A stretch of 64,000 nt of DNA from an uncultured Candidatus Poseidoniales archaeon. Lineage in GTDB: Archaea > Thermoplasmatota > Poseidoniia > Poseidoniales > Thalassarchaeaceae. Shown here in pieces: positions 1 through 64,000 of the stretch; positions within the stretch are counted from its first letter, which is position 1, and each line of letters begins with the position of its first letter. The stretch lies in contig CACGIE010000003.1 in assembly GCA_902573015.1 (NCBI GenBank), positions 10,589 to 74,588 of the forward strand, given 5' to 3'. A program made the position numbers and the translations under genes. The notes beneath the pieces are model-generated. The model was not told where the DNA came from. It worked only from the letters and a program-made list of their open reading frames with translations, and did not search any database.

Positions 1-972
1 GTAACGAGTTGCCCATGATGGAGAACCCAGTAATTGCATGAAAAGAAAACAGAATAACTGCAGAGTCCCGGCCAAGAATAATGCTGAAGATTCCTTCTGA
101 AATAGCAATATTGGAGATGCATGTCCAATTCTTTGTAGGTTTTTCAAAAGACCAAAGATGGTTAATGGGCCAATAAATATAATCTCCCAATTCTCTGGAT
201 ATGGGAATAATATTTCCATTAGCTCTAGAGGAGCGTTCCAATCCGCGGAAGGCATCCACGAGTTATCGTTTACCGATGGATCCAAAGTCGGCTTCAGAGT
301 GATATATGTGGAAATTAATCCAGGGATAATATGCGGCCCATAGGCACACAAAAAAATTCTCAATCTATCTCTATTTTCTTGATAATTTAGAATGGTGGTG
401 GAAACTACGTGAGGAAAAAGAGCGACTGCAATGATCAGAATGAATAGATTGCTAGTAATTGCCAAAATCATCGATAAATGAAAAAACGCCCAGTCGTGCA
501 GGCGGATTTGCTTCTTTTTTATTGAGGAAGAAAAACGGAATGTAGCTAGTAAAAGAAAGGTACACCAAATCGGCCACATCCCGTAGGTGTATACTTGCTG
601 ACTCCAGTCAATTGAAAAGGGATTAAATGCCCAAGAAATTGTTACCAACCATGACATATCATTTTCACAGAATCTGGACGCTAACTTGTATACAAGCGGG
701 ATGCTCAAGGAGCAGGCAAAGGCGGAAGGAATTCGTAATCCCGATTCGCCATTATGGATGGTTCCGTCCGGCACAAAGAAGAGGATTATATCTCGAATTA
801 GAATGTCCCCGAGGTATAGGCCAGCACTCGAAGAGGTCCATGCTATTCTGTCCCTAGGTGTGTCGTATAATAGAAGTCTTGAGTTATCGGCCTCATTGAT
901 CCAAAAGGGAGCATCGCCTATCCCCCATAGTCTGACTGCGAACGATAAGAAAGACAAAACCAGGAGGGGCAT
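1..972 (-). CDS. GT-C fold glycosyltransferase (PMT_2/ArnT/GT39-like), N-terminal part. The ORF runs off the left edge of the window.
   Basis: My own reverse-strand translation from the ATG at 972..970 stays open to position 1, which is why it is absent from the ORF track. The N-terminus MPLLVLSFLSFAVRLWGIGDAPFWINEADNSRLL resembles the first loop of the ArnT/PMT family (RLxxLG..W.DEA). It is followed by many hydrophobic segments. Confidence 0.55.
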   Translation of the reverse strand, partial: MPLLVLSFLSFAVRLWGIGDAPFWINEADNSRLLLYDTPRDRIAWTSSSAGLYLGDILIRDIILFFVPDGTIHNGESGLRIPSAFACSLSIPLVYKLASRFCENDMSWLVTISWAFNPFSIDWSQQVYTYGMWPIWCTFLLLATFRFSSSIKKKQIRLHDWAFFHLSMILAITSNLFILIIAVALFPHVVSTTILNYQENRDRLRIFLCAYGPHIIPGLISTYITLKPTLDPSVNDNSWMPSADWNAPLELMEILFPYPENWEIIFIGPLTIFGLLKNLQRIGHASPILLFQKESSALFLAGTLQLFCFLFMQLLGSPSWATRY

Positions 973-1147
973 AAGGGGTGAATTTCTGAGAGTTTTGTCT
1001 ATTTCCAACTTGATAACCCGGTTTATACGACTAGAATTAGATATTTTATTCTAGAGGTAATTGAAAATTGAATAAAAATTTAGATTTAGCAGTAATATTT
1101 TCTTTGGACCCCAATTATTGGAATAGTAGAACATTTGCCACAAAGAT

Positions 1148-2650
1148 GTGAAGTTAGGCAGAGGCATCGTCGTAATATTGTTGATGACCTGCTGCTCACA
1201 GGCGGCTTTGGGCCTTTTCGATCAGATTGAGAGTAGGCAGAGTATCGGAGAGCATGTGGCTCACAACAAGGGCCTTGTGGAAAATTTCCCCGATGGAGGG
1301 ACAGATTGCTTCTCACAATCTAATTATTCCAGTGGGATGAGTTTTCCTGAGGTTGACGGTTGTTGGCATTATCGTTCAAGATACATAGTAGGGGAGTTGT
1401 TATGGGTTCCAGCAGGCATTATCGGTGTAGATTATCCTTCGATGAAGATATTTTCTTTACTTGTTGCGCTGACTGAGATTGTACTAATTTTTAGTTTCAT
1501 TTCAAAGTATTTTGGAAGAATCGAGGGTCAAAAAGCAGCCTTGGCCTATTCTACAGTTCCAGCATTCATTTATTATGCGCAGGCTCCCTTTATTGGTCAT
1601 TTTCGAGTGATTGCAGTCCTCCTAATTGCGAGGTTTGCAATTCCTCACTTCTCTAGGGATAGTTCTGAAGAGGAAGAATTAGGGGGAGTCTGGAAATTTG
1701 GTGCTTGGGCTTTAGTAGTAATCGGTCCAGGAATAGATAGTTTGCTGGCATTCGCTTGGGCGGGTTTTGGTTTGTCCTTAATTATCCTCAAAACAAGGGG
1801 TAGAAAGGTATCCATCAATGCCATTTTAGCGTTCTTTTCTTCGCCTGTTTTATGGTTTATTATTAGCAATAAAGTGAATGATATTTTTGGCTATAATAAT
1901 GAGTTATCTGCTAGGTTTGAGGCCAGAACAGACTTCTCGCTTTTCATGGATTCTGACTACTATGTCGCTTTCATAGACTCCTTTACTAACCAAGCCGGAC
2001 CTCTTGGTTTGGTTCTCCTTATTCTGCTATTTTCTGATCTAAAGAGATATTATGATGCTGGACCTGAAGTTTTTTCTGCGGTAGTTTCCCTTAGTTCGAT
2101 GCTATTCTTCACACTATTTGTTTTCCAGAGCACATTTATTGATTGTTGTCCTTATTTCGCGTATCCCGTGGTTGCACTATGTTCATTCGGAATGGCTGGA
2201 TTCAAATTAGATGCGCGCAAAAATGTATTAATTCTCTCGATACTGCTGTTTACCTCATTTTCCAGTGGATTACTACTTCATTCTGTAGAAAATAACTATT
2301 CCGAAAGAGAATTGCAGAGATATGTAATCGACAATATCGATGAAGAAGATGGGATGGTTATTACTGATCATAATATTGCGAGGTGGAACGCATATAGATG
2401 GCAAATCCCAGGAGGCACCATTCATATTTCAGAGGATTATTCGGCTGAAGAATTCAAACAATTGGTAGTATCGGCCCAACCAGAACACATCATACTATCA
2501 AATCAGTCATTTCATAATGTCAATGCGTCGATTCTGGAGAATGAAGGTTATTGCGTTACAGAGATAGAAACCGACGAAAGGATTCCACCCCATTGGATCG
2601 ATGGATGGATGTCAGACGTTTATCCCATAAGGGGAATCTGGAAGTGCTGA
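1148..2650 (+). CDS. Polytopic membrane protein with a C-terminal soluble domain, possibly a GT-C-like glycan-processing enzyme
   Basis: 500-aa ORF with a GTG start. It has about 10 or more hydrophobic helices followed by a ~110-aa hydrophilic tail. It is divergent from the GT-C-like gene and lies in the glycan cluster. Confidence 0.4.
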   Translation: MKLGRGIVVILLMTCCSQAALGLFDQIESRQSIGEHVAHNKGLVENFPDGGTDCFSQSNYSSGMSFPEVDGCWHYRSRYIVGELLWVPAGIIGVDYPSMKIFSLLVALTEIVLIFSFISKYFGRIEGQKAALAYSTVPAFIYYAQAPFIGHFRVIAVLLIARFAIPHFSRDSSEEEELGGVWKFGAWALVVIGPGIDSLLAFAWAGFGLSLIILKTRGRKVSINAILAFFSSPVLWFIISNKVNDIFGYNNELSARFEARTDFSLFMDSDYYVAFIDSFTNQAGPLGLVLLILLFSDLKRYYDAGPEVFSAVVSLSSMLFFTLFVFQSTFIDCCPYFAYPVVALCSFGMAGFKLDARKNVLILSILLFTSFSSGLLLHSVENNYSERELQRYVIDNIDEEDGMVITDHNIARWNAYRWQIPGGTIHISEDYSAEEFKQLVVSAQPEHIILSNQSFHNVNASILENEGYCVTEIETDERIPPHWIDGWMSDVYPIRGIWKC

Positions 2651-2651
2651 A

Positions 2652-3314
2652 ATGGAAACAAAAGAGAGTAGAATAGTTTGGTCGGCATTGATTGGGGCCA
2701 TGTTAGGAATCGGAGTGCTAGATTCTATTTCTTGGGAATCCTGGCCCGATGTAAACCTAGGATTTCAGTTACTTATTGTATCCTGTTCATTATTTCTATA
2801 TTCATTTTCTAGCTACATCGAGACCTACACAGATCTGAGATACGTTGTATACGGAATATCATTTGGTCTTCTATGTGGCCTCCTTTTCCTATCAGGAGAG
2901 CCGATATATGTCTCCATCGTGTTACTTCTTACTTCTATTTCTCTGATATTGAGAAAACATAATTTTGCAGATGAGTTGTCTTCTCTGGCAACCCTGCCCC
3001 TATTTGTGGGCATTCCAATCTCGATTTTGTCAATACTTTCGAAAGAGATAGAAATATTTGAAATTTTGATAGCTGCATCTATACTGATGACCATACTCTG
3101 GATGAAAAGAAAGATTGTAGAAGAAATTCGTAGGATTGTCGGATACATCCCCCTGAGTATTGTATTGGGGGCATGGATTTTTAGAGAGATAAACGGAAAC
3201 TTAGAGCTTGCAGGGGTTGATGCCTTTTTCAATATTTTACTGGTACTTTCTTGCTATGTTGTACTAATTATTGACAAAAAAAGTTTCTTCTCCAGTGAAG
3301 AAGATACCTATTAG
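2652..3314 (+). CDS. Integral membrane protein of unknown function
   Basis: 220-aa ORF starting 2 nt after the upstream stop. It is strongly hydrophobic throughout. Confidence 0.4.
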   Translation: METKESRIVWSALIGAMLGIGVLDSISWESWPDVNLGFQLLIVSCSLFLYSFSSYIETYTDLRYVVYGISFGLLCGLLFLSGEPIYVSIVLLLTSISLILRKHNFADELSSLATLPLFVGIPISILSILSKEIEIFEILIAASILMTILWMKRKIVEEIRRIVGYIPLSIVLGAWIFREINGNLELAGVDAFFNILLVLSCYVVLIIDKKSFFSSEEDTY

Positions 3315-3320
3315 ATTGAA

Positions 3321-4421
3321 TTGAAAGGTGATTGCATGGGCAAATTGGGGTTTGATTTCTCTCTGGAAAGGGAGACTGGGTGGCTCTTCGGTTCTGATGT
3401 TATTGCTATGTTATCCGGCCTTATCGGCCAGGCAATTCTCTTCTGGGCCCTATCGGGAGAGGATTATGGAATGTTTGTTATAGCCATGGATACTTGTTTC
3501 ACTGTACTAGTTCTACTAGATTCTGGATTATCGGCCAGAGTAACAAGAGACGTGGGTGCTTTGGGAGACTTGGGTGGCGTCCTAGTGAAAAGAGTCGTGG
3601 GCATACAACTTTTTTTGGGTGTGATATTTGGGGCGATTACTCTGTTCTTATTGATGAACTACTGGACAATCCCCTGGCAAATTGGTTCAATCCTAATCAT
3701 AACTGGAGTTGCCACTCACGTCATCTCAATGACTCACAGAGGGGCATTGAGAAGTATTGGTCTGGCGAAATATGAAGCAGGATCAAGAATAATCGAAAGG
3801 TTTGGAATGACCTGTGGATATGCAACTTTGGCCTTTTTTGGGGTGCATGAGGCCGAGGAATATGCCTCAGTTGCTGGTGTTTTTTTCCTGATGGGTGGTT
3901 TTTTCTCGATGCATAAATGGTCGAAGAATAAGGCCACTGAAATCGGAACTAATGAGTTGCAATGGAGCATAAAGGATCTAATTGTCCCATCTTTGCCGTT
4001 TGCTGCTGGATTTTTCCTATTAACTTTGAATTTTAGAATACCAAAGCTCCTCCTGGGATATTCGACGGGATTTGAAGAAGTTGGGATATTCAATGTTGCT
4101 ATGATAGGTTTCTCAGCGGCCCTAGCTGTACCCAATGCCATATGGCAAACTGCCCAACCAGCCTTTGGAAAGATGAATAATCAATCGGACAGGGGGGCGA
4201 GGTCTGAAATATTCTCAAGATCAAGAAGAATTGCGAGATTTGGTTTGATTATTGGATTGCCAACGGCATTAATAGCAGGGAAGATTGGATTTCCATTATT
4301 GTTTGTTGACTCGATTCCAGAAGAGGATTTCTCTATATTCGGAATATTCTCCATACTAATGCTTGGGTGGAGCGCTATATTACTTACATCTCCAGATTGG
4401 GGGGGGAGTAATGGGGAGTGA
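3321..4421 (+). CDS. Wzx/MOP-type polysaccharide flippase, N-terminal ~3/4. The ORF is broken at a G8 tract.
   Basis: Multi-TM ORF (an ATG also occurs at 3336) whose helix/loop pattern is typical of polysaccharide biosynthesis (Wzx-like) transporters. The frame ends ...LTSPDWGGSNGE* just after the G8 run at 4399-4406. Confidence 0.5.
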   Translation: MKGDCMGKLGFDFSLERETGWLFGSDVIAMLSGLIGQAILFWALSGEDYGMFVIAMDTCFTVLVLLDSGLSARVTRDVGALGDLGGVLVKRVVGIQLFLGVIFGAITLFLLMNYWTIPWQIGSILIITGVATHVISMTHRGALRSIGLAKYEAGSRIIERFGMTCGYATLAFFGVHEAEEYASVAGVFFLMGGFFSMHKWSKNKATEIGTNELQWSIKDLIVPSLPFAAGFFLLTLNFRIPKLLLGYSTGFEEVGIFNVAMIGFSAALAVPNAIWQTAQPAFGKMNNQSDRGARSEIFSRSRRIARFGLIIGLPTALIAGKIGFPLLFVDSIPEEDFSIFGIFSILMLGWSAILLTSPDWGGSNGE

Positions 4422-4767
4422 GAAGCCTGTAGGTTACTCTTTGTCCATAGGACTATTTGTGCTGATTCAAGTTTTTGGCTTCGTTTATTTTGGGCCAGAT
4501 TACGGAGTGGAAGAGTCTTCAATTTGTTTCTCCATCGGGGCGATGTCATCATCAGCAGTCTACCTGATTTGTACTGCCATTTCGGATGGGCTTCATGAGT
4601 TTTCGATTGGAATTTTGGAGTTCTCAATAGGAATTCTATACGCAATCTTAGCAATATGGAGTATTGTAGGGGGAAATATTGTTAGCATTGTCTCTTGTAT
4701 TGTAATTATGTTTCTGTGGGCTGTTTTGTCAGAAGTAATTAGTAAACCACAAGTCCTTAATTCTTGA
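4363..4767 (+). CDS. Probable C-terminal TM segments of the same flippase, in a different frame
   Basis: 134-aa hydrophobic ORF overlapping the previous one across the G8 tract. A 1-nt indel would join ...SPDWGG to VMGSEKPVGYSLSIGLFVLIQ..., giving a ~480-aa transporter. Confidence 0.45.
   Translation: MGGALYYLHLQIGGGVMGSEKPVGYSLSIGLFVLIQVFGFVYFGPDYGVEESSICFSIGAMSSSAVYLICTAISDGLHEFSIGILEFSIGILYAILAIWSIVGGNIVSIVSCIVIMFLWAVLSEVISKPQVLNS
4399..4406 (+). repeat. G8 homopolymer at a TGG-GGG-GG (Trp-Gly-Gly) site that coincides with the flippase ORF break
   Basis: Read directly: gattGGGGGGGGagta. Confidence 0.9.
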
Positions 4768-4803
4768 TAGATTTGTGATAAATGTAGTAATTTTGGAGTG
4801 AAT

Positions 4804-6759
4804 ATGTGCGGAATTGGTGGTTTCTGGGACCATAACGGACCAAATGATCCTAGGATCATGGAGAACATACTTCGCGAAATGGCAAACTCGCAGAAGCATC
4901 GAGGGCCTGATTCAGAGGGATTTTTCATTAACTCTGAAGAGGGCATAGGTTTCTGCCACAGAAGATTATCAATTATCGATCTATCTGAAACTGGTTCACA
5001 GCCAATGAAATCTAGAGACGGAAGATGGATTGTTGTTTACAATGGGGAGTGGTATAATCATCGGCAGATTAGAGATTCTCTAGGCAATCGAAGATGGAGG
5101 GGGAGTTCGGATACAGAGACCCTAGTGGAATGTCTCTCTTATTTTGGAATAGAAGATACATTGCCAAAAATGAATGGAATGTTTGCATTCTCTGCATGGG
5201 ACAGCGAGAAGAAGGAGCTGCACCTTGTTCGAGATAGGTTCGGAATAAAACCACTGTATTTCGGGCATCAGGATGGTCTGACCGTTTTCTCTTCTGAACT
5301 ATCTGGAATTTTTTCACAAGGTAATTTCAAGATGGAAATTGAACCATCAGCTGTACTTTCTTTCCTCCGACTGAACTATGTCCCTAGCCCTTTGTGCATT
5401 TGCAAAGATATAATCAAACTCCCTCCGGGTTATCATGCTAAAATTGGAAAGAAGGGGGAAGTCGTACAGAGGCAGTGGTACGATCTGACTAAAGAGCTTG
5501 AGAAGTCCGAAATTCTAAGTCTTCGGGGATTTGAAGAAGAAGTCATATGGATGGAGGAGCAAATCGAAAGATCGGTATCTATGAGAATGCTGTCTGATGT
5601 GCCACTGGGCTCTCTTCTTTCTGGAGGAATAGACTCTAGTCTAGTATCCTTATTCATGCAAAAAGGATCAAGTTCTCCGATTAGCACATTTAGCATAGGA
5701 TTCGCCGAGTCAGAATTCGATGAATCACAATATGCAAAAAAAGTATCTGAATTAATTGGCTCTCAGCATAATGAGCTGAATGTGTCCTCTGAAGATGTAA
5801 TGGATTTAATCCCGCATATGCCAGGGATCTTTTCAGAGCCACTTGGAGATTCATCACAGATTCCTACGTACATTGTATCTAGATTGGCCAGAGAGCAAGT
5901 GACTGTCGCACTAGGGGGGGATGGTGGTGACGAGGTTTTTGGAGGATATATGAGATATCCTCAGTCACTTGACGGGAGTCGTATTTTTTCAGGTCCATTT
6001 TCTATTTTCCGTGACCCTTCTGCCACGTTACTTAATACAATACCAGCCTCTCTTTGGGACCTTATTTTGGGTTGGCTTCCAAGAAATTTGAGACCTAGGT
6101 ATCCGGGCGATTGGGTTCATCGGTGGAGTCGAAGAGCGAAACTTCGACATCCTGAAGACAGGCACGCGGATCTTGTTGAGCAATGGATTGAACAAATTGA
6201 AAAGGGCTCGGGAAGGAGTTGGGAGAGATGCGATATTTTAGCTAAATCGGACCCTGGTGAACAATTTGCAGATCTTGATAGATTGCAAATCATCGATATG
6301 AAAACATGGATGGTTGATGATATTCTTGCCAAGGTGGATATTGCTGCGATGGCCTGCGGTCTTGAGGTTCGAGTCCCATTATTGGATCATAATGTAGTAG
6401 AGGGAGCACTATCACTGAGTCCTTCTTCCAGATATTCCCGTAGAACTGGGGGGAAGTGGATTCTGAAAAAGATCCTGTCTAGGCACCTTCCTAATGAGTT
6501 GTTCAATAGGCCCAAGCAGGGATTCGTCTTACCGATAGAGAAATGGATTAGGGGTCCGCTTAAGGAATGGGCAAGATTGACCCTAACTGAAGAAAACTTG
6601 ATTTCTGTTGGGATTACTAACCCCCAGGATTATATCAGGATTCTAGAAATGCACATAGAAGGTCGGGGAGAATATGCAACACCGATTTGGACGCTACTAT
6701 CCCTGCTGTCATGGAAGGAAAAATGGTTACCAAAGTCAAATGTTGATAGCATATATTGA
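4804..6759 (+). CDS. asnB: Asparagine synthase (glutamine-hydrolysing), AsnB family
   Basis: The N-terminal MCGIGG provides the Cys nucleophile directly after Met; the track ORF starts 2 codons upstream at a GTG. The SGGIDSS PP-loop is present. Length is ~650 aa. Confidence 0.9.
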   Translation: MCGIGGFWDHNGPNDPRIMENILREMANSQKHRGPDSEGFFINSEEGIGFCHRRLSIIDLSETGSQPMKSRDGRWIVVYNGEWYNHRQIRDSLGNRRWRGSSDTETLVECLSYFGIEDTLPKMNGMFAFSAWDSEKKELHLVRDRFGIKPLYFGHQDGLTVFSSELSGIFSQGNFKMEIEPSAVLSFLRLNYVPSPLCICKDIIKLPPGYHAKIGKKGEVVQRQWYDLTKELEKSEILSLRGFEEEVIWMEEQIERSVSMRMLSDVPLGSLLSGGIDSSLVSLFMQKGSSSPISTFSIGFAESEFDESQYAKKVSELIGSQHNELNVSSEDVMDLIPHMPGIFSEPLGDSSQIPTYIVSRLAREQVTVALGGDGGDEVFGGYMRYPQSLDGSRIFSGPFSIFRDPSATLLNTIPASLWDLILGWLPRNLRPRYPGDWVHRWSRRAKLRHPEDRHADLVEQWIEQIEKGSGRSWERCDILAKSDPGEQFADLDRLQIIDMKTWMVDDILAKVDIAAMACGLEVRVPLLDHNVVEGALSLSPSSRYSRRTGGKWILKKILSRHLPNELFNRPKQGFVLPIEKWIRGPLKEWARLTLTEENLISVGITNPQDYIRILEMHIEGRGEYATPIWTLLSLLSWKEKWLPKSNVDSIY

Positions 6760-6769
6760 GGTCTAAGTA

Positions 6770-8572
6770 ATGGGCGCAATTTCACTCAGAATTTCTCAGA
6801 TTAGAAGGCTCATCAGTAGAGACCCGAGGGATATTCTGAAATTCTCATTCTTTATGCTTAGGAGAATACCTCAATCAATTATTGACAGGTATGTGATTAG
6901 ATTTGGCCATTCTAACATTAGTATATCTGGACATCCAAAGAAAGTAACTAACGCAAAAAGTCCGATGATTGACTCTGAGGAATTGATTGAATTTGGAAGG
7001 AGAGCGATGAGTGAAAAGAAACTAGATTTATTAGGCAAGGAGATAGGTTTTACATGGCCTCCAAACTGGGAGGGAGGTGAATTGGGAGAATGGCCTAAAG
7101 GCCATAGTCAGGCCATACAATATTACGGAATCGATACGAAAAAGGACATTAAAATAATCTGGGAATTCCATAGGCTTCAATGGCTACCATCAATAGCTGC
7201 TTTGTCTAAAATTAATGAAGATAAAGTACTGGCAAGTGAAATTCTAGATCTCATTATAGATTATGAAGATAAACACATTGTGAATAAAACCGTTGCTTGG
7301 ATGGAGGGAATTGAAGTATCGATGAGGGCAATCTCGATACTAGAGGCTATGTCGTGGCTTGACGAAATAATAGAGGAAGATGAAAGATTTTCTAGAATAT
7401 ACCAATTCCTCTCCAAACATGCGGAATGGATATCGTCTCACTTATCTTTAAAATGGAGATTGAACAATAATCACCTCCTTGTAGAGTTAATCGGACTACT
7501 GGTTTTGAGTGAGAGAATTAGTTGGGATGCAAGGGCTCGGAAATGGAAGGAAAGGTCTCTCAGGATTCTGGAAAATGAGCTTAATGATCAAATAACAAAT
7601 GGAAGGAACTGGGAGCCTACCACATCATATCACAAACTAATTACTGAAGGTCTGTTGATTGTAAATCACCATTGCTTTGATGGAGAGATCGCAGAAAATT
7701 CGATTGGAGACATCACAAACAAGATGGTTAGAACGTTGTCATTACTTTCTGATTCTGAAGGCAATATGCCACTTGTCGGAGACGATGATGGCGGCTCTAT
7801 GCTACCAATTTACGTCGGAAAGGATATCAGAAAAAACTCGGAGATTTTTGAAATTGCCGCACGAATGGGTTTTGATTTGGAAACTCCAGAGTCGGTTTGC
7901 CATTATTGGGAGGGACAGGGGATGGGAGTGATTAGAAGCGAAGATAAACATGTACATTTTGTTTCCGGAGCCCCCCTGGGGAAAGCTCGACAAGGAAGTC
8001 ATAGACACCTGGATATGCTATCATTTACCTTAAGCATGGATGGAAAGCCAATAATATTCGACGGAGGTACAGGGCAATATTTCGGAGATGAAGAAATTAG
8101 AAACCAGTACAGATTGGAGGCTTTTCATTCTGGAATATACTCACGAACCTCACATTGGGCTGTAATAAAGGGACTATTCGAGATACCAAGACCCCCGGTT
8201 GGAAAATTCGAACTATATGGCGAGGATGTGAAAATTAGTTGCGAACATCCGTCGGGCGGGTGGGCTGAAAGAATAATTTCCCTAGAAAAATCTGAAGTCA
8301 GAATTTTAGACAGTTTAGAATTACAGGATCCTTCAGTCGTGTTCATTGTTTCGGAAGCCGGACATGTGGAGGTTTCCAACGGGACATGGTCAATGAAATG
8401 GGATGATTGGGAGATCGTACATGACCCCATTCCTGCAAAATTCATTGGGACTGAAGATATGAAGTCTATTGGATACGGAACATATGACGGGTGCTATAGA
8501 ATAGAATTTTACCATAATCAAGGTGTTAAGTGTACTACAAGAATCATCAATTTGAATGATGAGAAGAGTTAG
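6770..8572 (+). CDS. Heparinase II/III-like family protein
   Basis: 600 aa. NNHLLVEL and GSHRHLDMLSFTL...DGGTGQY motifs are typical of the heparinase II/III-like domain. This family commonly sits next to asnB in surface-polysaccharide clusters. Confidence 0.7.
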   Translation: MGAISLRISQIRRLISRDPRDILKFSFFMLRRIPQSIIDRYVIRFGHSNISISGHPKKVTNAKSPMIDSEELIEFGRRAMSEKKLDLLGKEIGFTWPPNWEGGELGEWPKGHSQAIQYYGIDTKKDIKIIWEFHRLQWLPSIAALSKINEDKVLASEILDLIIDYEDKHIVNKTVAWMEGIEVSMRAISILEAMSWLDEIIEEDERFSRIYQFLSKHAEWISSHLSLKWRLNNNHLLVELIGLLVLSERISWDARARKWKERSLRILENELNDQITNGRNWEPTTSYHKLITEGLLIVNHHCFDGEIAENSIGDITNKMVRTLSLLSDSEGNMPLVGDDDGGSMLPIYVGKDIRKNSEIFEIAARMGFDLETPESVCHYWEGQGMGVIRSEDKHVHFVSGAPLGKARQGSHRHLDMLSFTLSMDGKPIIFDGGTGQYFGDEEIRNQYRLEAFHSGIYSRTSHWAVIKGLFEIPRPPVGKFELYGEDVKISCEHPSGGWAERIISLEKSEVRILDSLELQDPSVVFIVSEAGHVEVSNGTWSMKWDDWEIVHDPIPAKFIGTEDMKSIGYGTYDGCYRIEFYHNQGVKCTTRIINLNDEKS

Positions 8573-9641
8573 AGTTTATCGATTTCAAATAAATTGAGAA
8601 TAGCTCTTTCCTATATCCTTGAACGTCCAATCTCTTTGCTGTTAATTTAGCTTGATTAGAGAGTCTTTCAAGAAGATCCTCGTCCCTCACTAATCGACAA
8701 ATTGCATCGGATATCGCCGTTATATCTCCCGGTTCAACGATCAAGCCATTTCTGTCATGCTCGATTACTTCAGGGATTCCTCCTACTGGCGTGACTATTG
8801 GGACTTGGCCAATTGCCATAGCTTCGATCATTGCCATAGGGAGGCCCTCATCATAAGATGGGAGCAGGAAAATTGATGCTGAGTTTCTAATTAATTGGAA
8901 TTCATTATTAGGTAGCCAGTGCTCAATCCTCGCTAATGTTCCTAGATTCTTCAGATCAACATATCTTTCCAACTTCTCATGCTCACCGTCTCCAGTAGCA
9001 ACGAATCTTACCTTCTCAGAGACATCTTGTGGTAGTTGAGAAAGTGCATCGATAGTGTCATAGCTTCCCTTTCTGACACCTATTCTACCATTTGATGTGA
9101 TTAATATCTTCTCAGATTTATTTTCTTCGAAATTCTGTGAAAGTGCATCGAAATCTACAGGATTCCGCATAACAACTATTCTTTCTGACGAGAGTGAACA
9201 AATGCCTGAGTAGAATTCCTTCCACGATTCTGACAGGACTACTAGAGATGACGCGCGATTGAGAAAAAGTCGAATTATTGCTTTCCTTATTGGGCCAGAC
9301 TCATTCTGATAGAATTTCTTGAATTCAGCACCATGAGAATGTAAAACGACTGGAATCCGAAAAAGAGAAGATAGTACTGCGAATGGTAATTTCCTCCAGG
9401 TACTTCCTCTTGAAGCGAAGTGGATATGTACTAAATCGGGTCTAAAAATAAGTTTCGGAAGGAAACGAATCCATGAAAAGATACCTTGGAATAATTTGAT
9501 TATTTTTCCTGTGTCAGTTGTTGTAGCTAGAAGAGTTACAGAAGCCCCGTCAATCTGATCTCCTACCAGTAACCTCTCCACCGAAGAGACTCCGCCTCTA
9601 ACCCTTAAATCTGGGCCAATCATTACTACTCTTTTTATCAT
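8547..9641 (-). CDS. Glycosyltransferase family 4 (GT-B, retaining)
   Basis: C-terminal EGLPMAMIEAMAIGQVPIVTPVGGIPEVI (E-x7-E region), N-terminal GGV motif, 364 aa. Confidence 0.85.
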   Translation of the reverse strand: MIKRVVMIGPDLRVRGGVSSVERLLVGDQIDGASVTLLATTTDTGKIIKLFQGIFSWIRFLPKLIFRPDLVHIHFASRGSTWRKLPFAVLSSLFRIPVVLHSHGAEFKKFYQNESGPIRKAIIRLFLNRASSLVVLSESWKEFYSGICSLSSERIVVMRNPVDFDALSQNFEENKSEKILITSNGRIGVRKGSYDTIDALSQLPQDVSEKVRFVATGDGEHEKLERYVDLKNLGTLARIEHWLPNNEFQLIRNSASIFLLPSYDEGLPMAMIEAMAIGQVPIVTPVGGIPEVIEHDRNGLIVEPGDITAISDAICRLVRDEDLLERLSNQAKLTAKRLDVQGYRKELFSIYLKSINSNSSHHSN

Positions 9642-10337
9642 CTTTGGCTACATCCTTCCCCAATTTAAAGATGGATCAAGAAGTTCGATATCGTTTGAAT
9701 CTACCCAGAACCTACAAGCTCCGGGTACTTCTCCTGCTAGATAAAAATCCGAATATAAGTCAGCTGGAAGGCCCGCACGAGTAAAGTCATCAGAGTCAAG
9801 ATCGGCTGTCTCTAGAACTGCTGAGAAGTATGTTCCTGAACCAGGAAATTGCTCCAAGAAAAATACTTGAGGTATAGCAATTTCATCGCCCAGCCTCTCA
9901 AAGTATTGGAAATTCTCATTGTCGGACATAGGAAGCATGGAATGTGAGAATAAAACGATATTTGTCTCTCGAGAATGCTCGTACATGAGGCCTACAATTC
10001 CAGCCTCTTCAGTCATCTCCCAGCATTTGTGAGTTTCACTTGGGAGAATCAGAGTTCGGGATGAGTAGTTCACATGAGCAAAGGAGGAAAGAGATCCTGA
10101 AATTATCGATAGGACTGCAAAGAATGTAACGGCCTTCTTCTTATCCCAAAATTCCACGTCAATCTTCTTATTGAGAAGTGATAGCCCAGCCATGAACCAT
10201 ATACAGAACGGAACAATGCTGTATGCCAGAAGTCTAGGAACTAATCTCGCTGCTCCCATTCTCGAGTCAATGAAAAACATCAGAGGTAACATCAGGATAC
10301 ATCCAATTACAATACTCAAATTGGTCGTTCCACTTTT

Positions 10338-10346
10338 CCCCCCCCC
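10338..10346 (-). repeat. G9 homopolymer on the coding strand at ...DIWGG, coinciding with an ORF break
   Basis: Read directly: ttttCCCCCCCCCaaat on the + strand. Confidence 0.9.
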
Positions 10347-10790
10347 AAATATCTCCATCTCTAATTCCAAATTTCCTCTCAACTATTTTGGAAACGAGTA
10401 TGGCAAAAACCAGAGGAGTTAGCAAATGCCAGAACTCAACAATTTCTCCCAATTCTCCTGGAAACTGTCTGATGAAGCTGAACTTTGCCACGGTAAAATT
10501 CCAGTAGATAAAAGAGGAACCTAGAACAAACGCCTGCTTCCTAGCGAGACTTGATCTCTCGACCCTCATAAATGACTCAGTAATTAGAATTGAGCCTAGA
10601 ATCAGAGAGGTCTGAAGATGGCAAGTGGGGATCAGAGCCAGAATTGCATAGCTTCCTAACTTTCCAATATCACTTCTTGGGGACCAGTGAATTACTGTCG
10701 CCGCCATCAAAAGGCTCAGCATTTGAGCAGTGTATTGTAGGGGACTCCACCATGATACCATAAGGAAACAAACAAATGTAAAAGTCGGCA

Positions 10791-10797
10791 CCCCCCC
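10791..10797 (-). repeat. G7 homopolymer on the coding strand at ...NTWGG, coinciding with an ORF break
   Basis: Read directly: ggcaCCCCCCCaag on the + strand. Confidence 0.9.
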
Positions 10798-11347
10798 AAG
10801 TATTCACAAATTCTGAGTCCTTTACAGAATTGGCAACCAGAGAAATCCACAAGCAACTGACGGCAATTCCACAGACGGCTGCAACAAGGGGCGGGGAGCC
10901 AGGAAATATTCTAGAGAATGTATCCAAGATAATCAATGAAAGCATACGAGACAGATAACCCTCTGTGTGGTCATTTCCATACTCTCCGTATCGATCTGCA
11001 ATTTGAACGAACCACCATCCATCTTCGGCAATAGGAGATGGTTCTGCGAATTGTGGACTTAGTATTATTAGAAGAAAAACAAGATTTATCGAAGTCAACC
11101 TTGTAATGGGAGTCAACTTATTCTGAAATCCTGCCATGGTAAGTGTGGCAATTGACGCCCCAATCATAATTGGAATCATGGGCGTCCACATGAATCTAGA
11201 AGCGTAAGGCGACGGAATCGACTCTTTTGGATCATCTGGGGATAGGAAATACAGAATAAAAACAAGGATCGCAAAAATATGTCCCAAAATTACGATTGGA
11301 TCGGTATTACGAATTTTCATTATCGCATCATTAACGCTGAATTTCAA

Positions 11348-14300
11348 CTATTCACCCCTTGTACTAATCCAAACTACCAATACAAAGTTGGCAAATAGGC
11401 CGTAAAGGATAAGCATTATCGGTAACTTATCACCTTTGATGTGAACTAAACTATCTTCTCGGTCTAATATCCCATCTCCGTCCTGATCGAATATGCAATC
11501 CGTCGATGAGGTTGAGGAGTTTTGCAGAGTATAACCTCCTGAGGTACACGGCCTAAATTCGGCAGAGCCGGATGTTGAAACAAATGTGTTTATCGGGGCA
11601 ACTAAGCATGAAGTGGCTCTGTTTTCGGGTTGGTATGTCCCTGGTGCGCACAGTGTTGGAGATGTTGATCCCTCCATTTCCGCAAATGTTCCCGGAATTG
11701 TCCCCCTGCAGTCCGAAGATGATTTTGCCCGGGGTTCGGGAGAAAATGTGCCAACAGGGCATAGACTAGGGGCTGAAGATCCAGCAAACGAGAATTTTCC
11801 TGCTGGAGTTTCGAGACATTCGTCCCCCCTTAGCCATTCTTCCGAGTTCCTATACGTCCCAGCAGGGCACATCTTTTGCTCAGAATTTGCTTCAGACTTG
11901 GCAAAATATCCATTTGAAACAGAAATACAGGATATCGATCCAAAATCGGGTTGATATGTTCCAGGCGGACAAGGTAGGGCGAGGTTTCTAGAATTAGTGG
12001 GAACATAATAACCCGGGTCAGAAGTCAAACATTCGTAAGATCCAGAGTGTGGTTGATAGGTCCCATTGGGGCAAGTTTTTTGTTCTGTGGAACCCATTGA
12101 ATCGACGAAACTTCCAGGATCAGAGAGTATACAAAATGAGGAGGAGTGCGATGGTTGGAAAGTTCCTAAGTCGCATGGCAACTGAGAAATTGTTCCGTTG
12201 TAGGGAGAAAAATATCCCGGATCTGTTTGAATGCAATTAGACATGCCCTGAACTGGCTGATATGACCCTGGTGGGCAAGGAATTTCGGAATTATTGTCCA
12301 TAGATAGATAGTATCCCTGTCTGACAATACGGCACTCATCTATTGAAATTGAAGACCAAATTTCATTGAAAGAACCATTTGGACATGGGGATTGAGATGT
12401 CGAACCCGTGGAATCGACGTAATTTCCGGGAGAGGATGCTAGACATTCTTGTTGTCCCAACAACGGTTGAAAGGTCCCTAAGGGGCAAATCTCCACATTA
12501 TTGTTGGGATTGATGAAAAATCCAGGCATTGATAAGCAATCTGATATGGATTTTGACGCTAAATTGACTGTAGTCGAGTTTCCAGGACACTGTATTTGAA
12601 AACTTGACATCGCAGAATCGACATAATATCCCAACTGAGACTTGATACAGCTTGAGGTCGATGTGTTTGGCTGAAAGAAACCAGGAACGCAAGGTAACTG
12701 CCTTGTTTCTCCAATTCCATTAGTGTAATTTCCAGGCGATGATTCTATGCATAGCGATTGTCCAGATATTGGTTGGAATGAACCTGGTTGACATGATATG
12801 GGAGAAGGGCTGCCAATCGGAGAATAGGTTCCAATCGGAGATTGCTGACAAGTGGCAATAGAAGTTGCGCCGATTACTGGTGAAAATGTGCCCGGAGGAC
12901 ATGGACTCGGTGAGGAAGAGCCCTCATAGTCGATGTAGTGACCGGGGGGAGAAGGTATTTGATTCGGTACACCACCAAGGGAGAAGTACCCAATTGATGT
13001 GTTTTGACAGGATTCTAGGGATGTTGCTGATTCTTGATTCGAATATGTTCCTGGTGGGCAGGGAATCTGCGATGATGCCCCTATTGAATCAACATAAAAT
13101 CCAGGAGTGGCTAATTGGCAACTAAACTGTCCAGGATATGGTTGGAATTCCCCTAGTGGGCAGGGAGAAAATGCAGATCCGCTATTTTCATCGATAAAGT
13201 TCCCCGGGAGTGGGCTCAGGCAGTCACTAATTGAAGTAGAATTAATTGATATTGTAGATGAGTTTTCTGGGCATTCATTCTGAGTGGAAGAGCCATTAGA
13301 ATCTACATAAAATCCTACATCAGAAGACAAGCAAGTAGACTGGCCCCCAAGAGGTTGAAATGTGCCCAATGAGCAATTATGGAAGGAGTCGCTGCCCGAT
13401 AATGAGTAGTTTCCGGGAGGCGTAATTTGGCATTGCAATATTGAAACGGAAGAGGAGTTGTAATTGTAGGTCCCCACTGGACAAGGTTTCTGTGATGATG
13501 CAGCGAAATCATCAACAAAATAACCCGGAGATGAAGGATGGCAATTAGACTGCCCTTCTAATGGCTGGAAAAATCCTCTAGGGCAAGGGAATGTCTGATT
13601 TGAGCCAATGATGTCAACATAATGTCCAGATGGGGAAATTAGGCATATTGATTGAGAAATATTGGGCTGAAAGTATCCAGCCCCACAGGCTATCTGGAAG
13701 GTAGAGTTCTCAGATTCAACGAAAAATCCTGGAGATGAGTCGATGCAATCGGAGCTCGACCAATCTGGTTGAAATTTCCCCGAGGGGCATGGTATCGGTT
13801 CGGAAAAACCCTGAAGAGAGAAGGTCCCTGGTGGACTTTTCTGACAACTATTTATCGAAGAAGAGCCAAAATCTGGGTTATAGGTCCCTGATGGACAAGG
13901 AGTCTCGAAAGAAGATCCATGTCCTGGGACATAATAACCTGGATTGGCCAGAATACAGTTATTTTTTCCGACGAGATTCTGAAATTCCCCAGGAGGGCAT
14001 TCTTTTCCAGAAGTTGCCGAGGCGACGTCGGAATAGTTTCCCTTGCCTGCATTAATGCAACTTCCTTGTCCCGAGGATGGTTGGAAGGTCCCTGGTTGAC
14101 AACTAAACTGGATTGGAGAACCTTCCGGAGTCCAATAGCCCGGGTCGGTAATTTGGCAGTTATCAGCTATCGAGCCACTTTCATTGGAAAATGTTCCAGG
14201 GGGGCATGGTATCGGAGATTCGGCTCCCATGAAATCAACATATGTGCCTGGAGGAGAAACTGTGCATGAAGTCTGTCCGAAGTTCGATTGGAACGTGCCC

Positions 14301-14680
14301 ATCGGGCAATTCTGGAATGAAATTGATTTAAACTCCGGAATGAAGGTTCCAGGAGGAGAGTCTTCGCAATAATGGTAGCCAAATGACCCGGGGGGACATA
14401 TTATCGATCGTTCGTAGTCTCTTGGGAAGTCATCTGCATGATTCAATACCCCATCTTTATCATAATCGAATGATTCCAGCTTAATTCCCCCCATGATAGC
14501 TGATTCAGTTTGCTGAACCCCAATTCTAGAGCAAGATAGTTCGGATGCGTTAACTTCTACGTAGCAATAATCATCCAATCCAATTGCCAAAGTAGGGTAT
14601 ATTGCCGGAATTAATGACGATTTCATCCCCCCCCCAGCAGTCAGATAGTCCGTCCAATTCAAGAATGCAAATTGAACCAA
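11348..14680 (-). CDS. Giant Cys-repeat cell-surface protein. It has GCC2_GCC3/ephrin-receptor-like CPxGT(F/Y)QP modules, Asp-rich Ca-binding-like motifs and a C-terminal TM anchor. It is probably the C-terminal part of a fusion with the upstream RCC1 ORF.
   Basis: By hand count there are ~28 C-x(9-16)-C modules, for example CPPGTYQPDFGSISC, CPLGTFQPLLGQQEC and CQPGSFQPISGQSLC. Each is followed by (S/D)PG(Y/F)(Y/F)V. DYDKDGVLNHADD lies near the N-terminus and DQDGDGILDRED near the C-terminus. The last ~25 aa are hydrophobic (LPIMLILYGLFANFVLVVWI). There is no convincing signal peptide of its own. Confidence 0.75.
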   Translation of the reverse strand: MVQFAFLNWTDYLTAGGGMKSSLIPAIYPTLAIGLDDYCYVEVNASELSCSRIGVQQTESAIMGGIKLESFDYDKDGVLNHADDFPRDYERSIICPPGSFGYHYCEDSPPGTFIPEFKSISFQNCPMGTFQSNFGQTSCTVSPPGTYVDFMGAESPIPCPPGTFSNESGSIADNCQITDPGYWTPEGSPIQFSCQPGTFQPSSGQGSCINAGKGNYSDVASATSGKECPPGEFQNLVGKNNCILANPGYYVPGHGSSFETPCPSGTYNPDFGSSSINSCQKSPPGTFSLQGFSEPIPCPSGKFQPDWSSSDCIDSSPGFFVESENSTFQIACGAGYFQPNISQSICLISPSGHYVDIIGSNQTFPCPRGFFQPLEGQSNCHPSSPGYFVDDFAASSQKPCPVGTYNYNSSSVSILQCQITPPGNYSLSGSDSFHNCSLGTFQPLGGQSTCLSSDVGFYVDSNGSSTQNECPENSSTISINSTSISDCLSPLPGNFIDENSGSAFSPCPLGEFQPYPGQFSCQLATPGFYVDSIGASSQIPCPPGTYSNQESATSLESCQNTSIGYFSLGGVPNQIPSPPGHYIDYEGSSSPSPCPPGTFSPVIGATSIATCQQSPIGTYSPIGSPSPISCQPGSFQPISGQSLCIESSPGNYTNGIGETRQLPCVPGFFQPNTSTSSCIKSQLGYYVDSAMSSFQIQCPGNSTTVNLASKSISDCLSMPGFFINPNNNVEICPLGTFQPLLGQQECLASSPGNYVDSTGSTSQSPCPNGSFNEIWSSISIDECRIVRQGYYLSMDNNSEIPCPPGSYQPVQGMSNCIQTDPGYFSPYNGTISQLPCDLGTFQPSHSSSFCILSDPGSFVDSMGSTEQKTCPNGTYQPHSGSYECLTSDPGYYVPTNSRNLALPCPPGTYQPDFGSISCISVSNGYFAKSEANSEQKMCPAGTYRNSEEWLRGDECLETPAGKFSFAGSSAPSLCPVGTFSPEPRAKSSSDCRGTIPGTFAEMEGSTSPTLCAPGTYQPENRATSCLVAPINTFVSTSGSAEFRPCTSGGYTLQNSSTSSTDCIFDQDGDGILDREDSLVHIKGDKLPIMLILYGLFANFVLVVWISTRGE
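11500..14401 (-). repeat. Degenerate in-frame tandem array of ~30-35 codons per unit that encodes the Cys-pair modules
   Basis: The periodicity is seen at protein level. The DNA copies are diverged, so this is not a CRISPR array or a satellite. Confidence 0.7.
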
Positions 14681-15647
14681 AACCAGAAGAAATTATCCTG
14701 GGATTTGTCAAATTGTGATCTATCTTTACAGGGGATTCCGTTGCTTCGAACCCAAGAGATTCGAGATTGCCCCAGCATTCAAAGTCGCCTGAAAAGGTAA
14801 GAGCGCATGTGTAATATTCTCCAAGTGAAATTGCTAAAATCCTACCGAAAACATGGGTTTCATTCCGCAAGGGTGGGCTATAGTCAATATTCTCCTCAGA
14901 AACTTGGTTATGCGAGTTATCGCCCCAGCATCTAACTGTTCTATCGGATAAAATAGAGCAAGCATGATGTTTCCCGCTCGAAATAGAGATTGCCTTCTCC
15001 GAACGTCCATCAATTATCTTAGTGGGAGGAAGGGGTGGGTTCTGTTGTGAATTGAGCGGATTATCTCCGAAATTCCCCCAGCACCAAACACTCCCTGCTA
15101 GCGTTAAAGCGCATGAGTGAAATTTCCCTGAAGAAGAAGAAATTGCCGCTTCTCCGCCAATACCGATAACAGAAGGAGGGGAGAAAAATTCATTCTCAAT
15201 CTTCCCGGAGCTTTGTCCGAACGAATCCTGACCCCAACAAATCACCAAAGATCTTTCAGAAATCGAGCATGTATGTCGATATCCAGAGCTAAGACTTGCA
15301 AAATTTCCGAATTCCCCTGTTTCGATAGAGAAAAAAGAAATTCCACTACCTTTAGAACCTAGTTGACCATAGAAATTTCCTCCCTTACAGTTAACTGATT
15401 CTTCTTGCGCTATCCAGCAAACGTGATCCTTTCCGACGGAGATTTTTGATCCCTCAAACCCTTCTTGGAAACCTATTGCCTCACTAATGCTCGAGCCTGA
15501 AGCGTCAGAATAGTTTTCGGAATCATCTACAACGAATGAGTTTTTCATTGACGGACTGACTAGATAAGACGACAATATGATCATTACCAGCACCAAGCGC
15601 CGAGAGTGAGAAGACACCTTTGGGCTCATGGTGATTCTTGGGGGCAA
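14571..15647 (-). CDS. Secreted RCC1-repeat (beta-propeller) protein, probably the N-terminal part of the giant surface protein
   Basis: The N-terminal hydrophobic signal is LVLVMIILSSYLV. At least 6 RCC1-like blades are present: CKGGNFYGQLG, CWGQDSFGQSSG, CWGNFGDN, CWGDNSHNQV, CWGNLES and CWGG. Confidence 0.75.
   Translation of the reverse strand: MPPRITMSPKVSSHSRRLVLVMIILSSYLVSPSMKNSFVVDDSENYSDASGSSISEAIGFQEGFEGSKISVGKDHVCWIAQEESVNCKGGNFYGQLGSKGSGISFFSIETGEFGNFASLSSGYRHTCSISERSLVICWGQDSFGQSSGKIENEFFSPPSVIGIGGEAAISSSSGKFHSCALTLAGSVWCWGNFGDNPLNSQQNPPLPPTKIIDGRSEKAISISSGKHHACSILSDRTVRCWGDNSHNQVSEENIDYSPPLRNETHVFGRILAISLGEYYTCALTFSGDFECWGNLESLGFEATESPVKIDHNLTNPRIISSGFGSICILELDGLSDCWGGDEIVINSGNIPYFGNWIG
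14627..14635 (-). repeat. G9 homopolymer on the coding strand at ...DCWGG, lying between the RCC1 ORF and the Cys-repeat ORF
   Basis: Read directly: catCCCCCCCCCagcag on the + strand. Removing one G reads ...LSDCWGGMKSSLIPAIYPTLAIGLDDYCYVEV... continuously. Confidence 0.9.
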
Positions 15648-15738
15648 CGTGTATTAAAAAATCCATTCTCGCACATCCTCGTAGAGTAGTTTACAAAGTA
15701 CTGAAATTTGGATTTGATACAAGGGAAATCGTGATAGC

Positions 15739-17448
15739 ATGAAGAAGACATGGGTTGCAATCATATTTTGCTCACTTGTCCTCTCTGTATTGATTGGAAA
15801 GTATTTCGAAGGAACGGATCCGTTGCCATCGGATTTTAATGATGACAGAAACAAGGAAGTTGTAATATTCTCATCATTCCAAGAGTTCTCTATTGACTCC
15901 GGGGTTGATTTCATGGAGAACGAAATGGATGTCATTCCACCTCTACCTGCAGGTACTAGAATCTTTCAAAGACAAATTGACATCATTGGGGATCCGATAG
16001 ATTCGATGGGAGATAGTGTTTGCATAATTACCGGAGACTTAGGGAGTCTTTGCTGGCAGGGAGACGAAGGAGAATATCAAGTTGAAAGAAGAAGTTCAAA
16101 GCATGTAGAAGGATTGCCAGAGGGAGGTTTCGTTTCCATTGCAACTGGACAGAACCATACATGTGCAATGCATGATTCACTCATTGGTATAAGTTTGGTT
16201 TGCTGGGGCTCAAACTGGTACGGGCAGACTGGCGGGAGTTCGCAAACTAGTACAAACTGGAATGTTCTGCAGGCCGAAAATGGAAATTGGACTTCACTGG
16301 ATGCAGGAAGAATTCACACTTGTGGAGTAAGCGGGGGCGATGTATTTTGTTGGGGGGATGGTTCAAGGGGGCAGATCGGAGATGGGTTTAGTTCGCAATC
16401 CAGTACCCCAATTGAAATCGAAATTGGCGCTGAAGAAATTGTGAAAGTTATCTCAGGCAGTTTTCATAATTGTGCCCTCACAGGGCTAGGAGACGTTTTC
16501 TGTTGGGGATGGAACGGATTTGGGCAGATTGGGGATGGTAGTTTTGATGATGCATTTGTTCCAAGAGAGGTGATCTTTCCTAACGGGGAAATCATTGAAG
16601 ACATAGAGGTAGGGGAATCCCACAATTGTGCAAAAGCAAGGAGTGGCTCGATATTCTGTTGGGGAAACAATCTAGAAAACCAGATCTCGCCAAACAGAAA
16701 TTATTCCTCCTCGATTCCAGTAAAAACATTTCAAAATGTTGCTAGAGATGAGGTTATTTCCTTGGGGGCTAGTAGTTCGTGTGTGATTTTCAGTCATGAT
16801 TACGAATGTCTGGGAGAATTTAGAGATCATCAAATTCCTGATTTGAGTAGAATTACGAGTTTTTCTTCTGGGAGTGGTTTTTTCTGCTACATTCTACATG
16901 GAGAAAATGTAAATTGTAGAGGTACGAATGTTGACTTTGTACCTAGGGAAGCTCTAACTATTTCTCCGCCGACTTCAGTATGGCCCGGGTTAATTTCAGG
17001 AGTTGTGCTCACCGAAGAAAGTTCAAATCATCGAATCATGAGAGTTAACGAAAGTGTTCCACTGGCAAACATTTCATTTGTAGTTCAATTGGGAAGCGAT
17101 ACGGATTTCGATGGATGGTCTGATCTAGAAGAGGAGGAGTGCGACTCAAATAGTGCAGAAAGACTGTCAAAGCCAATTGATACGGATAAGGATGGTGTCT
17201 GCAACCATATCGACAATGATGACGATAATGATGGTTTTTCAGATGATGATGATTCCTTCCCATTGGACGTAAATGAGTGGAAAGACAATGATAAAGACGG
17301 CATAGGGAGTAATAGTGATAGTTTCGAAGTTACTACCCCTGTGGTTGGCGCAATAATTACCGGTTCGATACTCTTGATTATTTTTCTCTTGGAGGCACGA
17401 GAGATTTTTCAACTCTCCAGAACTTTTAATCACGAGGAAGAGGAGTGA
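15739..17448 (+). CDS. RCC1-repeat surface protein with Asp-rich (thrombospondin type-3-like) Ca-binding motifs and a C-terminal TM anchor
   Basis: The signal anchor is WVAIIFCSLVLSVLI. About 7 blades are present, including CWGSNWYGQTGG, CWGDGSRGQIGDG, CWGWNGFGQIGDG and CWGNNLENQ. Asp-rich motifs are DTDFDGWSD, DTDKDGVCNHIDNDDDNDGFSDDDD and DNDKDGIGSNSD. The C-terminal TM segment is VVGAIITGSILLIIFLL. Confidence 0.8.
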   Translation: MKKTWVAIIFCSLVLSVLIGKYFEGTDPLPSDFNDDRNKEVVIFSSFQEFSIDSGVDFMENEMDVIPPLPAGTRIFQRQIDIIGDPIDSMGDSVCIITGDLGSLCWQGDEGEYQVERRSSKHVEGLPEGGFVSIATGQNHTCAMHDSLIGISLVCWGSNWYGQTGGSSQTSTNWNVLQAENGNWTSLDAGRIHTCGVSGGDVFCWGDGSRGQIGDGFSSQSSTPIEIEIGAEEIVKVISGSFHNCALTGLGDVFCWGWNGFGQIGDGSFDDAFVPREVIFPNGEIIEDIEVGESHNCAKARSGSIFCWGNNLENQISPNRNYSSSIPVKTFQNVARDEVISLGASSSCVIFSHDYECLGEFRDHQIPDLSRITSFSSGSGFFCYILHGENVNCRGTNVDFVPREALTISPPTSVWPGLISGVVLTEESSNHRIMRVNESVPLANISFVVQLGSDTDFDGWSDLEEEECDSNSAERLSKPIDTDKDGVCNHIDNDDDNDGFSDDDDSFPLDVNEWKDNDKDGIGSNSDSFEVTTPVVGAIITGSILLIIFLLEAREIFQLSRTFNHEEEE

Positions 17449-18848
17449 AAATAGTGATTTCTTTCGGCCTTGGAATAAAGATTTATGATTCTCTGCCTCA
17501 AACTATCCAAGGAATAATTGGGAAAATATTAGCTCCAATTCCACTGAGTTGGAGAGGTCACAGAGGAGTATTCAATTTGGCAGAAAGAATCTCCGAACCA
17601 ATTACAATCGATGAGTTAAATGAAAAAGAGAGTGAGGCCTTGTCGGAACTGGTAAGACATGCTTACGAAAATGTTCCGTACTACAAGGACTTGTTCTCAG
17701 AGAAGAAAATTGACCCTAGAGACGTAAGGTGCATCACAGACCTGCAAAGTTTACCAATACTAACAAAGAGCGATGTGAGAAAAAATGGAAGCGATCTTAT
17801 TGCCAGTGATGCAAAGAAATATTCTCCTGGAAAGGTTAGAACATCGGGCTCTACCGGGGAACCTCTAGAGTTCCTAATCGATCAAAGAACAAGACTCTCA
17901 GAATATGCAGCGGAATGGAGGTGCATCCTAGAAAATGATGGGGAACTAGGTGGTAAGACGGCAACATTTCGAGGAAATTACTACAGAAACCATCGAAAGG
18001 TCGGAGCAAGCTGGTTCAGACACGCATTGTCGGGGGATTTGATTTTCAATACGTTCTCGATGGACGAGGAAACCTGCAGGAAATATATTACAAAGTTAAG
18101 GAGTTTCAGTCCTGAAATCTTCAGAGCTTTCCCTTCAAGCCTATCCCATCTTGCTAGATTTGTTGAAAGAGGTAAAATCAACGAACATGCTATCGCCTTT
18201 TGCTCTTCTGAAATGATGAGCGAAGAAATGGAGGATTTGATTCAAACTAGAATTTGTAACACTGTAATAAACTGGTACAGCCAATCGGAGTATGTACTAT
18301 CTGCCGGAACGTGTAGAGAAGGAAACATGCACATCAACTCGGAGTTTGGAATAATCGAGGTTCTCGATGAAGAGGGAAAACCGGTTCCAGACGGTACAGT
18401 TGGAAGATTAGTAGGAACTAGTCTTACGAACTTCTCTCAGCCGTTTATAAGATATGATTTGGATGACTTGGGTGCAATATCGGAAACTCGCTGTAAATGT
18501 GGTAGGCCCCATAGGATCCTACAGAGAATATCGGGCAGGCATTCCGATCTGATAGTCACTCCCGATGATAGGACCCTGAGTACTGTACAAATGCAACATT
18601 GGTGGAAGCACCAAGCAGTCAAAGAATGGGATTTAGATCACTTTGATTGGATCCAGTTGATTCAAACCGATATTTGCTCTTTCAGAATTCTTGTAGTTTC
18701 AAAATCCGGAGTTGAGATTCAGAATTATCATGAAAATATGGAAATGGCATTATCGGATCTCTGGGGCACAGAAGTTTCAGTTTCTATTCAAGATTTAGAC
18801 ACGATGCCCCATGGGGAGAAGTGGAGATTCTCGAAATCAGAGATTTGA
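17445..18848 (+). CDS. Adenylate-forming enzyme of the phenylacetate-CoA ligase / coenzyme F390 synthetase (CapK-like) family
   Basis: RTSGSTGEPL AMP-binding motif, ~460 aa, layout typical of the PaaK/CapK family. Its GTG start overlaps the upstream stop as GTGA. Confidence 0.7.
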   Translation: MKIVISFGLGIKIYDSLPQTIQGIIGKILAPIPLSWRGHRGVFNLAERISEPITIDELNEKESEALSELVRHAYENVPYYKDLFSEKKIDPRDVRCITDLQSLPILTKSDVRKNGSDLIASDAKKYSPGKVRTSGSTGEPLEFLIDQRTRLSEYAAEWRCILENDGELGGKTATFRGNYYRNHRKVGASWFRHALSGDLIFNTFSMDEETCRKYITKLRSFSPEIFRAFPSSLSHLARFVERGKINEHAIAFCSSEMMSEEMEDLIQTRICNTVINWYSQSEYVLSAGTCREGNMHINSEFGIIEVLDEEGKPVPDGTVGRLVGTSLTNFSQPFIRYDLDDLGAISETRCKCGRPHRILQRISGRHSDLIVTPDDRTLSTVQMQHWWKHQAVKEWDLDHFDWIQLIQTDICSFRILVVSKSGVEIQNYHENMEMALSDLWGTEVSVSIQDLDTMPHGEKWRFSKSEI

Positions 18849-18925
18849 TGGTGGACGCTGGGGGATTTGAACCCCCGGCCTTCTGGTTGCAAACCAGACG
18901 ATCTTCCAGGCTGATCTAAGCGCCC
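18849..18925 (-). tRNA. tRNA-Ala (anticodon UGC) with genomically encoded 3' CCA
   Basis: Folded by hand: GGGCGCT/AGCGTCC acceptor stem with the G3:U70 Ala identity pair, anticodon loop TTTGCAA, T-loop GGGGG-TTCAAAT-CCCCC, then A-CCA. 77 nt. Confidence 0.9.
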
Positions 18926-18976
18926 TAACCAGTCGGAGAGGCAACTCATTATTGAGTCAAACCGTAGTAATGAAGT

Positions 18977-19615
18977 CTAATCACGAGTAATCAGGCTAGG
19001 AGAGATTGCCATGATTCCCATTAGAGAAGTGAATAGGATAACCACAAGAAGGTCCCTGCTGGCGTCCTCTGATCTTTCTTGAGATATTTGGGGCGGACCT
19101 ACTTCTGGTTCAGGCTGATTGTGCACGTCTTCCATGAAAGTTACAGACAAGTGCTCCTCTAACAGAAGGGAGTCATTCATTATTTGATGCCGTAGTTGGA
19201 TAGTTCCTGGCAGGAGACCGCTCTCCGGTCCCAGCAATATTGTCTCTGTTACCATACATGACTTGTCCGCCTTGCTGCCATTTTCGTCCAGATCACAAGA
19301 TCCGCTGAGCCAGTTAGTAGAGAAGTCATCTGAACCATTGAACAGACCGTCATCATCAGCATCGAACTGGATTCTGTGACTAACCCCCTCCCTATCGTCC
19401 ACGTTCATGAAGAACAGAAAGTCAGTCTGTACAAGGACATCGTCCGGAATGGTCTGAGGGGTCGTGCCCTCATGAGTCAGTAGAATCGTGTACTCCTTAG
19501 GCTCGTGAGCTGAAACTACCGACGAGAGAAATGAGGCTAGTAAGATGGAAGTGAATGCAAGTGCAGCTATTCTCACATGTCCCGGATAGTATGCGATGGC
19601 TTGAACATGACTCAC
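18977..19615 (-). CDS. Exported, C-terminally anchored small protein, possibly with a cupredoxin-like beta-sandwich; function unknown
   Basis: Signal peptide AALAFTSILLASFLSSVVSA, the segment FLFFMNVDDREGVSHRIQFDADDDGLFNGSDD, two Cys, an acidic linker and a terminal TM segment (LLVVILFTSLMGIMAI). The architecture matches ORF 23373-23906. Confidence 0.4.
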   Translation of the reverse strand: MSHVQAIAYYPGHVRIAALAFTSILLASFLSSVVSAHEPKEYTILLTHEGTTPQTIPDDVLVQTDFLFFMNVDDREGVSHRIQFDADDDGLFNGSDDFSTNWLSGSCDLDENGSKADKSCMVTETILLGPESGLLPGTIQLRHQIMNDSLLLEEHLSVTFMEDVHNQPEPEVGPPQISQERSEDASRDLLVVILFTSLMGIMAISPSLITRD

Positions 19616-19629
19616 CTTATGGGAGGGGC

Positions 19630-21378
19630 ATGGACAGGCAGAGGGCAGCTATGGCTTTGGCATTGACTGCTTGCGTAGTGGTAGCAGGAGCATCGACATT
19701 ACTGTTGTTGCAAGATAGCGAAGTCAGAATTTCGAATGATTCTGAATCAATGGTGGACCCATTACTGCAAGACGAGGGTCATGATCATAGGAATGCCAGC
19801 CAACACATCCTCTACACGGAAAACATCCAACCGGTTTCATTCAATGCTCTGACTGCGCCGGGCAATGCTGAGGTCCAGGTTTCAGACTCCCCGGATGGTA
19901 GGAGATACGCGTACATTGCAGGATGGAGCGAGATGCACATCGTCGATGTTACTGACCCAACTAATACTATTGTAACCGGGGTCTACGTGGACCCAAATAC
20001 CCAGGTTCTCGATGTCAAGTACCTAGTCTACAACAACAGGGAGTATGTGATTGTCCAAAACCAACTGGTTGACCCGGGGGCTGCAGATCCCAATGTCGGA
20101 GAGTGGGGCGATCCTGCTCAGGTTACGGTAACTCTCGTTGACGTGACTGACAAATATGAGCCTACATTCGTCGATGCCTGGTACGATGCAGATCACCCAA
20201 GCGGCCCCCACAACCTGTATACTCACATGATCGATAACGAGTGGTACATCTTCGTGGCCAACCCCGACTACGAGTCATGTGACATAGGGCAGGGAGATGC
20301 TTGTGGGGGGATCACGGTTGCGCATCTGAACTTCGCAGGATATGGGGATTTACCCCGGATCGTGAAAGTGGGAGAGGCAGAGGTGAGTTGGGAAACCACG
20401 AGAGGAGGATGGATCTACATACACGACATGACGGTCCAGACATGGCCTGGAGAGGACTCCAGTGATCCGCGATTTGGCAGGACATACGTCTATGGGGCAT
20501 ACTGGGAAGCCGGACTGAGGATTTTCGATGTATCCGATGTCCCGCATCCGGGCAAGGACATGGTTGAGTACCTAGCCATAGCAGCTGCCTGTCGTGGATC
20601 ATTCGGGACGCAATTGGGTTGCAACTGGAGAGCTCCGGAGGTAGGGCTATGGATGGACTTCGAGGACTTCGATGGCGACGGGCAACCAGACAGTGGGACA
20701 ACTGGGAATGAGAATGGGGGGAGGGCCTCATACATCCACTATGCCGAGCCAATAGACGAAATGGTAGATGCCACCCATCTTGGATACCCTTCTGGCAAGA
20801 TTCACATGACGATCATAGCTACTGAAGTCCTAGAGACCACAGTAGGCACAGGGATGGCATACCTGCTGGACACTACTCCCTATGAGGTCGTGAATGGGAA
20901 TGTAAGATTCCTGCCCCAGCTCATCCACGGTTGGGAGACCCCGTTCGCAGATCATCACTTCATCCCAGGGGGGGAAGAGTGGCTGCTATTCAGTCCGCAT
21001 AATGCCGATCATGAGATTTTCCAGACGGGTCTGCCAGGGTTTCCGGACAATAGCCATGGTGGTGCTTGGGACGGTAGGATATACATGGGCAACTACCACT
21101 CCGGACTGTGGGTTATCGACATCGAGTCCCTAATGGTGGCAGGACTTGAGAACGGTAACAAGACTGAGGCTCACATGGAGTCGACAGTTGGTTACCACCT
21201 CCCTCATGGAGCCGATGGGGCCCCGCTTGACAGTTCGTACTACGACTTCGGATGGACGCCATTCATCTGGGCGGCTGAGCACTACAAGGGCTATACGTAC
21301 TTGTCATGTATCACCACCGGATTGTACATTGTCCAACTCGATATAGACGAGCCCTATGGAAACTCTATCTCGTTATGA
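19630..21378 (+). CDS. LVIVD-repeat beta-propeller protein, exported via an N-terminal signal anchor
   Basis: LVIVD-type strands are EMHIVDVTDPTN, VTLVDVTDKYEP, GLRIFDVSDVPHP, GLWVIDIESL and GLYIVQLD. I chose the ATG at 19630 because it removes the overlap with the divergent gene and precedes the TM segment AAMALALTACVVVAGASTLLLL. Confidence 0.7.
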   Translation: MDRQRAAMALALTACVVVAGASTLLLLQDSEVRISNDSESMVDPLLQDEGHDHRNASQHILYTENIQPVSFNALTAPGNAEVQVSDSPDGRRYAYIAGWSEMHIVDVTDPTNTIVTGVYVDPNTQVLDVKYLVYNNREYVIVQNQLVDPGAADPNVGEWGDPAQVTVTLVDVTDKYEPTFVDAWYDADHPSGPHNLYTHMIDNEWYIFVANPDYESCDIGQGDACGGITVAHLNFAGYGDLPRIVKVGEAEVSWETTRGGWIYIHDMTVQTWPGEDSSDPRFGRTYVYGAYWEAGLRIFDVSDVPHPGKDMVEYLAIAAACRGSFGTQLGCNWRAPEVGLWMDFEDFDGDGQPDSGTTGNENGGRASYIHYAEPIDEMVDATHLGYPSGKIHMTIIATEVLETTVGTGMAYLLDTTPYEVVNGNVRFLPQLIHGWETPFADHHFIPGGEEWLLFSPHNADHEIFQTGLPGFPDNSHGGAWDGRIYMGNYHSGLWVIDIESLMVAGLENGNKTEAHMESTVGYHLPHGADGAPLDSSYYDFGWTPFIWAAEHYKGYTYLSCITTGLYIVQLDIDEPYGNSISL

Positions 21379-21406
21379 AGTGACCATACTAATTGGGTGC
21401 AGTTTC

Positions 21407-21414
21407 ATAAAATA
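21407..21414 (+). promoter_or_regulatory. Candidate archaeal TATA box (ATAAAATA) ~20-25 nt upstream of the ATG at 21434, which would imply a leaderless or near-leaderless transcript
   Basis: It is the only AT-rich block in the 55-nt intergenic spacer. The spacing fits a TATA-to-TSS distance. Confidence 0.3.
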
Positions 21415-21433
21415 GGTATCCCCGGATAGGGAC

Positions 21434-23371
21434 ATGGGCACTAGGGTTTGGCTAGCGGTTTCCATGGTGATGTTGGCTCCGGTATCTGGTTGTCTATCTT
21501 CTGAAAGCGAAGAGAGTAACGAAATCGGAGGCGAGGGTTGGTTAGATCCCGTTACCGAGATAGAGGATGCGAACCACTCTCACAGCGATCTATTGGCTCA
21601 CAGGTTGTCCACCTCAAATGCCAATCTAATCGACTACCATAACCTGAACTGCGACGGCGAGGTGTACCCCCCTCCAGAGTTAGACAACACTGCAGGAAGG
21701 CCTTGCTTCGATGAGTGGAAGAACGTTGGTCCGACCCCTGGAGACAACTCGGAAATCGCGATTGAAGGAAATTTCGACGAGGACTGCAAGATTCACGCGG
21801 ATGGCAGTGGTGGCTGCTTTGCCTACGTCTCGAGCTACAATCAGTTTGAAATTCTAGATATAAGCGAGCCGAATAACATCAGACTGCTTTCGACTTACTA
21901 TGCCGAGATTGCGAGGATGATTGACATCAAGGTGACCAAGGACAATAACTGGGTGCTAGTGAATCACGAATTGACTAACAGCGAGTTGGACCCAATACCC
22001 AATGATGATGATGCAAACAGCGGAATGAACAGATTGGACGTGATCTATGTGGGCGACAAGACAAGTCCAGTGAAGGTCGCAGAGTGGAACAATCCCCCAG
22101 CAGGATTCCACAATCAGGACCTAGCAGTATACTGCGATTGGGATGGAGCAGTAGATTTCAGGGAGGAATGTAGCCTCTTCCTATTCGGAGCCGACCCATA
22201 TCCCGAGATGGTAGAGGGCGGATCGGGGACATTCTACAAGGGGACCCAGATATTCTACGTCCCTAGAGGATTCGAGTCCTGGTTGCCGAATCAGAACGAT
22301 GAGCAGCAGAACTCTAGCAGGGAGATCATCAGGTGGGGAGGATACACGCCAGAGCCGGATACCACGTGCGGTGGTTCGATATTCAACCACGATCACGTGT
22401 ACTTCGTACACCCCATCACAGGACAGCGTCTCCTAGTAGCATCTTACTGGGGGGCTGGCCTCAGGATTGTAGATGTCAGCGAACCACCGATCCTAGCAGA
22501 CCCACTTGGAATCTCTTGGCCTCCCGAGGTAGGGAGATGGCTGGGTTGCCCCACTGCTGACGATGGTTGGTACGGTCCGGATGGAGGGGGGCACGCCAAT
22601 ATGACTCCCGAGGAATGGCTAGACGCGGAGCAGGGGAACGACAACATCCACTACGCGGTTCCCTACGACCATCTTGTTTGCAATGGGATAAGCGAGTACG
22701 TTCCTCAGTTAGAGTGGCCATCAGAGTGTGGCTCGGGCCCCAATGATGCGACTTACGGGGTAAACTGGCGCCACTACACGATCATCGCTCCGGAGTATGG
22801 CAGTAATGCTGGACACACTGGCTTCCTCTGGACTATAGACACGACAGATCCGACCAAACCGTTCCTTGTATCGAAATGGAGACTACCGGGAGAGGGGACG
22901 CTAGCAAATGGATCCAAGCACCCGCAGCACTACATCCCTGGAGGATACATCTACAGCCCCCATAATGGAGATACTGGTGTAAATGGTCATGTCTACTGGA
23001 CCCACTACCATGCGGGGAACTGGGTCACTGACCACGGAAGAATATGGGAGGAGCTGGTATGGGAGAACGGAGTGGCCGAACCAGACAGGGGTTTCCAGGC
23101 GATAGAGGAGCTAGCCCCAACTCACACTATCGGATACTACTTGCCATCTGGACCATACTGGATAGAAGACCCAACCACCACATTGGGGTATGACATGGCC
23201 GACTGCTGGGCCTCTTGCATGATTCCGTTCGATTGGGGACTGCAGTACGACCCCCGTGGATTCCTCTTCATCTCCGAGATGGTCAGTGGGATCTACGTGG
23301 TCCAGTTCGATGAGGACTTCGACCCGCGATACAACTATCCTGCGCTATGGACCATTGAAGATGATGATTGA
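21434..23371 (+). CDS. LVIVD-repeat beta-propeller protein, paralogue of the upstream gene, with a lipobox-like signal
   Basis: Strands FEILDISEPNN, GLRIVDVSEPP and GIYVVQFDED. ASYWGAGLRIVDVS parallels GAYWEAGLRIFDVS in the paralogue. The N-terminus is MGTRVWLAVSMVMLAPVSGC. Confidence 0.7.
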   Translation: MGTRVWLAVSMVMLAPVSGCLSSESEESNEIGGEGWLDPVTEIEDANHSHSDLLAHRLSTSNANLIDYHNLNCDGEVYPPPELDNTAGRPCFDEWKNVGPTPGDNSEIAIEGNFDEDCKIHADGSGGCFAYVSSYNQFEILDISEPNNIRLLSTYYAEIARMIDIKVTKDNNWVLVNHELTNSELDPIPNDDDANSGMNRLDVIYVGDKTSPVKVAEWNNPPAGFHNQDLAVYCDWDGAVDFREECSLFLFGADPYPEMVEGGSGTFYKGTQIFYVPRGFESWLPNQNDEQQNSSREIIRWGGYTPEPDTTCGGSIFNHDHVYFVHPITGQRLLVASYWGAGLRIVDVSEPPILADPLGISWPPEVGRWLGCPTADDGWYGPDGGGHANMTPEEWLDAEQGNDNIHYAVPYDHLVCNGISEYVPQLEWPSECGSGPNDATYGVNWRHYTIIAPEYGSNAGHTGFLWTIDTTDPTKPFLVSKWRLPGEGTLANGSKHPQHYIPGGYIYSPHNGDTGVNGHVYWTHYHAGNWVTDHGRIWEELVWENGVAEPDRGFQAIEELAPTHTIGYYLPSGPYWIEDPTTTLGYDMADCWASCMIPFDWGLQYDPRGFLFISEMVSGIYVVQFDEDFDPRYNYPALWTIEDDD

Positions 23372-23372
23372 A

Positions 23373-23906
23373 ATGAGCAGGGCACTCGTCATAGCACTTC
23401 TGATGTCCTCAATCGCAATGCCAATGGCATCTGGGCACGGAGCGAATGACTTCTCGATTATCATGAGGGGGTCTAGCCTTCAACCAGTAGTTGCCGAAGT
23501 GATGCAGAACGACTCCGTCACGTTCTACAACGTGGCTGACACCAACAGGACGATCAGAGTGGACCTGGATGGGGATGGCGAATACGATCAGAGGTGCGAG
23601 ACGGAGCCTAGTAACTCCTCGTCCATAAGGGATGAGTGCTCGTTCATACTGGACTGGGACAGATGGCCAGCGGGAAATTACTACCTTGAAGTATTCGAAA
23701 ATGGGACCATCTGGAACACGCTAAATCTGACTGTGATGCACGACTATCACGAGGAGGCGGGGCCCCCTACAGGATACTCATTCAACTCGGAGGACTCTGC
23801 GGATGAGGATTCGAGTGGTACAAGTGATGGCCTGCTAGCTATGTCAGTCATGCTTATTTTGGTTTTCTTAGTCGTAGTAAATAGGCTAATGGGGATGGAT
23901 GAATGA
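23373..23906 (+). CDS. Exported, C-terminally anchored small protein, paralogous in architecture to 18977-19615; cupredoxin-like?
   Basis: The ATG at 23373 gives the signal peptide MSRALVIALLMSSIAMPMASG. It also has VTFYNVADTNRTIRVDLDGDGEYDQRCE, an acidic linker and a terminal TM segment (LLAMSVMLILVFLVVV). No canonical type-1 Cu ligand set is evident. Confidence 0.4.
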   Translation: MSRALVIALLMSSIAMPMASGHGANDFSIIMRGSSLQPVVAEVMQNDSVTFYNVADTNRTIRVDLDGDGEYDQRCETEPSNSSSIRDECSFILDWDRWPAGNYYLEVFENGTIWNTLNLTVMHDYHEEAGPPTGYSFNSEDSADEDSSGTSDGLLAMSVMLILVFLVVVNRLMGMDE

Positions 23907-24631
23907 AGATGGGCAGGATGACCTCTTTTTTCCTATCTTTGTTGATAATTTCCTCTTCCGGATGCCTCTCCGGTGAGGTTGATGATTTCTACGGAGAGGA
24001 TATCTCCCCTCCCATTTCAGTGGATGATTTCGTTCTAGTTGATGAGAATGGGGATACTGTCTCTATGTCTGATTTCGAAGGGAAGGTGGTAGTGGTGGCC
24101 TTCCTATTCACAAGATGCCCGGATATCTGTCCAGTAGTCAGTGCCAATCTGGCATTCGTAGAGCAGGAACTGGGCGACCTGCATGGCTCTTCTGTTCAGA
24201 TCCTGACTGTTACAGTCGATCCGTGGACGGACAATGCAAGTGTTCTGAACAATTATGCCACTACCAGGGAACTCGGATGGCCGCATCTGACGGGTGCAGT
24301 CGAGGACTTGGAACCTGTTTGGATGAACTTCGACGTAGGCCTAACAACGTATGACACAGATGTGGACAACGACGGAGTCGCTGACGGATTCGACAGTTGC
24401 CCCGATACACCAGAGGGGGAAGAAGTCGATAACAACGGATGTGGGAAGGAGACCCAGCAGCCAGAGGGGGACGTGGTGACTAACCATCACCCACTTGACT
24501 ACTGGGTGGATCACACGACGGGCACGATCATAGTTGACAAGCAGATGAGGCAAAGGGTATGGTGGGGAGACACGGACTGGAACCCTGAGCTCGTTCTCGA
24601 AGACATACTGAGCCTAGTGGAAGAAGAGTGA
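23903..24631 (+). CDS. SCO1/SenC-family copper chaperone / thiol-disulfide protein with an inserted Asp-rich motif
   Basis: GKVVVVAFLFTRCPDICP provides the CxxxC motif, and a downstream conserved His lies in VDHTTGTIIVD. The insertion is DTDVDNDGVADGFDSCPDTPEGEEVDNNGCG. The lipobox-like N-terminus is LLIISSSGC. Confidence 0.8.
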   Translation: MKMGRMTSFFLSLLIISSSGCLSGEVDDFYGEDISPPISVDDFVLVDENGDTVSMSDFEGKVVVVAFLFTRCPDICPVVSANLAFVEQELGDLHGSSVQILTVTVDPWTDNASVLNNYATTRELGWPHLTGAVEDLEPVWMNFDVGLTTYDTDVDNDGVADGFDSCPDTPEGEEVDNNGCGKETQQPEGDVVTNHHPLDYWVDHTTGTIIVDKQMRQRVWWGDTDWNPELVLEDILSLVEEE

Positions 24632-24658
24632 AATAATCCCTAACTAGGAAGCAAGACT

Positions 24659-25768
24659 ATGTCTGTGAGAGTCAGAGCGGCGATTTTGGCCTTCTCCTTC
24701 CTACTTGTAGGATGCATTGGCCCTGAGGGGACGGAGATACTGGGGACAGAATACAGGAATCCGCCCGATGCGCCGGACTTTACTCTGGAAAACCAGTTCG
24801 GGGAGGATGTTTCTCTTTCCGATTTTGATGGGAAGGTCGTAGTTGTTGCTTTCATCTACACTGCCTGTCCGGATGTTTGTCTGATCATTTCATCCAACAT
24901 CGACTACGTGAGTCAGAATCTGGGAAGTGAATCAGAATTCGTCGAGTTCATCTCAATAACCATAGATCCTGCTAGGGATACCACTCAGAGGCTCTTGGAG
25001 TGGACCACTGCGAGAGGGTACGAATGGAACCACCTTACCCACGACAGGGGCTCTGTTATGCAAGCAGTATGGGACGAATGGAAGGTCGTGGTGGATGCCG
25101 ATCACATTGCGAACAGCCTTCCGCCGGAAGAGGCGATGCTGAGATTCGCAGTTTTGGGTCCTGACAACTCCACGGTAGTGACTGACAACCCATGTATAGA
25201 CGCATTCAACGTATCCTGCTACGATGATGGGGGAGAACTCGCTGAATACGCGCTAACAGTGAATGCCGAAATGGACTACGACATTAGGAATGGGACGATT
25301 GGGAATTGGACTGCGGATGACTCATGGGAGTGGGTTCTCCATATCTGGAATGACTCAGACGAAACATGGGATCCCACTGATGTTGGCATCTCTGAAATAG
25401 ACATTGGAATCGATACGCACTTAGCATGGATAGCGAGTAATGCAAATTTGAGCATTATGCCCCCGGGTGTTGATTGCGATGGCAGGGGATGGGTCATGGG
25501 AGCTGGAGCAAGCGCCCATTGCATGTGCGATGACGGATGGGACAGGGATTCCGATGACTGGATGTCTTGTGTTCCAGAAGGAAGCACCGAAGTGAATGAT
25601 GGAAATCTCACAGACCCTCATGAAGAGAGTCTGGGAGAATACGAGATTGGGCACTCGACAGTTACTTTCATCATTGACAAGGAGCAAAGGAAGAGGGTTG
25701 CATACTCGGGCATCCACTGGGATGTCGGAGATTTCCTACAGGATGTCAAGGCACTGGCAGAAGAGTGA
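24659..25768 (+). CDS. SCO1/SenC-family protein with a ~170-aa insertion between the CxxxC motif and the conserved His
   Basis: GKVVVVAFIYTACPDVCL places the Cys at positions 70 and 74, and GHSTVTFIIDKE places the His at 332. The insertion contains a Cys-rich EGF-like stretch, CDGRGWVMGAGASAHCMCDDGWDRDSDDWMSC. The N-terminus is lipobox-like (FLLVGC). Confidence 0.75.
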   Translation: MSVRVRAAILAFSFLLVGCIGPEGTEILGTEYRNPPDAPDFTLENQFGEDVSLSDFDGKVVVVAFIYTACPDVCLIISSNIDYVSQNLGSESEFVEFISITIDPARDTTQRLLEWTTARGYEWNHLTHDRGSVMQAVWDEWKVVVDADHIANSLPPEEAMLRFAVLGPDNSTVVTDNPCIDAFNVSCYDDGGELAEYALTVNAEMDYDIRNGTIGNWTADDSWEWVLHIWNDSDETWDPTDVGISEIDIGIDTHLAWIASNANLSIMPPGVDCDGRGWVMGAGASAHCMCDDGWDRDSDDWMSCVPEGSTEVNDGNLTDPHEESLGEYEIGHSTVTFIIDKEQRKRVAYSGIHWDVGDFLQDVKALAEE

Positions 25769-25781
25769 TTCAGGATCTTTG

Positions 25782-27311
25782 TCACAGCAGGGGCATCTTC
25801 CGCAGCCTCTCTAGGTCTGGCTGATACAGTTGCCTAATGTCGTCCAGACCTAGGACCAGCATCGCCAGTCTCTCGAGGCCCATCCCCCAGGCGCATACCG
25901 GCCACTCGGTACCCAATGGTTCTGTAACTTCTGGCCTGAAGATTCCGGACCCTCCGAGCTCGAGCCACTCTCCCTTCCAGAGTATATCGACCTCAGCGCT
26001 TGGTTCTGTATAAGGGAAGTACGCAGGTCTGACTCTGACATCTGGATATCCCATCTTTGAGTAGAAGGTCTTCAAGGTCGAAATTAGCATTGGTAGGCTG
26101 GCATCTGGCTCGTGGATTATTCCCTCTATCTGGTGGAACTCCGGCATATGAGTTCTGTCTATGGTCTCCTGCCTGAACACCCTCCCTATTCCGAAGACTC
26201 GGGAAGGAGTGTGGGGGTTGTCAGCGATATGCCTGACGGTGTTAACCGTGGTATGGGTCCTTAGCAAGGCTCTCTGAGACTCTTCTTTGTCGAAGGAGCC
26301 CCCCCATCCCTTGCTACCCGTGTCATGACCGTGCTCATGCACCCTGGCCCATAAATCGAGGTATTCCTCGTCGACTTCCACCTTTCTGGGCTTATTTAGA
26401 TAGAATGTGTCTTGCATGGTTCTTGCGGGGTGAGACTGGGGGATGAATAACGAATCCATGTTCCAGCCGGCTGATTGAACGTAGTCACCTTCTATCTCAG
26501 AGAAGCCCATCTCGAGGAAGACCGAACGGATCCGTTCGATTAGAGACTGCATTGGGTGCCTCCTCCCCCCAGTTGGCATGGGAGCAGGTGCCTCTACATC
26601 AAACGTCTTGAATTCCGCCCCTATCCATGACTCAGTCTGCAGCATCTCTGGAGTCAACTCGCCTATCAGTTCTGTCTCCTCCAGTGAGGAGGGATCCATC
26701 GAAGAGCCGGATTTGGTTAGTTTCCAAGTTCTGATGATTACGTCCTCGAAATCGAGCAACCCGCTTCTAGATGAGAAATGAGATAGCATCTCTGAATCCA
26801 AGTTAGAGGATTCAACTGCACCCTCTGAAAGAGACAGTATGAATTCGGACCTTCTTTCGATCTCTTGTGAGATCTTCGAGTCTTCTGAGATGATGAAAAT
26901 GCCTGATTCTATCTCGATACCTAGGCCCTTCAGAATCCCTATCCCCGGGCCGGTCTCGGATCTTTCGAAATCTGATGACATCAGAGACTTCATGGTTCTT
27001 TTTTCTCCATCTAACTCCAACATCCAGTCCCATAGTCTTGATTCCAAGAGTCCATTCTCAGAGGCTCTTTGGCCTTCATCGCCCAGAGAAACCATCCTAG
27101 AGGATGACTCACTCAATTCAAGCAAGCCCTCCTCTTCGAGCTTCTTTCCTGCTCCGGCAACGTGGACCTGGTCTTCCCACCCAGTTTCAGAGAGAAGTTG
27201 GCTCAAAGTCCACTCCCTTGAAGTGTCGGATAGCATCGCACGGAGCATTCTACGCTCATTGTTTCCGATATCCATATCTACGTCTCCGTTCATTCCAGAA
27301 GTCATCAACAC
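25782..27311 (-). CDS. pheS: Phenylalanine--tRNA ligase alpha subunit (archaeal/eukaryotic type)
   Basis: FRQETIDRTHMPEFHQIEG (class II motif 2), GMGLERLAMLV (motif 3), ~500 aa with a long N-terminal extension. Confidence 0.9.
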   Translation of the reverse strand: MLMTSGMNGDVDMDIGNNERRMLRAMLSDTSREWTLSQLLSETGWEDQVHVAGAGKKLEEEGLLELSESSSRMVSLGDEGQRASENGLLESRLWDWMLELDGEKRTMKSLMSSDFERSETGPGIGILKGLGIEIESGIFIISEDSKISQEIERRSEFILSLSEGAVESSNLDSEMLSHFSSRSGLLDFEDVIIRTWKLTKSGSSMDPSSLEETELIGELTPEMLQTESWIGAEFKTFDVEAPAPMPTGGRRHPMQSLIERIRSVFLEMGFSEIEGDYVQSAGWNMDSLFIPQSHPARTMQDTFYLNKPRKVEVDEEYLDLWARVHEHGHDTGSKGWGGSFDKEESQRALLRTHTTVNTVRHIADNPHTPSRVFGIGRVFRQETIDRTHMPEFHQIEGIIHEPDASLPMLISTLKTFYSKMGYPDVRVRPAYFPYTEPSAEVDILWKGEWLELGGSGIFRPEVTEPLGTEWPVCAWGMGLERLAMLVLGLDDIRQLYQPDLERLRKMPLL

Positions 27312-27342
27312 TTGACGGTTCCCGAGAATTGGCTTCCCTGGC

Positions 27343-27795
27343 TCACTCTTCCTCTGACTTCCACAGATCGACCCCGCAAGATGGGCATGTGAAGGTCTTG
27401 GGCTTCCTGCCCTCTACCCAAGTTATCTCAGTACATCTACCACACAGTATCGATGTTCTAATCGGCTTGTCCAAGGTAGTGTCAATTCTGAACATAGGCC
27501 TACCTGCGTCGCGCAACTCTATGGCCGAGGGTTCCCACTCTTCGTGTAAGGGAGATTTCTCGGCATCATTTCCCATGGCTATTCCCACGATCAATAGTAT
27601 CACCCCCCCGATGGAAAGGGGGGCTGAAAGTCCAATGGAGAACGTGGACCCGTCGCTTAGGGTGAGCCCGGAGCCAATAGCGATGCACAGCCAGGCAGAA
27701 ATGATGGTATTCAATTGGCGATTCGAGACTCGGGGTTTTGAGCCCATGGGGGCTCGACAGAATGACGAGATATGAGAACTTGCCACATCTCTCAA
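27343..27795 (-). CDS. Membrane protein with a C-terminal zinc ribbon; function unknown
   Basis: Two or three TM helices followed by CGRC...x17...CPSCG. Confidence 0.4.
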   Translation of the reverse strand: MRDVASSHISSFCRAPMGSKPRVSNRQLNTIISAWLCIAIGSGLTLSDGSTFSIGLSAPLSIGGVILLIVGIAMGNDAEKSPLHEEWEPSAIELRDAGRPMFRIDTTLDKPIRTSILCGRCTEITWVEGRKPKTFTCPSCGVDLWKSEEE

Positions 27796-27835
27796 TGTGG
27801 AGGGTTCAAGTGGAGGATGTCTTAGCGTAGTGCAA

Positions 27836-27912
27836 GCCTCAGTAGCTCAGCCTGGTAGAGCATCTGATTTGTAATCAGACGGCCGGGGGTTCGAATCCCT
27901 CCTGGGGCTCCA
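27836..27912 (+). tRNA. tRNA-Thr (anticodon UGU) with encoded 3' CCA
   Basis: Folded by hand: GCCTCAG/CTGGGGC acceptor stem, anticodon arm TCTGA-TTTGTAA-TCAGA, T-loop TTCGAAT, then T-CCA. 77 nt. Confidence 0.9.
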
Positions 27913-27986
27913 AAGTTGGAAGGGAGAGGTTTTACAGTGTATTCTGAAAAACAGTATTTTATAAGAAAGAACAACAGTAGTAATTT

Positions 27987-28220
27987 GTGAAGTTGGAGTG
28001 TAACATAGGCTCTAGAGGGAAATTCCTTCGCTTGATATCGGGATCTTTCGGAGTCCTAGTCGGAATTGTCGCAGCTTCTTTCCTCTATATTCAGGGGATT
28101 GACGTGGGCGCAATGTGGCTGGTTCCTGCCTCACTGATTGGAGGGGGGTCATTTGCTATCTTCGAAGGTTGGTCAGGTTGGTGCGTAGCTAGGGCTTTGG
28201 GATTTTGGACTCCGATATGA
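27987..28220 (+). CDS. Small two-TM membrane protein (YgaP/DUF2892-like?)
   Basis: 77 aa with two hydrophobic helices and a GWSGWC motif near the C-terminus. A TATA-like tattttataa lies ~25 nt upstream. Confidence 0.35.
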   Translation: MKLECNIGSRGKFLRLISGSFGVLVGIVAASFLYIQGIDVGAMWLVPASLIGGGSFAIFEGWSGWCVARALGFWTPI

Positions 28221-28232
28221 GCCAATTGTCAA

Positions 28233-29111
28233 ATGCCATGCTACGTTCGAGTTGACGTGGGCGCACGGATTGTTGATGGCAAGGCTCTTGGCATAAAAAT
28301 CCAAGAAGAGGTGTCGGAGAGAGTTTCTTCACTGAAGAGACAAGGAGTTGTTCCTCACCTTGCTGTAGTGATAGCGGGAGACGACCCTGCTAGCCATGTG
28401 TATGTAAGGAACAAAGAGCGAGCGTGTGAGAGGTGTGGAATAGTTAGCACTCGGATCGACATGCCGGGAAGTTCGAAACTAGAAGAAATCCTAGAAGTAG
28501 TTGGCTCTCTTAACTCGGACCCAGATATCCACGGGATACTAGTTCAAAGTCCGGCGCCGGATGGTGTTGACGAACTGGCAATCGCATCGTCCATACTTCC
28601 GCAAAAGGATGTGGACGGATTTCATCCTGTCAATCTTGGAAAACTGGTACAGGGACGAGTTGGCGGGCTAATGCCCTGTACTCCATCTGGAGTAATGAGG
28701 ATGCTAAAGTCTAGCGGAGTGAAAACTCGAGGAGCTAGGGCTGTGGTTCTGGGTCGCTCAAGGATAGTTGGGATGCCCATGGCGCTAATGCTGGCACAGC
28801 CTGGTTGTGATGCTTCGGTCACCATAGTTCACTCGAAGACCGAGGGTATTTCCTCAATATGCAATCAGGCAGACATACTGATTGCTGCAGTTGGTAGACC
28901 CCATATGGTGGGGAAGGAATGGGTGAAGCAGGGCGCTTTCGTCGTTGACGTTGGTATTTCTCGGGTAGAAGACGGGTTGGCAGGGGATGTTTCTCCCGAA
29001 GTTTCGGAGGTTGCAGGTTGGATCACCCCCGTCCCAGGAGGGGTAGGGCCAATGACAATAGCCATGTTGATGGAAAATACGCTCAGAGCCGCAGAGATGC
29101 AACTGGTTTAA
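28233..29111 (+). CDS. folD: Bifunctional methylene-tetrahydrofolate dehydrogenase / methenyl-THF cyclohydrolase
   Basis: KDVDGFHPVNLGKL, GRSRIVGMPMALML and PVPGGVGPMTIAMLMENT motifs. The true start may be the GTG at 28257. Confidence 0.9.
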   Translation: MPCYVRVDVGARIVDGKALGIKIQEEVSERVSSLKRQGVVPHLAVVIAGDDPASHVYVRNKERACERCGIVSTRIDMPGSSKLEEILEVVGSLNSDPDIHGILVQSPAPDGVDELAIASSILPQKDVDGFHPVNLGKLVQGRVGGLMPCTPSGVMRMLKSSGVKTRGARAVVLGRSRIVGMPMALMLAQPGCDASVTIVHSKTEGISSICNQADILIAAVGRPHMVGKEWVKQGAFVVDVGISRVEDGLAGDVSPEVSEVAGWITPVPGGVGPMTIAMLMENTLRAAEMQLV

Positions 29112-29413
29112 TCGAAAATTCCCATCTCGAACTTCGCATCCTCGGAAGAATGGATTCTAGGGTCCCATGGAGGCGAGAAAGTCAGGTTCACGTGAACGCT
29201 TTCGATTCCCTCGGTAGCCAAAGCTGCCCTATGCACAGCCGCCATCAACTCTGGAGCGACGGGACAACCCGGACTAGTGAGGGTCATCTCAACCTCTACA
29301 TGGTTTGAGCTAATATCCACGGAGTAAATCAGTCCCAAGTCGGTAACCTTCAGATTTAGTTCGGGATCCTCAACATTGGACAGAGAGTCCATCACTTCTG
29401 ATTCTGTGACCAA
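29108..29413 (-). CDS. DUF59 / MIP18-family Fe-S assembly protein (SufT-like)
   Basis: VEDPELNLKVTDLGLIYSV and LTSPGCPVAPEL motifs, 101 aa, downstream of sufS-sufE. Confidence 0.8.
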   Translation of the reverse strand: MVTESEVMDSLSNVEDPELNLKVTDLGLIYSVDISSNHVEVEMTLTSPGCPVAPELMAAVHRAALATEGIESVHVNLTFSPPWDPRIHSSEDAKFEMGIFD

Positions 29414-29414
29414 C

Positions 29415-29918
29415 CTAAGTCCTCCCCGATAGCGAGGAAGCCTCTTCTTGGACCCTCTTGAACATATTCAGAAAACCGTTTGCTCTGCTTGGCGTTAGGG
29501 ATGACCTTATGCCCATCGAGTCCGCGAATTCTGGAGACATTGCCGCGACATAGGAAGGACTCATGCCATTCACAGCAATCGCAGTTACCGCAATCAGGCC
29601 CTGCACAATCTGTGCATCGGCCCCGCCCCTCAGGACGAATTGCCCCTCGTCGTCAATGTCGCAAGAGACATGTGCGCGTGATTGGCAACCATGTACTTGG
29701 TTTCCATCGTCCCACTCTTCGACGGGCAATGGAGAGGGGTTCCTCTTTGCGTATTGGAAAAGAAGCTCGTACCTCTCCATGGAGTCGAAGCAAGATGAGA
29801 ACTCCTCGACAATGGAGTCCAACTGCTCTGGCCATCTCCTTCCATCATCCACAACATCGCCTCGGGACCATTCGACTTGAAACTGCTCATCACTTGTCGG
29901 AAAACCTATCGACAACAT
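29415..29918 (-). CDS. sufE: SufE-like sulfur acceptor
   Basis: VHGCQSRAHV (the conserved GC(Q/E)S Cys loop), ~150 aa, adjacent to sufS. Confidence 0.75.
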   Translation of the reverse strand: MLSIGFPTSDEQFQVEWSRGDVVDDGRRWPEQLDSIVEEFSSCFDSMERYELLFQYAKRNPSPLPVEEWDDGNQVHGCQSRAHVSCDIDDEGQFVLRGGADAQIVQGLIAVTAIAVNGMSPSYVAAMSPEFADSMGIRSSLTPSRANGFLNMFKRVQEEASSLSGRT

Positions 29919-31185
29919 ATCTCAGATGCTCGACGAATGCTTCTGCCTCGTCCATGGTATTGTAAAGCCAGAAAGAGGCCCTGTTGGTAGATGGGACCCC
30001 TAGAGCGTCCATTAGAGGCTGTGCACAGTGATGACCCGTCCTCACTGCAAATCCACCCTCGTCCAAAAGTAGGGCGAGATCCTGGGACTGTATTGATTCG
30101 TGGAGGAAAGAGACGGCCCCGCTGCTATCCCCTCTGGTTGGGTCTCCGTAGACGGTTATGCCTTCTATCTCGGATATTTGCTCAGCGGTCCAAGATGCGA
30201 TTCTGTTTATGTGCGAGTGTATCTCTTTCATGTCATGCCTGTCCAGCCATTCGACAGCAGCTCCCCAACCGATTGCTTCTGCGATCCTCGGGGTTCCGGT
30301 TTCCAGCATTGCATGTCCCTCCTGGAAGGTGGATCCTTCGACACTCACCGTCTTTATCATTGAGCCACCGGTCATGAACGGGGCCATCTGCTCCATTGCG
30401 TCTCGTTTCACCAAGAGGCACCCTATCCCAGTTGGACCTCCCATCTTATGAGCAGATATCGCCACGAAGTCTACTCCGGATTGATCGAAACTGATTCTCT
30501 CATGGGGGGCTCCCTGTGCACAGTCCAACAGAACTCTGGCACCTTGGGAATGGGAGAGTTCCACGATCCTCTCTATGGGGTTCCTGATTCCTAGAACATT
30601 GCTGGTATGCACCACACAGACGAGTGATGCTCCGGAAACGGCTACCTCGAACGCATCCATATCAAGAGTGAAAGAGTCTGTGTCGATTGGGACGTAACGA
30701 ACTTCTACACCTTTCTCCTTGGATAGTTGCTGCCATGGAACTATGTCAGCGTGATGCTCCATTTCAGTGAGAACAATCACATCTCCGGGGGAGAGGTTCT
30801 CTCTGGCCCATGCATAAGAGACCAGATTGATGGCCTCGGTGGCTCCGCTTGTGTAGACCATCTGTTCAGGAGAGGTTCCAAAAAAGGTGGAAATGGACTT
30901 CCTAGCCCCCTCAAGAGCGGTGGTTGCCTCATCTGCCAGAGTATGATTGGCCCTATGGGCATTTGAGTTGTATTCCGAGTAGTACTCAGACATCGCGTCT
31001 ATTACGCATTGGGGTTTCTGAGATGTCGCTGCATTATCGAAATAGACTAACTGCTTGCCATTCGGTAGTTTCCTATCAAGAATCGGGAAATCTTTCCTAA
31101 TCGATTCTACGTCCATTCCCATGTCATCAACTGAATAACGCAGAAGGTTATGAGTTTTGAATTCGTGTATGACCAAATGGGCCAT
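29890..31185 (-). CDS. sufS: Cysteine desulfurase, SufS (group II) type
   Basis: SAHKMGGPTGIG carries the PLP-Lys and RTGHHCAQP carries the catalytic Cys loop. The start may be the internal Met at 31122. Confidence 0.9.
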   Translation of the reverse strand: MAHLVIHEFKTHNLLRYSVDDMGMDVESIRKDFPILDRKLPNGKQLVYFDNAATSQKPQCVIDAMSEYYSEYNSNAHRANHTLADEATTALEGARKSISTFFGTSPEQMVYTSGATEAINLVSYAWARENLSPGDVIVLTEMEHHADIVPWQQLSKEKGVEVRYVPIDTDSFTLDMDAFEVAVSGASLVCVVHTSNVLGIRNPIERIVELSHSQGARVLLDCAQGAPHERISFDQSGVDFVAISAHKMGGPTGIGCLLVKRDAMEQMAPFMTGGSMIKTVSVEGSTFQEGHAMLETGTPRIAEAIGWGAAVEWLDRHDMKEIHSHINRIASWTAEQISEIEGITVYGDPTRGDSSGAVSFLHESIQSQDLALLLDEGGFAVRTGHHCAQPLMDALGVPSTNRASFWLYNTMDEAEAFVEHLRYVVDRFSDK

Positions 31186-31199
31186 TCTAGAGTCTGTCT

Positions 31200-31277
31200 T
31201 GGTGCTCCTGCCGGGATTTGAACCCGGGTCGCCGGGATGAAAACCCGGAATGATGGACCGTACTACACCACAGGAGC
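31200..31277 (-). tRNA. tRNA-Glu (anticodon UUC) with encoded 3' CCA
   Basis: Folded by hand: GCTCCTG/CAGGAGC acceptor stem, anticodon arm CCGGG-TTTTCAT-CCCGG, T-arm CCGGG-TTCAAAT-CCCGG, then A-CCA. 78 nt. Confidence 0.9.
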
Positions 31278-31308
31278 GGCATATTTCCGAGTTGCTACTT
31301 TCTCATAA

Positions 31309-31917
31309 TCAGTTCTGTTGCAGATGAGTGGCCGATTCATTGTCCAGACCCCTCCACCATTTGTTTAGAGGAATGAATGCTGCAAACGAAAACCCGCAGA
31401 CTAGTATCCAGAAGAGGGGGTTGTCCAAGTGATCAAGGAATTCATCCCCCCACACACCAATGAGTAGGACCTGTAGGCCGAACCGTATGCCTCTCCCAAA
31501 TATTCCAGCTAATACGAATGGTCTGATATCCATCCTTCCTGCACCTGCAGACCATGCAAGAAGTTTGTATGGAATTGGGGATAATGCTGCGACGAACACT
31601 CCCGTATCCCCATATCTGACCAATATCTCATCAAGTCTCCTGGATAAGGAAGGTCTGGCAAATCTACCAATAACCGGTCTTCCGGCATAAAGTCCAATCG
31701 CATATCCCCCCAATGAGCCTAGAACACTGGAAATGGTGACGACAAGGAATATCGCCATGAGTTCTAAGGTACTGGCTGCCTTTAGAGACATTGGAATGAC
31801 TAGTAAATCAGGAGGAACTGGTTGGATTATAGATTCTGTGAAAGAAACCAGAGCAAGCCCGACCAATCCGAAGTTGCTCCCCCAATCAATCACAGACGAC
31901 GTTATCTGTTCGAGCAC
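31309..31917 (-). CDS. DedA / VTT-domain (SNARE-associated) membrane protein
   Basis: 202 aa and multi-TM, with re-entrant-loop-like motifs (PVPPDLLVIP, PYKLLAWSAGAGRM) typical of the DedA family. Confidence 0.6.
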   Translation of the reverse strand: MLEQITSSVIDWGSNFGLVGLALVSFTESIIQPVPPDLLVIPMSLKAASTLELMAIFLVVTISSVLGSLGGYAIGLYAGRPVIGRFARPSLSRRLDEILVRYGDTGVFVAALSPIPYKLLAWSAGAGRMDIRPFVLAGIFGRGIRFGLQVLLIGVWGDEFLDHLDNPLFWILVCGFSFAAFIPLNKWWRGLDNESATHLQQN

Positions 31918-32013
31918 GTTTGTTCGCCGCGGGGCTTCTGCATAACCATTACTTCAGACTTCAGACTCAATTGGGATAATACAACTCTAATTGGAGATCC
32001 GCGACGCAGGAAC

Positions 32014-32508
32014 ATGGGTGTGCCGAATGTTCTGGACACGGCCGCCCTGATCAGTTGGCCGATCGAGTTACTTGATGGGGGATATGTCGTGGAAAATCAG
32101 AGGTTGGAGGTCAGCAGAGTTTCTCCCGAGCGGATGTTGTCTCTAGAAGCTGCGAATCTCATATGGAAGAGCCCATCAATAGAATCCATAGATCGGGCAA
32201 CGAAGATTTCTCGAGATACAGGTGACTTGGACGGCCTCTCAGAAACTGATCTGTCACTTCTTGCACTAGTTATCGATGTCAAGGGGCACTTGTATACTGA
32301 TGATTACAGGATACAGAATGTATGCAGTTCGAATGAGATTAAGTGGTCTCCCGTGGAGACGGTTGGAATCACAGAGACCTGGAAGTGGGAGTTGAAATGC
32401 AGAGGATGTGGGAGAGTGACTTCTGGGAGAGGGGGAACAAGGTTAGCCAGAGAGAGTCCTGGAGAGTGCGAGGACTGCGGATCAGAATTGAGGTTCAGGA
32501 AGATTTAG
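32014..32508 (+). CDS. nob1: Nob1-like endonuclease (PIN domain plus C-terminal zinc ribbon), for 16S rRNA 3'-end maturation
   Basis: VLDTAALI and TDDYRIQNV PIN motifs, plus CRGCG...x19...CEDCGSEL. I chose the ATG at 32014 because the track ORF's upstream extension overlaps the divergent DedA gene. Confidence 0.7.
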   Translation: MGVPNVLDTAALISWPIELLDGGYVVENQRLEVSRVSPERMLSLEAANLIWKSPSIESIDRATKISRDTGDLDGLSETDLSLLALVIDVKGHLYTDDYRIQNVCSSNEIKWSPVETVGITETWKWELKCRGCGRVTSGRGGTRLARESPGECEDCGSELRFRKI

Positions 32509-32715
32509 TCACTCTTGCTCGGAGGCGATGTCTTCAGTCATCCCCCCACGATCCATGTCCCCTATGGCTGCCATCTCGGACGCTTCCTTCATCCCCATCT
32601 GGAATTCGCCCTTGGCCCTTCCAACCCCTCTAGCCAGTTGTGGTATCTTGTTTGCTCCGAAAATTAGTATCCCGAACACTACCAGAATGACGATTTCTGT
32701 AGACCCTATTGCCAT
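32509..32715 (-). CDS. tatA: Twin-arginine translocase subunit TatA/E
   Basis: 68 aa. An N-terminal TM helix is followed by FG..K.P......G....F (ILIFGANKIPQLARGVGRAKGEF). Confidence 0.85.
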   Translation of the reverse strand: MAIGSTEIVILVVFGILIFGANKIPQLARGVGRAKGEFQMGMKEASEMAAIGDMDRGGMTEDIASEQE

Positions 32716-32770
32716 GCTAACAGGATGTTGTGTGGGGGTCTTTGTTCAAATGTTTTGGCATCTTTGCCCT

Positions 32771-33061
32771 TCAACCGCCTGAAACTGGAGGTAGGAAGGC
32801 AACTTCAGCCGAGTCGTAGAGCTCCCGGGATGTGTCCGGCTCGACAATACCATCGATTGCCACCCTCATTCCGGAATCCAGCATTCCCTCTAATTCGAAT
32901 CGTTCTGCTAATTGCATCAGAGTTGTCCCATCTGGCATATTTACCTCTATCTCTCTAGTCCCCATCTTCTCCGCCAATGGTCCGAACATGAGCATAGTTA
33001 CCTTGATCGCTCTGTCATAGTCCTGCGCATCCTCCATGTCAGAGGGGAGTGTTCCGAGCAA
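32771..33061 (-). CDS. MoaD/ThiS-family ubiquitin-like small protein (SAMP-like), C-terminal Gly-Gly
   Basis: It ends ...AFLPPVSGG and has a beta-grasp-like length. The real start is probably internal (Met at 33037 or 32995). Confidence 0.7.
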   Translation of the reverse strand: MLGTLPSDMEDAQDYDRAIKVTMLMFGPLAEKMGTREIEVNMPDGTTLMQLAERFELEGMLDSGMRVAIDGIVEPDTSRELYDSAEVAFLPPVSGG

Positions 33062-33110
33062 ATCAACTCACCTACCCAATTATTAGCCGTCTCCGGATAT
33101 CGACAAATCA

Positions 33111-33797
33111 GTGGTTAGAGCGGTTGTTTTCGATTGTGATGGGGTGCTATCTGACAATGGCTCCTCTTGGCAGATGATTCACAGAAGCTTCGGAACTGGG
33201 GAAGATGATGGGGGAGAACATCAGGAGGCTCTAGAGATGTTCTTGGATGGTAAAATCTCGGAGGAGGAGTTTGTTGCTCATGATATCAAACTATGGAGGG
33301 AGGTTCGTCCAGAAATCCATAGAGATGACATCATGCGTTGCTACAGCGGAGTAGGGCTAATTGAGGGTGCCAGAAAGGTTGTCGAGAACCTGAAGAAAAG
33401 AGGGGTTTTTGTGGCGATTGTTTCCTCTGGGGTGGACATCTTCGTAGGTGCTATCGCAAATATGCTGAAGGTTGACGACTGGGTTGCAAATGGTTTCGAA
33501 TGGGATGATGAAGGGTGGCTATTGGGTGGTCTCCCAACTAGGGTACTAACTCACGATAAGGGGATTATGGTTGAAAAATTAGCAAGAATAAACGGGTTCG
33601 AGCCATCACAGATTGTCTCTGTGGGAGATTCCAGCACAGACTTGTCAATGAAGATCGAGGGGTCCAAATTCATTGGATTCAATCCAAGAAGAGAGAGGGC
33701 ACTGGAGGCTTTCGTGGAAGCAGGTGTCCCTGTAGTTGAAGAGAAGGACTTGAGTCTGATATGGCCGTTAATTTTCCCTGGTGAGGAAATCTCTTAG
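33111..33797 (+). CDS. HAD-superfamily hydrolase (phosphoserine phosphatase-like, subfamily IB)
   Basis: VVFDCDGVL (motif I, DxD), VSSG (motif II) and GDSSTDLSM (motif IV). Confidence 0.7.
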   Translation: MVRAVVFDCDGVLSDNGSSWQMIHRSFGTGEDDGGEHQEALEMFLDGKISEEEFVAHDIKLWREVRPEIHRDDIMRCYSGVGLIEGARKVVENLKKRGVFVAIVSSGVDIFVGAIANMLKVDDWVANGFEWDDEGWLLGGLPTRVLTHDKGIMVEKLARINGFEPSQIVSVGDSSTDLSMKIEGSKFIGFNPRRERALEAFVEAGVPVVEEKDLSLIWPLIFPGEEIS

Positions 33798-35414
33798 CTA
33801 GACGAAATCGATTGATTCAGTGGCGAAAGTATGTAGGTTAACCACCGTGAGAATACATGGCTTTGGTTGAAATCCCAACATTCTCTGGAAATCTGTCTGA
33901 TCCTGCCAAGTGGAGCTGTGCACCATGAGTGTGCCCTTGTGATCCCCAACAAAATGCCCATGCACGTGCCCGGTCACGAAAATATCTGGAACCACTGGAA
34001 TAACCATCCTATCCTCTGGCTCTGGAGAAAGCGGCGTCTTGCCACCCCAAGAGGGAGCGAGGTGCCTCCTCTCAAGCATGGCACGCATGGCCATCTCCGG
34101 TTTGGAATAAGTGACTGACCTAAGCGTGGCTACGAAATCGTCAATACTCTTTCCGTGATAGGAGAGTATCCTAACGCCATGAAGGCTGAAGTCGCAGGGA
34201 TTTCCAACAAATGTGGTATTCGAATAGTCCTGTTGTACCTCCGGATCCAGGGCTGGTTGGGGCTCTGCTGGTCGGACGGCGTCATGATTTCCGGGGAGCA
34301 TCACTACATCGACCCAATCGGGTATATCTTCTAGCATCCTTGCCAGCTCCCCGTATTGATTGAATAAGTCGGTGATGGCTAGATGCCTCTCCTGGCCAGG
34401 ATAAATTCCTACACCATCTACTCCATCACCTGTGAGAACGAAGTATTTGACGGTCTTAGCCAGAGGGTCATTCTTGAACCATTGAACCATCTTCTCCCAC
34501 TGAGGTGCGAGGAAAGTCTTGCTTCCCAGGTGTACGTCGGACAGGAATGCTGCGGAAACGGCAGACTCCTCCCCTGCTTGGGATTTGGAATGCTGTCCCA
34601 ATGGAGGTTTGTGTATGTTCTGAACCCACAATATGGGCTCTCTCTCACCGGAAGAGAAATTACCACTAACTCCGACTATCTCGTCATCCATCAGTCCGTC
34701 TAGAGATGGATGCAAGGGCGAGGCATCAGAAGGTGGTTTGATCATGCACCTAATCTGGGTGCTCTCATCCTCCAAAAGGAAGCTCATCCAACCATTCTTA
34801 GTCCACCTTACATCACTTGATAGACCAATGATTGTGAATTCTGATTCCTTATTTGTTAGCCTCCGGCGATTCCTCCATGCTTCGGAGTTGCTGATCGGCC
34901 TTCTTGGAAGAACTCCGTGAGAAATCATCATGCTTCTAATCTGCGCAAGTCTACTCTTGAAGCAGGATTGCATATCTGAAATTCTCCCCTCAGTAGAAGA
35001 TTGCCCGGTTATATCGAAATGAATCTCGATCTCCGAGTCAACTTCTCTTGCTTCCAGGGGGAAGTCGGTGCTGTTGAATCCTGAAGACGATCTGGGCCTT
35101 GGGATTGTTTTGTCTGAGGCGGGAAGAATGGGGGCTAGGACCCTCCCATGAGGGGCATCTTGCTCGGGCCTAGGTAATGTCGACTGAGAGAGGGATTTTT
35201 GAGTTTCATCGGGGGACTCTGTTGGAGATGAAGAGATGGCCAGCAACTCATCTACCGTTGCTCCATTTAGTAGCCTAACACCTGATGAATTAGCGGCTTC
35301 TATCAGAGGGAGAACATTCTGTAGTTTTTCCAGCTTCTCCTTTGCACTAGTCTGAACGATCAAGCCCGCAGAGGAAAGTTGGCTGTGCATATCTTCCCAA
35401 CTCGGCGAGCGCAT
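33798..35414 (-). CDS. DNA polymerase II (PolD) small subunit DP1
   Basis: Calcineurin-like phosphodiesterase motifs are LSDVHLGS, GDGVDGVGIYPGQ, LPGNHD and TGHVHG. An OB-fold region lies upstream. 538 aa. The family is archaea-specific. Confidence 0.85.
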   Translation of the reverse strand: MRSPSWEDMHSQLSSAGLIVQTSAKEKLEKLQNVLPLIEAANSSGVRLLNGATVDELLAISSSPTESPDETQKSLSQSTLPRPEQDAPHGRVLAPILPASDKTIPRPRSSSGFNSTDFPLEAREVDSEIEIHFDITGQSSTEGRISDMQSCFKSRLAQIRSMMISHGVLPRRPISNSEAWRNRRRLTNKESEFTIIGLSSDVRWTKNGWMSFLLEDESTQIRCMIKPPSDASPLHPSLDGLMDDEIVGVSGNFSSGEREPILWVQNIHKPPLGQHSKSQAGEESAVSAAFLSDVHLGSKTFLAPQWEKMVQWFKNDPLAKTVKYFVLTGDGVDGVGIYPGQERHLAITDLFNQYGELARMLEDIPDWVDVVMLPGNHDAVRPAEPQPALDPEVQQDYSNTTFVGNPCDFSLHGVRILSYHGKSIDDFVATLRSVTYSKPEMAMRAMLERRHLAPSWGGKTPLSPEPEDRMVIPVVPDIFVTGHVHGHFVGDHKGTLMVHSSTWQDQTDFQRMLGFQPKPCILTVVNLHTFATESIDFV

Positions 35415-35476
35415 GCGGTGGACGTCATATGTGAACGCCCTTGATGGTATCTATCGATGGGATTCTTCCAGATGAA

Positions 35477-36184
35477 TTACTCGTCCCAATCGATCAGTGA
35501 TGCAAGATCTATCTTCTTCAGAGATTGAGAGACAGTTTTCTTCTCAGAGCCCCATGAAATCCCCCCTTCCCACTCGTCCGTACCCAGTAATGACTGATCT
35601 TCTGGGCCTTCTTCCGTGTTGACTCCCGCGGGATCGCTACTCAGTGAGGTCTCCTTCTTTGATCCATCATCTAGCCTATCAATAGCCTCCAAGGCCAATC
35701 TCAGAGCGAACGAAGCGAATGAACGCTTGTTATCGAGACGATCGTTATCTCCGAAATCCATTCTCCTGACCAAGAAGTAGTCCTCGGCAATTACTGCAAC
35801 GTGAACCCTCCCGACTTCCTTATGTTCGGAAGACCCGCTAGGACCTGCGATTCCTGTGACTGCAATAGAGATATTTGATCCGGACTTGTAACGTGCCCCA
35901 CGGGCCATTTGAACTGCAACCTTGTGAGAGACTGCCCCATAACCACCCTCATCAAAGGCGGAGCTTTCTACGCCCAGTTCCCTCATTTTTGACTCGTTGG
36001 AGTATACAATCCAACCTTGCTTGAACCAGGCACTAGCTCCGGAAATATCAGTAAGCAGTGATGATATCAATCCGCCAGTGCAAGATTCCGCGGTGGAAAT
36101 TGTCCAGTCCTTCTTGATTAGACGGTGCTTCAACCTAGAAGCGAGGGCAGCAGCCTCTTCGACCACGAAATTCTGTCTCTGCAC
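35477..36184 (-). CDS. CinA-family nicotinamide-nucleotide amidohydrolase (PncC domain) with a C-terminal acidic extension
   Basis: TAESCTGGL and GIAGPSG motifs. Confidence 0.75.
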   Translation of the reverse strand: MQRQNFVVEEAAALASRLKHRLIKKDWTISTAESCTGGLISSLLTDISGASAWFKQGWIVYSNESKMRELGVESSAFDEGGYGAVSHKVAVQMARGARYKSGSNISIAVTGIAGPSGSSEHKEVGRVHVAVIAEDYFLVRRMDFGDNDRLDNKRSFASFALRLALEAIDRLDDGSKKETSLSSDPAGVNTEEGPEDQSLLGTDEWEGGISWGSEKKTVSQSLKKIDLASLIDWDE

Positions 36185-36244
36185 ACACTATTGACCTTTT
36201 TCTGTAAATTTGGAGACGTAGCGTGCCCCCCTATCGATTATTAT

Positions 36245-36320
36245 TGGTGGGTCCGGCAGGAATTGAACCTGCGATCTTCGCTTTGTAAGAGCGACGTCAT
36301 AACCCCTAGACCACGGACCC
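36245..36320 (-). tRNA. tRNA-Val (anticodon UAC) with encoded 3' CCA
   Basis: Folded by hand: GGGTCCG/CGGACCC acceptor stem, anticodon arm TCGCT-CTTACAA-AGCGA, T-arm GCAGG-TTCAATT-CCTGC, then A-CCA. 76 nt. Confidence 0.9.
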
Positions 36321-36388
36321 CGGGAGGTCCGAAGAGCAATGCATTCAAATCCTCTATGGTGGTTATCACCGATTGAGGAGGGTTCTGA

Positions 36389-37375
36389 GTGTCAATGTCC
36401 GAATTAGTTGAGAGGCTCGAGGCTGCAGGAATACCAATAGACGATTTGACTAAATCTGCCATGATTGATATCGACCCAGGACATTTCACAGATCATGATT
36501 TGGAGGGTTTCTGGCACGATAGGCCGATACCCTTCCTATTCACTGGTTTTGGGGCAACTAGAACGATCTCAGCACCCCATATGATAGCGACCCTTCTCCA
36601 TCATCTTGAGATAAATAAGGGACAAGACATCATGCTAATTGGTTCTAAAGGAGGGTACCTCGCTGCAATAATAGACAGGATGGTTGGGGAGGAAGGAACA
36701 GTTACCATCCTTGAGCCTCACGAAGAGGTCAGGTTACACACCGAAGATAGGCTAGCGAGTCACCCATGTTCTGGAACGATCAGAGTTCTGCGACCAAATG
36801 ACGTCGGTGAAATAGAGCATCTTTCTGGAGGCTTCGGAAGGGTTCTGATTACTGGCTCAGTAAGAGAGATTCCGAATTCCATCGGAGAGTTAGTCATAGA
36901 TGGTGGTTTCGTACTAGGTCCTTTTGGCGGACCCGTGCACCAGAGACTATTGAAGAGGGAAAAGCAGGGCGGTGATTGGTTTGATACCGATCTAGGAGGG
37001 GTAGTTTTCGGACCGATGGATGTTGGAGAGTCTGAAACCAGTCCGCTTGATCCGATTTCCCTAGCCAATCACATCGAGGATGCATTTGATCTGGTTGGCG
37101 GGATGATCGAGATTGAAGAGAGCACTTGCGCGAGAGTTAGAAATCTCATTCTGGCATTACGAGAGATGCCACCGGATCTCCCATATATCGACGAGGAGTC
37201 TTCTGAAGAGGAGGTAATGGAACATCCAGTAGTAGACCTCCTGATGTCGGAAATTGAGTGGTTGGGGCCATTGTGGCCAATATTCAGTGAGTTTCTTTCG
37301 GTTGACCTTGCCAGCCCCGGTTCTCCCGAAGAGACCTCAGATTTCGCTGGCGGTCATGAGGATCTGATACCCTAA
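36389..37375 (+). CDS. Protein-L-isoaspartate O-methyltransferase-like protein with a ~120-aa C-terminal extension
   Basis: TISAPHMIATLLHHLEI...DIMLIGSKGGYLAAII matches the PCMT pre-motif and the SAM motif I region. 328 aa versus ~210 for canonical Pcm. Confidence 0.6.
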   Translation: MSMSELVERLEAAGIPIDDLTKSAMIDIDPGHFTDHDLEGFWHDRPIPFLFTGFGATRTISAPHMIATLLHHLEINKGQDIMLIGSKGGYLAAIIDRMVGEEGTVTILEPHEEVRLHTEDRLASHPCSGTIRVLRPNDVGEIEHLSGGFGRVLITGSVREIPNSIGELVIDGGFVLGPFGGPVHQRLLKREKQGGDWFDTDLGGVVFGPMDVGESETSPLDPISLANHIEDAFDLVGGMIEIEESTCARVRNLILALREMPPDLPYIDEESSEEEVMEHPVVDLLMSEIEWLGPLWPIFSEFLSVDLASPGSPEETSDFAGGHEDLIP

Positions 37376-37384
37376 TTTGGAATA

Positions 37385-37798
37385 CTATTCTTCTACTGCT
37401 GGTAGAAGAAGCCTATCCAGAGAAACTGATATTGGCGGGAGGTGGTCGGGAAGTCTATGTCGGCTAGTCTTTGGATCGAAGAGCTCTGCACTAAGTCCTG
37501 CTTGAATCACCTCTTCCTTAGTTACTGAATCCCTGCCACAATTTGGCCACACGTCTAACTCGATTGAGTCATCTCCCTGATAGTCGACCAAAACGCATGG
37601 AAGGCATTTCAGGCCTATTCGCAATGCCACCTGGTGACGATGGTGGCCATCTAGGATTACGCCCGTATTCCTGTCTACAACTAATGGCAGAACGTAGGCC
37701 TTCCAGCGATGTGTCATTTTTTCTAATTCATCGACCTTCTTGGGTATTGTCAGTTCATGGGGAAGAAGTATTTCCATGGGGACCAAATCGACCTGCAT
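37385..37798 (-). CDS. ParB/sulfiredoxin-like domain protein
   Basis: LLPHELT...VILDGHHRHQVALRIG carries the DGHHR signature of ParB N-terminal-like domains. 137 aa. Confidence 0.55.
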   Translation of the reverse strand: MQVDLVPMEILLPHELTIPKKVDELEKMTHRWKAYVLPLVVDRNTGVILDGHHRHQVALRIGLKCLPCVLVDYQGDDSIELDVWPNCGRDSVTKEEVIQAGLSAELFDPKTSRHRLPDHLPPISVSLDRLLLPAVEE

Positions 37799-37859
37799 GA
37801 CCTCGCCACGAGCCGTGATTCAATATATCTGCTCCTGTTGGGAGATTCGGGGTTAGAAC

Positions 37860-39137
37860 TTGGATGTTGACCTAGGTGACCTTTGCGAGGGGGCAAGAAT
37901 AGTCCTCGACAGACTTGGAGAGGAGGGGGACGTATGGATAGTTGGCGGCTGGGTCAGAGATAGGATAGCCGGAAAAGATAGTGAAGATTTGGATTTGGCT
38001 ACCAATTTAATTCCTTCAGAGGTAAAGAGTGCGTTTCCAAAGTCGATAATGGTGGGGGAGGAGTTTGGCACTGTCTTAGTGCGCGTGAGGGACTCAAAAG
38101 GTAGGGATTTCCAGTGCGAGGTGACCACCCTCAGGAAGGATGGAGGTTACAGTGACGGGAGGAGGCCCGATAAGGTAACCTTCGGGAACGATATAGCAGA
38201 AGACCTTGCAAGGAGGGATTTCACCATCAATGCGATGGCTATAGAGCCGATGAAGGGACTAGTGGGTGAAGAATGCCCATCTGGAAAACTGATTGACCTA
38301 GGTGGCAGAGGAGTAAAAGACCTTGAATCCGGACTTCTCAGGACTGTGGGCCAAGCAGAAGAGAGAATCGGAGAAGATGGATTGAGGATAGTTAGGGCAT
38401 TCAGGTTCTTGGACCTAGGAGAAGGAGGTCTTAGAGAGTTTAATCCGGAACTGAGTGCCGCAATATCGTCCAATCTTTCGATGCTAAGCAAGGTATCTAA
38501 AGAAAGGATCTGGAATGAGCTTCAAAAAGTCCTTTCCTGTTCGAATTCGATGCGAATAGTTGAGTCCATGGTAGAACACGGAATATTCGAGGAGATTCTT
38601 CCTGGAATCTCGATAAACACGAATACTGAACCGTCAGACGATTATATCGTAAATCTAGCACTAATCTGCAGAGATGAAGTGTCCGATGGGGCCGAGATGT
38701 CAGATAGAATTGCATCTCTTTTGAGGCTGTCAAGGAAAGAGAGTTCTGCGTTGTCGGACCTACATGAATGCAGAAAGATAGCCCTGGACCCATCAGTAGA
38801 GAGTGTTAGAAGATTCTCAGCCACCATGTCCGATACACAGAAATCTCAGATACTTGACTACAAGCGGGGATTGGGCGCTGATACGGAGGATTTCGAGTCT
38901 GAATTAGAAAAAAATTCCGATCTAAAGGCAGGTTCTGAACCTCTTGTTGATGGGTCTCGAATTTCAGAGATAACCGGACTAGAGGGCGGAAAAAGGCTCG
39001 GCAGACTAAAGGATTGGTTGCACAGAATTCAGGTTGAAAGGGACCTGGCTAGCGAAGAGGAAGTAGTCGAACTTTTGGCAGAGTTTGATTGGAAAAATTC
39101 TGACTTTGAAGAGTGGCAAGGACTTTCCTGGCCCTAG
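37860..39137 (+). CDS. cca: Class II nucleotidyltransferase (bacterial/eukaryotic-type CCA-adding enzyme / poly(A) polymerase family)
   Basis: VGGWVRDRIAGKDSEDLDLAT (GG-x-VRD ... DxD) and ARRDFTINAMA (RRD motif) define the class II PolyA_pol head domain. Confidence 0.75.
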   Translation: MDVDLGDLCEGARIVLDRLGEEGDVWIVGGWVRDRIAGKDSEDLDLATNLIPSEVKSAFPKSIMVGEEFGTVLVRVRDSKGRDFQCEVTTLRKDGGYSDGRRPDKVTFGNDIAEDLARRDFTINAMAIEPMKGLVGEECPSGKLIDLGGRGVKDLESGLLRTVGQAEERIGEDGLRIVRAFRFLDLGEGGLREFNPELSAAISSNLSMLSKVSKERIWNELQKVLSCSNSMRIVESMVEHGIFEEILPGISINTNTEPSDDYIVNLALICRDEVSDGAEMSDRIASLLRLSRKESSALSDLHECRKIALDPSVESVRRFSATMSDTQKSQILDYKRGLGADTEDFESELEKNSDLKAGSEPLVDGSRISEITGLEGGKRLGRLKDWLHRIQVERDLASEEEVVELLAEFDWKNSDFEEWQGLSWP

Positions 39138-39641
39138 TCAAATCTCGTTCAGGTACTCTATGTACTCTGATTCGTCGAGGTACATATCTTCGTCCCATTC
39201 GTGAGGTCTAACTATCATGCACCATCCGTCTTGGTAAGCATCCTCGTTGACAAGATCGGAATTATCCTCAACATCTCCGTTAAGTTCCACTATCTTGCAC
39301 GGAAATGGAGCATTAATCAGGACTCTGTCCTCTATGGTCCTGATTGTGATCATCAAATCATCAGTATCTAGCTCGTCCCCCCTAGAAATGGGTGCAGCAG
39401 GGGCGTCATCATCGTTTTGCGATTCTCCTTCGTCCGTATCAACTTGGAATTCACTATCGTCCTCTGGTTTTGAGAGAACAACACGCAGAATATCCCCGTA
39501 TTCGGCCCTGATGAACTCGCTAATCCCCAGCTTGACTGTCATATCGTCCTCATCATCATCGAGAACTTGGACCCATAAATGGTCCAGAGTATATTTCCTG
39601 TCATGGGCAATGCTGAATTCAAAGTAATCGCCGCTACTCAT
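39138..39641 (-). CDS. GcvH-like protein with an acidic insertion, apparently lacking the lipoyl-lysine
   Basis: LDHLWVQV...VKLGISEFIRAEYGDI aligns with E. coli GcvH HEWL...VGITEHAQELLGDM. NEDAYQDGWCMIVRP aligns with NSEPYAGGWIFKIK. At the ESVKA position the sequence reads TIRTIEDR. Confidence 0.5.
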   Translation of the reverse strand: MSSGDYFEFSIAHDRKYTLDHLWVQVLDDDEDDMTVKLGISEFIRAEYGDILRVVLSKPEDDSEFQVDTDEGESQNDDDAPAAPISRGDELDTDDLMITIRTIEDRVLINAPFPCKIVELNGDVEDNSDLVNEDAYQDGWCMIVRPHEWDEDMYLDESEYIEYLNEI

Positions 39642-39750
39642 CTATATCGTCCGCCGGCGCGGCAGTCCCTGATTTGAACTATTCGATTGAGAGAGAATTC
39701 CTCTTCTCAGAGAGATTAACAATATCCTCTTACTCCGAGTCGCTGAGAGC

Positions 39751-40926
39751 ATGGACTTCATCGAGACAGAAGAGCAAAGCATGATTCGAGAGATGGTAAG
39801 GGGGTTCGCCGAGGAAACATTGGCACCCACGTGCCTGGAACGTGATCGAGAGCAGCGAGCACCTCTGGAGGAGTGGTTGGAATTCTGCAAAGCTACCGGA
39901 CTCCAGGGAGTAACGATTCCAGACGAATACGGCGGAAATCAAGTGGACTCAGTATCTGAGTCAATAATCGTAGAAGAGCTGGCCAGAGTTGATCCCTCGT
40001 TCTCAGTAATGTACTGCGTCCACGTCGGACTTTGTTCAATGACTATCGCCCTGCATGGGAATGAGGAGCAGAAAAAAAAGTACCTTCCAAGACTTGCAGG
40101 AAATGAGATTGGTGCTTATTCCCTTTCAGAGGCAGGTGCTGGGACGGACGCTGCGGCCCTGGGGTGTAAGGCAAAGATCAGTGAAGACGGTAGCCACTAC
40201 ATCCTCAACGGGGAGAAGATGTGGGTGACGAATGGTGATAGCGCTGACATTTACGTCCTTTTCGCCAAGGACGTAGATCACCCTGAATTTGGAGACAAGA
40301 AGCATGGTGGAACTACGGCATTCATTGTCGAGAAGTCGTTCCATGGATTCACAGTAGGGAAGAAGGAGGATAAGCTGGGAATCCGCTCCAGTGACACATG
40401 CTCGTTGATTCTGAAGGACTGCAGAGTGCCTATTGAGAATGTGCTAAAGGGAGTAGGGGAGGGCTTTCCCATAGCCATGAATGCATTAGATAACTCAAGA
40501 ATTGGGATAGCCGCACAGGCACTCGGAATAGCCCAAGGAGCATTTGAGGCTGCTCTAAATTATGCTCATGAGCGAGTCGCATTCGGAAAGCCTATAGCTC
40601 ACCATCAAAGTGTAGGAAATTACCTAGCGGATATGGCAACTAGAACCGAGGCAGCCAGATTGATGGTTTACAAGGCATCCCTCTCGAAGCAGCTCCACTA
40701 TGAGGAAGGTGCGCCGAGGCACACAATGGACGCCAGTATGGCAAAACTCTTCGCGGGCGACACTGCAATGTGGGTTTCCGAAAGAGCGGTGCAAGTACTT
40801 GGAGGGTATGGGTATACTACGGACTTCCCAGTTGAGAGGTTCTTCAGGGATGCCAAGATTACTCAAATCTACGAGGGCACTCAAGAAGTACAGAGAATCG
40901 TGATAAATAGGTCAATTTCTCCTTAA
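39751..40926 (+). CDS. Acyl-CoA dehydrogenase (short/medium-chain type)
   Basis: YSLSEAGAGTDAAAL, WVTNG and IYEGTQEVQR motifs, 391 aa. Confidence 0.9.
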   Translation: MDFIETEEQSMIREMVRGFAEETLAPTCLERDREQRAPLEEWLEFCKATGLQGVTIPDEYGGNQVDSVSESIIVEELARVDPSFSVMYCVHVGLCSMTIALHGNEEQKKKYLPRLAGNEIGAYSLSEAGAGTDAAALGCKAKISEDGSHYILNGEKMWVTNGDSADIYVLFAKDVDHPEFGDKKHGGTTAFIVEKSFHGFTVGKKEDKLGIRSSDTCSLILKDCRVPIENVLKGVGEGFPIAMNALDNSRIGIAAQALGIAQGAFEAALNYAHERVAFGKPIAHHQSVGNYLADMATRTEAARLMVYKASLSKQLHYEEGAPRHTMDASMAKLFAGDTAMWVSERAVQVLGGYGYTTDFPVERFFRDAKITQIYEGTQEVQRIVINRSISP

Positions 40927-40939
40927 TGAGTCGGTCAGG

Positions 40940-42184
40940 ATGTACCCACTAGAGAAGATCAGAGGCTCTTTCCCGTCCCTCAGTAGAAAAATCGATGGAA
41001 GGGGAGCAGTTTACTTCGATGGACCCGGCGGTAGCCAGGTCCCACAATCCGTAGCAGATACTGTCAGTAATTACTTGTTGAATCACAATGCAAATACTGG
41101 AATGAGTTTTGCTACTTCAATGGAAACAGACGAAATAATCACTGAAACTCTGAGTGCTTGTGCCGAATTCCTAGGGTGCTCCGACCCTAATGAGATTGCA
41201 TTCGGCCAGAACATGACCAGTCTGAATATCCAACTAGCCAGCGCCCTCAGCAAGACATGGGGGCCGGGCGACGAGGTGGTAGTGACCAGACTAGACCACG
41301 ACGCGAACGTCAGGCCTTGGTCACTAGCGGCAGAGTGGTCCGGGGCCTCGTTGAAGAAAATTGAAGTAAATCCAGATGACTGTACTTTGGACATGGAATC
41401 GGTGGCTGAATCGATTTCCGAAAGTACCGTGCTCGTAGCAATTGGGGCTGCTTCGAATCTTTCTGGGACGATTAACAACGTCAGAGAACTGATAGGAATT
41501 GCACATGGTTTCGGTGCAGAGGTTGTTGTTGATGCGGTTCATTTTGCACCTCACTCCCTGATAGATGTGGAAGACATAGGGTGTGATTTCCTGCTATGCT
41601 CCCCGTACAAGTTCTTCGGCCCCCACCAGGGGATTCTTTGGGGGAAGAGGAGTAGAATGGAAGAACTTCCCGTTGCAAAGCTTCGAGTATCTACAGAGGA
41701 AGTCCCATTCAGATGGATGACGGGGACTCAGAGCCATGAAGGAATGGCCGGAACCAAGGCTGCGATTGACCATATCGCATGGATTGGTAGAGAAGTCTCA
41801 GGAAACGAAGGACTAGCGAGAAGAGAGGCCTTGAAAGTAGCATACACTGCTATCGAAGAGCATGAGCGAGAATTGTGCCTAAGAATGATCCATGGGCTGA
41901 CAGAAATTGACGGTTTGAAAATCTGGGGGATAACCAATCCAGAGAGAATTGCGGAAAGATCCCCCACCGTATCTTTCACCCATCCCAAGATGACAGCTAG
42001 CGAGATTGGTTCCCTGCTGGCTGAGAGGGGGATATTTGTCTGGGCAGGCAATTTCTACGCACTAGAGTTAACCGAAGCACTAGGACTTGAGCCAGAAGGA
42101 GTTTTGAGAGTGGGATTGCTGCACTACAACTCGATGGAGGAAGTAGACTTCTTCTTAGAATCTGTAAGAGAAATCTTGCGGTAG
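40940..42184 (+). CDS. Class V aminotransferase / cysteine desulfurase-like PLP enzyme
   Basis: DAVHFAPH and SPYKFFGPH (PLP-Lys) motifs, ~410 aa. Confidence 0.7.
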   Translation: MYPLEKIRGSFPSLSRKIDGRGAVYFDGPGGSQVPQSVADTVSNYLLNHNANTGMSFATSMETDEIITETLSACAEFLGCSDPNEIAFGQNMTSLNIQLASALSKTWGPGDEVVVTRLDHDANVRPWSLAAEWSGASLKKIEVNPDDCTLDMESVAESISESTVLVAIGAASNLSGTINNVRELIGIAHGFGAEVVVDAVHFAPHSLIDVEDIGCDFLLCSPYKFFGPHQGILWGKRSRMEELPVAKLRVSTEEVPFRWMTGTQSHEGMAGTKAAIDHIAWIGREVSGNEGLARREALKVAYTAIEEHERELCLRMIHGLTEIDGLKIWGITNPERIAERSPTVSFTHPKMTASEIGSLLAERGIFVWAGNFYALELTEALGLEPEGVLRVGLLHYNSMEEVDFFLESVREILR

Positions 42185-42186
42185 CC

Positions 42187-43737
42187 TCACTCCACCCACT
42201 GGTATCTCCTCTGCCCTTCTAGATCCCCTTCTAAACCGACGCTTACCAAGGCGAACTCGGTACTGGGCTTTACGACTGAACGCTTTCTCTTGCCCATATG
42301 CAAAGCCTCGTACACCGTCTTATTGATGGCATGACGAGTGGATAGTCGCTCGAATAGGTGGAATCTAGAGGCTATCTCCCTCCAACCTGGTTGGACGACT
42401 CCCTCGAAAACCTTAGCCTTAGCCCCTGAGCCATACCCGCAAAGACCAATGTGGCTTCCCTCCATCTCTACGTTCTCAATATAATCAGACTCCATTGCTG
42501 ACATCAGTGCAAGGAAAATTGACCCGGTATATTGGTTTCCAATCAAGCTAGAGGCTCTTTGTGTCTTCTCGATCCTCTGTTCCACGAAGGTCTTGAACTC
42601 CGGAGTCTTAGAAATGAGCCTCCTGTAGGAGTCATTCGCGGTTTCGAATTCTTCAATCCCGTCCGGAGTATCCGGGAAGTCTGAAGGTAAAGGCTCAGGA
42701 CCAATCTCCTCGACAATTCCCTCCCACATAGGGAGATTCCTACGATCATGACGGAAGACGTCGGGGAACATTCTCTTCCCCTGGAATGCATAGGGTAGAT
42801 GGACAATAATTCTGCTCCATTGGTTGGTGAGAATCTCATCTTTCTCTGGATTATACCTATCCTCCTCTATAGCCTTTTTACGGAAGTCTATGAACGCCTG
42901 TTTGACAGACTCGGAATAACATCGATTAGAGAACTGGCCATCGAAAACGGGAGTATCCTTGTGAATCATGATTTTCTCATTCTCGAAGATGGTCTGGTTC
43001 TTTTTCTTGGATCTGGGGAGTAATTTGAGTATCTTCTCTGCTAGGTTGGATGTGAACCTGGCACCGGATTCCTCTGCCAATTCCAGGACATTCTCGACTA
43101 CTGTACGCGTCTCGACCTCTCTCCGCGGCTTGAAGAAGTCATGAACCGGCATTGTGGAAACGCCCCAGATATCGGGAATTGCAAGTAATCTTGGATTATG
43201 ACGAATTAGTATCGCCCCTCCTCCTGCTCCCTGAGTGTACTCTCCAGAAGATCCGAGATCATATTTCGCGTTGTCAGCGAAAACCACTATTCCTGTCCTA
43301 TTTCTTTCCGGACCCCCCCTAGCCACCCAATCAAGGGTATTGTGCATCGCATCCACTGCACCAATGCAGGCGAATGTCATATCGACTACATCGCAATTCC
43401 TGAATGAGTGGTCGCCGAATTTCTCCGAATAGCGCTGTTCGAGCATGTCCATAATGTAAGTGGCGGTTGGCTTAGCGCCGTCCAAAGCCGATTCAGTGCC
43501 TAGGTAAATCCTACCTATCGAAGAAGGATCTAGGGAATTTCTGTCAATAAGTCTGGAAACAGCATTTGCACCCATTGTTGCGGTGTCTTCGTGCACGTCT
43601 GGTATCGCCATAGCCTCTAGTCCCAGACCTTTGCTTAGTTTGCCATAGTCGGCACCTCTGAACTCTGCAAAATCTTGCATTGCGAAATATAGTCTCGGGA
43701 AATGGAGTGCGATGTCATCAATGCCAACGACTGACAT
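42187..43737 (-). CDS. Hydroxymethylglutaryl-CoA synthase family, long form
   Basis: LGTESALDGAKP (catalytic Glu region), MTFACIGAVDAM (Cys), VHLPYAFQG (His) and CGYGSGAKA motifs. 516 aa. Confidence 0.7.
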   Translation of the reverse strand: MSVVGIDDIALHFPRLYFAMQDFAEFRGADYGKLSKGLGLEAMAIPDVHEDTATMGANAVSRLIDRNSLDPSSIGRIYLGTESALDGAKPTATYIMDMLEQRYSEKFGDHSFRNCDVVDMTFACIGAVDAMHNTLDWVARGGPERNRTGIVVFADNAKYDLGSSGEYTQGAGGGAILIRHNPRLLAIPDIWGVSTMPVHDFFKPRREVETRTVVENVLELAEESGARFTSNLAEKILKLLPRSKKKNQTIFENEKIMIHKDTPVFDGQFSNRCYSESVKQAFIDFRKKAIEEDRYNPEKDEILTNQWSRIIVHLPYAFQGKRMFPDVFRHDRRNLPMWEGIVEEIGPEPLPSDFPDTPDGIEEFETANDSYRRLISKTPEFKTFVEQRIEKTQRASSLIGNQYTGSIFLALMSAMESDYIENVEMEGSHIGLCGYGSGAKAKVFEGVVQPGWREIASRFHLFERLSTRHAINKTVYEALHMGKRKRSVVKPSTEFALVSVGLEGDLEGQRRYQWVE

Positions 43738-43815
43738 ACTACCAAGGCGACGCGGAATGGGCCTACATTATGATTCCTGTGGGGTCAATCTCTCCGGCAT
43801 CGATTCATAATGATT

Positions 43816-44934
43816 CTACGATTCACCGGAAATTCTGTTTATTGACTCGATTAGTTCGTGCTTATCTGAGAAATGCTGCGAGATAGGCTCTAAGACCTTG
43901 GATAGAGCATCGGCTATTGCTATCTTAGCATCCAGCGGGTGTATTTCTCCATTCGATACTGCATCTACAAATTGCTGTTGATCGGTCCATTCCGATGGTT
44001 TGCCGTACTTAGGGTCTGGTGAAACTACTATTCTCCCGAGTTTGGGGAGTATAACGTGTTGAGAAATCTCGAATATTGGGGATTTGTCGTTTCCCACCTC
44101 TAGGAAAGATTTCCTAATCTTGGATCTGATTGATTCTGAATCGTCATCCAAGAGGATCGCATTCCCCGGATCTGACTTGGACATTTTATGATCAAAGGAG
44201 TCCATCCTCCCTCCTGGTCCCTTTAGGCCAGAGAGCATGGGGGTGTGGATGCATGTCGGCTTTGTCCATTGATTCTTCTCCGCAACCTCTCGCATGTACA
44301 TGTGCGCCTTTCTCTGGTCCATGCCCCCAAAAGCTATGTCCACCTCAAGTTCGAAAATATCCGCGGCCTGCAGAGCGGGATAGTAGAATGCAGCCAAGTC
44401 GTGATCAGAAGAGTCCTCGTCCCTACCCATTATGCTGAAGGTTCTCCTCACTCTTGAGAGGCTCATGTTCTTCGAGCATCTCAGGACCCGTTCCCAGTAC
44501 TTCCCGGAGTCCATAACATCAGATGCGCGTATAAATTGGATTTCACCTGGTCCGGTCCCCTCTCTAGGATTCTCCAAAATTGCCCTAAACATCTCAGACA
44601 TGTATTCCGCAGCCATGGAAATCTTCCCCATGTCTCTTCCGAACTTATCGTTCACCCAAGCATGCCAATCTGCCAAAAGTATGATGACATTGACGCCCTC
44701 ATCCAATAAGTTCCTGATTGTATCTCCCAGGATAATCCAGCCAAGATGAGCCTTCCCACTAGGTTCTAAGCCTATGTAAGCAGAAAGTTGATCATCTCCG
44801 GAATGACTAGAAGCACCTCGAAATACAGACTCGAGATGTTCCACCCCAACTACTTCCTGGCATCCGAAGAACATCCTATCAATACGAGCCTGGGATTCGG
44901 CAGACAACTCGGGAAGAGTCACTTCTTCTACCAT
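43816..44934 (-). CDS. tyrS: Tyrosine--tRNA ligase (archaeal type)
   Basis: It aligns along its length with M. jannaschii TyrRS as I recall that sequence: SAYIGLEPSGKAHLGW, IILLADWHAW, YPALQAAD...GGMDQRKAHM, KMSKS and HPLDAKIAIADALSKVLEPI. Confidence 0.85.
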   Translation of the reverse strand: MVEEVTLPELSAESQARIDRMFFGCQEVVGVEHLESVFRGASSHSGDDQLSAYIGLEPSGKAHLGWIILGDTIRNLLDEGVNVIILLADWHAWVNDKFGRDMGKISMAAEYMSEMFRAILENPREGTGPGEIQFIRASDVMDSGKYWERVLRCSKNMSLSRVRRTFSIMGRDEDSSDHDLAAFYYPALQAADIFELEVDIAFGGMDQRKAHMYMREVAEKNQWTKPTCIHTPMLSGLKGPGGRMDSFDHKMSKSDPGNAILLDDDSESIRSKIRKSFLEVGNDKSPIFEISQHVILPKLGRIVVSPDPKYGKPSEWTDQQQFVDAVSNGEIHPLDAKIAIADALSKVLEPISQHFSDKHELIESINRISGES

Positions 44935-44942
44935 TGCCTCAC

Positions 44943-45590
44943 CTAATTGAGCAGTTTATTGAGCTTCTCTGCTCTCCCTTTAGCCTTGGTATTCTCATTT
45001 TCTTTCAGTAGGGACTCAATCTCCTCAATCAACGATTCCGCTTTCTCTATCTTGTCGGCAGGAACACTATCAGACATCTCCATGAAATGTCGTGCTGACG
45101 AAACGGCTGATTTGGCCTTTGCAGCCTTCTTGGCCCATTCCTTTGCCTTGTCCCCCCTCTGTTTGGAATTGTACCCTGTAGCCTTGTCTAGGAACGTAGT
45201 CCATCGCTTCCGGTCCTCCATCGCCGATTTCATTGATTCAGGATTATCGAAATCGGGAGCGACGTTAGTCACATCAACAATCAAAGCACCATTCTCGAAT
45301 CTTCCAACTATCGAGGTCATAACCCCGTGAGATCCCTCAAAAGATTCTTCAGAAGTCCTTTCCACTATTTCGAAGAACTCTTTCGCGAGTTCTGAAAGTC
45401 CTCCATTTTCTCCCACTTCTTTGATAATTCCTCTTCGAACGTCGAATCGCTCCATATGCCCTCGAAACGACATTGTCACTTCAATACTGCCGAACACAGA
45501 GGTTGGGAAGTCAGTAGAATACCTAAACGGTCGCCACCTTTCGGAGTCGTATGCACAGAGATATTGCGACGGCTTTAGTCGGATTATCAA
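44943..45590 (-). CDS. Hypothetical cytoplasmic protein with a Lys-rich C-terminal helix
   Basis: Clean ORF. The probable start is the Met at 45473 (MSFRGHMERFDV), which removes the overlap with the divergent gene. No motif recognised. Confidence 0.35.
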   Translation of the reverse strand: MIIRLKPSQYLCAYDSERWRPFRYSTDFPTSVFGSIEVTMSFRGHMERFDVRRGIIKEVGENGGLSELAKEFFEIVERTSEESFEGSHGVMTSIVGRFENGALIVDVTNVAPDFDNPESMKSAMEDRKRWTTFLDKATGYNSKQRGDKAKEWAKKAAKAKSAVSSARHFMEMSDSVPADKIEKAESLIEEIESLLKENENTKAKGRAEKLNKLLN

Positions 45591-46786
45591 TCATCCTTCT
45601 TGTACCATCATCACTGGCACAATCAACAGTGGTGCTAGGTGATTCAATCAGTGTGGCAGAAGGCGATATGGGCATTGAAGGGATTTCTGTTTCTGAAAAT
45701 CAAGATTTAATCCTGGCTCATGGTGCAAACTCGGGCATTTTCCTTATCGATTCCAATTCTCCCGAAAACAATTCACATATCGAATGGAGTGGTGACTATT
45801 CGCTTCTAGACTCTTCATTCCACCCCGGGGGGGAAACGGCCATCATGGTTGGAGAAGGTGGGAATGTCTTGAGAATGACCTTGGCGAACTCAAGTATAGA
45901 GCAGGCCGGTGGCCCCTCCACCTTCGGAGATACTCTGCTAACTTCCGTATCTTGGAATGGGGATGGAAGTTGGGCCTATATCGGAGGAGAGGATGGGTGG
46001 ATTTGGAGGTTCAGAGGAACCTCTGACGGAGGAATAGAGGCGATAGTTCTGGAAAATCGAGGAGATAGGGTCATCTCGGGCATCTCTTGTCTGAGAGGAC
46101 ACAATATCTGTGCGATAACCTCGACTTTGGGGGGCATAGGGATTATCGATCAGGAACATGGTTTGCACTGGATAGGCGGTTTCGGGACTCCATGGGTGGA
46201 TATTGTCTGTCACTCTTCAGAAGTGCCAGAATGCGTCGCAATATCTAGCGACTTAACCATTGCAAGTATTGTTGTAGTCGTTTCAGAACCCTCGGAAACC
46301 AGAGTCTTTGACAACGACATAGTTCAACTGCAAGGTTTCGTAGGGGCAATGACAGGGATAGAAGCACAATCTGACGGAATTTCCCTTATTTCACTGGCTC
46401 CATTCGGATTAATTGAGCACGACAAAGAAGCTGGGAAGTCATTCCACTGGCTCGATAATTTCGACGCTGTGGAATTTGACGTAGAAATCTCGGATCAGAG
46501 AATCGTTGGCACATGGGGATCTGGATTTTTCGAGGGGTGGCTAATTACCGATAGGGGCACATTAGTCTCTTTCGGACCCGTTGATCAGAGCGAGGACAAT
46601 TCAATGCTAGAAATTTGGATCGGGATAATTATCCTTGGTGGGGCCACATTGCTGGTGGCATCTCTGATGGTGAGTTCTTCTCCGAAACTAAGCAATTGGT
46701 TGACGAAAAGGATTGGTAGCGAGGAAGAGCGCAAAGATGTCGTGAGAAAGGAAAGGCGCCAGTCAAGGAAAAAAGGACGAGCATAG
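45551..46786 (+). CDS. Exported propeller-like protein with a C-terminal TM anchor and a basic tail
   Basis: Signal peptide LVGLSIILLVPSSLAQS, repeated G-x-G/W-rich beta-strand segments, the TM segment IGIIILGGATLLVASLMV and the tail KERRQSRKKGRA. Confidence 0.4.
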   Translation: MHRDIATALVGLSIILLVPSSLAQSTVVLGDSISVAEGDMGIEGISVSENQDLILAHGANSGIFLIDSNSPENNSHIEWSGDYSLLDSSFHPGGETAIMVGEGGNVLRMTLANSSIEQAGGPSTFGDTLLTSVSWNGDGSWAYIGGEDGWIWRFRGTSDGGIEAIVLENRGDRVISGISCLRGHNICAITSTLGGIGIIDQEHGLHWIGGFGTPWVDIVCHSSEVPECVAISSDLTIASIVVVVSEPSETRVFDNDIVQLQGFVGAMTGIEAQSDGISLISLAPFGLIEHDKEAGKSFHWLDNFDAVEFDVEISDQRIVGTWGSGFFEGWLITDRGTLVSFGPVDQSEDNSMLEIWIGIIILGGATLLVASLMVSSSPKLSNWLTKRIGSEEERKDVVRKERRQSRKKGRA

Positions 46787-46822
46787 ATTCATTTGCAAAC
46801 TTGCTTGCGGCGGTTCAATAAC

Positions 46823-47995
46823 ATGGCATACGAGGCGTTGGACTTCTACGATATCGATTCACTACTGACCGATGAAGAGAGAATGATTAGGGATGTTGTA
46901 CGGGACTGGGTGGAGGAAAGAATACTGCCAAACATCGAGGATGCATGCCGAGAAGGTGTTTTTCCTGACGAATGGAGGGCTGAGATCGGAGAAATGGGGA
47001 TTCTCGGAGCTCCATTGAAAGGGTATGGGTGCCCGGGACTCTCATACACCGCTTATGGCCTGATATGCCAGGAGTTGGAAAGGGGAGATAGCGGCGTACG
47101 CTCATTCGCTAGCGTTCAAGGATCTCTTGCGATGTACCCAATATGGGACTTTGGTAGCGAGGAGCAGAAGGAGAAATACTTGCCAGGAATGGCCAGTGGG
47201 GAGTTGGTTGGGTGCTTCGGTCTGACTGAGCCAGACTACGGTTCAAATCCCGGTGATATGCTAACTAAGGCAGAGGATATGGGCGACTACTTCCTACTCA
47301 ACGGCGCCAAGATGTGGATTACAAACGGAACTATAGCAGACTTAGCGGTCGTCTGGGCGAAGCTTGACGGTGTAATCAGAGGATTCATTGTAGAAAAAGA
47401 GGATGAGGGCTTCACTGCCCCTGAGATGAAGGGCAAGCACTCGCTAAAGGCCAGCATTACTAGTGAGCTGGTATTCCAAGATTGCAAAATACCCAAGGAC
47501 AGAATCCTACCTGATGTAAGGGGTCTGAGAGGGCCATTTAGCTGTCTCAATAATGCTAGGTTCGGGATCTCTTGGGGTGCAGTAGGGGCTGCTCAGTCGT
47601 GTTTCAATTCGGCTAAGGAGTATGCATTGAGTAGGATTCAATTCGGACATCCAATTGCATCATTCCAACTGGTCCAGAACAAGTTATCTTGGATGCTAAG
47701 AGAGATAACGAAGGGGCAATTACTTGCATATCACCTCGGTAAGAAAAAGGACGATGGGACTTGGATTCCAGAACAGATTTCTCTTGCAAAGATGAACAAC
47801 GTGGATATGGCGCTTGAGATAGCCAGAATGTCGAGAGATATTCACGGGGCGAATGGGATTCTCGATGAATACCCCGTCATGAGGCACATGGCAAATCTAG
47901 AATCTGTAAAGACATACGAGGGGACTCATGACATCCACAACCTAATTCTGGGAAGGCACATCACTGGAATTCAGTCATTCACCAGAGAGCCGTGA
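46823..47995 (+). CDS. gcdH: Glutaryl-CoA dehydrogenase-like acyl-CoA dehydrogenase
   Basis: GLTEPDYGSNPGDM, WITNG and TYEGTHDIHNLILGR are typical of the GCDH subfamily. I chose the ATG at 46823. Confidence 0.8.
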   Translation: MAYEALDFYDIDSLLTDEERMIRDVVRDWVEERILPNIEDACREGVFPDEWRAEIGEMGILGAPLKGYGCPGLSYTAYGLICQELERGDSGVRSFASVQGSLAMYPIWDFGSEEQKEKYLPGMASGELVGCFGLTEPDYGSNPGDMLTKAEDMGDYFLLNGAKMWITNGTIADLAVVWAKLDGVIRGFIVEKEDEGFTAPEMKGKHSLKASITSELVFQDCKIPKDRILPDVRGLRGPFSCLNNARFGISWGAVGAAQSCFNSAKEYALSRIQFGHPIASFQLVQNKLSWMLREITKGQLLAYHLGKKKDDGTWIPEQISLAKMNNVDMALEIARMSRDIHGANGILDEYPVMRHMANLESVKTYEGTHDIHNLILGRHITGIQSFTREP

Positions 47996-48059
47996 ATTGT
48001 CTAGAGAATGCGTACCAATATTGAAAGGTCCAGAACCTGCCCAGAGGTCAGGGATACTG

Positions 48060-48818
48060 ATGGGAGTTGCTGTTCTTCTCAAGCAAGTCCCAGACACCAC
48101 CGCGAAGATCAGCGTCTCGGGCTCGAGGGTGGATGAGTCCGCCATTACCAAGTGGTCGATTAGTCCCTATGACGAGTATGCTCTGGAAAGCGCGATAGCG
48201 CTGAAAGAATCAGGTGCTGATGAGTTGGTCGCGATAACTTGTGGGCCCCAGAGGGCCTCGAAATGTCTTACTGAAGCGGCAGCTGTTGGTGCGGATAGGC
48301 TGATTCACATTGTGACCGATGCGGATTTCATGGACAGTTGCACTGTTCAGTCTATTCTGTCCTCTGCAATCGAAAGGTCAGAGTGCGATATCGTCCTTTG
48401 TGGAAAACAGGCTGCTGATACGAACAGCGGTTCTACCGGCCCAGGAGTAGCTAGCCTGCTTGGGTACTCGTGCGTAGGCTCTGTTACAGAGGTCTCCATG
48501 GATGGGGGCAAACTCACTGCAACTAGGCTTGGGGCTACGGGATTGGAAAGGATCGAGGTCAGCGGCCCCTGCCTGTTCACATTCGATAAAGGCGAAGTTG
48601 AGTTGAGGAGACCTAACGTCAGAGGCATAATGATGGCGAAGAAGAAGCCGATAGAAAGCATCGGGATAGAAGAGCTGGGGATAGAAATTGGTAGCCCGAG
48701 AGCATCCCTACAATCCCACTCATCTCCTCCGGAGAAGCCCCCTGGCCAGAAGTTCGAGGGAGCCGGTTCAATCGAGATAGTCGTTGGCAAGTTGAGAGAT
48801 GAGGCCAACGTAATTTAG
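48060..48818 (+). CDS. etfB: Electron transfer flavoprotein beta subunit
   Basis: The start MGVAVLLKQVPDT is typical (KxVxD). It also has SPYDEYALESA, and it precedes etfA. Confidence 0.85.
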   Translation: MGVAVLLKQVPDTTAKISVSGSRVDESAITKWSISPYDEYALESAIALKESGADELVAITCGPQRASKCLTEAAAVGADRLIHIVTDADFMDSCTVQSILSSAIERSECDIVLCGKQAADTNSGSTGPGVASLLGYSCVGSVTEVSMDGGKLTATRLGATGLERIEVSGPCLFTFDKGEVELRRPNVRGIMMAKKKPIESIGIEELGIEIGSPRASLQSHSSPPEKPPGQKFEGAGSIEIVVGKLRDEANVI

Positions 48819-48828
48819 AGGTGTGAAA

Positions 48829-49758
48829 ATGGATATCGCGATAATTTCTGAAGCTAGCAACGAGTCTTTGCACCCCGTCACTGCGCAGTTGGTCGGGGCG
48901 GCGTCTTCTATCGGAGGGCAAATTAGCGTGATTTGCCCGGGAGGGGTTGGTTCACTAGAAGCCGCTAAGATTGCCGGGGTCAGCAAAGTCATCTCCGTTG
49001 AAGGGGATTGCTTCGACAGCTACGACTGCATGGCATGGTCTAATGCGATTGTACCCTTCATAGACGGGGATCTTGTGCTGACATCTTCCTCGGCAATTGG
49101 AAGGGAGGTGTCATCGGCCATTGCAGCGAACAAGGGTTTTCCTGTGGTTCAGGACATTACAAGTCTGAATGATGGAATCTCAGTGTCAAGGTCAATCTTC
49201 TCAGGGAAGGCAATCGAGGAAGTGGAAGTGTCATTGCCGTGCGCATTGAGCGTCCGTGCCAACACTTTCCAGCCTGCGGAGGGGGGAGGAAACGCGGAGA
49301 TATCCACGGTCAACGTGAGTCAGGAAGTTTCCGTGGCAGTAAAAGAGGCCCTGGCCAAAGCAGGGGAGAGACTAGATGTGGCAGAGGCGGACATTGTTAT
49401 CTCTGGTGGAAGGGGGATGGGCGATCCGTCAAACTTCTCGCATCTCTATGAGGTAGCAGAAGAGATAGGAGCCGCAGTTGGAGCTAGCAGGGCCGCAGTT
49501 GACACATGGGAGGAAATACCCCATAGCATGCAGGTAGGCCAGACAGGGAAGACCGTGACACCCAGTCTGTACATTGCAGTAGGAATCAGCGGCGCCATAC
49601 AGCATCTAGCTGGGATGAGGTCCAGCAAATACATCCTAGCGATAAACAAGGACCCGGAGGCCCCTATCTTCGGAGTGGCCGACTACGGCATTGTTGCCAC
49701 TTGGGAAGAGTCTATTCCCGCTCTGAAAGAGCACTTGTCTGCGATAATGTCAGACTGA
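48829..49758 (+). CDS. etfA: Electron transfer flavoprotein alpha subunit
   Basis: VISGGRGMG, QVGQTGKTVTPSLYIAVGISGAIQHLAGM (FAD-binding signature) and INKDPEAPIF motifs. Confidence 0.9.
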   Translation: MDIAIISEASNESLHPVTAQLVGAASSIGGQISVICPGGVGSLEAAKIAGVSKVISVEGDCFDSYDCMAWSNAIVPFIDGDLVLTSSSAIGREVSSAIAANKGFPVVQDITSLNDGISVSRSIFSGKAIEEVEVSLPCALSVRANTFQPAEGGGNAEISTVNVSQEVSVAVKEALAKAGERLDVAEADIVISGGRGMGDPSNFSHLYEVAEEIGAAVGASRAAVDTWEEIPHSMQVGQTGKTVTPSLYIAVGISGAIQHLAGMRSSKYILAINKDPEAPIFGVADYGIVATWEESIPALKEHLSAIMSD

Positions 49759-51252
49759 TGCCTGCTCTTTTCCTGAGTCGGAGCGAGTTCTACTTATCCT
49801 ACTCAGGTACTCCTCAGTAATTCCGCCTGTTACGTAAATTCCATTGAAGCATGAGCAATCGAATTCTTCGATTTGGCTACCGCTCGTTCCTGTGCAGGCA
49901 TCGACCAAGTCGCCCAGATCTTGGTATATCAGCCAATCAGCTCCGATTACCTGGCAGATTTCGTCGTTGGTCTTGCCATAAGCCACATACTCCTCCCTAG
50001 CGGGCATGTCTATCCCATACACATTAGGATGTACAATAGGGGGAGAAGAAGAAGCAAACAAGACTCGAGATGCCCCTGCATCTCTGGCCATCTGAACTAT
50101 CCTCCTGGAAGTATTACCCCTGACTATGCTATCATCAACGATCAACACAGTCTTTCCATTGAATTCCTCGGATATCGTATTCAGTTTCTTCCTGACGGAG
50201 TCCTTACGAATTTTCTGCCCTGGCATGATGAACGTCCTACCTATGTATCGATTCTTGACGAATCCCTCCCTGTATGGAACTCCAAGTGCGCTTGATAATC
50301 CTAGAGCGGCAATCCTTCCACTGTCCGGCACCGGAATAACGGCATCTATCCGATGGTCTGGAAATAATGACTCGATTCTACTAGCCAGAGCCTCTCCCAT
50401 CCTCAATCTAGCCTGGTGCACTGAAATTCCATCGATTACTGAGTCTGGCCTTGCAAAGTACACATGCTCGAAAACACATGGCGTGTGATTAACATCAGAG
50501 TGGCAATTCTTTGAGTGGGTCTCACCATCCATTCTCACTATTACTGCTTCTCCAGGAGATATGTCCCTGTCGTTCTCGAAACCTATGGACTGGCAGACTA
50601 CGCTTTCTGAGGATACTAGTCTCTCTGTGAATCCGTCGACCTCCCTCTTTCCGAGAAATAGGGGCCTTATCCCATGTGGATCCCTGAAAGCCACCATGCC
50701 CCAACCAGTAATTAGGCATACCACGCTGTAGCTTCCTTCCGCTCTCAAATGGGTCCTTTCTACGGCTCTGAAGATGTCGTCCTCTTTCAGTGCCGCCATC
50801 CCTCCTGGCCTCCCGTTTACGGATCTCTGAATCTCTGCGGCGAATAGATTGAGTAGGGCCTCTGAGTCTGAGCTTGTGTTAATCCTCCGATGATCATACT
50901 CTAGGAGTCCTGAAATTATATCCGGGGTGTTGTTCAGATTCCCATTGTGGGCCAAGCTGACTCCGAACGGGGTATTGGTGTAGAACGGTTGTGCCTCATC
51001 CGAAGAGCTAGAGCCTGCTGTTGGATATCTGACATGCCCGATTCCCATTGATCCGTGTAGCCTCTTCATGTGCCTATCTAGGAAAACATCGCGAACTAGT
51101 CCGTTCGCCCTCCTATGGCAAATGTTCTCAGAATCACTGGTAACAATTCCAGCAGCATCCTGCCCTCTGTGCTGAAGAACGATTAGCCCATCATACACAG
51201 ACGTAGCTACCTGGGTGCTAGGAGAGCCAACTATTCCGATGATGCCGCACAT
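49750..51252 (-). CDS. purF: Amidophosphoribosyltransferase
   Basis: MCGIIGIVG supplies the N-terminal Cys nucleophile; the start is set at Met-Cys, 9 codons inside the track ORF. Also VLIVDDSIVRGNTS (PRPP loop) and the C-terminal Cys cluster CTG...CxxC. Confidence 0.9.
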   Translation of the reverse strand: MCGIIGIVGSPSTQVATSVYDGLIVLQHRGQDAAGIVTSDSENICHRRANGLVRDVFLDRHMKRLHGSMGIGHVRYPTAGSSSSDEAQPFYTNTPFGVSLAHNGNLNNTPDIISGLLEYDHRRINTSSDSEALLNLFAAEIQRSVNGRPGGMAALKEDDIFRAVERTHLRAEGSYSVVCLITGWGMVAFRDPHGIRPLFLGKREVDGFTERLVSSESVVCQSIGFENDRDISPGEAVIVRMDGETHSKNCHSDVNHTPCVFEHVYFARPDSVIDGISVHQARLRMGEALASRIESLFPDHRIDAVIPVPDSGRIAALGLSSALGVPYREGFVKNRYIGRTFIMPGQKIRKDSVRKKLNTISEEFNGKTVLIVDDSIVRGNTSRRIVQMARDAGASRVLFASSSPPIVHPNVYGIDMPAREEYVAYGKTNDEICQVIGADWLIYQDLGDLVDACTGTSGSQIEEFDCSCFNGIYVTGGITEEYLSRISRTRSDSGKEQASV

Positions 51253-51302
51253 CGGTATCATCATCCGGTAAGAGAACAAGACTTAGGCATTTACGGCTTG
51301 TA

Positions 51303-51488
51303 TTACTTCTTCTGCCACATGGTTCTGTTGCGCTTATTCCACCTATACTTCCTCATTCTGGACGTAACTCCGTAACCACAACTTGCACACTGCCCCTTCT
51401 GCTTATGATAAGAATGGCGCCCACATCTACGACAGCGGATATGGGTGGACTTCTGCCTCTTTCCCATACTCGGGGTTCCCTTTGACAT
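51303..51488 (-). CDS. rpl37e: Ribosomal protein L37e (eL37)
   Basis: [40 protein letters not shown]. Confidence 0.95.
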
Positions 51489-51499
51489 GCACTACAACC

Positions 51500-51832
51500 T
51501 CACTGAGACGACGCGTCCACCGACCGATTTGTTAAGAGGGTTATCCTGAACAAGGCAATGGTCAGCATAGCGGCAAATATAGGAAACAGGCTGACTAAGG
51601 CAACTATTGATGAGGCGATTGAGTCCGTAAAAGAAGAAGTTGGTCCGGTGTCGGAAAGCATCATTGTCGTGTATATGGAAGCGCAGACGAGAACGATTGG
51701 AACAAATAGTGCGAGCGATCTGTTGAATCTGTTTAATGTAGAGGCGAAATGAATGAAGCAGAAAGACGCAGACAGGGCGACCCCCCCTGCAACTAGAAGC
51801 ATGAACTCTGAGAAGTCAATCTCCATGGCCAT
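51500..51832 (-). CDS. Small membrane protein of unknown function
   Basis: 110 aa with 3 hydrophobic helices. It overlaps the upstream ORF by 17 nt on the same strand. Confidence 0.35.
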   Translation of the reverse strand: MAMEIDFSEFMLLVAGGVALSASFCFIHFASTLNRFNRSLALFVPIVLVCASIYTTMMLSDTGPTSSFTDSIASSIVALVSLFPIFAAMLTIALFRITLLTNRSVDASSQ

Positions 51833-52376
51833 CTCCTCCCAGTCGTCTAAGTAGAATTGTCCGAACCAGTTCTCCCTCCTCTTCTGAAAGAGGATCGGAA
51901 TAGGATTCCAGTCTAACCGACCTCTCAGAAAAAGAAGCGCCGATGTAGACTAGGGCGATTCCCAATAAGATTCCCAGCAGGGAGGATGAGGCGCCAATTA
52001 CGTCTATGGTAGAAACTGAGACATGTTCGAGATAGGCAATTATCCATGAAATGGCGATTACTGCCCATCCTAGAAGCAGACCAGAAGAGGATGGCTCGCC
52101 ATATGTCGAAGAGCTCCTCAGGACGAGAATAGCACCCAAGACAAACGGGGCAGTCCATTTTACTAGTGCGATAATTGAGCCATACACTTCACTTTCGGGA
52201 TCGTCCAATTTTTCCGGTAACAGAAAGAAGGATGCTAATCCAAGGAGAGCTAAGGGGGAACCGAACCTACTCCTTTGGAAGGATGGCCCCATTCTATGTA
52301 GGCTGAGCCCTGTAGCTAGTAAAACCAGGGAGGACCAGAGGATGGCCTCATCGGCAACCATGGACTTCGGATGCAT
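51816..52376 (-). CDS. Membrane protein of unknown function
   Basis: 186 aa with ~5 hydrophobic helices. Confidence 0.35.
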   Translation of the reverse strand: MHPKSMVADEAILWSSLVLLATGLSLHRMGPSFQRSRFGSPLALLGLASFFLLPEKLDDPESEVYGSIIALVKWTAPFVLGAILVLRSSSTYGEPSSSGLLLGWAVIAISWIIAYLEHVSVSTIDVIGASSSLLGILLGIALVYIGASFSERSVRLESYSDPLSEEEGELVRTILLRRLGGDGHGD

Positions 52377-52478
52377 GAGAGATTCTTGTGTTTTTCTTGC
52401 GGCGGAGGGAGCACATCACCTAATCGCTCGACTAGATTCATATACGGGTCATCGGTGGCTTGCGGCGCACAAGCAGTT

Positions 52479-52488
52479 AGGAGGGTGA
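52479..52488 (+). promoter_or_regulatory. Shine-Dalgarno-like site AGGAGGGTGA, ending 3 nt before the rpl44e ATG
   Basis: It is complementary to the conserved 16S rRNA 3' end (GAUCACCUCCU). Confidence 0.5.
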
Positions 52489-52491
52489 CAA

Positions 52492-52773
52492 ATGGTAAAG
52501 ATGCCAAGGAAGGTTATGAGATACAGCCCCTCTGCTGGAAAGCATACTGAACACACGGTGGAGAGAGTCAAGAAGAGGAGGGCTAGCGAACTAAAGTGGG
52601 GCCAAAGAAGGTTCAGAAGAGTGACTGCTGGGTACAGAGGTTTCCCTCGTCCAAAGCCTTCCGGGGAGAAGCCTACGAAGAGGGTAAACTTGGTTTACAG
52701 ATGCACGGAGACCGGCAAAGCCCACTCCCCGAAGGGAAAGAGAGCAAGAAAATTCGAACTTGTAGATAATTGA
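52492..52773 (+). CDS. rpl44e: Ribosomal protein L44e (eL42)
   Basis: KHTEHTVERVKKRRASELKWGQRRF...GFPRPKP...RCTETGKAH. Confidence 0.9.
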   Translation: MVKMPRKVMRYSPSAGKHTEHTVERVKKRRASELKWGQRRFRRVTAGYRGFPRPKPSGEKPTKRVNLVYRCTETGKAHSPKGKRARKFELVDN

Positions 52774-52782
52774 GGAGAGAGA

Positions 52783-52953
52783 ATGGCGGGAAGGTTTCTG
52801 AGAGTTACTTGCAAGGATTGCGGTAGTGAGGCCATAATTTTCGATAGGGCAGCAACCACAGTTGCATGTGCTATTTGTGGATCGACTCTTGCAGTGCCAG
52901 CAGGTGGTCTGGCAGAACTTACAGGATGCACTGTCGTCGAGGTTCTGAACTAG
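52783..52953 (+). CDS. rps27e: Ribosomal protein S27e (eS27). The 56-aa ORF is below the ORF-track size cutoff.
   Basis: My translation is MAGRFLRVTCKDCGSEAIIFDRAATTVACAICGSTLAVPAGGLAELTGCTVVEVLN. It has the CxxC-x15-CxxC zinc ribbon and sits in the canonical position between L44e and aIF2-alpha. A GAGGAG lies upstream. Confidence 0.85.
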   Translation: MAGRFLRVTCKDCGSEAIIFDRAATTVACAICGSTLAVPAGGLAELTGCTVVEVLN

Positions 52954-52965
52954 AGAGGCAGAATC

Positions 52966-53754
52966 TTGGCGGATCAATCCAACGACTGGCCCGAGGAAGG
53001 GGAGTTGGTTGTCTGCTCCGTGAAAAGCGTGAAGGAGAACGGAGCTTACTTGTCCCTGGACACATATCCCGAAAGGGAAGGCTTCGTTTTCATTGGGGAG
53101 ATAGCTACTGGATGGGTCAGGAACATCAGAGCCCATGTCAGAGAGGGGCAGAGGTTGGTAGCCAAAGTAATCGGAGTGAAAAAGGATAGAGACAGCATCA
53201 CTCTCTCAATAAAATCAGTTTCCGAAGAGAGAAGAAGAGATGCCTTGCAGTCGTGGAAGAACGAGCAGCGTGCTTCCCAGATCATGAGGGTGGCTGCAGA
53301 GAGAATTGGTTGGAAAGAGAACAAGACTGAGGAAGTCTCGGAGGAAATGAAAGAGGCCTTCGGATCACTTTACGGGGCCTTGGAGGAGTGTGCGATAAAC
53401 GAGAGTGCGCTAGAGGAATCGGGGTTCGAAGGGGCTTGGATAGCAACGGTCACTGAGCTGGCAATAGAGAATATTATCCCTCCATTCGTGGAAATAAGAG
53501 GAATGTTCGAAATCAAGGTTTGGGGCCCTGAGGGAGTCAATGCCATCAGTAGCGCCCTGCAGGCTGCAGAGGATTGCGCTAAGAGCGAGGAGGAGGTCAC
53601 CCTCACCTGTCACTATGACGGGGCTCCTAATTACAGAGTAGACATCAAGGCTCCAGATTACCCATCTGCAGAGTCTGTCTGGGAAGCTGCTCAGGAGGCC
53701 GCTTCAGAACGAATAGGGTCAGTCGAGGGTTCCATATCCATAGAAAGGCTTTGA
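52966..53754 (+). CDS. eif2a: Translation initiation factor 2 alpha subunit (aIF2-alpha)
   Basis: S1 domain PEEGELVVCSVKSVKENGAYLSLDTYPEREGFVFIGEIATGWVRNIR, 262 aa, TTG start. Confidence 0.9.
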   Translation: MADQSNDWPEEGELVVCSVKSVKENGAYLSLDTYPEREGFVFIGEIATGWVRNIRAHVREGQRLVAKVIGVKKDRDSITLSIKSVSEERRRDALQSWKNEQRASQIMRVAAERIGWKENKTEEVSEEMKEAFGSLYGALEECAINESALEESGFEGAWIATVTELAIENIIPPFVEIRGMFEIKVWGPEGVNAISSALQAAEDCAKSEEEVTLTCHYDGAPNYRVDIKAPDYPSAESVWEAAQEAASERIGSVEGSISIERL

Positions 53755-53810
53755 ACGCGTTTCAGAAGGAACATAATTCATGAACCGAATCGAAAGGCCT
53801 AGTCTCAATC

Positions 53811-54023
53811 ATGGCTAGAACTAGACTCCAGAGATGCATCGAATGCAGAGAATTCGGTCTTGGGGAAAAGTGCAAGACCTGTGGAGGGAAGATGGAGTCT
53901 GCTGCTTCACTGAAATTCTCTCCCGAGGACCCCCAGGGGTCCAGACGGAGAAAGAGGCAGGATGCTGGAAGTGACAAGTGGGTCAAATCGCTACCCACCC
54001 CCAGGAAGGATGATGCTTCTTGA
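53811..54023 (+). CDS. nop10: H/ACA RNP protein Nop10
   Basis: LQRCIECREFGLGEKCKTCGGKMESAASLKFSPEDP (zinc ribbon plus FSPEDP). Confidence 0.85.
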   Translation: MARTRLQRCIECREFGLGEKCKTCGGKMESAASLKFSPEDPQGSRRRKRQDAGSDKWVKSLPTPRKDDAS

Positions 54024-54784
54024 ACAGGGCCAAGATTCACTGGCTTGAAGGGACAGGGCTTCCAGAGGGCTCCATTATTCTGGAGGCGGTGCCTGGAGTG
54101 GGCAATGTCGGCAAGATACTGATTGACGCAGTGGTAGAAAAGCACCCTTCGAGGACGATTGGCTGGATACTACATCCGGACTTCCCCCCTCATGCCACCT
54201 TATCCGAGACGGGTTTGATTGCTCCTCCAAGGTTGGACATCAGCAAGATAGTCCTCCCGGATGGGGAAGAACTGGTGACAATAACCGGAGTAATGCAACC
54301 AATGACAGCATCAGGTCAGTTCGAAGTGGCAGAGGCCGTTCTGGACCTTGCTGATGAATCGGGGGCGAGTCGGTTGCTCGTTCTAGCGGGCCTTGCCTCT
54401 GAGCCTGAACAGCGTTCGATTTTCGCAGTCTGCTCGGATAAGGAGATCCGCAAGGCTCTCGAGACAGATGACATTGAGGTCAGCAAAGACCAACCGAAGG
54501 CAGGAATGATCGGAGTGGCGGGGATGGTTCTTTCCTTGGCCCCAACCAAGGGAGTCCCTGCGATAGGGGTTATCGCAGAGACTATCGGAGCAAGTTCCGA
54601 CATTCTAGCCGCTGAGAGAATGTCGAGGTGGATAGAGCAGGCCTTCGATGTGACTCTGGATCTGGATCTGGACACCACGAAGGAGACAGCTGCTAGGCTG
54701 ATGGAGAGAATGGGAGAGGAGGGTTCCATCGATGATTACCTGAGGATGGACGAGAACGAGGCTTCCTCTGACTTCTACGTTTGA
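54020..54784 (+). CDS. PAC2-family proteasome assembly chaperone (COG1938-like)
   Basis: LEAVPGVGNVGKI matches the PAC2 GxPGxGxVG motif. It sits in the conserved position after nop10. The start overlaps the nop10 stop as TTGA. Confidence 0.65.
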   Translation: MNRAKIHWLEGTGLPEGSIILEAVPGVGNVGKILIDAVVEKHPSRTIGWILHPDFPPHATLSETGLIAPPRLDISKIVLPDGEELVTITGVMQPMTASGQFEVAEAVLDLADESGASRLLVLAGLASEPEQRSIFAVCSDKEIRKALETDDIEVSKDQPKAGMIGVAGMVLSLAPTKGVPAIGVIAETIGASSDILAAERMSRWIEQAFDVTLDLDLDTTKETAARLMERMGEEGSIDDYLRMDENEASSDFYV

Positions 54785-54792
54785 AGGGGGGC

Positions 54793-56049
54793 CTATCTTC
54801 TGGTTCTTCTCTTGCTCTTGCTTCTGCCACCGGAGGAGGATTCCTCTACGGAAATCTTCCTACCCTTGAACTCTGACTTATTCATCGCCTTTATCGCGGC
54901 CTTTGCCTCTTTCTTGTCTGCGAATGTAATGAAGGCAAAGCCGCGAGGCTTCTTCGTCTCCCTATCCAATGCCATGTGGACGTCGTTCAACTTTCCATGG
55001 ACTGAGAAGGCTTCTCTCAGATCATCCTCAGAGGCATCGTAGGACACGCCTCCCACGAATAGTTTGACTCCGTGCTCCTTCTGTGCCTTTGATCTCGCTC
55101 TCTTCATGACCTCCCTTTCCTTGGCAAGATCTTCCTTGGTTGCCTTGCCCGACTCGACCTTCTCCATGCAGTCTCGACACCTCAGAGGCTTACCTGGAGT
55201 GGGTTTGAAGGGCACCTTGGTATCAATGCCACAAAGAGTGCAAGTTGCGGGGAACATCTCCCTCTGAGGTCTACCCCCTCTGCCTCTTGGAGAAGGCGCC
55301 CTCTTTGCGGATTCGGGAATCTCATGAGTCCAGCCCCTCCTGTGATCCGCGGCAGGTGAAAGGTATGGCCTAGCGCCGTCGTGACCCAGCATGGACTCGG
55401 CCTCCTTGGACCAACGCTCACCTGGGCGATTTAGACTTTGGATATCGGAGTCAGAGGGTATCTCGAAACCATGCCCGAATCCGTTTGAGAGGGCTCTGAA
55501 TCCACTGTAGTCACATCGAGGGCATTCCACATTGAAGTCTGGCTTTCTGTCGCTGTCCAGAAGGTCTGCCCCGCATACGGGGCATGAAGCGTACAGGACG
55601 CCTAGTTTCGGGTCTCCCTTGGTGGAGGCTTTCAGCATGGGCTCCACGTTGATTACTCTTGCACGGACTATGTCCCGCTTCCTCATGCCGTCTCCTGCGG
55701 ATGGGATGAAACGGTCGACTATCTCTGAGACATAGATATCTGCGAAGAGTTTCAATGCTGGAACAGACCTGTGCCCTCCTTCATTGGTCTCTATGTGGAG
55801 GACTCTCAATTCGGCAGTCTTCTCATTGAGCCTATTGACCTCACCTATGATTACATCCCCCATCTTTGGCGAGTTTAATGGGGGTACGGTGGAATCAACC
55901 GAAATCACTCCTGAGTTATTCACAATGCTTCCAGATACTACTGCAACATGCCCTCTTTCTGTGGAGTGGATCCCACTTCCCAACTCTTCCCCGGTCCCGA
56001 TCTCAACGAGGTTTCCCGGCGTGACTTGGTCACCGACTGATGCTGCCAT
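54793..56049 (-). CDS. csl4: Exosome cap subunit Csl4 fused to a CxxC-x17-CxxC zinc ribbon and a C-terminal RRM domain
   Basis: The N-terminal ~190 aa are Csl4-like: VTPGNLVEIG...GSG, S1 region MGDVIIGEVNRL...DIVRARVINV, and Zn ribbon CPVCG...CPRCD. Next comes CTLCGIDTKVPFKPTPGKPLRCRDC. The RRM follows, with RNP2 KLFVGGV, RNP1 RGFAFITF and a basic tail. Confidence 0.8.
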   Translation of the reverse strand: MAASVGDQVTPGNLVEIGTGEELGSGIHSTERGHVAVVSGSIVNNSGVISVDSTVPPLNSPKMGDVIIGEVNRLNEKTAELRVLHIETNEGGHRSVPALKLFADIYVSEIVDRFIPSAGDGMRKRDIVRARVINVEPMLKASTKGDPKLGVLYASCPVCGADLLDSDRKPDFNVECPRCDYSGFRALSNGFGHGFEIPSDSDIQSLNRPGERWSKEAESMLGHDGARPYLSPAADHRRGWTHEIPESAKRAPSPRGRGGRPQREMFPATCTLCGIDTKVPFKPTPGKPLRCRDCMEKVESGKATKEDLAKEREVMKRARSKAQKEHGVKLFVGGVSYDASEDDLREAFSVHGKLNDVHMALDRETKKPRGFAFITFADKKEAKAAIKAMNKSEFKGRKISVEESSSGGRSKSKRRTRR

Positions 56050-56104
56050 CGGCCCACCGACCCGAAGACCCCCTATGAACGGTACGGCAGTAAAAGAAGA
56101 GGAA

Positions 56105-56719
56105 TCACTGGGGAGAAATACGCCAAAGTGAGGCTCTAGTTCTTCCCCTCATTCTTGAATGATGCCCATAAGTTGCGGGGAGGGCGAATTCTAGATTTCC
56201 GTATTCTTCAGAAGACCAGTCAAATTCCTTGAAGAAATTCCTGATGTGTGTCGCTCTTGAGCTATGCATCAAATGTGCAATGGTGCCGATTGAGATGATT
56301 TCCTCTAAAAATGGCCTATCAGAGGCTTTCTTTTGAGTTCCCCACGGAGGATTGGATACTACAATATCGGCTTCACGGATTTCAATATCCTTTTTACCGA
56401 TTTTAGAATTTATAATTTTAACACGATCACTGATTCCTAGAGACTGGGCATTTCTAGTGGAAACTTCACAAGATTCTACGTCTGAATCCACCAGTATTGC
56501 TGACCCCGCCCCCAATAGAACGGCTCCAATCCCCAGAATCCCGTTTCCACACCCCAAATCTACTACTCTACAACCGGGCTTTAGATCATTGAACGATTGA
56601 ATATCGAAAAGCCATCTTGCTGCAATTTCTCCCTCTGTCTGGTATTGCTCAAGATTCAGATCAGGGTCCGATATTCCCTCCAACTTTGAGAGTTTGATTG
56701 CTAACGAGCGTAGGCGCAT
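56105..56719 (-). CDS. SAM-dependent methyltransferase with an NPPW motif (COG2263/METTL5-like)
   Basis: VVDLGCGNGILGIG (motif I) and VVSNPPWG (motif IV). It is in a same-strand tandem immediately upstream of csl4. Confidence 0.75.
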   Translation of the reverse strand: MRLRSLAIKLSKLEGISDPDLNLEQYQTEGEIAARWLFDIQSFNDLKPGCRVVDLGCGNGILGIGAVLLGAGSAILVDSDVESCEVSTRNAQSLGISDRVKIINSKIGKKDIEIREADIVVSNPPWGTQKKASDRPFLEEIISIGTIAHLMHSSRATHIRNFFKEFDWSSEEYGNLEFALPATYGHHSRMRGRTRASLWRISPQ

Positions 56720-56806
56720 GGTTCGACATTACGCCGAGGTGTTTGAATTAATCCAAACGCTAGTTCGAATGCATAGTTCAAATACTCTCTATTATTTACT
56801 CCCATT

Positions 56807-58075
56807 ATGGAAGCAATGGGGCTGGCCTATGTGGCGTTGGGGATGCTAGCGGGTGCATCCTTGGGATGGGCACTGGCTAGGTCAAGAACCATGTCGGAAA
56901 CAAATTCAGTAGAAGAGGAACTGATTAGGACGAAGGCACTTCTGGAAGTTGGAAGCAAATCGGAAGAAAAGACACATCAGCAGATGCTGGATGGGTTCAG
57001 AATAGCAGCTGGAGAGGCCTTCTCTAAAGCTGTAGAGACTGCTGACAAGCAAAAAGAGTCCTCATTCAAGAAGGCTACAGAGGATCTTAGACAGGACCTT
57101 GGAGGATATATCGAAGCAATTCAAGACGCTAAGGAGAAAGACATTGCAAGAGTTGCCACATTAGGTGCCAAGGTCGACAATGTGAGTGCTCTGGGGACAA
57201 GCCTCGCCCAGGAAACAAGAGAGCTTACCTTGGCTCTGAGAGGTGATTCCCAGGCACAGGGAGCTTGGGGGGAAGTAGTAGTTGAGAACCTGTTGCAGAG
57301 TATGGGTTTTGTTGAGGGAAGGGGCTACATCAAGCAAGAGTGGGATAAAGGAAAGAATGGTGAGAAGGGTAAAAGGGCGGATTTCATACTGAAACTACCT
57401 GAAAACCGTCAAGTGGTAATCGATTCGAAGGTCTCCCTGACTGCTTATACAGAATTCGTGAATGCGGAAGATGATGCAACCTCTGATTCGGCGATGAAAG
57501 CGCATTGCAGGTCTATCAGAGAACATTCAAAGAAATTAGCTACTAAGAACTATGAGGACATGGAGGGGTACAACACTCCTGACTTCGTCCTAATGGTGGT
57601 CCCCCTGGAAGGAGCTTTCATCGATGCAATGAGAGCGGATCAGAATCTCTACGAGGATTTACTCGTAGACAGGAGGGTGAAGGTTGTTAGTGGTTCGAGT
57701 CTGATGCTTACTCTAATGCTCATTCAGGAATTATGGAAAAGAGAGAAACAAACTAGTAACCAGAAAGAGATAGTGGAAAGAGGAGGTAGGCTCCATGACA
57801 AGGTTGTTCTATTCTTGGAGACGTTTACAGCCTTGGGGTACGAACTGGGACAAGCTACAGATGCATATCAAAAGGCTCTGGAGCAACTTAGCTCGGGTTC
57901 GGGGAACGTCATAAGGCAAACTGAGATGCTAAAGGAGCTAGGTTCCAAGACTAAGAAGGACTTGCGCGAAAAGAGTGGTTTGAGAAGTCTAGCGGAGAGG
58001 GCGGAAGAGGAGGAGTCATTTCCTGAGTCTTCTTCGGAAGACCATGATAGATTGGGAGAAGCACAAATTCAATGA
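56807..58075 (+). CDS. rmuC: DNA recombination protein RmuC family
   Basis: An N-terminal TM helix and a coiled coil are followed by GAWGEVVVENLL...RADFILKLPENRQVVIDSKVSLTAY, which is the restriction-endonuclease-like core typical of RmuC. Confidence 0.8.
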   Translation: MEAMGLAYVALGMLAGASLGWALARSRTMSETNSVEEELIRTKALLEVGSKSEEKTHQQMLDGFRIAAGEAFSKAVETADKQKESSFKKATEDLRQDLGGYIEAIQDAKEKDIARVATLGAKVDNVSALGTSLAQETRELTLALRGDSQAQGAWGEVVVENLLQSMGFVEGRGYIKQEWDKGKNGEKGKRADFILKLPENRQVVIDSKVSLTAYTEFVNAEDDATSDSAMKAHCRSIREHSKKLATKNYEDMEGYNTPDFVLMVVPLEGAFIDAMRADQNLYEDLLVDRRVKVVSGSSLMLTLMLIQELWKREKQTSNQKEIVERGGRLHDKVVLFLETFTALGYELGQATDAYQKALEQLSSGSGNVIRQTEMLKELGSKTKKDLREKSGLRSLAERAEEEESFPESSSEDHDRLGEAQIQ

Positions 58076-58625
58076 AGTCGTCAATATCGTTGGCGAATAT
58101 ACTGTTCTAGATCTTTCCAAGGGCCATTGGGTAGCTCCTGAGACGGAGTTCAGCGTAGGGAAGTATGATGAGCTCAGACCTGGCATGTATAACACAGAGA
58201 TATTTGCTGGAGAACGCTTCCTCCACGTGGGCATCGATATTTGCGGACCTGTGGGCACCCCTTGTATGTCTTTCATGGAAGGGGAGATATCACACTTCGG
58301 ATACAACCCAGAACCAGGAGATTACGGAAATGTAATAATTTCCAAACACGATTTGGGCGGAGTAAGTCTGTGGGCCCTATATGGGCACCTGAGCGATGAG
58401 TCAATAGAAAAAATGAGAGTGGGCATGAAGATTTCTCGTGGAGAGGTAATTGCATGGTTCGGGGATTATCACGAGAACGGCGGATGGGAGCCTCACTTAC
58501 ACTTCCAACTATCTTTGGTTGAGCCGACTACTCACGACCTGCCAGGTGTCGTTTCCCCCCTAGAAAGAGAGCAGGCTCTCAGAGACTATCCAGATCCCAG
58601 ATTAGTTCTTGGGCCACTCTACTGA
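58044..58625 (+). CDS. M23 (LytM-type) metallopeptidase domain protein with no signal peptide
   Basis: HVGIDICGPVGTP (HxxxD), YGHL and PHLHFQL (HxH). It overlaps the rmuC 3' end by 32 nt. Confidence 0.65.
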   Translation: MIDWEKHKFNEVVNIVGEYTVLDLSKGHWVAPETEFSVGKYDELRPGMYNTEIFAGERFLHVGIDICGPVGTPCMSFMEGEISHFGYNPEPGDYGNVIISKHDLGGVSLWALYGHLSDESIEKMRVGMKISRGEVIAWFGDYHENGGWEPHLHFQLSLVEPTTHDLPGVVSPLEREQALRDYPDPRLVLGPLY

Positions 58626-59668
58626 AGAGATGAGAGGTGAGACTTCAGAGACTCTATGGCAGGCATATCCGATGGATCCTCGCCCGTCAGTAATGCTAGC
58701 CCAATTGAAACCCAATCTGTAACATGTGCAGCGTACAGTAGCCTTTCTAGAAGGCTCTCTCCTTCGCATTCTATGACCCAGGTCGGCTTGGCTTCGATTT
58801 CGTCCAGCATCCACTCAATCCTTGAGTTCGTTCTAGGGTGGATGTCCTTGCCAGTCAGAACAAGTAGTGCCCGGTCGTGAGGGGATTCGCTAGTCCATGC
58901 AACTATCTCGTTGTGGTTCATCTCAGGGACATCGGTAGCACCTGCAAACTTAGCAGAGTTCTCGTTCAGCTGACACGTGAAACGGTATGCTGCTGCTCCC
59001 AGGCATGTTGGGGAGACTATCCCGATCTCCCTCCCAACCAGTGATCTGGAGAGCGTAGCAGCCATCCCGGAGTTAGTAGAAAGGTCTGATTCTGAAGACG
59101 CCGTAGACAGTCTGCTGAGCATCTCTTCTATCTCAACAGAGCTGGGTTTTGGAAGAATTCCCAATGCCCAACAGGCCGATAATTGAGTCCCGAAGATATG
59201 CCCAAAGGCAGAGCGGGGCATTTGGCCCGGGGGCACATTGAGGCACGCCGATCCTTCGGATTGAGAGATGACGTCCTCCAACTCCCCTCCTGAGCAAATG
59301 CCTACAACGGTTCCACCGGCAGAGATAACCTCCCTGACGCCATCGAGGGTCTCCTCTGTATTGCCCGAGTATGAAGTAGCGATAACAAGCCACTCGGGCC
59401 CCCACCAGCTGGGCACTCCGTAGTCGGTCCAAACAACAAATGGAAGTCCTCCGGAGTCATCGGATAGGGCCTTCAGGAACAAGCCGCCTGCTCCAGACCC
59501 GCCCATGCCCAGGCATAGCACGCCACTCCAGTCCGTTTCTTCTTCCAAGTCCAATCCGGTAGTCAAAGACGATCTCAGATCCTCAACGAAGTTCCTGGTG
59601 AAACCTGCCATATCACGTAAGTCAAATTCGGAGAGAAGTGACTCAAAATCGGGCTCGTCCATCTTCAC
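58619..59668 (-). CDS. Bifunctional phosphoglucose/phosphomannose isomerase (SIS-domain, archaeal PGI/PMI type)
   Basis: CLGMGGSGAGG, SYSGNTEET and a C-terminal PGI/PMI-like domain. An ATG also occurs at 59662. Confidence 0.75.
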   Translation of the reverse strand: MKMDEPDFESLLSEFDLRDMAGFTRNFVEDLRSSLTTGLDLEEETDWSGVLCLGMGGSGAGGLFLKALSDDSGGLPFVVWTDYGVPSWWGPEWLVIATSYSGNTEETLDGVREVISAGGTVVGICSGGELEDVISQSEGSACLNVPPGQMPRSAFGHIFGTQLSACWALGILPKPSSVEIEEMLSRLSTASSESDLSTNSGMAATLSRSLVGREIGIVSPTCLGAAAYRFTCQLNENSAKFAGATDVPEMNHNEIVAWTSESPHDRALLVLTGKDIHPRTNSRIEWMLDEIEAKPTWVIECEGESLLERLLYAAHVTDWVSIGLALLTGEDPSDMPAIESLKSHLSSLQ

Positions 59669-60717
59669 TCACCTTTACCTGATACTGGCAGTGCTAGCCA
59701 CTCACCATCTATGAAACCAATGCGTAACTCTTCCGAAGACCCGTCATCGTCGTAGGGAAGGGCCACCGTCGACACCTTGTAGTCTCCGGGATCCATGAAT
59801 TCAGCACCGGAGGTGTCCCTGTTCAGGATCTGCACAACGCACTGGTCGAAAAAGGAGCAAACCACGGAGGAGGCCTCCATATCTCGCCATGTTGCTCCTG
59901 TCCTCTCAAACCTGTCCAGCCTTCTCAGAATCGGGCCCTCCTTCTGCCAGCTGTCGACTATCCACAGCGCCTTCCTGAGACGGATCACGTCGCCTACCGA
60001 ATATGCTGGCTTCCTGTAGCTTAGGGTCAGCCTAGTCACTTCCACTCCGTCATTTACTCCTACTACAGTCGAGCTCTCCTTCACCGAACCGCCAAACGAC
60101 TTTGTGAGCCTCCTACCCCAATTCCTAGCAAGGCTCTTGGATCCTAGTTGGAGGTCCCATCCCCCTGGAACTGGCCCTTCCTTCGATATGAAGAACATGG
60201 GGTTTGGTTCCATTGAGGCCAGTAAATCGTCCAAAGTTGAGCGGATTCGAGATAATTCATCTTCGTCTAGCTTCCTTCCTGCTGATCTTAGTTGTACCGT
60301 GGCCTCGAAGTAGTCGCCATCCTTCCTGGTGCATGGAGTGCAAACCGCATTACTAGTCTGTAACAATGGAGCATGGGAGTCTTGGAATTCGTAACCGTCT
60401 ATCGAACCCGAAACATCCACATGAAGTCTGTTTGTTCTCTGGTCTATCTCTTGAACAGAGAATGAGACTTTGACGTCCTTGGCCCTATCCTCAAGAGTCA
60501 GGTTCTCTCTGATTCTGAGATCTGCGACGCTATGGGCATCCATTGAGGACCAGCCCCCTCGTATCTCGAAGGCCTCACACTTTGCACATCTCTTCTGCTG
60601 GATTGTCTCTGGCATCTTTGACAGAGTGGTACGCTTCCTCAGACATACCTCACACAGCCTATCCGAGGAAAGCGGCGGATCAGCGCCGCAAGTGATACAG
60701 AACGACCCTCCAGACAT
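59665..60717 (-). CDS. NMD3-family protein (archaeal homologue of the 60S export adaptor)
   Basis: The N-terminal Cys clusters are CITCG...CEVCLRK and CAKCEAF... 350 aa. Confidence 0.7.
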   Translation of the reverse strand: MSGGSFCITCGADPPLSSDRLCEVCLRKRTTLSKMPETIQQKRCAKCEAFEIRGGWSSMDAHSVADLRIRENLTLEDRAKDVKVSFSVQEIDQRTNRLHVDVSGSIDGYEFQDSHAPLLQTSNAVCTPCTRKDGDYFEATVQLRSAGRKLDEDELSRIRSTLDDLLASMEPNPMFFISKEGPVPGGWDLQLGSKSLARNWGRRLTKSFGGSVKESSTVVGVNDGVEVTRLTLSYRKPAYSVGDVIRLRKALWIVDSWQKEGPILRRLDRFERTGATWRDMEASSVVCSFFDQCVVQILNRDTSGAEFMDPGDYKVSTVALPYDDDGSSEELRIGFIDGEWLALPVSGKGE

Positions 60718-60774
60718 GCTTCTCCCAGTTCTCCGCTCAACCTCCCCGTTAGAAGGCTTACCACCAGTTTGAGG

Positions 60775-60915
60775 CTATTCTTTGGAATCTTCTGTTGGCT
60801 TTCCTGCTATCTCTCTTTTCAGTTTTGACAGGGATGAAATCCTACTGAACGTGTAGGAGAAGAGCATAGCGGCCAGGATCGAATAGGTCACAATTGCCTC
60901 GATCTCGCCGTTCAT
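60775..60915 (-). CDS. ccmD: CcmD-like small single-TM protein. The 46-aa ORF is below the ORF-track cutoff.
   Basis: My translation is MNGEIEAIVTYSILAAMLFSYTFSRISSLSKLKREIAGKPTEDSKE. Its start overlaps the ccmC stop as ATGA. Position and topology match CcmD. Confidence 0.55.
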   Translation of the reverse strand: MNGEIEAIVTYSILAAMLFSYTFSRISSLSKLKREIAGKPTEDSKE

Positions 60916-61625
60916 GACAGCACTTCCTTGTCGATTTTCCTGTTCTCCTCCTCCAATTCCCTTCTCAGCGAGTATATCGAGTAGTTCAGTAATACTAGCC
61001 CGATGAACAGTACCAAGAAAGAGAATGCTCCAAAGCCCATTAGCTGCTTGATTTCCAAATCAACTCCCGTCTCCCCAGATTCCCTCAGAATCACACCTGG
61101 GTGTCGATTCCTCCATAGAGTGGTCGCAACAGCTGTGACGGGGACAAGAACGAAGCCGAACAAACCTATTGCAGCTAGGGTGTCTCTAGTTTCCTCGCCA
61201 TCTGGCTGGCTTCTAATCGACATAACCAGGAATAACGCGACTGACGTAAGAAGGGCGTATGAGTTCAGCCTCACGTCTCCCCAATCCCATGGAACCCCCC
61301 ATTCGGCAGAACCCCAGATAGGGCCTGAAATAATCACCCCAAGCCCGAAGAGAAGACCTAGTTGCGAGCCTATGACCAGCATTGTCCAACCACTCTCGGA
61401 CCTCCTTACATACCAAGATGAGGCCCCTATGAAGAGGAGGCAAAAGGATAGGAAAGAGGTCCAAGCGAATGGAACATGCCAGTACAGGATTCTATAGGCT
61501 TCGGGAGCATTCCATGAGTTCGGATCTACCAACGGTGCGTAGAAGAAGCCTAGTAGGGCCGTTATGACTACGCAAATCATACCAACGATTGTAATTGGAA
61601 TCGCCAAGGTACTGTAATTGGCCAT
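60912..61625 (-). CDS. ccmC: Heme exporter / heme lyase component CcmC
   Basis: The Trp-rich WWD-type motif is WGSAEWGVPWDWGDVRLN. The protein has 6 TM helices and is 237 aa. Confidence 0.85.
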   Translation of the reverse strand: MANYSTLAIPITIVGMICVVITALLGFFYAPLVDPNSWNAPEAYRILYWHVPFAWTSFLSFCLLFIGASSWYVRRSESGWTMLVIGSQLGLLFGLGVIISGPIWGSAEWGVPWDWGDVRLNSYALLTSVALFLVMSIRSQPDGEETRDTLAAIGLFGFVLVPVTAVATTLWRNRHPGVILRESGETGVDLEIKQLMGFGAFSFLVLFIGLVLLNYSIYSLRRELEEENRKIDKEVLS

Positions 61626-61663
61626 ATCGCTGGGATTTTATCATTAGTCATGAATGCTATTAG

Positions 61664-63097
61664 TCAGTAATCTGGAATCATCACTGCCGCCAACCAGACC
61701 AAGGCTGAGATTAGGCTAGCGACTATGCAACTAACTACTGGGTCATGTACTGAGAGACTCCATGACATTCCATTGTCCATAATAGAGGAAAGTGCATCGG
61801 TCAACTCTAGAAAAGGCCATACCAATACAATCAGGATTAGGGGAGCCGGGGCGGAAGACGATCTAGAGAGGTCGGAAACCAGTAGATGCAGAGCAGTAGC
61901 GGCTATTGCCAAATCCATTAGGGCTAGAGCCGGAATCCATAGCCAGATAGCCACATCTTCGTATTCCCCTCCGTTGAAAGTTCCCGAAAGGACAACCCAT
62001 GACAAGTAAGTAATGGGAATCGGCAGAAGAATAGAGGCTCCTGTGATTGAGAGTGCCGGTCGTGCTATGGGTCCCACTACTGCATTCCACCAACGCCCAC
62101 AGTCCGATTCAGAGAGTCGCTGCACCAGGGCAGGGGAGGAAACCGCGGCGATGAATGCGGGAGCTAGTATCAATGATGCGTGAAGACGGCTGTCTTGGAG
62201 TTGGAAATCCTGCCCAGATAGTAGAGCATATGATAGGAGGATTGCCACTAATGCCGGCGTGACTCTTCCAACGGTTTCTATGGGATTCCGCACCTCCATC
62301 TTCACAGACCACTTAACTAGTGATGAAACTGGATTTTTGTTGCCTCTTTCTCCAGATTGTGGCAGATCACATATGTCACCCGATGATTTTCCTATTTGCT
62401 CTTCTATGGAACCATCCCTGATGGTAACTACTCTATCCGCTGATGAGGAGATATCTTTGTCATGAGTTGCCATCAGAATAGCATGATTCCTGGAAGATAA
62501 GGATCTAATCCAGCTTCTCAGGAGATCCTTGGCGGAGTCGTCTAATCCCTCTGATGGTTCATCGAGAAGTACGACCAGTGGAGAGTTACTGAGAGCTGCT
62601 GGAGCCAAGCCACCCAGGATTGCCACCCTTCTCCTCAGTCCGCCGGACAGATGGGCCAACCTATCATTAGCCCTATGTTCTAGACCCCATAAAGACAATA
62701 GTTCCATAATTTGATCATCACTATGTTCTATTCCGGCCACTGAGAGTGAAACGGAAATTCTCTCCATGACGGTCTCGTCACCGCAGAATCCTCCTTTCTG
62801 CAGGGTCAAACCCATAGAAGGAGGTTGGTTTCGCCTTCCCTGTGAATCTCTGACAACTATCGAGTTTCCGTTTTCCGCCCAAATCACATCTCCTGACCGA
62901 AGTGGAAGAAGTCCTGCGAATGCCTCAATGAGGGTTGTCTTTCCGGACCCATTCTCACCCATGATTGCAACGACTTCCCCCTGGCAGAGAGTCTCGGAGA
63001 CTCCGTCCAGCACCCGCTGGGCCCCTCGATGTACAACTAACTCAACGACTCGAGCCAACACTGGCGAGGGCATGCTTGTACGAGGACGACTACTCAT
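61664..63097 (-). CDS. ccmAB: CcmA (ABC ATPase) - CcmB (permease) fusion protein
   Basis: The N-terminal half has Walker A GENGSGKTT, signature LSGGLRRRV and Walker B VLLDEPSEGLD. The C-terminal ~220 aa have ~6 TM helices. It lies immediately upstream of ccmC. Confidence 0.7.
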   Translation of the reverse strand: MSSRPRTSMPSPVLARVVELVVHRGAQRVLDGVSETLCQGEVVAIMGENGSGKTTLIEAFAGLLPLRSGDVIWAENGNSIVVRDSQGRRNQPPSMGLTLQKGGFCGDETVMERISVSLSVAGIEHSDDQIMELLSLWGLEHRANDRLAHLSGGLRRRVAILGGLAPAALSNSPLVVLLDEPSEGLDDSAKDLLRSWIRSLSSRNHAILMATHDKDISSSADRVVTIRDGSIEEQIGKSSGDICDLPQSGERGNKNPVSSLVKWSVKMEVRNPIETVGRVTPALVAILLSYALLSGQDFQLQDSRLHASLILAPAFIAAVSSPALVQRLSESDCGRWWNAVVGPIARPALSITGASILLPIPITYLSWVVLSGTFNGGEYEDVAIWLWIPALALMDLAIAATALHLLVSDLSRSSSAPAPLILIVLVWPFLELTDALSSIMDNGMSWSLSVHDPVVSCIVASLISALVWLAAVMIPDY

Positions 63098-63152
63098 ATT
63101 GATTATTCCACGACTACGAATCCCTCTTTAGAGCGGTCATACGGGAAGTGTC

Positions 63153-64000
63153 ATGCCAAGGGACCTCGACTTCACCTGGGCTCAGTTAGAGGGGTCAGAC
63201 CTAGTATGGATGGCTTTCCTTGTGATAATTGCAGTAATTCCAGTGGCGAATGCTGCCAGGAATAGGGACAGTATAGCCCTAGGAATGGTACTTTCCATAA
63301 TCCTCGTACATTTTGTACAGTTCTTCCTATCCTCTTTCGAAAGCGCTCTGGATTTCTACCCTGTCGACATATTCAGCGTCATTCCAGTTTTGGCTGACGA
63401 CCCTCTGCACCAACACAGGATCTTAACGTCTGCTTGGCTTCATGCAGACTTCATCCATGTCTTAGGAAACGCACTAGTGATCGCATTGGCAGGAGTGCCT
63501 CTGGAGCAGAGAATGGGCGGAAAGAGGTGGATTGCGATTTACATTATTGGATTGGTGGGGGGGAACCTAGCCTGGATCATTTCACATCAGGATTCAGCCG
63601 TTCCTGCAATAGGGGCCAGCGGTGCCGCATTTGGAATACTGGGAGCATACATGGCCTGCTGGCCGGAGGATAAAATCGAGTTTCCACTGATCTTCATGAT
63701 CAGGGCATGGCCTGTATGGTTGATTGCATTTGTACGACTTGGATTGGAGATCTTCCAGATGTACTCAATACAAAGTGGAACTGCAGGAGAGACGAACATT
63801 GCACATTTGGCCCACATTGGCGGCTTCTTCCTAGCATATGCGTTGGCCAGACCGATAGCGAAAGGAGCTCCCAGCCCCATCGGATTAACTGGGCATTCCA
63901 TGGGCGGGTCATCGATTACCGATCAGATCAGGGTACAAGCAACTGCAAGGATGGGAAATTTAGAGAATGATCCTTGGACAGTTGCAGGAAAACCCCTCGA
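63153..64000 (+). CDS. Rhomboid-family intramembrane serine protease. The ORF runs off the right edge of the window.
   Basis: My translation from the ATG at 63153 stays open to the window end. Motifs are HADFIHVLGNALV (H..xN), GASGAAFGILGAY (GxSG) and IAHLAHIGGF (catalytic His). Confidence 0.8.
   Translation, partial: MPRDLDFTWAQLEGSDLVWMAFLVIIAVIPVANAARNRDSIALGMVLSIILVHFVQFFLSSFESALDFYPVDIFSVIPVLADDPLHQHRILTSAWLHADFIHVLGNALVIALAGVPLEQRMGGKRWIAIYIIGLVGGNLAWIISHQDSAVPAIGASGAAFGILGAYMACWPEDKIEFPLIFMIRAWPVWLIAFVRLGLEIFQMYSIQSGTAGETNIAHLAHIGGFFLAYALARPIAKGAPSPIGLTGHSMGGSSITDQIRVQATARMGNLENDPWTVAGKPL

What the first reader, a model, noticed from the sequence alone, without database searches (positions are those of the whole stretch)
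4399..14635. Four ORF breaks in envelope genes all sit on G7-G9 runs at Trp-Gly-Gly codons
Each break lies exactly on a coding-strand poly-G encoding W-G-G:
- the flippase at G8 (4399-4406, DWGG);
- the large membrane protein at G7 (10791-10797, TWGG) and at G9 (10338-10346, IWGG);
- the RCC1/Cys-repeat protein at G9 (14627-14635, CWGG).
G/C runs of 7 elsewhere leave their ORFs intact. Examples are asnB at ~5926, pheS at ~26310, the 27343-27795 gene at ~27602, the HMG-CoA synthase at ~43315 and the 45551-46786 gene at ~45835. There are two readings. The breaks could be homopolymer sequencing or assembly errors. Or they could be slipped-strand contingency loci switching surface structures on and off, which would be notable in an archaeon.
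Basis: seen in the sequence. Interest (0 to 1): 0.6.

Follow-up and report, generated by a model that had tools for sequence, protein, structure and literature searches.

The report
One extra G breaks three envelope genes
Three cell-surface genes of an uncultured marine archaeon are each split by one extra G in a short run of Gs, but only in this one assembly, so this is most likely a sequencing error or a very recent mutation and not an evolved on/off switch.

Summary
The three longest G/C runs in the 64-kb window, plus one 7-run, each sit exactly on an ORF break. In all four cases deleting one G restores a full-length gene: a Wzx-type flippase (476 aa), an unclassified membrane protein (565 aa) and an RCC1 + Cys-repeat surface protein (about 1,423 aa).

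The organism is a Marine Group IIb archaeon (Thalassarchaeaceae).

The genes lie in a low-GC surface-glycan island that ends at a tRNA-Ala gene.

Independent public assemblies of the same island, at 97–99% nucleotide identity, have every tract exactly one base shorter and every gene intact. At least 16 contigs carry the full-length membrane gene. In those relatives several tracts are interrupted by synonymous changes (GGA, GGT). Orthologues at 69–77% identity encode the same Trp-Gly-Gly with no homopolymer.

Sequence downstream of the breaks is still under purifying selection. There are no other lesions, and no other homopolymer differs in length.

An evolved contingency locus is therefore not supported, and programmed recoding and old pseudogenes are rejected.

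Two readings remain: a homopolymer overcall in this assembly (about 0.5) or very recent real slippage mutations (about 0.35). Only the raw reads can separate them.

The parts
4399..4406 (+). G8 tract (TGG GGG GG) that breaks the flippase gene. Relatives have 7 nt here: GGGGGAG in strain A and GGGGAGG in strain B'.
3336..4767 (+). Wzx-type flippase gene (Pfam Polysacc_synt). It is split into a 361-aa product and a 118-aa product. It is 476 aa and intact in relatives.
10791..10797 (-). G7 tract on the coding strand and first break in the membrane-protein gene. Strain B' has G6 and strain A has GGGGTG.
10338..10346 (-). G9 tract on the coding strand and second break in the membrane-protein gene. 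It is G8 and in frame in every other assembly read (L070/L135 (one contig), L133, L134, L136, L137).
9648..11347 (-). Gene for a 565-aa multi-pass membrane protein of unclassified family (no Pfam or NCBIfam match), split into three ORFs. The restored product differs at 1 of 565 residues from P0001 (MDTA01041685.1).
14627..14635 (-). G9 tract on the coding strand that breaks the RCC1/Cys-repeat gene at the boundary between its two domains. Strain A has GGGGAGGG (8 nt).
11348..15629 (-). Gene for a large surface protein: RCC1 beta-propeller, many Ephrin_rec_like Cys repeats and a C-terminal hydrophobic anchor. It is split into a 352-aa RCC1 part and a 1110-codon repeat part. It is 1423 aa and intact in relatives.
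4798..9641 (.). Intact neighbours in the same island: asparagine synthase (4798-6759 +, with an intact G7 at 5914-5920), a heparinase II/III-like protein (6770-8572 +) and a GT4/GT1 glycosyltransferase (8547-9641 -).
1..18925 (.). Low-GC (41-44% against about 50%) surface-glycan island. It ends at tRNA-Ala (18849-18925, -).

Best explanation
The four breaks are single extra G's in incidental G runs. The runs exist only because a conserved Trp-Gly(-Gly) happens to be spelled TGG GGG GG(G) in this lineage. The genes are functional in the lineage, and the broken state is private to this one deposited contig. The most likely cause is a homopolymer-length overcall (+1 G) made during sequencing, consensus building or contig merging. 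This would affect the longest G runs of a low-coverage, strain-variable glycan island. The true tract lengths would then be G7, G6, G8 and G8, and all three genes would be intact.

Shown: the +1 lengths, their privacy to this contig, the intact relatives and the selection on the genes.

Inferred: that the extra base arose in the laboratory or in the software and not in the cell.
For: - Deleting exactly one G at each of the four sites restores the frame.
- Every independent assembly is one base shorter and in frame. Strain A (97.2% nt) is represented by L070/L135, L134 and L136. Its 565-aa product is carried on 13 contigs from ENA, NCBI and Logan. Strain B' (99.1-99.3% nt) is represented by L133 and L138.
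- The restored membrane protein differs from an existing database protein at 1 of 565 residues.
- dN/dS downstream of the breaks is 0-0.36, like the intact neighbours at 0.14-0.35. There is no nonsynonymous excess on the window's own branch.
- There are no other lesions in the genes. No other homopolymer length differs among more than 60 runs of 6 or more across window 1-51 kb.
- One gene carries two +1 shifts and all four shifts go the same way, as a systematic bias would give.
- None of the window's truncated products is seen on any other contig among 15 billion proteins.
Against: - The platform is unknown, and most public Marine Group II assemblies are Illumina-based (my knowledge). On Illumina data a consensus +1 at G6-G8 at four sites would be unusual.
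- Only G runs are affected. A8 and six A7/T7 runs are correct, as are eight other G7/C7 runs.
- All hits fall in dispensable island genes and none in core genes. Random placement of the G6 and G7 hits would give this with probability of roughly 0.06 (my count). Selection on real mutations explains it naturally.
- Real G8 tracts in Campylobacter mutate predominantly by insertion (PMC3401435), so the +1 direction is not diagnostic of error.
Confidence: 0.5

Rival explanations
1. The frameshifts are real, very recent slipped-strand insertions in this strain, and the loss of function is not programmed. Synonymous drift (GGA or GGT to GGG) produced uninterrupted G6-G8 runs. DNA polymerase slippage then added one G. 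Once one gene of the surface-glycan pathway was off, perhaps favoured by escape from a virus, the linked genes became neutral. Their most mutable sites were then hit next.
For: - Only G runs are hit, and only in the dispensable low-GC island. Core genes with G7 (pheS, HMG-CoA synthase) are intact.
- Two hits in one gene are expected once that gene is already dead.
- The tract-creating substitutions are synonymous third-position changes, so the window's base calls look evolutionary and not noisy.
- Insertion bias at G8 is documented in vivo (PMC3401435).
- The island is mosaic in nature (L137), as expected under virus-driven diversification.
Against: - It needs four independent events in one lineage within the time of less than 0.5% divergence, with no other sign of relaxed selection.
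- No other assembly shows any off-length state, including at least 16 contigs with the conserved G8.
- G6 and G7 are short for high slippage rates.
Confidence: 0.33
2. The tracts are evolved contingency loci. They are hypermutable poly-G runs kept by selection to switch envelope structures on and off reversibly, as in Campylobacter, Neisseria and Haemophilus.
For: - Poly-G runs of 7-9 sit in surface-polysaccharide and surface-protein genes clustered within 10 kb.
- The functional class is the classic one for phase variation (PMC11868660).
- The G8 at 10338 is conserved as a homopolymer in strains A and B'.
Against: - The tracts are not conserved. Three of the four are interrupted in strain A and one in strain B'. 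There is no homopolymer at all in orthologues at 69-77% identity, although W-G-G is conserved.
- No length polymorphism is seen among other assemblies, and the hypothetical G7/G9 products are absent from the collection.
- Long G runs are not over-represented.
- The tracts lie 24-75% into the genes. One gene has two tracts that would both have to revert.
- The true lengths of 6-8 are below the Campylobacter mode of 9.
Confidence: 0.1
3. The breaks are programmed recoding. A +1 ribosomal frameshift or transcriptional slippage at UGG-GGG-GG(G) yields full-length protein from the shifted DNA.
For: All four sites share the same T-GG-GGG-GG context and the same required shift. A P-site tRNA-Gly could re-pair on GGG after a +1 slip (inference).
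Against: Recoding sites are conserved among orthologues. Here every orthologue is in frame at the DNA level, and several lack the slippery run.
Confidence: 0.02
4. The three genes are old decaying pseudogenes.
For: Three broken genes lie in one island.
Against: - Purifying selection persists downstream of the breaks.
- There are no stops or other indels.
- The restored product differs at 1 of 565 residues from an intact relative.
- There is no nonsynonymous excess on the window branch.
Confidence: 0.02

Closest known systems
Homopolymer-length errors in assemblies (pyrosequencing, ion-semiconductor or long-read consensus, or contig-merging consensus)
   Same: - The discrepancy is a single base, confined to homopolymers and biased to the longest runs.
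- It is private to one assembly.
- The genes otherwise look functional.
   Different: - A/T runs of 7-8 are unaffected.
- All four errors would be insertions.
- All four fall in one island.
- The platform is unknown.
Poly-G contingency loci of Campylobacter jejuni (capsule, LOS and flagellar glycosylation genes; PMC3401435)
   Same: - Poly-G runs lie inside surface-glycan genes clustered in a variable locus.
- A +1 change from G8 switches the frame.
- An insertion bias at G8 is known there.
   Different: - The tracts here are shorter (true 6-8 against a mode of 9).
- They are not conserved between close strains.
- They show no length heterogeneity across at least 16 assemblies.
- They are not over-represented.
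- Two occur in one gene.
Homopolymeric tracts as general inactivation sites in prokaryotic genes (Orsi et al. 2010, PMC2831843)
   Same: A frameshift at a coding homopolymer gives a truncated product. That survey included 18 archaeal genomes.
   Different: The survey found poly(A)/poly(T) enrichment near 5' ends. It found that poly(C) and poly(G) tracts were not placed closer to 5' ends. The tracts here are poly-G and lie mid-gene.
Loss-of-function mutations in cell-surface genes of genomic islands that confer virus resistance in marine microbes (Prochlorococcus, Avrani et al. 2011; cited from my own knowledge, not checked here)
   Same: The genes lie in a hypervariable low-GC surface-glycan island of an abundant planktonic microbe and carry inactivating small mutations.
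   Different: There is no virus or phenotype data here, and the mutations may not be real.

Membership tests
Simple-sequence contingency locus (phase-variable gene) | A repeat tract within the ORF or promoter whose length change switches expression | tested here: met
   G7-G9 runs lie in the ORFs, and a one-base change shifts the frame.
Simple-sequence contingency locus (phase-variable gene) | Tract-length polymorphism (ON and OFF states) within and between closely related populations | tested here: not met
   All other assemblies have one in-frame length. 13 contigs carry P0013, with further contigs for P0012 and P0001 and locus L137. Hypothetical G7/G9 products are absent from the collection. 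Only consensus assemblies were available, not reads.
Simple-sequence contingency locus (phase-variable gene) | The tract is maintained as an uninterrupted repeat across strains | tested here: not met
   Strain A has GGGGGAG, GGGGTG and GGGGAGGG. Strain B' has GGGGAGG. Orthologues at 69-77% identity use TGG GGT GGC. Only the tract at 10338 is conserved as G8.
Simple-sequence contingency locus (phase-variable gene) | Long tracts are over-represented relative to composition | tested here: not met
   There are 5 overlapping G8 matches against 3.4 +/- 2.2 in dinucleotide shuffles.
Simple-sequence contingency locus (phase-variable gene) | High, reversible switching rate measured in a population | not testable with these tools
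   This needs reads or cultures, and the organism is uncultured.
Homopolymer sequencing or assembly error | The difference from independent assemblies is confined to homopolymer length and is private to one assembly | tested here: met
   The four +1 G's are the only uncompensated coding indels against relatives. The truncated products occur on the 76,428-bp contig only.
Homopolymer sequencing or assembly error | The affected genes otherwise look functional | tested here: met
   dN/dS is 0-0.36 downstream of the breaks. There are no other lesions.
Homopolymer sequencing or assembly error | Errors strike homopolymers regardless of base and of gene function, and scale with length | tested here: inconclusive
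   Length scaling is seen: 2 of 2 true G8, 1 of 9 true G7 and 1 of 33 true G6 are hit. However, A8 and six A7/T7 runs are untouched, and all hits lie in the island.
Homopolymer sequencing or assembly error | Reads or the platform show the miscall | not testable with these tools
Programmed ribosomal frameshift or transcriptional-slippage recoding | The shifted arrangement and the slippery site are conserved in orthologues | tested here: not met
   All orthologues are in frame, and several lack the run.
Decaying pseudogene | Relaxed selection and accumulation of further lesions | tested here: not met
   

The most novel reading that the evidence does not exclude
The extra G's are real, and the G runs act as mutational switches in this uncultured Marine Group IIb archaeon. 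They would toggle a flippase, a putative glycan-assembly membrane protein and a giant RCC1/Cys-repeat surface protein, for example under virus pressure. That would be a first case of slipped-strand phase variation of envelope genes in planktonic archaea.
Probability: 0.1. Interest if true: 0.65.

Novelty: already known. Interest (0 to 1): 0.2.

Why it matters
If the breaks are artefacts, the practical point is annotation. Three envelope genes of this genome should be read as intact, and the contig should be treated with care at G runs.

If they are real, they would show homopolymer slippage knocking out surface-glycan genes in a flexible island of an abundant uncultured marine archaeon. That would bear on virus-host dynamics and on whether phase variation exists in archaea. 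A recent review lists archaeal phase variation as unexplored (PMC11868660).

The comparative data gathered here already rule out the strongest claim, that of evolved and conserved contingency loci.

Tried and rejected
- A scan of one genome per species with the central glycosyltransferase gave only distant bacterial hits of 39% identity or less. The island has no close relative among species representatives, or the source is masked.
- Exact look-ups of several window proteins failed. The source record and its platform could therefore not be identified.
- Pattern scans of viral contigs with variable-length gaps for two of the tracts found nothing.
- P0014, a 352-aa member of the membrane-protein cluster, looked like an independent frameshift. 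It is instead a low-coverage contig where different genes adjoin the 3' part of the gene.
- I tested whether the window is a chimera of strains A and B'. Divergence from A is even along 21 kb, and simple two-strain consensus models do not produce uninterrupted G8 or G9. I dropped this as a general explanation.
- Candidate extra breaks at 23251 and 51929 are separate genes. Relatives have the same gene lengths, and the ORFs are distinct.
- The window has more G/C runs of 6 or more than strain A in the island (17 against 10), but not in the core (12 against 19, and 15 against 15). There is no general G-run inflation.
- Programmed frameshifting and old pseudogenes are rejected on the grounds given under the rival explanations.
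Full report
**1. The observation**

The window is 47.7% G+C. It has 44 G or C runs of 6 or more, and only three of them reach 8 or more: G8 at 4399-4406, C9 at 10338-10346 and C9 at 14627-14635. Each of these, and the C7 at 10791-10797, lies where one ORF ends and the next begins in another frame. On the coding strand all four read T-GG-GGG-GG(G). This follows Asp, Thr, Ile or Cys and encodes Trp-Gly(-Gly).

Removing one G at each site gives continuous ORFs of 482, 566 and 1433 codons. Adding one G does not.

I edited every homopolymer of 5 or more in the window by plus or minus one base. No further repairable break appeared. The two other candidates, near 23251 and 51929, are separate genes. 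The eight other G7/C7 runs, one A8 and six A7/T7 runs are in intact ORFs.

The count of long G runs is what dinucleotide shuffles give. The non-random part is that every frameshift sits on a G run.

**2. What the genes are and where they sit**

| Gene | Window position | Evidence |
|---|---|---|
| Polysacc_synt (Wzx-type) flippase | 3336-4767 (+) | |
| 565-aa multi-pass membrane protein with no Pfam or NCBIfam family | 9648-11347 (-) | |
| Large surface protein: RCC1 propeller, many Ephrin_rec_like Cys repeats, C-terminal anchor | 11348-15629 (-) | |

Between and next to these genes lie an asparagine synthase, a heparinase II/III-like protein and a GT4 glycosyltransferase, followed by a second RCC1 protein and an acyl-CoA-ligase-like protein.

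The first 19 kb are 41-44% G+C against about 50% for the rest, and this stretch ends at a tRNA-Ala gene. It is therefore a typical flexible surface-glycan island.

Names attached to cluster-mates of the core genes place the organism in Marine Group IIb (Candidatus Thalassarchaeaceae / Thalassarchaeum). The window's proteins are recorded from a single unannotated NCBI contig of 76,428 bp.

**3. Related sequences**

A metagenome scan with the central glycosyltransferase found MDSW01086576.1 (L070). It is collinear with window 1-18926 at 97.2% nucleotide identity. Exact-protein look-ups then gave more contigs:

- Further contigs of this strain A: L134 from an ENA assembly and L136 from CEVN01. 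In all, 13 contigs carry the same 565-aa product.
- Two contigs of a closer strain B' from MDTA01: L133 (99.1%, window 9186-12191) and L138 (99.3%, window 1-9247).

In all of them the three genes are intact at 476, 565 and 1423 aa.

| Tract | Window | Strain A | Strain B' |
|---|---|---|---|
| 4399 | G8 | GGGGGAG | GGGGAGG |
| 10791 | G7 | GGGGTG | G6 |
| 10338 | G9 | G8 | G8 (also G8 in L137) |
| 14627 | G9 | GGGGAGGG | not covered |

So the window is always exactly one base longer. The relatives' interruptions are synonymous third-position variants (GGA, GGT), apart from AGA (Arg) in strain A's flippase.

Over 9,247 bp the tract at 4399 is the only indel between the window and L138. Over 18.9 kb the only other indels against strain A are a 2-bp intergenic indel, a 9-bp in-frame indel and two compensated +1/-1 pairs.

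Across window 19-51 kb, relatives of 91-95% identity show no homopolymer length difference. Two further 1-bp indels against these relatives, at 27982 and 43806, lie between called genes. More than 60 runs of 6 or more have the same length wherever they could be compared.

Orthologues of the membrane protein at 77% and 69% identity keep the W-G and W-G-G motifs. They encode them as TGG GGC and TGG GGT GGC, with no G/C run of 6 or more anywhere in the gene.

**4. State of the genes**

I restored the frames and compared with strain A. dN/dS upstream and downstream of each break is 0-0.36, the same range as the intact neighbours at 0.14-0.35. The restored membrane protein differs from P0001 at one residue of 565.

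Polarising window-versus-B' differences with strain A gives 23 synonymous and 16 nonsynonymous changes on the window branch, and 16 and 18 on the B' branch. In the broken genes the window branch has 6 synonymous and 4 nonsynonymous changes.

There is thus no trace of relaxed selection. The shifts are either extremely recent or not real.

**5. Explanations**

*Evolved contingency loci.* These should show tract conservation, length polymorphism among close relatives and tract over-representation. A recent review and the Campylobacter study give typical properties: mutation rates 100-10,000 times basal, and a modal G9. Here:

- The tracts are mostly not conserved.
- No other assembly shows an off-length.
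- The predicted G7 and G9 products of strains A and B' are absent from a 15-billion-protein collection.
- The window's downstream fragment P0015 is identical in sequence to strain A's C-terminus, yet it occurs on the window's contig only.
- Long G runs are not enriched.
- One gene carries two tracts.
- The tracts lie 24-75% into the genes.

I put this reading at about 0.1.

*Programmed recoding.* This is excluded because the orthologues are in frame.

*Old pseudogenes.* These are excluded by section 4.

*The two readings that remain.*

A technical +1 overcall fits several facts. The change is private to one contig, goes the same way at all four sites, hits one gene twice and scales steeply with run length. 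By true length, 2 of 2 G8 runs, 1 of 9 G7 runs and 1 of 33 G6 runs are affected (my counts).

Real recent slippage fits other facts better. Only G runs are hit (3 of 4 G/C runs of true length 7 or more in the island, against 0 of 5 A/T runs). Only dispensable island genes are hit. The window's substitutions look evolutionary and not noisy. G8 tracts in vivo mutate mainly by insertion.

Without reads or the platform I cannot separate these two. I give 0.5 to artefact and about 0.33 to real but non-programmed mutations.

**6. Comparison with known systems, and novelty**

Under either leading reading the phenomenon is of a known kind: a homopolymer miscall, or a homopolymer frameshift in surface genes. 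Membership of the contingency-locus class fails three tested criteria.

Trp-Gly(-Gly) is conserved in each family checked, and TGG followed by GGG codons is how long G runs arise here. Six other intact runs in the window also start with TGG.

**7. Verdict**

The contingency-locus interpretation is not supported. The breaks are private +1 G discrepancies in otherwise functional genes. Interest is low unless reads show that the lengths are real and variable.

Noticed in passing
window 1-18925: A low-GC (41-44% against about 50%) surface-glycan island ends at tRNA-Ala (18849-18925). Close copies at 97-99% identity recur in many ocean metagenome assemblies. The adjoining core genes, by contrast, found relatives at only 91-95% nucleotide identity in the contigs retrieved.
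   Followed up: partly
window 9648-11347 (-); P0001-P0011: The 565-aa multi-pass membrane protein has no Pfam or NCBIfam family. Only 11 homologues were found among 5.8 billion clusters. Wherever neighbours were seen, it lies next to a GT4 glycosyltransferase. It may be an undescribed glycan polymerase or transferase of Marine Group II.
   Followed up: partly
L137 (ERZ840905 NODE_26854) against window 9540-10779: In this low-coverage contig the 3' 1.2 kb of the membrane-protein gene is joined to a different gene set (methyltransferases, a CTP_transf_3 protein and an AP_endonuc_2 protein). This is either a recombination junction inside the gene or an assembly chimera.
   Followed up: partly
window 4407-4415, 10782-10790, 14618-14626: Three of the four tracts are followed within 0-2 codons by an in-frame ATG or GTG of the downstream part (WGG-V-M, WG-V(GTG), WGG-M). 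The break in the RCC1/Cys-repeat gene falls exactly between its two domains. If the shifts were real, the downstream parts could in principle be re-initiated.
   Followed up: no
window 16057-16062 and 17336-17341 (gene 15739-17448 +): Against strain A, the second RCC1 gene has two compensated +1/-1 indel pairs within 5 nt. These are equivalent to short clusters of substitutions that change two residues each.
   Followed up: no
window 15057-15065: The window has a 9-bp in-frame insertion relative to strain A, in the RCC1 part of the large surface protein. It adds three residues near 'NFGDNPLNS'.
   Followed up: no
window 6770-8572 (+): A heparinase II/III-like protein (N- and C-terminal Pfam domains, plus a weak match to heparin-sulfate lyase HepC) is encoded inside an archaeal glycan-biosynthesis island next to asnB and a flippase.
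   Followed up: no
window 11348-17448: Two divergently oriented RCC1-propeller proteins lie side by side. One is fused to about 20 Ephrin_rec_like Cys-rich repeats and a C-terminal anchor. This is an unusual giant surface protein for an archaeon.
   Followed up: no

Follow-up and report, generated by a model that had tools for sequence, protein, structure and literature searches.

Genes of a surface and glycan island

The window, a 64,000-nucleotide stretch of an archaeal contig, contains a low-GC surface/glycan island in which gene 3 sits, with glycosyltransferases and a Wzx-type flippase nearby (Table 1). The host had been taken for an archaeon from the sequence, and it indeed belongs to Ca. 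Thalassarchaeaceae (MGIIb). In the record, gene 3 is represented by two reading frames, ORF A and ORF B, whose positions and sizes agree with the original prediction and which overlap across a G9 run. Deletion of one G yields a single ORF of 1,432 codons from a TTG at 15647, or of 1,426 codons from an alternative ATG at 15629. The in-frame length of the tract is G8, encoding W-G-G, and the record has exactly G9. The one-G-deleted junction translates as ...LSDCWGGMKSSLIPAIYPTLAIGLDDYCYVEV..., which is also the translation of the intact gene in the nearest strain (L015). The same frameshifted pieces are present in the public NCBI record (76,428-bp contig; P0240, P0334, P0335, P0342, P0338, P0339), and thus the split is not an artefact of window extraction.

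Gene 2 begins directly after the gene 3 stop codon, an adjacency that suggests co-transcription of both genes. It has no Pfam family. The intact gene 2 orthologue of L002, another species, matched three successive window frames in a tblastn search, and the gene is intact in L009-L013 and L016. The neighbourhood, with a divergent RCC1-TM gene upstream of gene 3 and a membrane protein of about 565 aa downstream, is kept in L002 and in L009-L013. L009 and L014 have an unbroken flippase of 476 aa.

Table 1. Features of the island in window coordinates (TM, transmembrane; AF2, AF2 model)
Feature	Position	Strand	Evidence or remark
Polysacc_synt (Wzx-type) flippase, 476-481 aa corrected	3321..4767	+	Pfam
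G8 run splitting the flippase	4399-4406	+	in-frame length 7 nt
Gene 2, multi-pass membrane protein, 565 aa corrected	9648..11347	-	three ORFs in the window
G9 run in gene 2	10338..10346	-	in-frame length G8 (W-G-G)
G7 run in gene 2	10791..10797	-	in-frame length G6 (W-G-V)
Gene 3 (RCC1 / Ephrin_rec_like / TM surface protein)	11348..15647	-	one gene after removing one G
ORF B	11348..14680	-	1110 aa; Ephrin_rec_like repeats
C-terminal TM helix	11363-11425	-	then 4-residue tail TRGE
Membrane-proximal DQDGDG	11471-11488	-	
Stalk, 28 two-cysteine modules (CPxGT[FY]Q…C…PGx[FY])	11495..14398	-	Pfam PF07699
Putative degenerate 7th blade (LAIGLDDYCYVEVNASELSC) and linker	14399..14626	-	alignment A1
DYDKDG in linker	14450-14467	-	
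ORF A	14571..15647	-	358 aa; RCC1 repeats
G9 run in gene 3	14627..14635	-	TGG GGG GGG G on coding strand
RCC1-like propeller blades 1-6	14628..15449	-	Pfam RCC1_2, WD40_RLD, RCC1; AF2; Foldseek
N-terminal signal peptide or signal anchor (…RRLVLVMIILSSYLVSPS)	15549..15647	-	translation; AF2 helix residues 13-29
569-aa protein: RCC1 propeller, Asp-rich region, TM helix	15739..17448	+	Pfam; divergent from gene 3

Architecture of the gene 3 protein and its relatives

Both repeat families named in the original prediction were recovered by profile search. When the RCC1-like repeat families (Pfam PF00415, PF13540, PF25390) were tested, ORF A matched RCC1_2 with 103.8 bits (cutoff 22) and the RCC1 profile with 24.0 bits (cutoff 21.7); WD40_RLD reached 104 bits and stayed under its cutoff of 150. 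ORF B matched Ephrin_rec_like (PF07699, formerly GCC2_GCC3) in 11 stretches with 269.5 bits (cutoff 23.1; E = 7e-82). The 56 cysteines of the stalk make up 28 two-cysteine modules of about 34 aa each, the number that had been counted by hand. The DxDxDG motifs are there as well, at residues 394 and 1387, but they are two isolated motifs, and TSP_3 (PF02412), the profile proposed for them, found no match in either ORF at E<=0.01. The suggestion that it is the main envelope protein gained no support, and neither Pfam nor NCBIfam returned an S-layer family. Apart from one N-terminal hydrophobic segment, which would be the expected signal peptide (read from the translation), the protein has a hydrophobic segment at residues 1408-1428 where the anchor had been placed. 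Of its 24 N-x-S/T sequons, 19 lie within stalk residues 417-1384.

Six C-x10-C blade signatures precede the tract and a seventh, C361-x10-C372, follows it; the cysteine pair of each blade may form a disulfide. Blades 1-6 were modelled by AF2 with a pLDDT of 85-94, and Foldseek related the N-terminal model to UVR8, RCC1 and RPGR at probability 1.0. A seventh blade is indicated by the conserved C-x10-C and hydrophobic pattern after the tract, the AF2 pLDDT being <50 at residues 342-391. An alignment with orthologues (A1) is continuous across the junction, with C361, V363, C372 and the D-x-D-x-DG motif invariant. The DxDxDG loop after the propeller probably binds calcium.

The stalk was modelled with a pLDDT of 94.7 (m0dd6b0eca12f), and the modelled fold is like the stacked hairpins of solved PF07699 and TNFR-type domains. 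Foldseek placed mastigoneme filament proteins (9b4h, 8wa2) first, followed by Elapor1 and TNFR cysteine-rich domains. The best fold match, the mastigoneme filament protein of Chlamydomonas reinhardtii (PDB 9b4h, 8wa2, 8tx1; E = 5e-18, TMq 0.68-0.69), shares with the predicted stalk an extended array of small cysteine-stapled beta-hairpin modules at a sequence identity of only about 20%, and a sequence-level search of the PDB gave no match. The mastigoneme protein belongs to a eukaryotic flagellar appendage and polymerises into a filament in a cell-surface hair, whereas the gene 3 product is predicted to be a single membrane-anchored chain with a propeller head. With Elapor1, MEGF6, SCUBE-type proteins and the Cys-rich region of ephrin receptors, it has in common a PF07699 match far over the cutoff. 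It differs from these eukaryotic Ephrin_rec_like proteins in having two cysteines per ~34 aa, 28 tandem repeats, an archaeal host and an added RCC1 propeller. The N-terminal model also matched the ectodomain of the plant receptor CRINKLY4 (PDB 7a0k). In that receptor, too, a TNFR-like Cys-rich region and then a TM helix come after an extracellular RCC1-like propeller, a likeness that is one of layout only. Its Cys-rich domain is single and its cytoplasmic part a kinase; the gene 3 product, in contrast, has 28 modules and a 4-residue tail and thus no signalling domain.

Gene 3 is intact in all eight same-species assemblies that span the tract (96-99% identical). Intact copies are those of the same-species contigs L005, L009-L013 and L015 and Tara gene P0121. 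The intact proteins have 1,423 aa in L005 and L009-L013 and 1,396 aa in P0121. At the protein level, identity is 93-96% for same-species orthologues, 45% for P0001 across the junction and 30-37% for more remote family members. Orthologues were consistently one gene, in agreement with the proposal that a single gene had been split by one G. Both domains are united in a single chain in more than 70 protein clusters of Marine Group II (Poseidoniales), with P0001-P0005, P0013 and about 75 further ones as fused orthologues. The clusters with this architecture are typically about 1,000-1,100 aa long, compared with 28 modules and 1,432 aa in gene 3 and 700 aa in P0005 and P0013, which share its C-terminal pattern of DxDxDG followed by a TM helix. 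Domain order, signal peptide, DxDxDG linker and C-terminal anchor are common to gene 3 and this unnamed family, whose members are annotated, for instance, as 'hypothetical protein [Candidatus Thalassarchaeaceae archaeon]' (P0129, P0133) or 'Euryarchaeota archaeon' (P0134, P0135). Unlike other members, gene 3 is frameshifted in this record, and it fits the family (signal peptide, RCC1, DxDxDG, PF07699 repeats, TM) only after removal of one G. A literature search found no published description of a family combining RCC1, Ephrin_rec_like and a C-terminal TM helix. The combination marks a widespread, undescribed archaeal family. The architecture had been called unusual. The repeat is indeed eukaryote-typical, the next sequence matches after the Poseidoniales family being MEGF6, notch-like and oomycete proteins and the best fold match an algal one, but within the lineage the architecture is not unusual.

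Gene callers give two ORFs, as would be expected of two separately functional genes, one for a secreted RCC1 protein and the other for a Cys-repeat protein. However, ORF B lacks a signal peptide, the putative seventh propeller blade falls in ORF B, and no relative is split. Since all family members found are single chains, this reading was rejected and we give it practically no credence. Gene 3 is almost certainly a single Ca. Thalassarchaeaceae (Marine Group II) gene for a type-I membrane glycoprotein, with a signal peptide, a 7-bladed RCC1-like propeller, DxDxDG, a 28-module rod, DxDxDG and a transmembrane anchor in this predicted order. The C-terminus would be held in the membrane by the anchor, the two-cysteine Ephrin_rec_like modules would form a rigid rod, stacked to a long glycosylated fibril like the mastigoneme shaft, and the propeller at its distal tip would serve as a binding head. 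Few uncultured microbes of the surface ocean are as abundant as the Marine Group II archaea, whose cell surface is almost undescribed. In the lineage-wide, unannotated gene 3 family, a long cysteine-stapled rod carries an RCC1 propeller head, and the rod has an algal flagellar hair as its nearest solved relative. With this head and this rod, the family is a concrete candidate for a virus receptor, or for a protein by which the cells attach to particles or phytoplankton.

Four single-G frameshifts in three genes

Four +1G frameshifts are found in three island genes, at 14627 (gene 3), 10791 and 10338 (gene 2) and 4399 (flippase). Each site is a G run that needs exactly one G removed, and once the four Gs are removed neither stop codons nor further indels are left in the three split genes. 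At the gene 3 tract, the nearest strain (L015) has a pure in-frame G8 and L009-type strains have GGGGAGGG. The G7-tract site of gene 2 is a pure G6 in its nearest strain (L016) and GGGGTG in L009-type strains. The G9-tract site of the same gene is G8 in L005, L009-L013, L016 and L017, and this G8 is the same in at least four sequence types (L009, L010 and L011, L016 and L017); L009, L010 and L011 are 98.9-99.5% identical overall, with every difference outside the island. At the flippase tract, L014 and L020 have GGGGAGG, the L009-type strains GGGGGAG. Eight assemblies of the species are in frame across the gene 3 tract, nine across the gene 2 G8 and eight across the flippase tract, and among the same-species assemblies compared only this one record has deviating lengths. 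The differences, G8/G9, G6/G7, G8/G9 and 7/8 nt, thus separate strains of about 99% identity, with the OFF lengths coming from one assembled record. The original prediction had considered the G9 run of gene 3 by itself; it had missed the companion frameshifts, four in all across three linked genes, which alter how this tract is to be read.

Compared over about 19 kb with the nearest strain (98.8-99.3% identity), the record shows no coding indels other than these four Gs. Over the same ~19 kb, no length difference was seen in 27 A/T runs of 6 or more, nor in the other 8 G/C runs of 7. The shifts of the G7 class and the G6 class both fall within the three genes with a G8 tract (1/9 and 7/33 tracts; joint p ~0.024).

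Three adjacent genes disrupted, one of them twice, could point to long-standing pseudogenes, that is, to a surface module that decayed in this lineage and left the ORFs as relics. The disrupted frames, however, are still under purifying selection and thus do not belong to an old pseudogene. The dN/dS ratio is 0.21 downstream of the gene 3 tract and 0.036 across gene 2, omega values of 0.04-0.22 are alike upstream and downstream of the tracts, and S=16 and N=14 were counted on the window-specific branch, where neutrality would give about 1:3. Clean frames, low omega and this non-neutral branch largely refute decay, which we consider highly improbable.

Selection on the downstream frames would also be compatible with programmed recoding, in which the genotype would normally be +1 and ribosomal +1 frameshifting or transcriptional slippage at the G run would yield the full-length protein. 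Moreover, the four sites share a U-GGG-GGG-G context and would all be corrected by one and the same +1 shift. Against this, none of the four sites is out of frame in the closest strains (98.8-99.3%) or in any orthologue, and the tracts there are often interrupted. We regard recoding as very improbable.

Slippage, consensus error and possible switching

G/C runs of 6 or more are about 2-fold more frequent in the island than in synonymous-codon shuffles, and this holds for three independent islands: 14 runs versus 5.8 expected in the window (P<0.001), 10 versus 5.5 in the sister strain, known from Illumina assemblies (P=0.039), and 11 versus 5.1 in another species (P=0.008). In the core genes of the window, such shuffles revealed no run enrichment (13 versus 12.3 expected). 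Run-lengthening substitutions are symmetric between the window and the near strain, and thus the record has no general G-homogenising bias.

We put the chance at about even that the split is a genuine recent +1 G slipped-strand insertion, an OFF allele by which G8 became G9, and one of four in the island. Insertions of one G in three functionally linked genes would have turned the surface module off in the sequenced cell or clone, and they would be recent or reversible since the downstream frames are still under purifying selection. In favour of slippage are the homopolymers of at least 7-8 nt inside coding regions (G9, G9, G8 and G7 in the surface protein, the partner membrane protein and the flippase), the coincidence of both G7-class and G6-class shifts in G8-tract genes, and the enrichment of runs in the island but not in core genes. 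In M. tuberculosis, the neutral rate of homopolymer frameshifts is about 100 times the substitution rate (PMC10334774), and therefore an unconstrained G8 tract is expected to change at about 1% divergence. Several observations speak against slippage. All four changes share one direction, two of them fall in the strongly constrained gene 2, and one is a G6 to G7 change, where slippage should be slow. Compared with strains of 99.2-99.3% identity, the flippase site would have had to gain both an insertion and a substitution, all other assemblies of the species are in frame, and the disrupted frames bear no signal of relaxed selection.

Homopolymer-length errors are a classic residual error of long-read and flow-based assemblies, which also weighs against slippage. 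If the true runs were G8, G6, G8 and G7, each over-called by one in the consensus, gene 3 would be an ordinary intact member of its family. We regard such an error as a serious possibility, though short of an even chance. It would explain why all four shifts are +1 and hit those four G runs which are the longest, or nearly so, in the island, why the frames downstream are under selection no different from that seen in intact relatives, and why every other assembly is in frame; island coverage, probably lower and strain-specific, could concentrate errors there. On the other hand, short-read consensus rarely mis-sizes G7-G9 runs. The absence of length errors from the A/T runs, the other G7-class runs and the rest of the ~19 kb likewise argues against an error, as does the low probability that errors of the G6 and G7 classes both meet G8-tract genes by chance (p ~0.024). 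An error would carry a warning of its own, namely that G7-9 runs in island genes of public archaeal assemblies can yield split 'novel' ORFs.

On the slippage reading, the additional Gs would be carried by the organism's own DNA and would switch. The island G runs behave like contingency tracts in that they are commoner than codon usage predicts. Tentatively, and with clear doubt, we propose that they are contingency tracts which switch the mastigoneme-like fibril, its partner membrane protein and the glycan flippase on and off. Gain or loss of one G would then permit heritable, reversible shedding of the surface structure, for example under pressure from viruses or grazers. As far as we are aware, no such homopolymer phase-variation system has yet been described from marine archaea. 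If the four tracts are real, a free-living archaeon has a whole surface/glycan module under the control of hypermutable G runs, the idea of contingency loci extends beyond host-associated bacteria, and the strain-level surface diversity of glycan islands gains a mechanism.

Surface-structure genes of Campylobacter jejuni are poly-G/C contingency loci. Together with the homopolymeric tracts of M. tuberculosis (PMC10334774), they are the known systems for comparison. The island differs from contingency loci in that OFF lengths occur in only one record and are known from assembled sequences alone, that the host is a free-living planktonic archaeon, and that one tract is in frame at only G6. As in contingency loci, surface and glycan genes have G runs of 7-9 within their coding regions, and more runs than codon usage would give; a length change of one base would shift the frame, and related strains carry interrupted, 'locked' versions of the tracts.

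The interrupted surface-protein gene and its family

The RCC1 and Cys-repeat surface-protein gene (gene 3) is represented in the window by two reading frames, ORF A and ORF B, that overlap by 110 nt. In the shared stretch, nine G residues follow one another on the coding strand (...GAC TGC TGG GGG GGG G ATG AAA...). Deletion of one G fuses both frames, as the original prediction held, into a gene of 1,432 codons from a TTG at 15647 or 1,426 codons from an ATG at 15629. Translation of the fused frame across the junction gives ...LSDCWGGMKSSLIPAIYPTLAIGLDDYCYVEV..., with the junction peptides …SDCWGGMK and SSLIPAIYPTLAIGLDDYCYVEVNASELSCSR. As frameshifted protein pieces are already present in the NCBI record of the source contig, the frameshifts belong to the sequence as deposited.

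A search with the N-terminal 643 aa of the conceptually fused protein retrieved relatives (P0001, 45% identical; P0002-P0005 and P0013) that carry RCC1 and PF07699 in a single chain at 91-99% query coverage. The junction is aligned without a break (CWGG-MKSSLIPAIYPTLAIGLDDYCYVEVNASELSC vs CWGA-MGEVAIPAIRPSIAISEKQYCYVAIEKSALEC). A seventh blade signature follows the tract, with C361, V363 and C372 invariant in the alignment with relatives, and ORF A alone would thus encode an incomplete propeller. Judged from these alignments, ORF A and ORF B are one gene. That they are two genuine, separate genes has a negligible probability given the single-chain relatives, the position of blade 7 behind the tract and an ORF B that lacks an export signal; the orthologues, which might have kept two genes, are single chains with both domains.

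The combination of RCC1 propeller and Cys-repeat stalk had been regarded as unusual, a view that does not hold within this lineage. With the stalk as query, both domains were seen in about 75 more clusters, most of 1,000-1,100 aa, so that the architecture is common across Poseidoniales. Where these clusters carry a name, it is that of a hypothetical protein from Candidatus Thalassarchaeaceae or from 'Euryarchaeota archaeon', and a GTDB scan added relatives in one Poseidoniaceae MAG and one 'Methanobacteriota archaeon' MAG. The window itself belongs, by the cluster names of its housekeeping proteins, to Ca. Thalassarchaeaceae (Marine Group IIb, MGIIb). The architecture is that of a lineage-wide, undescribed Poseidoniales family; we found no description of it in the literature on Marine Group II archaea (MGII) and RCC1 or on GCC2_GCC3 and archaea. 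Stalk length varies within the family (proteins of about 700 to 1,430 aa), and the window copy is an unusually long member, frameshifted as deposited.

Domain composition and predicted structure of the fused protein

Pfam profile searches confirmed the RCC1 repeats of ORF A (RCC1_2, 103.8 bits vs a cutoff of 22) and assigned ORF B to Ephrin_rec_like (PF07699, the former GCC2_GCC3; 269.5 bits vs 23.1, 11 stretches). Both are known families, and the gene 3 protein belongs to each of them. It is not a TSP_3 protein by Pfam, which returned no match to the TSP_3 similarity once suspected, and NCBIfam profiles matched neither ORF. The earlier hand count of modules proved accurate: 56 of the 70 Cys residues lie in 28 stalk modules of about 34 aa each, and the other 14 are paired in the propeller region as seven C-x10-C signatures. 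Also recovered were two DxDxDG motifs (DYDKDG at 394, DQDGDG at 1387) and the C-terminal anchor, a hydrophobic helix (1408-1428) with TRGE after it. Ser makes up 16% of the protein, and N-x-S/T sequons number 24 vs 14.5 expected from composition. The window shares with its nearest strain a 9-nt in-frame indel in a propeller loop (GATAATCCG = D-N-P, window 15057-15065) that the more distant L009-type strain lacks.

In an AF2 model of fused residues 1-573 (overall pLDDT 74), residues 67-340 form a confident RCC1-type propeller whose fold matches UVR8, RCC1, RPGR and HERC2 with probability 1.0. The CRINKLY4 ectodomain, in which a propeller is followed by a Cys-rich domain, is also among the matches. 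At the junction, residues 342-391 of the model have a pLDDT <50, and closure of the propeller by a seventh blade is thus proposed on sequence conservation only. In a model of nine stalk modules (pLDDT 94.7), two-residue beta bridges line up in an extended array. Among PDB structures this fold is closest to 9b4h and 8wa2, filament proteins of the Chlamydomonas mastigoneme (E = 5e-18, TMq 0.68-0.69), with Elapor1 and TNFR cysteine-rich domains next; the fold search alone was informative, as the stalk sequence had no match in the PDB.

We propose that the protein would be exported via the Sec pathway and anchored by its C-terminal helix, with the four-residue tail in the cytoplasm. The 28 modules would build a rigid, N-glycosylated rod, by our estimate probably tens of nanometres long, with probably calcium-binding DxDxDG loops at both ends. 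At its tip the rod may hold the propeller as a ligand-binding head.

Poly-G tracts and frameshifts in three island genes

Gene 3 is not the only interrupted gene of the low-GC surface and glycan island (see table). The 565-aa membrane-protein gene directly downstream (gene 2) aligns with its intact orthologue from another species (L002) in three successive frames, with breaks at both G runs, and the flippase is split at a tract that in relatives is an interrupted 7-nt tract within an intact 476-aa gene. Removal of exactly one G per break restores clean full-length ORFs in all three genes, and all four tracts start at a Trp-Gly codon pair (TGG GGN). Neither the pieces of gene 2 nor its corrected product matched a Pfam or NCBIfam family; a Wzz match at E = 0.06 was disregarded.

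Two groups of same-species sequences were compared with the window. The L009 type (L005 and L009-L013, from Tara-derived ENA, JGI and NCBI assemblies; 96-97% identical) has intact genes: a 1,423-aa gene 3, the 565-aa downstream gene and a 476-aa flippase. The nearest strain (MDTA01 contigs L014, L015 and L016; independent contigs L020 and L017 match equally) is 98.8-99.3% identical, and all five contigs are in frame wherever they overlap the window. A Tara catalogue gene (P0121; 1,396 aa, 'complete', 96% identical over the stalk) is also intact, and scans of metagenome and genome collections found no further same-species strain with out-of-frame (OFF) alleles. A 134-aa gene 3 copy (L019 1150-1258, ERZ840905, 2x coverage) was left out, as this contig departs from all other sequences at its end, which looks like an assembly-end artefact.

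Features of the island, and state of each poly-G tract in the window and in same-species strains
Feature	Position	Strand	Window	Nearest strain	L009 type
Flippase, Polysacc_synt (Wzx-type)	3321-4767	+	366-aa + 134-aa ORFs		
Flippase tract	4399-4406	+	G8	GGGGAGG	GGGGGAG
Gene 2, membrane protein	9648-11347	-	three ORFs		
Gene 2 tract	10338-10346	-	G9	G8	G8
Gene 2 tract	10791-10797	-	G7	G6	GGGGTG
Gene 3, ORF B	11348-14680	-	1110 aa		
Gene 3, ORF A	14571-15647	-	358 aa		
Gene 3 tract	14627-14635	-	G9	pure G8 (TGG GGG GGG ATG, W-G-G-M)	GGGGAGGG
RCC1 propeller, Asp-rich region, TM helix protein	15739-17448	+	569 aa		
LuxE-like acyl-protein synthetase, 4-nt overlap with 569-aa protein gene	17445-18848	+	467 aa		
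tRNA-Ala (island ends nearby)	18849-18925				

The breaks do not appear to be old. Between the window and L005, dN/dS in corrected frames is 0.22 for gene 3 (0.24 upstream and 0.21 downstream of the tract), 0.036 for gene 2 (16 synonymous and 2 non-synonymous differences) and 0.21 for the flippase. When the near strain and the L009 type served to polarise changes, 16 synonymous and 14 non-synonymous ones fell on the branch specific to the window, which resembles the other branches (23:9 and 109:66) and is far from the approx. 1:3 expected without constraint. The low dN/dS and the constrained window branch indicate that selection acted on the frames downstream of the tracts during nearly all of the divergence, which makes long-standing pseudogenes hardly credible. 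Programmed recoding is very unlikely because the shift is kept in no relative.

We see an even chance that the splits are genuine, recent slipped-strand OFF alleles, and it is quite possible that they are instead consensus errors that over-call G runs. For error speaks that all four changes are +1, that two of them lie in one strongly constrained gene (gene 2), that one is a change from G6 to G7, and that the flippase site, compared with strains 99.2-99.3% identical, requires an A-to-G substitution on top of the insertion. Moreover, at each tract this record alone differs from all other assemblies spanning it, and if the assembly were long-read or flow-based, low coverage of the island could produce a similar clustering of shifts. 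In favour of genuine slippage, the record is otherwise free of indels, all A/T runs included: the four +1G sites are the only coding indels relative to the nearest strain, from which the window differs by about 170 substitutions over a total of about 19 kb, the sole other indel being 1 nt next to the tRNA-Ala. None of the 27 A/T runs of at least 6 in the window and none of the eight other G/C runs of 7 is visibly shifted, and A/T run lengths are the same in the window and L005. A general G-homogenising bias of the record (non-G to G inside runs) was rejected since run-lengthening substitutions are symmetric between window and near strain, a symmetry that also favours genuine slippage. Furthermore, the three genes with the only G8 tracts also contain both the G7-class and the G6-class shift (1/9 x 7/33, ~0.024).

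A further argument for genuine slippage is that G/C runs of at least 6 are about twofold more frequent in island genes than in synonymous-codon shuffles. The window island has 14 (5.8 expected, P <0.001), the Illumina-assembled sister-strain island (L009) 10 (5.5 expected, P 0.039) and the L002 island 11 (5.1 expected, P 0.008). Window core genes had no such excess (13 vs 12.3 expected), and A/T runs were not enriched in the shuffle test. Rare use of the codon GGG would have made the tracts appear engineered; this idea was discarded, as GGG accounts for 24% of Gly codons, and the enrichment is visible only in the shuffle test. The L002 glycan island also has an in-frame G9 at 10024 (Hepar_II_III-like gene) and an in-frame G8 at 13269 (SIS-domain gene).

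In M. tuberculosis, the homopolymer frameshift rate is about 100 times the substitution rate (PMC10334774), and in MMR-deficient bacteria longer runs have higher indel rates (PMC5854121). At such rates an unconstrained G8 could plausibly have changed at about 1% divergence. In several tested respects the poly-G behaviour of the island is like that of bacterial contingency loci. However, the latter are defined by reversible within-population length variation, whereas the window tracts are known from assembled sequences alone.

Composition and neighbourhood of the island

GC content is 0.41-0.44 in the island (window 1-19000) and about 0.50 in the core (19000-64000). Gene 3 is flanked by the divergent RCC1-TM gene and, directly downstream, by the conserved polytopic membrane protein; other island genes encode GT4 glycosyltransferases, a heparinase II/III-like protein, an AsnB-type amidotransferase and the flippase. 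A scan for sigma-70 promoters and terminators, a model not meaningful for an archaeon, gave nothing notable.

On L017 (1-5216, ERZ840905), 352 codons, the final part of the 565-aa gene, follow other genes (methyltransferases, CTP_transf_3, AP_endonuc_2), which indicates island mosaicism or recombination within the membrane-protein gene. The counterparts of the 569-aa and LuxE-like proteins are called as a single 1,032-aa protein in L002 (207-3305). Genes just beyond the island, at 19555-23371 and 23903-25768, encode two LVIVD-repeat proteins of 607 and 645 aa and a SCO1/SenC pair, one SCO1/SenC protein having a weak TSP_3-like stretch.

Follow-up and report, generated by a model that had tools for sequence, protein, structure and literature searches.

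A conserved six-gene cluster of exported proteins in MGIIb archaea sets propellers with a predicted metal site beside SCO1 copper chaperones

We examine a cluster of six genes, here called A to F, in a 64,000-nucleotide stretch of DNA (the window) from a Thalassarchaeaceae (MGIIb) archaeon of marine Group II. The initial annotation placed six genes for exported proteins at this locus, and all six are present as open reading frames at the positions it gave:

Gene A: 18977..19615, minus strand; cupredoxin-like, membrane-anchored protein (212-aa ORF)
Gene B: 19630..21378, plus strand; seven-bladed LVIVD propeller with N-terminal anchor (582 aa)
Gene C: 21434..23371, plus strand; paralogue of B with lipobox anchor (645 aa)
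Gene D: 23373..23906, plus strand; cupredoxin-fold, membrane-anchored protein (177 aa)
Gene E: 23903..24631, plus strand; SCO1/SenC lipoprotein (242 aa)
Gene F: 24659..25768, plus strand; SCO1/SenC lipoprotein (369 aa)

The packing of the plus-strand genes is operon-like. Reading the sequence directly confirms the tight spacing first reported: C ends in TGA at 23369-23371, a gap of 1 nt separates it from the start codon of D (ATG, 23373), and the last 4 nt of D (ATGA, 23903-23906) are also the first 4 of E. For A, the family consensus makes a GTG start at 19576 likely rather than 19615; B most likely starts at 19630 and not at the ORF start 19555; and D has alternative in-frame ATGs at 23361 or 23364, where the start is called in homologues. 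Each of the six proteins shows an export signal: a signal peptide together with a C-terminal transmembrane helix in A and D, a transmembrane helix at the N-terminus of B (residues 3-29 in its model), and a lipobox cysteine in C, E and F. Close homologues of the cluster proteins all come from Poseidoniales/Thalassarchaeaceae and, SCO chaperones aside, we find no name for any part of the cluster in the family libraries and literature searched.

The assignment of E and F to SCO1/SenC is borne out by Pfam scores of 91.2 and 82.3 bits (cut-off 22.8), and the CxxxC…H copper-site residues attributed to them are intact when the proteins are aligned to solved Sco structures. These residues (C72-x3-C76 and H204 in E, C70-x3-C74 and H332 in F) are among those kept in at least 90% of 61 orthologues of E and of 53 orthologues of F. 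The best solved relative of E is Thermus thermophilus Sco1 (2K6V), with the CPDxCP and VDHT motifs aligned, and that of F is B. subtilis Sco. Each protein has an insertion of its own: an acidic, thrombospondin-type-3-like segment at about residues 150-185 of E, with a weak TSP_3 Pfam match, and, in F, a Cys-rich stretch of about 180 residues that follows the thioredoxin core and precedes the His-ligand strand. E and F are 37% identical, with both ends aligned (E = 1e-26). No SCO1 gene besides these two is seen in the 64-kb window, and because the window also holds no cox gene, service of the SCO proteins to a distant oxidase is a live alternative.

The small anchored proteins are a second pair. 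A has no Pfam or NCBIfam match, and D has neither a Pfam match nor a sequence relative in the PDB. Pairwise, A and D resemble each other weakly (27% over 71 residues, E = 3e-5); compared as family profiles with hhalign they match at 99.2% probability (E = 3.4e-19), in an alignment where His1, two Cys and the D-x-H positions coincide. The F-x-N-V-x-D … D-x-D-x-D-G motif said to be common to both is present. By the small-x-small rule, the signal peptide is predicted to be cleaved at VSA/H37 in A and at ASG/H22 in D (H22 codon 23436-23438). A histidine stands right after the signal peptide in 74 of 74 A orthologues and in 65 of 66 D orthologues, and the counts for retention of D-x-H are the same. 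The conserved residues of A are H37, H80, C107, C120, H143 and D163-x-H165, followed by the C-terminal transmembrane helix; the invariant residues of D further include C75, C89 and D124-x-H126-x-E128 (23742-23756), after which come an acidic linker and the C-terminal transmembrane helix.

An AlphaFold2 model of D, with core pLDDT above 90, matches cupredoxins at a Foldseek probability of 1.00, with TM-scores (relative to target) of 0.6-0.78 for plastocyanin, amicyanin, a Nitrosopumilus cupredoxin, EfeO and FtrB. The original guess that both small proteins are cupredoxin-like is thus upheld for the fold, through the model of D and the homology of A to D, and fails for the blue-copper site. Neither protein has the Cys-His-Met loop and, therefore, they are not classical electron carriers; as blue copper proteins we reject them. 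The conserved residues of A and D instead match the ligand pattern of a CopC-type histidine brace, the Cu(II) ligands of CopC being His1, Asp83 and His85 (PMC7529816). From topology and strand positions, His1 of D would lie near D-x-H, and the sequences indicate that A and D probably bind copper through the mature N-terminal His. Since the predicted site is common to both, A most likely handles copper if D does.

B and C are, as claimed at the outset, paralogous propellers (B versus C, BLASTP E = 1e-27) of the LVIVD type, with Pfam scores of 31.7 and 26.0 bits against a cut-off of 20.2. The AlphaFold2 model of B (pLDDT 83, pTM 0.86) matches seven-bladed propellers including Sb-PTE, a Sphingobium phosphotriesterase (5hrm_B), which among the matches listed is the only enzyme near the top and has the highest query TM-score. 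Sb-PTE is also the sole match of the propeller family profiles among PDB sequences (E = 5.9e-19 and 5.7e-23). By these comparisons B and C have no other characterised homologue, and the initial statement that LVIVD propellers have no established function was too strong.

The metal ligands of Sb-PTE, reportedly described by Mabanglo et al. in 2016, are what we take to be residues 201, 258, 317, 389, 407 and 475. In 5IOJ these positions hold E, H, H, H, E and H. A colinear alignment pairs four of them with B (H194 with H258, H265 with H317, H370 with H389, E399 with E407); inspection of motifs and spacing adds D128 for E201 and H457 for H475, where the automatic alignment sets D128 three residues off and does not pair H457 with H475. 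The resulting candidate positions are as follows:

Gene B, predicted site: D128 (20011-20013), H194 (20209-20211), H265/D266 (20422-20427)
Gene B, predicted site: H370 (20737-20739), E399 (20824-20826), H457 (20998-21000)
Gene B, conserved N-terminal motif H51-x-H53-x5-H59: 19780-19806
Gene C, conserved set: H48, H50, H56, D164, K166, H226, H319/D320, H406, E454, H510, H526

Across 57 propeller sequences, which outside MGII are 21-31% identical to B, we find H194, D266, H370, E399 and H457 in all 57, H53, H59 and H490 in 56, H51 and D128 in 55, and H265 in 50. In the same set, four conserved His lie beyond those of Sb-PTE (the N-terminal H-x-H-x5-H and H490). From topology and strand positions, the conserved residues of B would cluster on the propeller axis, and we predict a metal centre there that is homologous to the binuclear centre of Sb-PTE. 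A ligand set of four His and two carboxylates is typical of hydrolases that use Mn, Zn or Fe and, to our knowledge, not of known copper centres. As read from sequence, the predicted ligand set of B and C is of hydrolase type and not an obvious copper or redox set, and by homology hydrolysis is more likely than a redox step. The median cross-species identity is 80% for B (80 species) and 78.5% for C, above the 71% of PheRS-alpha, which suggests strong constraint on the propellers.

Within MGIIb the neighbourhood is well kept: the order A (minus strand), B, C, D, E, F is found in 63 of 63 species with enough flank to be informative for D-E-F, a synteny that, within one family, may partly come from shared ancestry rather than selection. 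A adjoins B on the minus strand in 76 of 76 MGIIb loci. The flanks vary: upstream there is an island, and downstream a YHYH gene may be inserted or missing; the six genes themselves are never split by an insertion in the 63 species. Other lineages are arranged differently. In the metagenomic lineage L097, A-B-C is followed by AlaRS, without D-E-F; in a second lineage (L090 and L091) there are A-like, B-like and C-like genes with no SCO within reach; and six of six distant Thermoplasmatota propeller homologues examined stand alone beside housekeeping genes. Because the SCO link is absent in all of these, the propellers do not generally need an adjacent SCO, and a general link of LVIVD with SCO1 is not sustained. 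The proposal that the whole is a copper/redox system accordingly holds for the SCO identity, the fold of D and by homology of A, the operon-like packing and the order in MGIIb, and loses its electron-carrier role and its general linkage. Seen as two modules, A-B-C and D-E-F, the cluster has one copy of the A/D paralogue in each; coupling of the modules is supported by the 1-nt gap between C and D and the D-E overlap, with D-E-F after C in 63 of 63 species despite the varying flanks.

We propose, giving it a little less than an even chance, that the cluster is a surface metalloenzyme operon made from these two modules, which were joined in MGIIb. In the first module, B and C would be membrane-tethered extracellular propeller enzymes with a predicted metal centre, a site enlarged by the four further conserved His; the mature N-terminal His of A and its D-x-H, just past the last strand, would form a CopC-like histidine-brace site at the barrel end opposite the blue-copper end. 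In the second, a capture-and-hand-over copper relay would be formed by D, which is paralogous to A and shares its predicted site, and by E and F, SCO1 proteins with a complete CxxxC…H. A and D would sit near the membrane on flexible acidic tethers and take Cu(II) from seawater, and the SCO proteins would take over the copper, reduce it, or prepare the target site. Metal would then be inserted into extracytoplasmic targets, namely CuA in the terminal oxidase and probably, through A, the propellers. We infer the signal cleavage before His in A and D and the binding of metal by A, B, C and D, and likewise which metal it is, in which direction it is transferred and what the propellers catalyse.

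A serious competitor, although on balance an improbable one, is that two unrelated modules share one operon: B and C would be Mn-, Zn- or Fe-hydrolases of Sb-PTE type whose substrates might be, for instance, phosphoesters or other esters from dissolved organic matter, D-E-F would be the cell's general CuA-assembly set for the terminal oxidase, and A a copper-unrelated accessory of B. The homology and ligand conservation with Sb-PTE are consistent with this, as are A-B-C without D-E-F in L097, the SCO-free genes of L090 and L091, and the solitary distant homologues; the best solved relative of E, moreover, is Thermus Sco1, which serves in the assembly of cytochrome oxidase, and the window shows no other SCO1 and no cox gene. 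However, the same predicted metal site recurs in A and D, A accompanies B in all lineages with an A gene (MGIIb, L090 and L097), the six genes are unsplit in 63 species though both borders vary, and the propellers carry four conserved His that the Sb-PTE set does not.

It is unlikely that the cluster is instead one integrated copper/redox system, in which B and C would be cuproenzymes with a His-ligated multinuclear copper cluster, functionally like CuZ of nitrous oxide reductase or thiocyanate dehydrogenase, with A and D as their partners in redox or copper handling and with E and F as dedicated maturation factors. Seven-bladed propellers holding copper clusters are known, and the Streptomyces propeller enzyme GlxA depends on Sco for its maturation, so that precedents exist. 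In addition, the eight conserved His, three carboxylates and one Lys of B and C exceed what a binuclear hydrolase needs, and two SCO1 and two cupredoxin-fold proteins share an operon in which each gene type occurs twice. Against this, neither nitrous oxide reductase nor thiocyanate dehydrogenase is found by the propeller profile among PDB sequences at E up to 1 or among the top 50 Foldseek matches listed for the B model, the only detected homologue (Sb-PTE) has a binuclear manganese centre, A and D, lacking a type 1 site, are ill suited to carrying electrons, and the SCO link is lineage-specific. Very unlikely, finally, is that B and C are non-catalytic surface binding or adhesion proteins, A and D structural envelope proteins, and the SCO adjacency meaningless, which would fit the usual annotation of LVIVD repeat proteins, their reported first description in archaeal cell-surface proteins (PMC2447325), the guess of attachment or protein-protein interaction made for an LVIVD protein in a Tenderiales study, and the protein-binding propellers (LGI1 EPTP domain, WD40 proteins) among the top Foldseek matches of B, but is at odds with His, Asp and Glu invariant at Sb-PTE ligand positions despite 21-31% identity, with conservation above an aminoacyl-tRNA synthetase subunit, unlike fast-evolving surface adhesins, and with the invariant first mature residue of A and D.

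In the two-module metalloenzyme operon that we favour, the D-E-F relay is reminiscent of bacterial sets that combine CopC or PCuAC with Sco. Like CopC/PcoC, A and D are small beta-sandwich proteins that are exported and whose genes adjoin others for copper handling, with a predicted mature N-terminal His and a conserved D-x-H about 100-130 residues on. They differ in having no CopC family sequence match at E up to 0.1, a C-terminal transmembrane anchor and a conserved Cys pair; their metal site is a predicted one, and the D model matches cupredoxins, with no CopC among its top 50 Foldseek matches listed. That fold is shared with plastocyanin, amicyanin, pseudoazurin and halocyanin and with the non-blue EfeO and FtrB domains (TM-score up to 0.78 relative to FtrB 8VUK), and H80 of A, in the context F-x-N…H-x-I-x-F-D, recalls the first copper ligand of plastocyanin. 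Unlike in cupredoxins, however, the last two strands are not joined by a Cys-x(n)-His-x(n)-Met loop, the position of H80 is taken in D by an invariant Arg, and the candidate ligands at the N- and C-termini lie at the opposite barrel end. E and F share with Sco (2K6V; B. subtilis 1ON4/1XZO) the thioredoxin-like SCO1 domain, CxxxC, the downstream His and a membrane tether outside the cell, but they have large insertions ahead of the His-ligand strand and are tandem paralogues that do not adjoin cox genes.

For the propellers, one comparison is with the choice-of-anchor B family, which has no function known to us. Distant relatives of B and C give weak full-length matches to its model (TIGR04312), at 24.7-53 bits against a family cut-off of 100, whereas LVIVD (PF08309) is above threshold in B and C themselves. 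The other comparison is with Sb-PTE, the haloalkylphosphorus hydrolase of Sphingobium sp. TCM1 (5HRM, 5IOJ), a seven-bladed protein with a binuclear manganese centre: B and C share the fold and have conserved residues at its six ligand positions. They differ from it in sequence (about 12% Foldseek identity between the B model and 5hrm_B) and in their extra conserved N-terminal H-x-H-x5-H, H490, D266 and K130; and they are archaeal, membrane-tethered, encoded with copper chaperones in MGIIb, and part of a core conserved gene set rather than of a xenobiotic-degradation pathway.

The cluster at 18977-25768 comprises six ORFs, referred to here as A to F, and ORF calling returns them just as the initial annotation had described them, with the start codons alone amended.

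Genes of the cluster, with window positions
A: 18977-19615, minus strand, small protein with an N-terminal signal peptide, a beta-rich domain, an acidic linker and a C-terminal hydrophobic helix
B: 19630-21378, plus strand, propeller of some 600 residues in which a single LVIVD repeat is detected
C: 21434-23371, plus strand, propeller of some 600 residues, again with a single LVIVD repeat detected
D: 23373-23906, plus strand, small protein with the architecture of A (signal peptide, beta-rich domain, acidic linker and hydrophobic C-terminal helix)
E: 23903-24631, plus strand, SCO1/SenC match far over threshold
F: 24659-25768, plus strand, SCO1/SenC match far over threshold

The mechanical ORF of B begins at 19555, giving an overlap with the 5' end of A; judged by homologues and the family consensus, the probable starts are at 19630 for B and at about 19576 for A. 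With these starts, about 53 nt at most would be left for two divergent promoters. A scan for sigma-70 promoters gives no excess, and the sigma-70 consensus is not relevant to an archaeal host. The tight spacing that had been noted on the plus strand is confirmed: the TGA stop of C (23369-23371) ends one base before the ATG of D, and D and E overlap in the four bases ATGA. Sequence comparison also bears out the three paralogous pairs, B/C, E/F and A/D. For A and D the pairwise signal is weak, but comparison of the family profiles raises it to 99.2% probability (E = 3.4e-19).

The close homologues of these genes all come from Candidatus Poseidoniales, family Thalassarchaeaceae (MGIIb), and we compared gene order across 80 GTDB species representatives, the best 80 of 299 relatives, all of them MGIIb, a set with the Poseidoniaceae outside it. 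A adjoins B on the minus strand in 76 of the 76 loci with enough flank, and D-E-F follows C in 63/63. The initial annotation had proposed a linkage between LVIVD propellers and SCO1 genes; it holds in MGIIb, but was not found in the loci examined outside MGIIb. The propellers are the most conserved members of the cluster, with a median identity to the window proteins of 80% for B and 78.5% for C, followed by E (65.5%), F (53%), A (43%) and D (41%). B and C are core exported proteins and are conserved beyond a tRNA synthetase subunit, the neighbouring PheRS-alpha, which reaches 71%. Clusters of their sequences each contain as many as several hundred metagenome members, and all sources that give the two proteins a name label them hypothetical.

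Gene order in more remote relatives separates the two associations. In a metagenome locus whose B and C are 78% and 72% identical to ours (L097), A-B-C is followed directly by AlaRS. Two further loci, L090 and L091 (B-like 54-56% and C-like 48% identical), carry a C-like gene, an FMN reductase, an EamA transporter, an opposite-strand B-like gene, an A-like gene (with VSA|H) and a Cys/His-rich membrane protein, with no SCO gene within reach. More distant propeller homologues (about 25-35% identity) all come from non-marine Thermoplasmatota, and in six such loci a lone propeller lies beside glycine-cleavage or PheRS genes, with no SCO and no A/D-like gene; one distant-homologue locus (L086) has a TlpA-like thioredoxin as a neighbour. 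A 187-aa anchored neighbour at L086, considered as a relative of A and D, was rejected because it has no N-terminal His. A metagenome scan found no close relative of an intermediate homologue (P0213). From the gene orders of L097, of L090 and L091 and of the distant loci, we conclude that the association of A with B predates the SCO association, which is a feature of MGIIb, and is the tighter of the two.

Two side observations belong to these loci. After its A-like gene, L090 encodes at 7142-7795 (plus strand) a membrane protein of 217 aa. It matches no Pfam family, carries C-x2-H, H-x-H and C…IHTHD motifs and, in a lineage without an adjacent SCO, is a candidate for an alternative partner in metal handling. 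At L084, L088, L089 and L001, the distant propeller genes adjoin GcvH/GcvP or PheRS, and the MGIIb cluster has GcvT and PheRS at its borders; this suggests that the genomic position of the propeller gene is very old.

On the downstream side of F, the window shares its gene order with its relatives (PheRS-alpha, FolD, SufE/SufS). The gap between F and PheRS exceeds 1 kb in 34/59 MGIIb loci, and in the eight loci that we inspected it is filled by an exported gene. This gene encodes a YHYH domain (PF14240) in 4/4 loci scanned and a YHYH-type motif in four more.

Exported gene between F and PheRS, with positions in the named related locus
L003: 5424-7724, fused to an FSH1 hydrolase domain
L015: 5957-7672
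L043: 17126-18199
also at L012, L018, L023 and L031

At L030 the space holds a 226-residue ORF alone, without a YHYH domain, and the window has no such gene, the end of F at 25768 lying next to the start of the PheRS ORF at 25782. We know of no function for YHYH proteins; a histidine-rich YHYH motif beside copper chaperones may be relevant.

Upstream, the picture is different in composition: G+C is about 0.41-0.46 over the first 20 kb and about 0.47-0.54 beyond, with the shift near a tRNA gene.

Feature near the end of the low-GC stretch (1-18925)
tRNA-Ala: 18849-18925, minus strand

This low-GC stretch codes for a polysaccharide-synthesis protein, an asparagine synthase, a heparinase II/III-like protein, a GT1/GT4 glycosyltransferase and a LuxE-like protein, and also for a 1110-aa protein of Ephrin_rec_like repeats and two exported RCC1-repeat proteins. 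Its last gene (17445-18848) has no match in the 83 related loci tested, and in two of these 83 the upstream genes are those for glycine-cleavage T protein, TFIIB and AdoHcy hydrolase, not the island genes. Positions 1-18925 look like a strain-specific surface or glycosylation island. Both borders of the cluster vary among MGIIb loci, and the upstream island belongs to the window alone. Elsewhere in the window, a cytochrome c assembly-like membrane protein (60912-63097, minus strand; PF01578, weak match) adjoins an ABC ATPase, and the two may form a haem-handling or CcmC-like pair; in a 418-aa protein (54793-56049, minus strand) a treble-clef zinc finger is joined by an RRM_1 RNA-recognition motif, which is uncommon in archaea.

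We now turn to the proteins themselves, beginning with E and F. That these are SCO1 family members, as first proposed, is established by Pfam scores of 91.2 and 82.3 bits (PF02630, cut-off 22.8) and by intact ligand residues, and the best PDB sequence matches of both are solved Sco proteins. E carries C72-PDI-C76 and H204, its CPDxCP and VDHT segments aligning with the Thermus thermophilus Sco1 motifs; F carries C70-PDV-C74 and H332, with Bacillus subtilis Sco as its closest solved relative. The CxxxC and distal His ligands are kept in at least 90% of orthologues (E n=61, F n=53), and both proteins are lipobox lipoproteins. Both E and F have unusual insertions after the thioredoxin core, ahead of the His-ligand strand: in E (window 24350-24460) a thrombospondin-type-3-like acidic DxDxDG loop, and in F (about 25090-25640) a Cys-rich domain of ~180 residues, parts of which are kept across orthologues (for example HCMCD and W.W.L). 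No cytochrome oxidase (cox) genes occur in the 64-kb window or among the called genes of the related loci inspected; a distant CuA oxidase may still be the target of E and F.

The small proteins A and D had been guessed to be cupredoxin-like. The fold stands, for D from an AlphaFold2 model searched with Foldseek and for A by its homology to D, but the blue-copper ligand set is absent. The core of the D model has pLDDT > 90 and matches, with a Foldseek probability of 1.00, the Nitrosopumilus purple cupredoxin, plastocyanins, amicyanin and pseudoazurin, as well as the non-blue cupredoxin-like domains of EfeO and FtrB; by sequence homology to D, A would share this fold. A role as blue-copper electron carriers is ruled out by the absence of the Cys-His-Met loop: no Cys lies downstream of C120 in A or C89 in D, and in D the loop between its final two strands (residues 109-112) lacks Cys, His and Met alike. 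At the first plastocyanin His-ligand position D has an invariant Arg (Arg59), and A keeps the His. The only two conserved Cys of these proteins lie mid-domain, at a position that would suit a disulfide.

Which metal site, then, might these proteins offer? In both, a predicted signal-peptidase site of the small-x-small type is directly followed by a His (VSA|H for A, ASG|H for D), and both have a D-x-H motif just past the last strand. The predicted N-terminal His and the D-x-H are both kept in 74/74 orthologues of A and 65/66 of D. In cupredoxin topology, the start of the first strand and the end of the last share one pole of the barrel, so that the predicted His1 and the D-x-H could meet there. 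The Cu(II) ligands of CopC are the amino-terminal His1, Asp83 and His85 (PfCopC; PMC7529816). The predicted His1 and D-x-H of A and D repeat this pattern at the level of sequence, and we consider A and D to be, probably, CopC-like histidine-brace metal binders, most likely for copper. Despite this predicted site they are not members of the CopC family: neither A nor D matches the CopC model (PF04234) in Pfam at E up to 0.1. Membership in PCuAC, YcnI or Cupredoxin_1 was likewise rejected, no Pfam or NCBIfam match appearing at E up to 0.1, and a profile of the D family found no sequence relative in the PDB. The PCuAC (PF04314) Cu(I) motif, H(M)X10MX21HXM, is built of Met and His; A and D differ from it in having no Pfam match to that family and no conserved methionines. 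They would make up a new family of histidine-brace proteins with a cupredoxin scaffold.

For the propellers, LVIVD (PF08309) scores 31.7 bits in B and 26.0 in C (cut-off 20.2), one repeat each. In its model (pLDDT 83, pTM 0.86), B forms a seven-bladed propeller after an N-terminal membrane helix. Foldseek matches this model best to the LGI1 EPTP domain, to the phosphotriesterase of Sphingobium sp. TCM1 (Sb-PTE) and to WD40 proteins. Sb-PTE, a propeller with a binuclear metal centre, is the sole enzyme near the top of this list (5hrm_B, E = 3.8e-10) and has the top query TM-score among the matches listed. Family profiles run against the whole PDB sequence set return Sb-PTE alone (5HRM, 5IOJ; E = 5.9e-19 and 5.7e-23). 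Two copper propellers considered as relatives, nitrous oxide reductase and thiocyanate dehydrogenase, are detected neither by sequence (no match of the B/C family profile among PDB sequences at E up to 1) nor by structure (absent among the top 50 Foldseek matches listed for B); nitrous oxide reductase surfaced solely as a cupredoxin-domain match to D. Assignment to choice-of-anchor B (TIGR04312) was also rejected, with 24.7 bits for B, no match for C and 24-53 bits for distant relatives against a cut-off of 100.

The metal ligands of Sb-PTE we take to be E201, H258, H317, H389, E407 and H475. We rebuilt residues 172-576 of 5IOJ from printed alignments, which confirms the residue types E, H, H, H, E and H at these positions, and added them to a 57-sequence family alignment. 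The automatic alignment is colinear and pairs H194, H265, H370 and E399 of B with H258, H317, H389 and E407. Motif and spacing alone suggest the other two pairs, D128 with E201 (DVK…DG and ETMH…PG) and H457 with H475 (SPHNxD and GSHFND). Among the 57 sequences, which outside MGII are 21-31% identical to B, H194, D266, H370, E399 and H457 are invariant (57/57), D128 is found in 55 with Glu in the remaining 2, and H265 in 50. Also conserved in the family are H490 (56/57), K130 (47/57) and an N-terminal H51-x-H53-x5-H59 (55-56/57), a segment placed with fair confidence in the B model. C carries every conserved residue of this set. In the model, H194, H265, H370 and H457 each open a beta-strand in successive blades, as would be expected of residues lining the central channel. 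B and C are best read as predicted Sb-PTE-type metalloenzymes with an enlarged histidine-rich site.

These observations fit two modules, A-B-C and D-E-F, fused in MGIIb. D-E-F would be a copper relay of a known kind, in which a small copper-binding protein works with Sco, like the sets that pair CopC or PCuAC with Sco, and A-B-C would combine two surface metalloenzymes with a paralogue of D. Our tentative preference, somewhat short of an even chance, is for a coupled operon of metal supply and metalloenzymes in which A, D, E and F handle copper. A and D have a predicted site in common, and the translation of D is coupled to that of an SCO gene, which makes copper the most economical assumption for the pair. 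By extension, this is a hint that copper reaches B and C or is needed by them. Counting against copper for B and C are the six Sb-PTE-type ligands, a set typical of Mn, Zn or Fe hydrolases, and the fact that propellers without SCO neighbours are common. Both points would suit independent modules, with B and C as non-copper hydrolases and D-E-F serving the oxidase; we regard this alternative as less likely, though a serious one. By homology, the predicted reaction of B and C is more likely hydrolysis than redox chemistry. We consider improbable the strongest copper version, in which B and C would be extracellular copper enzymes of a new class, histidine-ligated and multinuclear, on an Sb-PTE-like propeller, matured by a dedicated relay of A and D, as a new cupredoxin-fold family of histidine-brace proteins, and two specialised SCO1 proteins; if true, it would mean an undescribed copper-dependent surface reaction in Marine Group II, such as the oxidation of small sulfur or nitrogen compounds. 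That B and C are non-catalytic surface proteins seems very improbable beside so well kept a set of candidate ligands.

Few archaea of surface seawater are as abundant as those of Marine Group II, none of which, to our knowledge, has been cultivated. Literature searches on LVIVD, on Marine Group II with copper and on YHYH found nothing on this cluster. Should the copper link hold, the operon would matter for the copper demand of planktonic archaea and their use of trace metals. Set beside known systems, E and F are proteins of known kinds, and A and D would bring the cupredoxin fold into the growing set of histidine-brace metal binders. With B and C, the Sb-PTE fold comes to include a conserved family of archaeal proteins, a link that gives the two a testable active site and suggests an old natural role in Thermoplasmatota for a fold known only from a flame-retardant-degrading bacterium.
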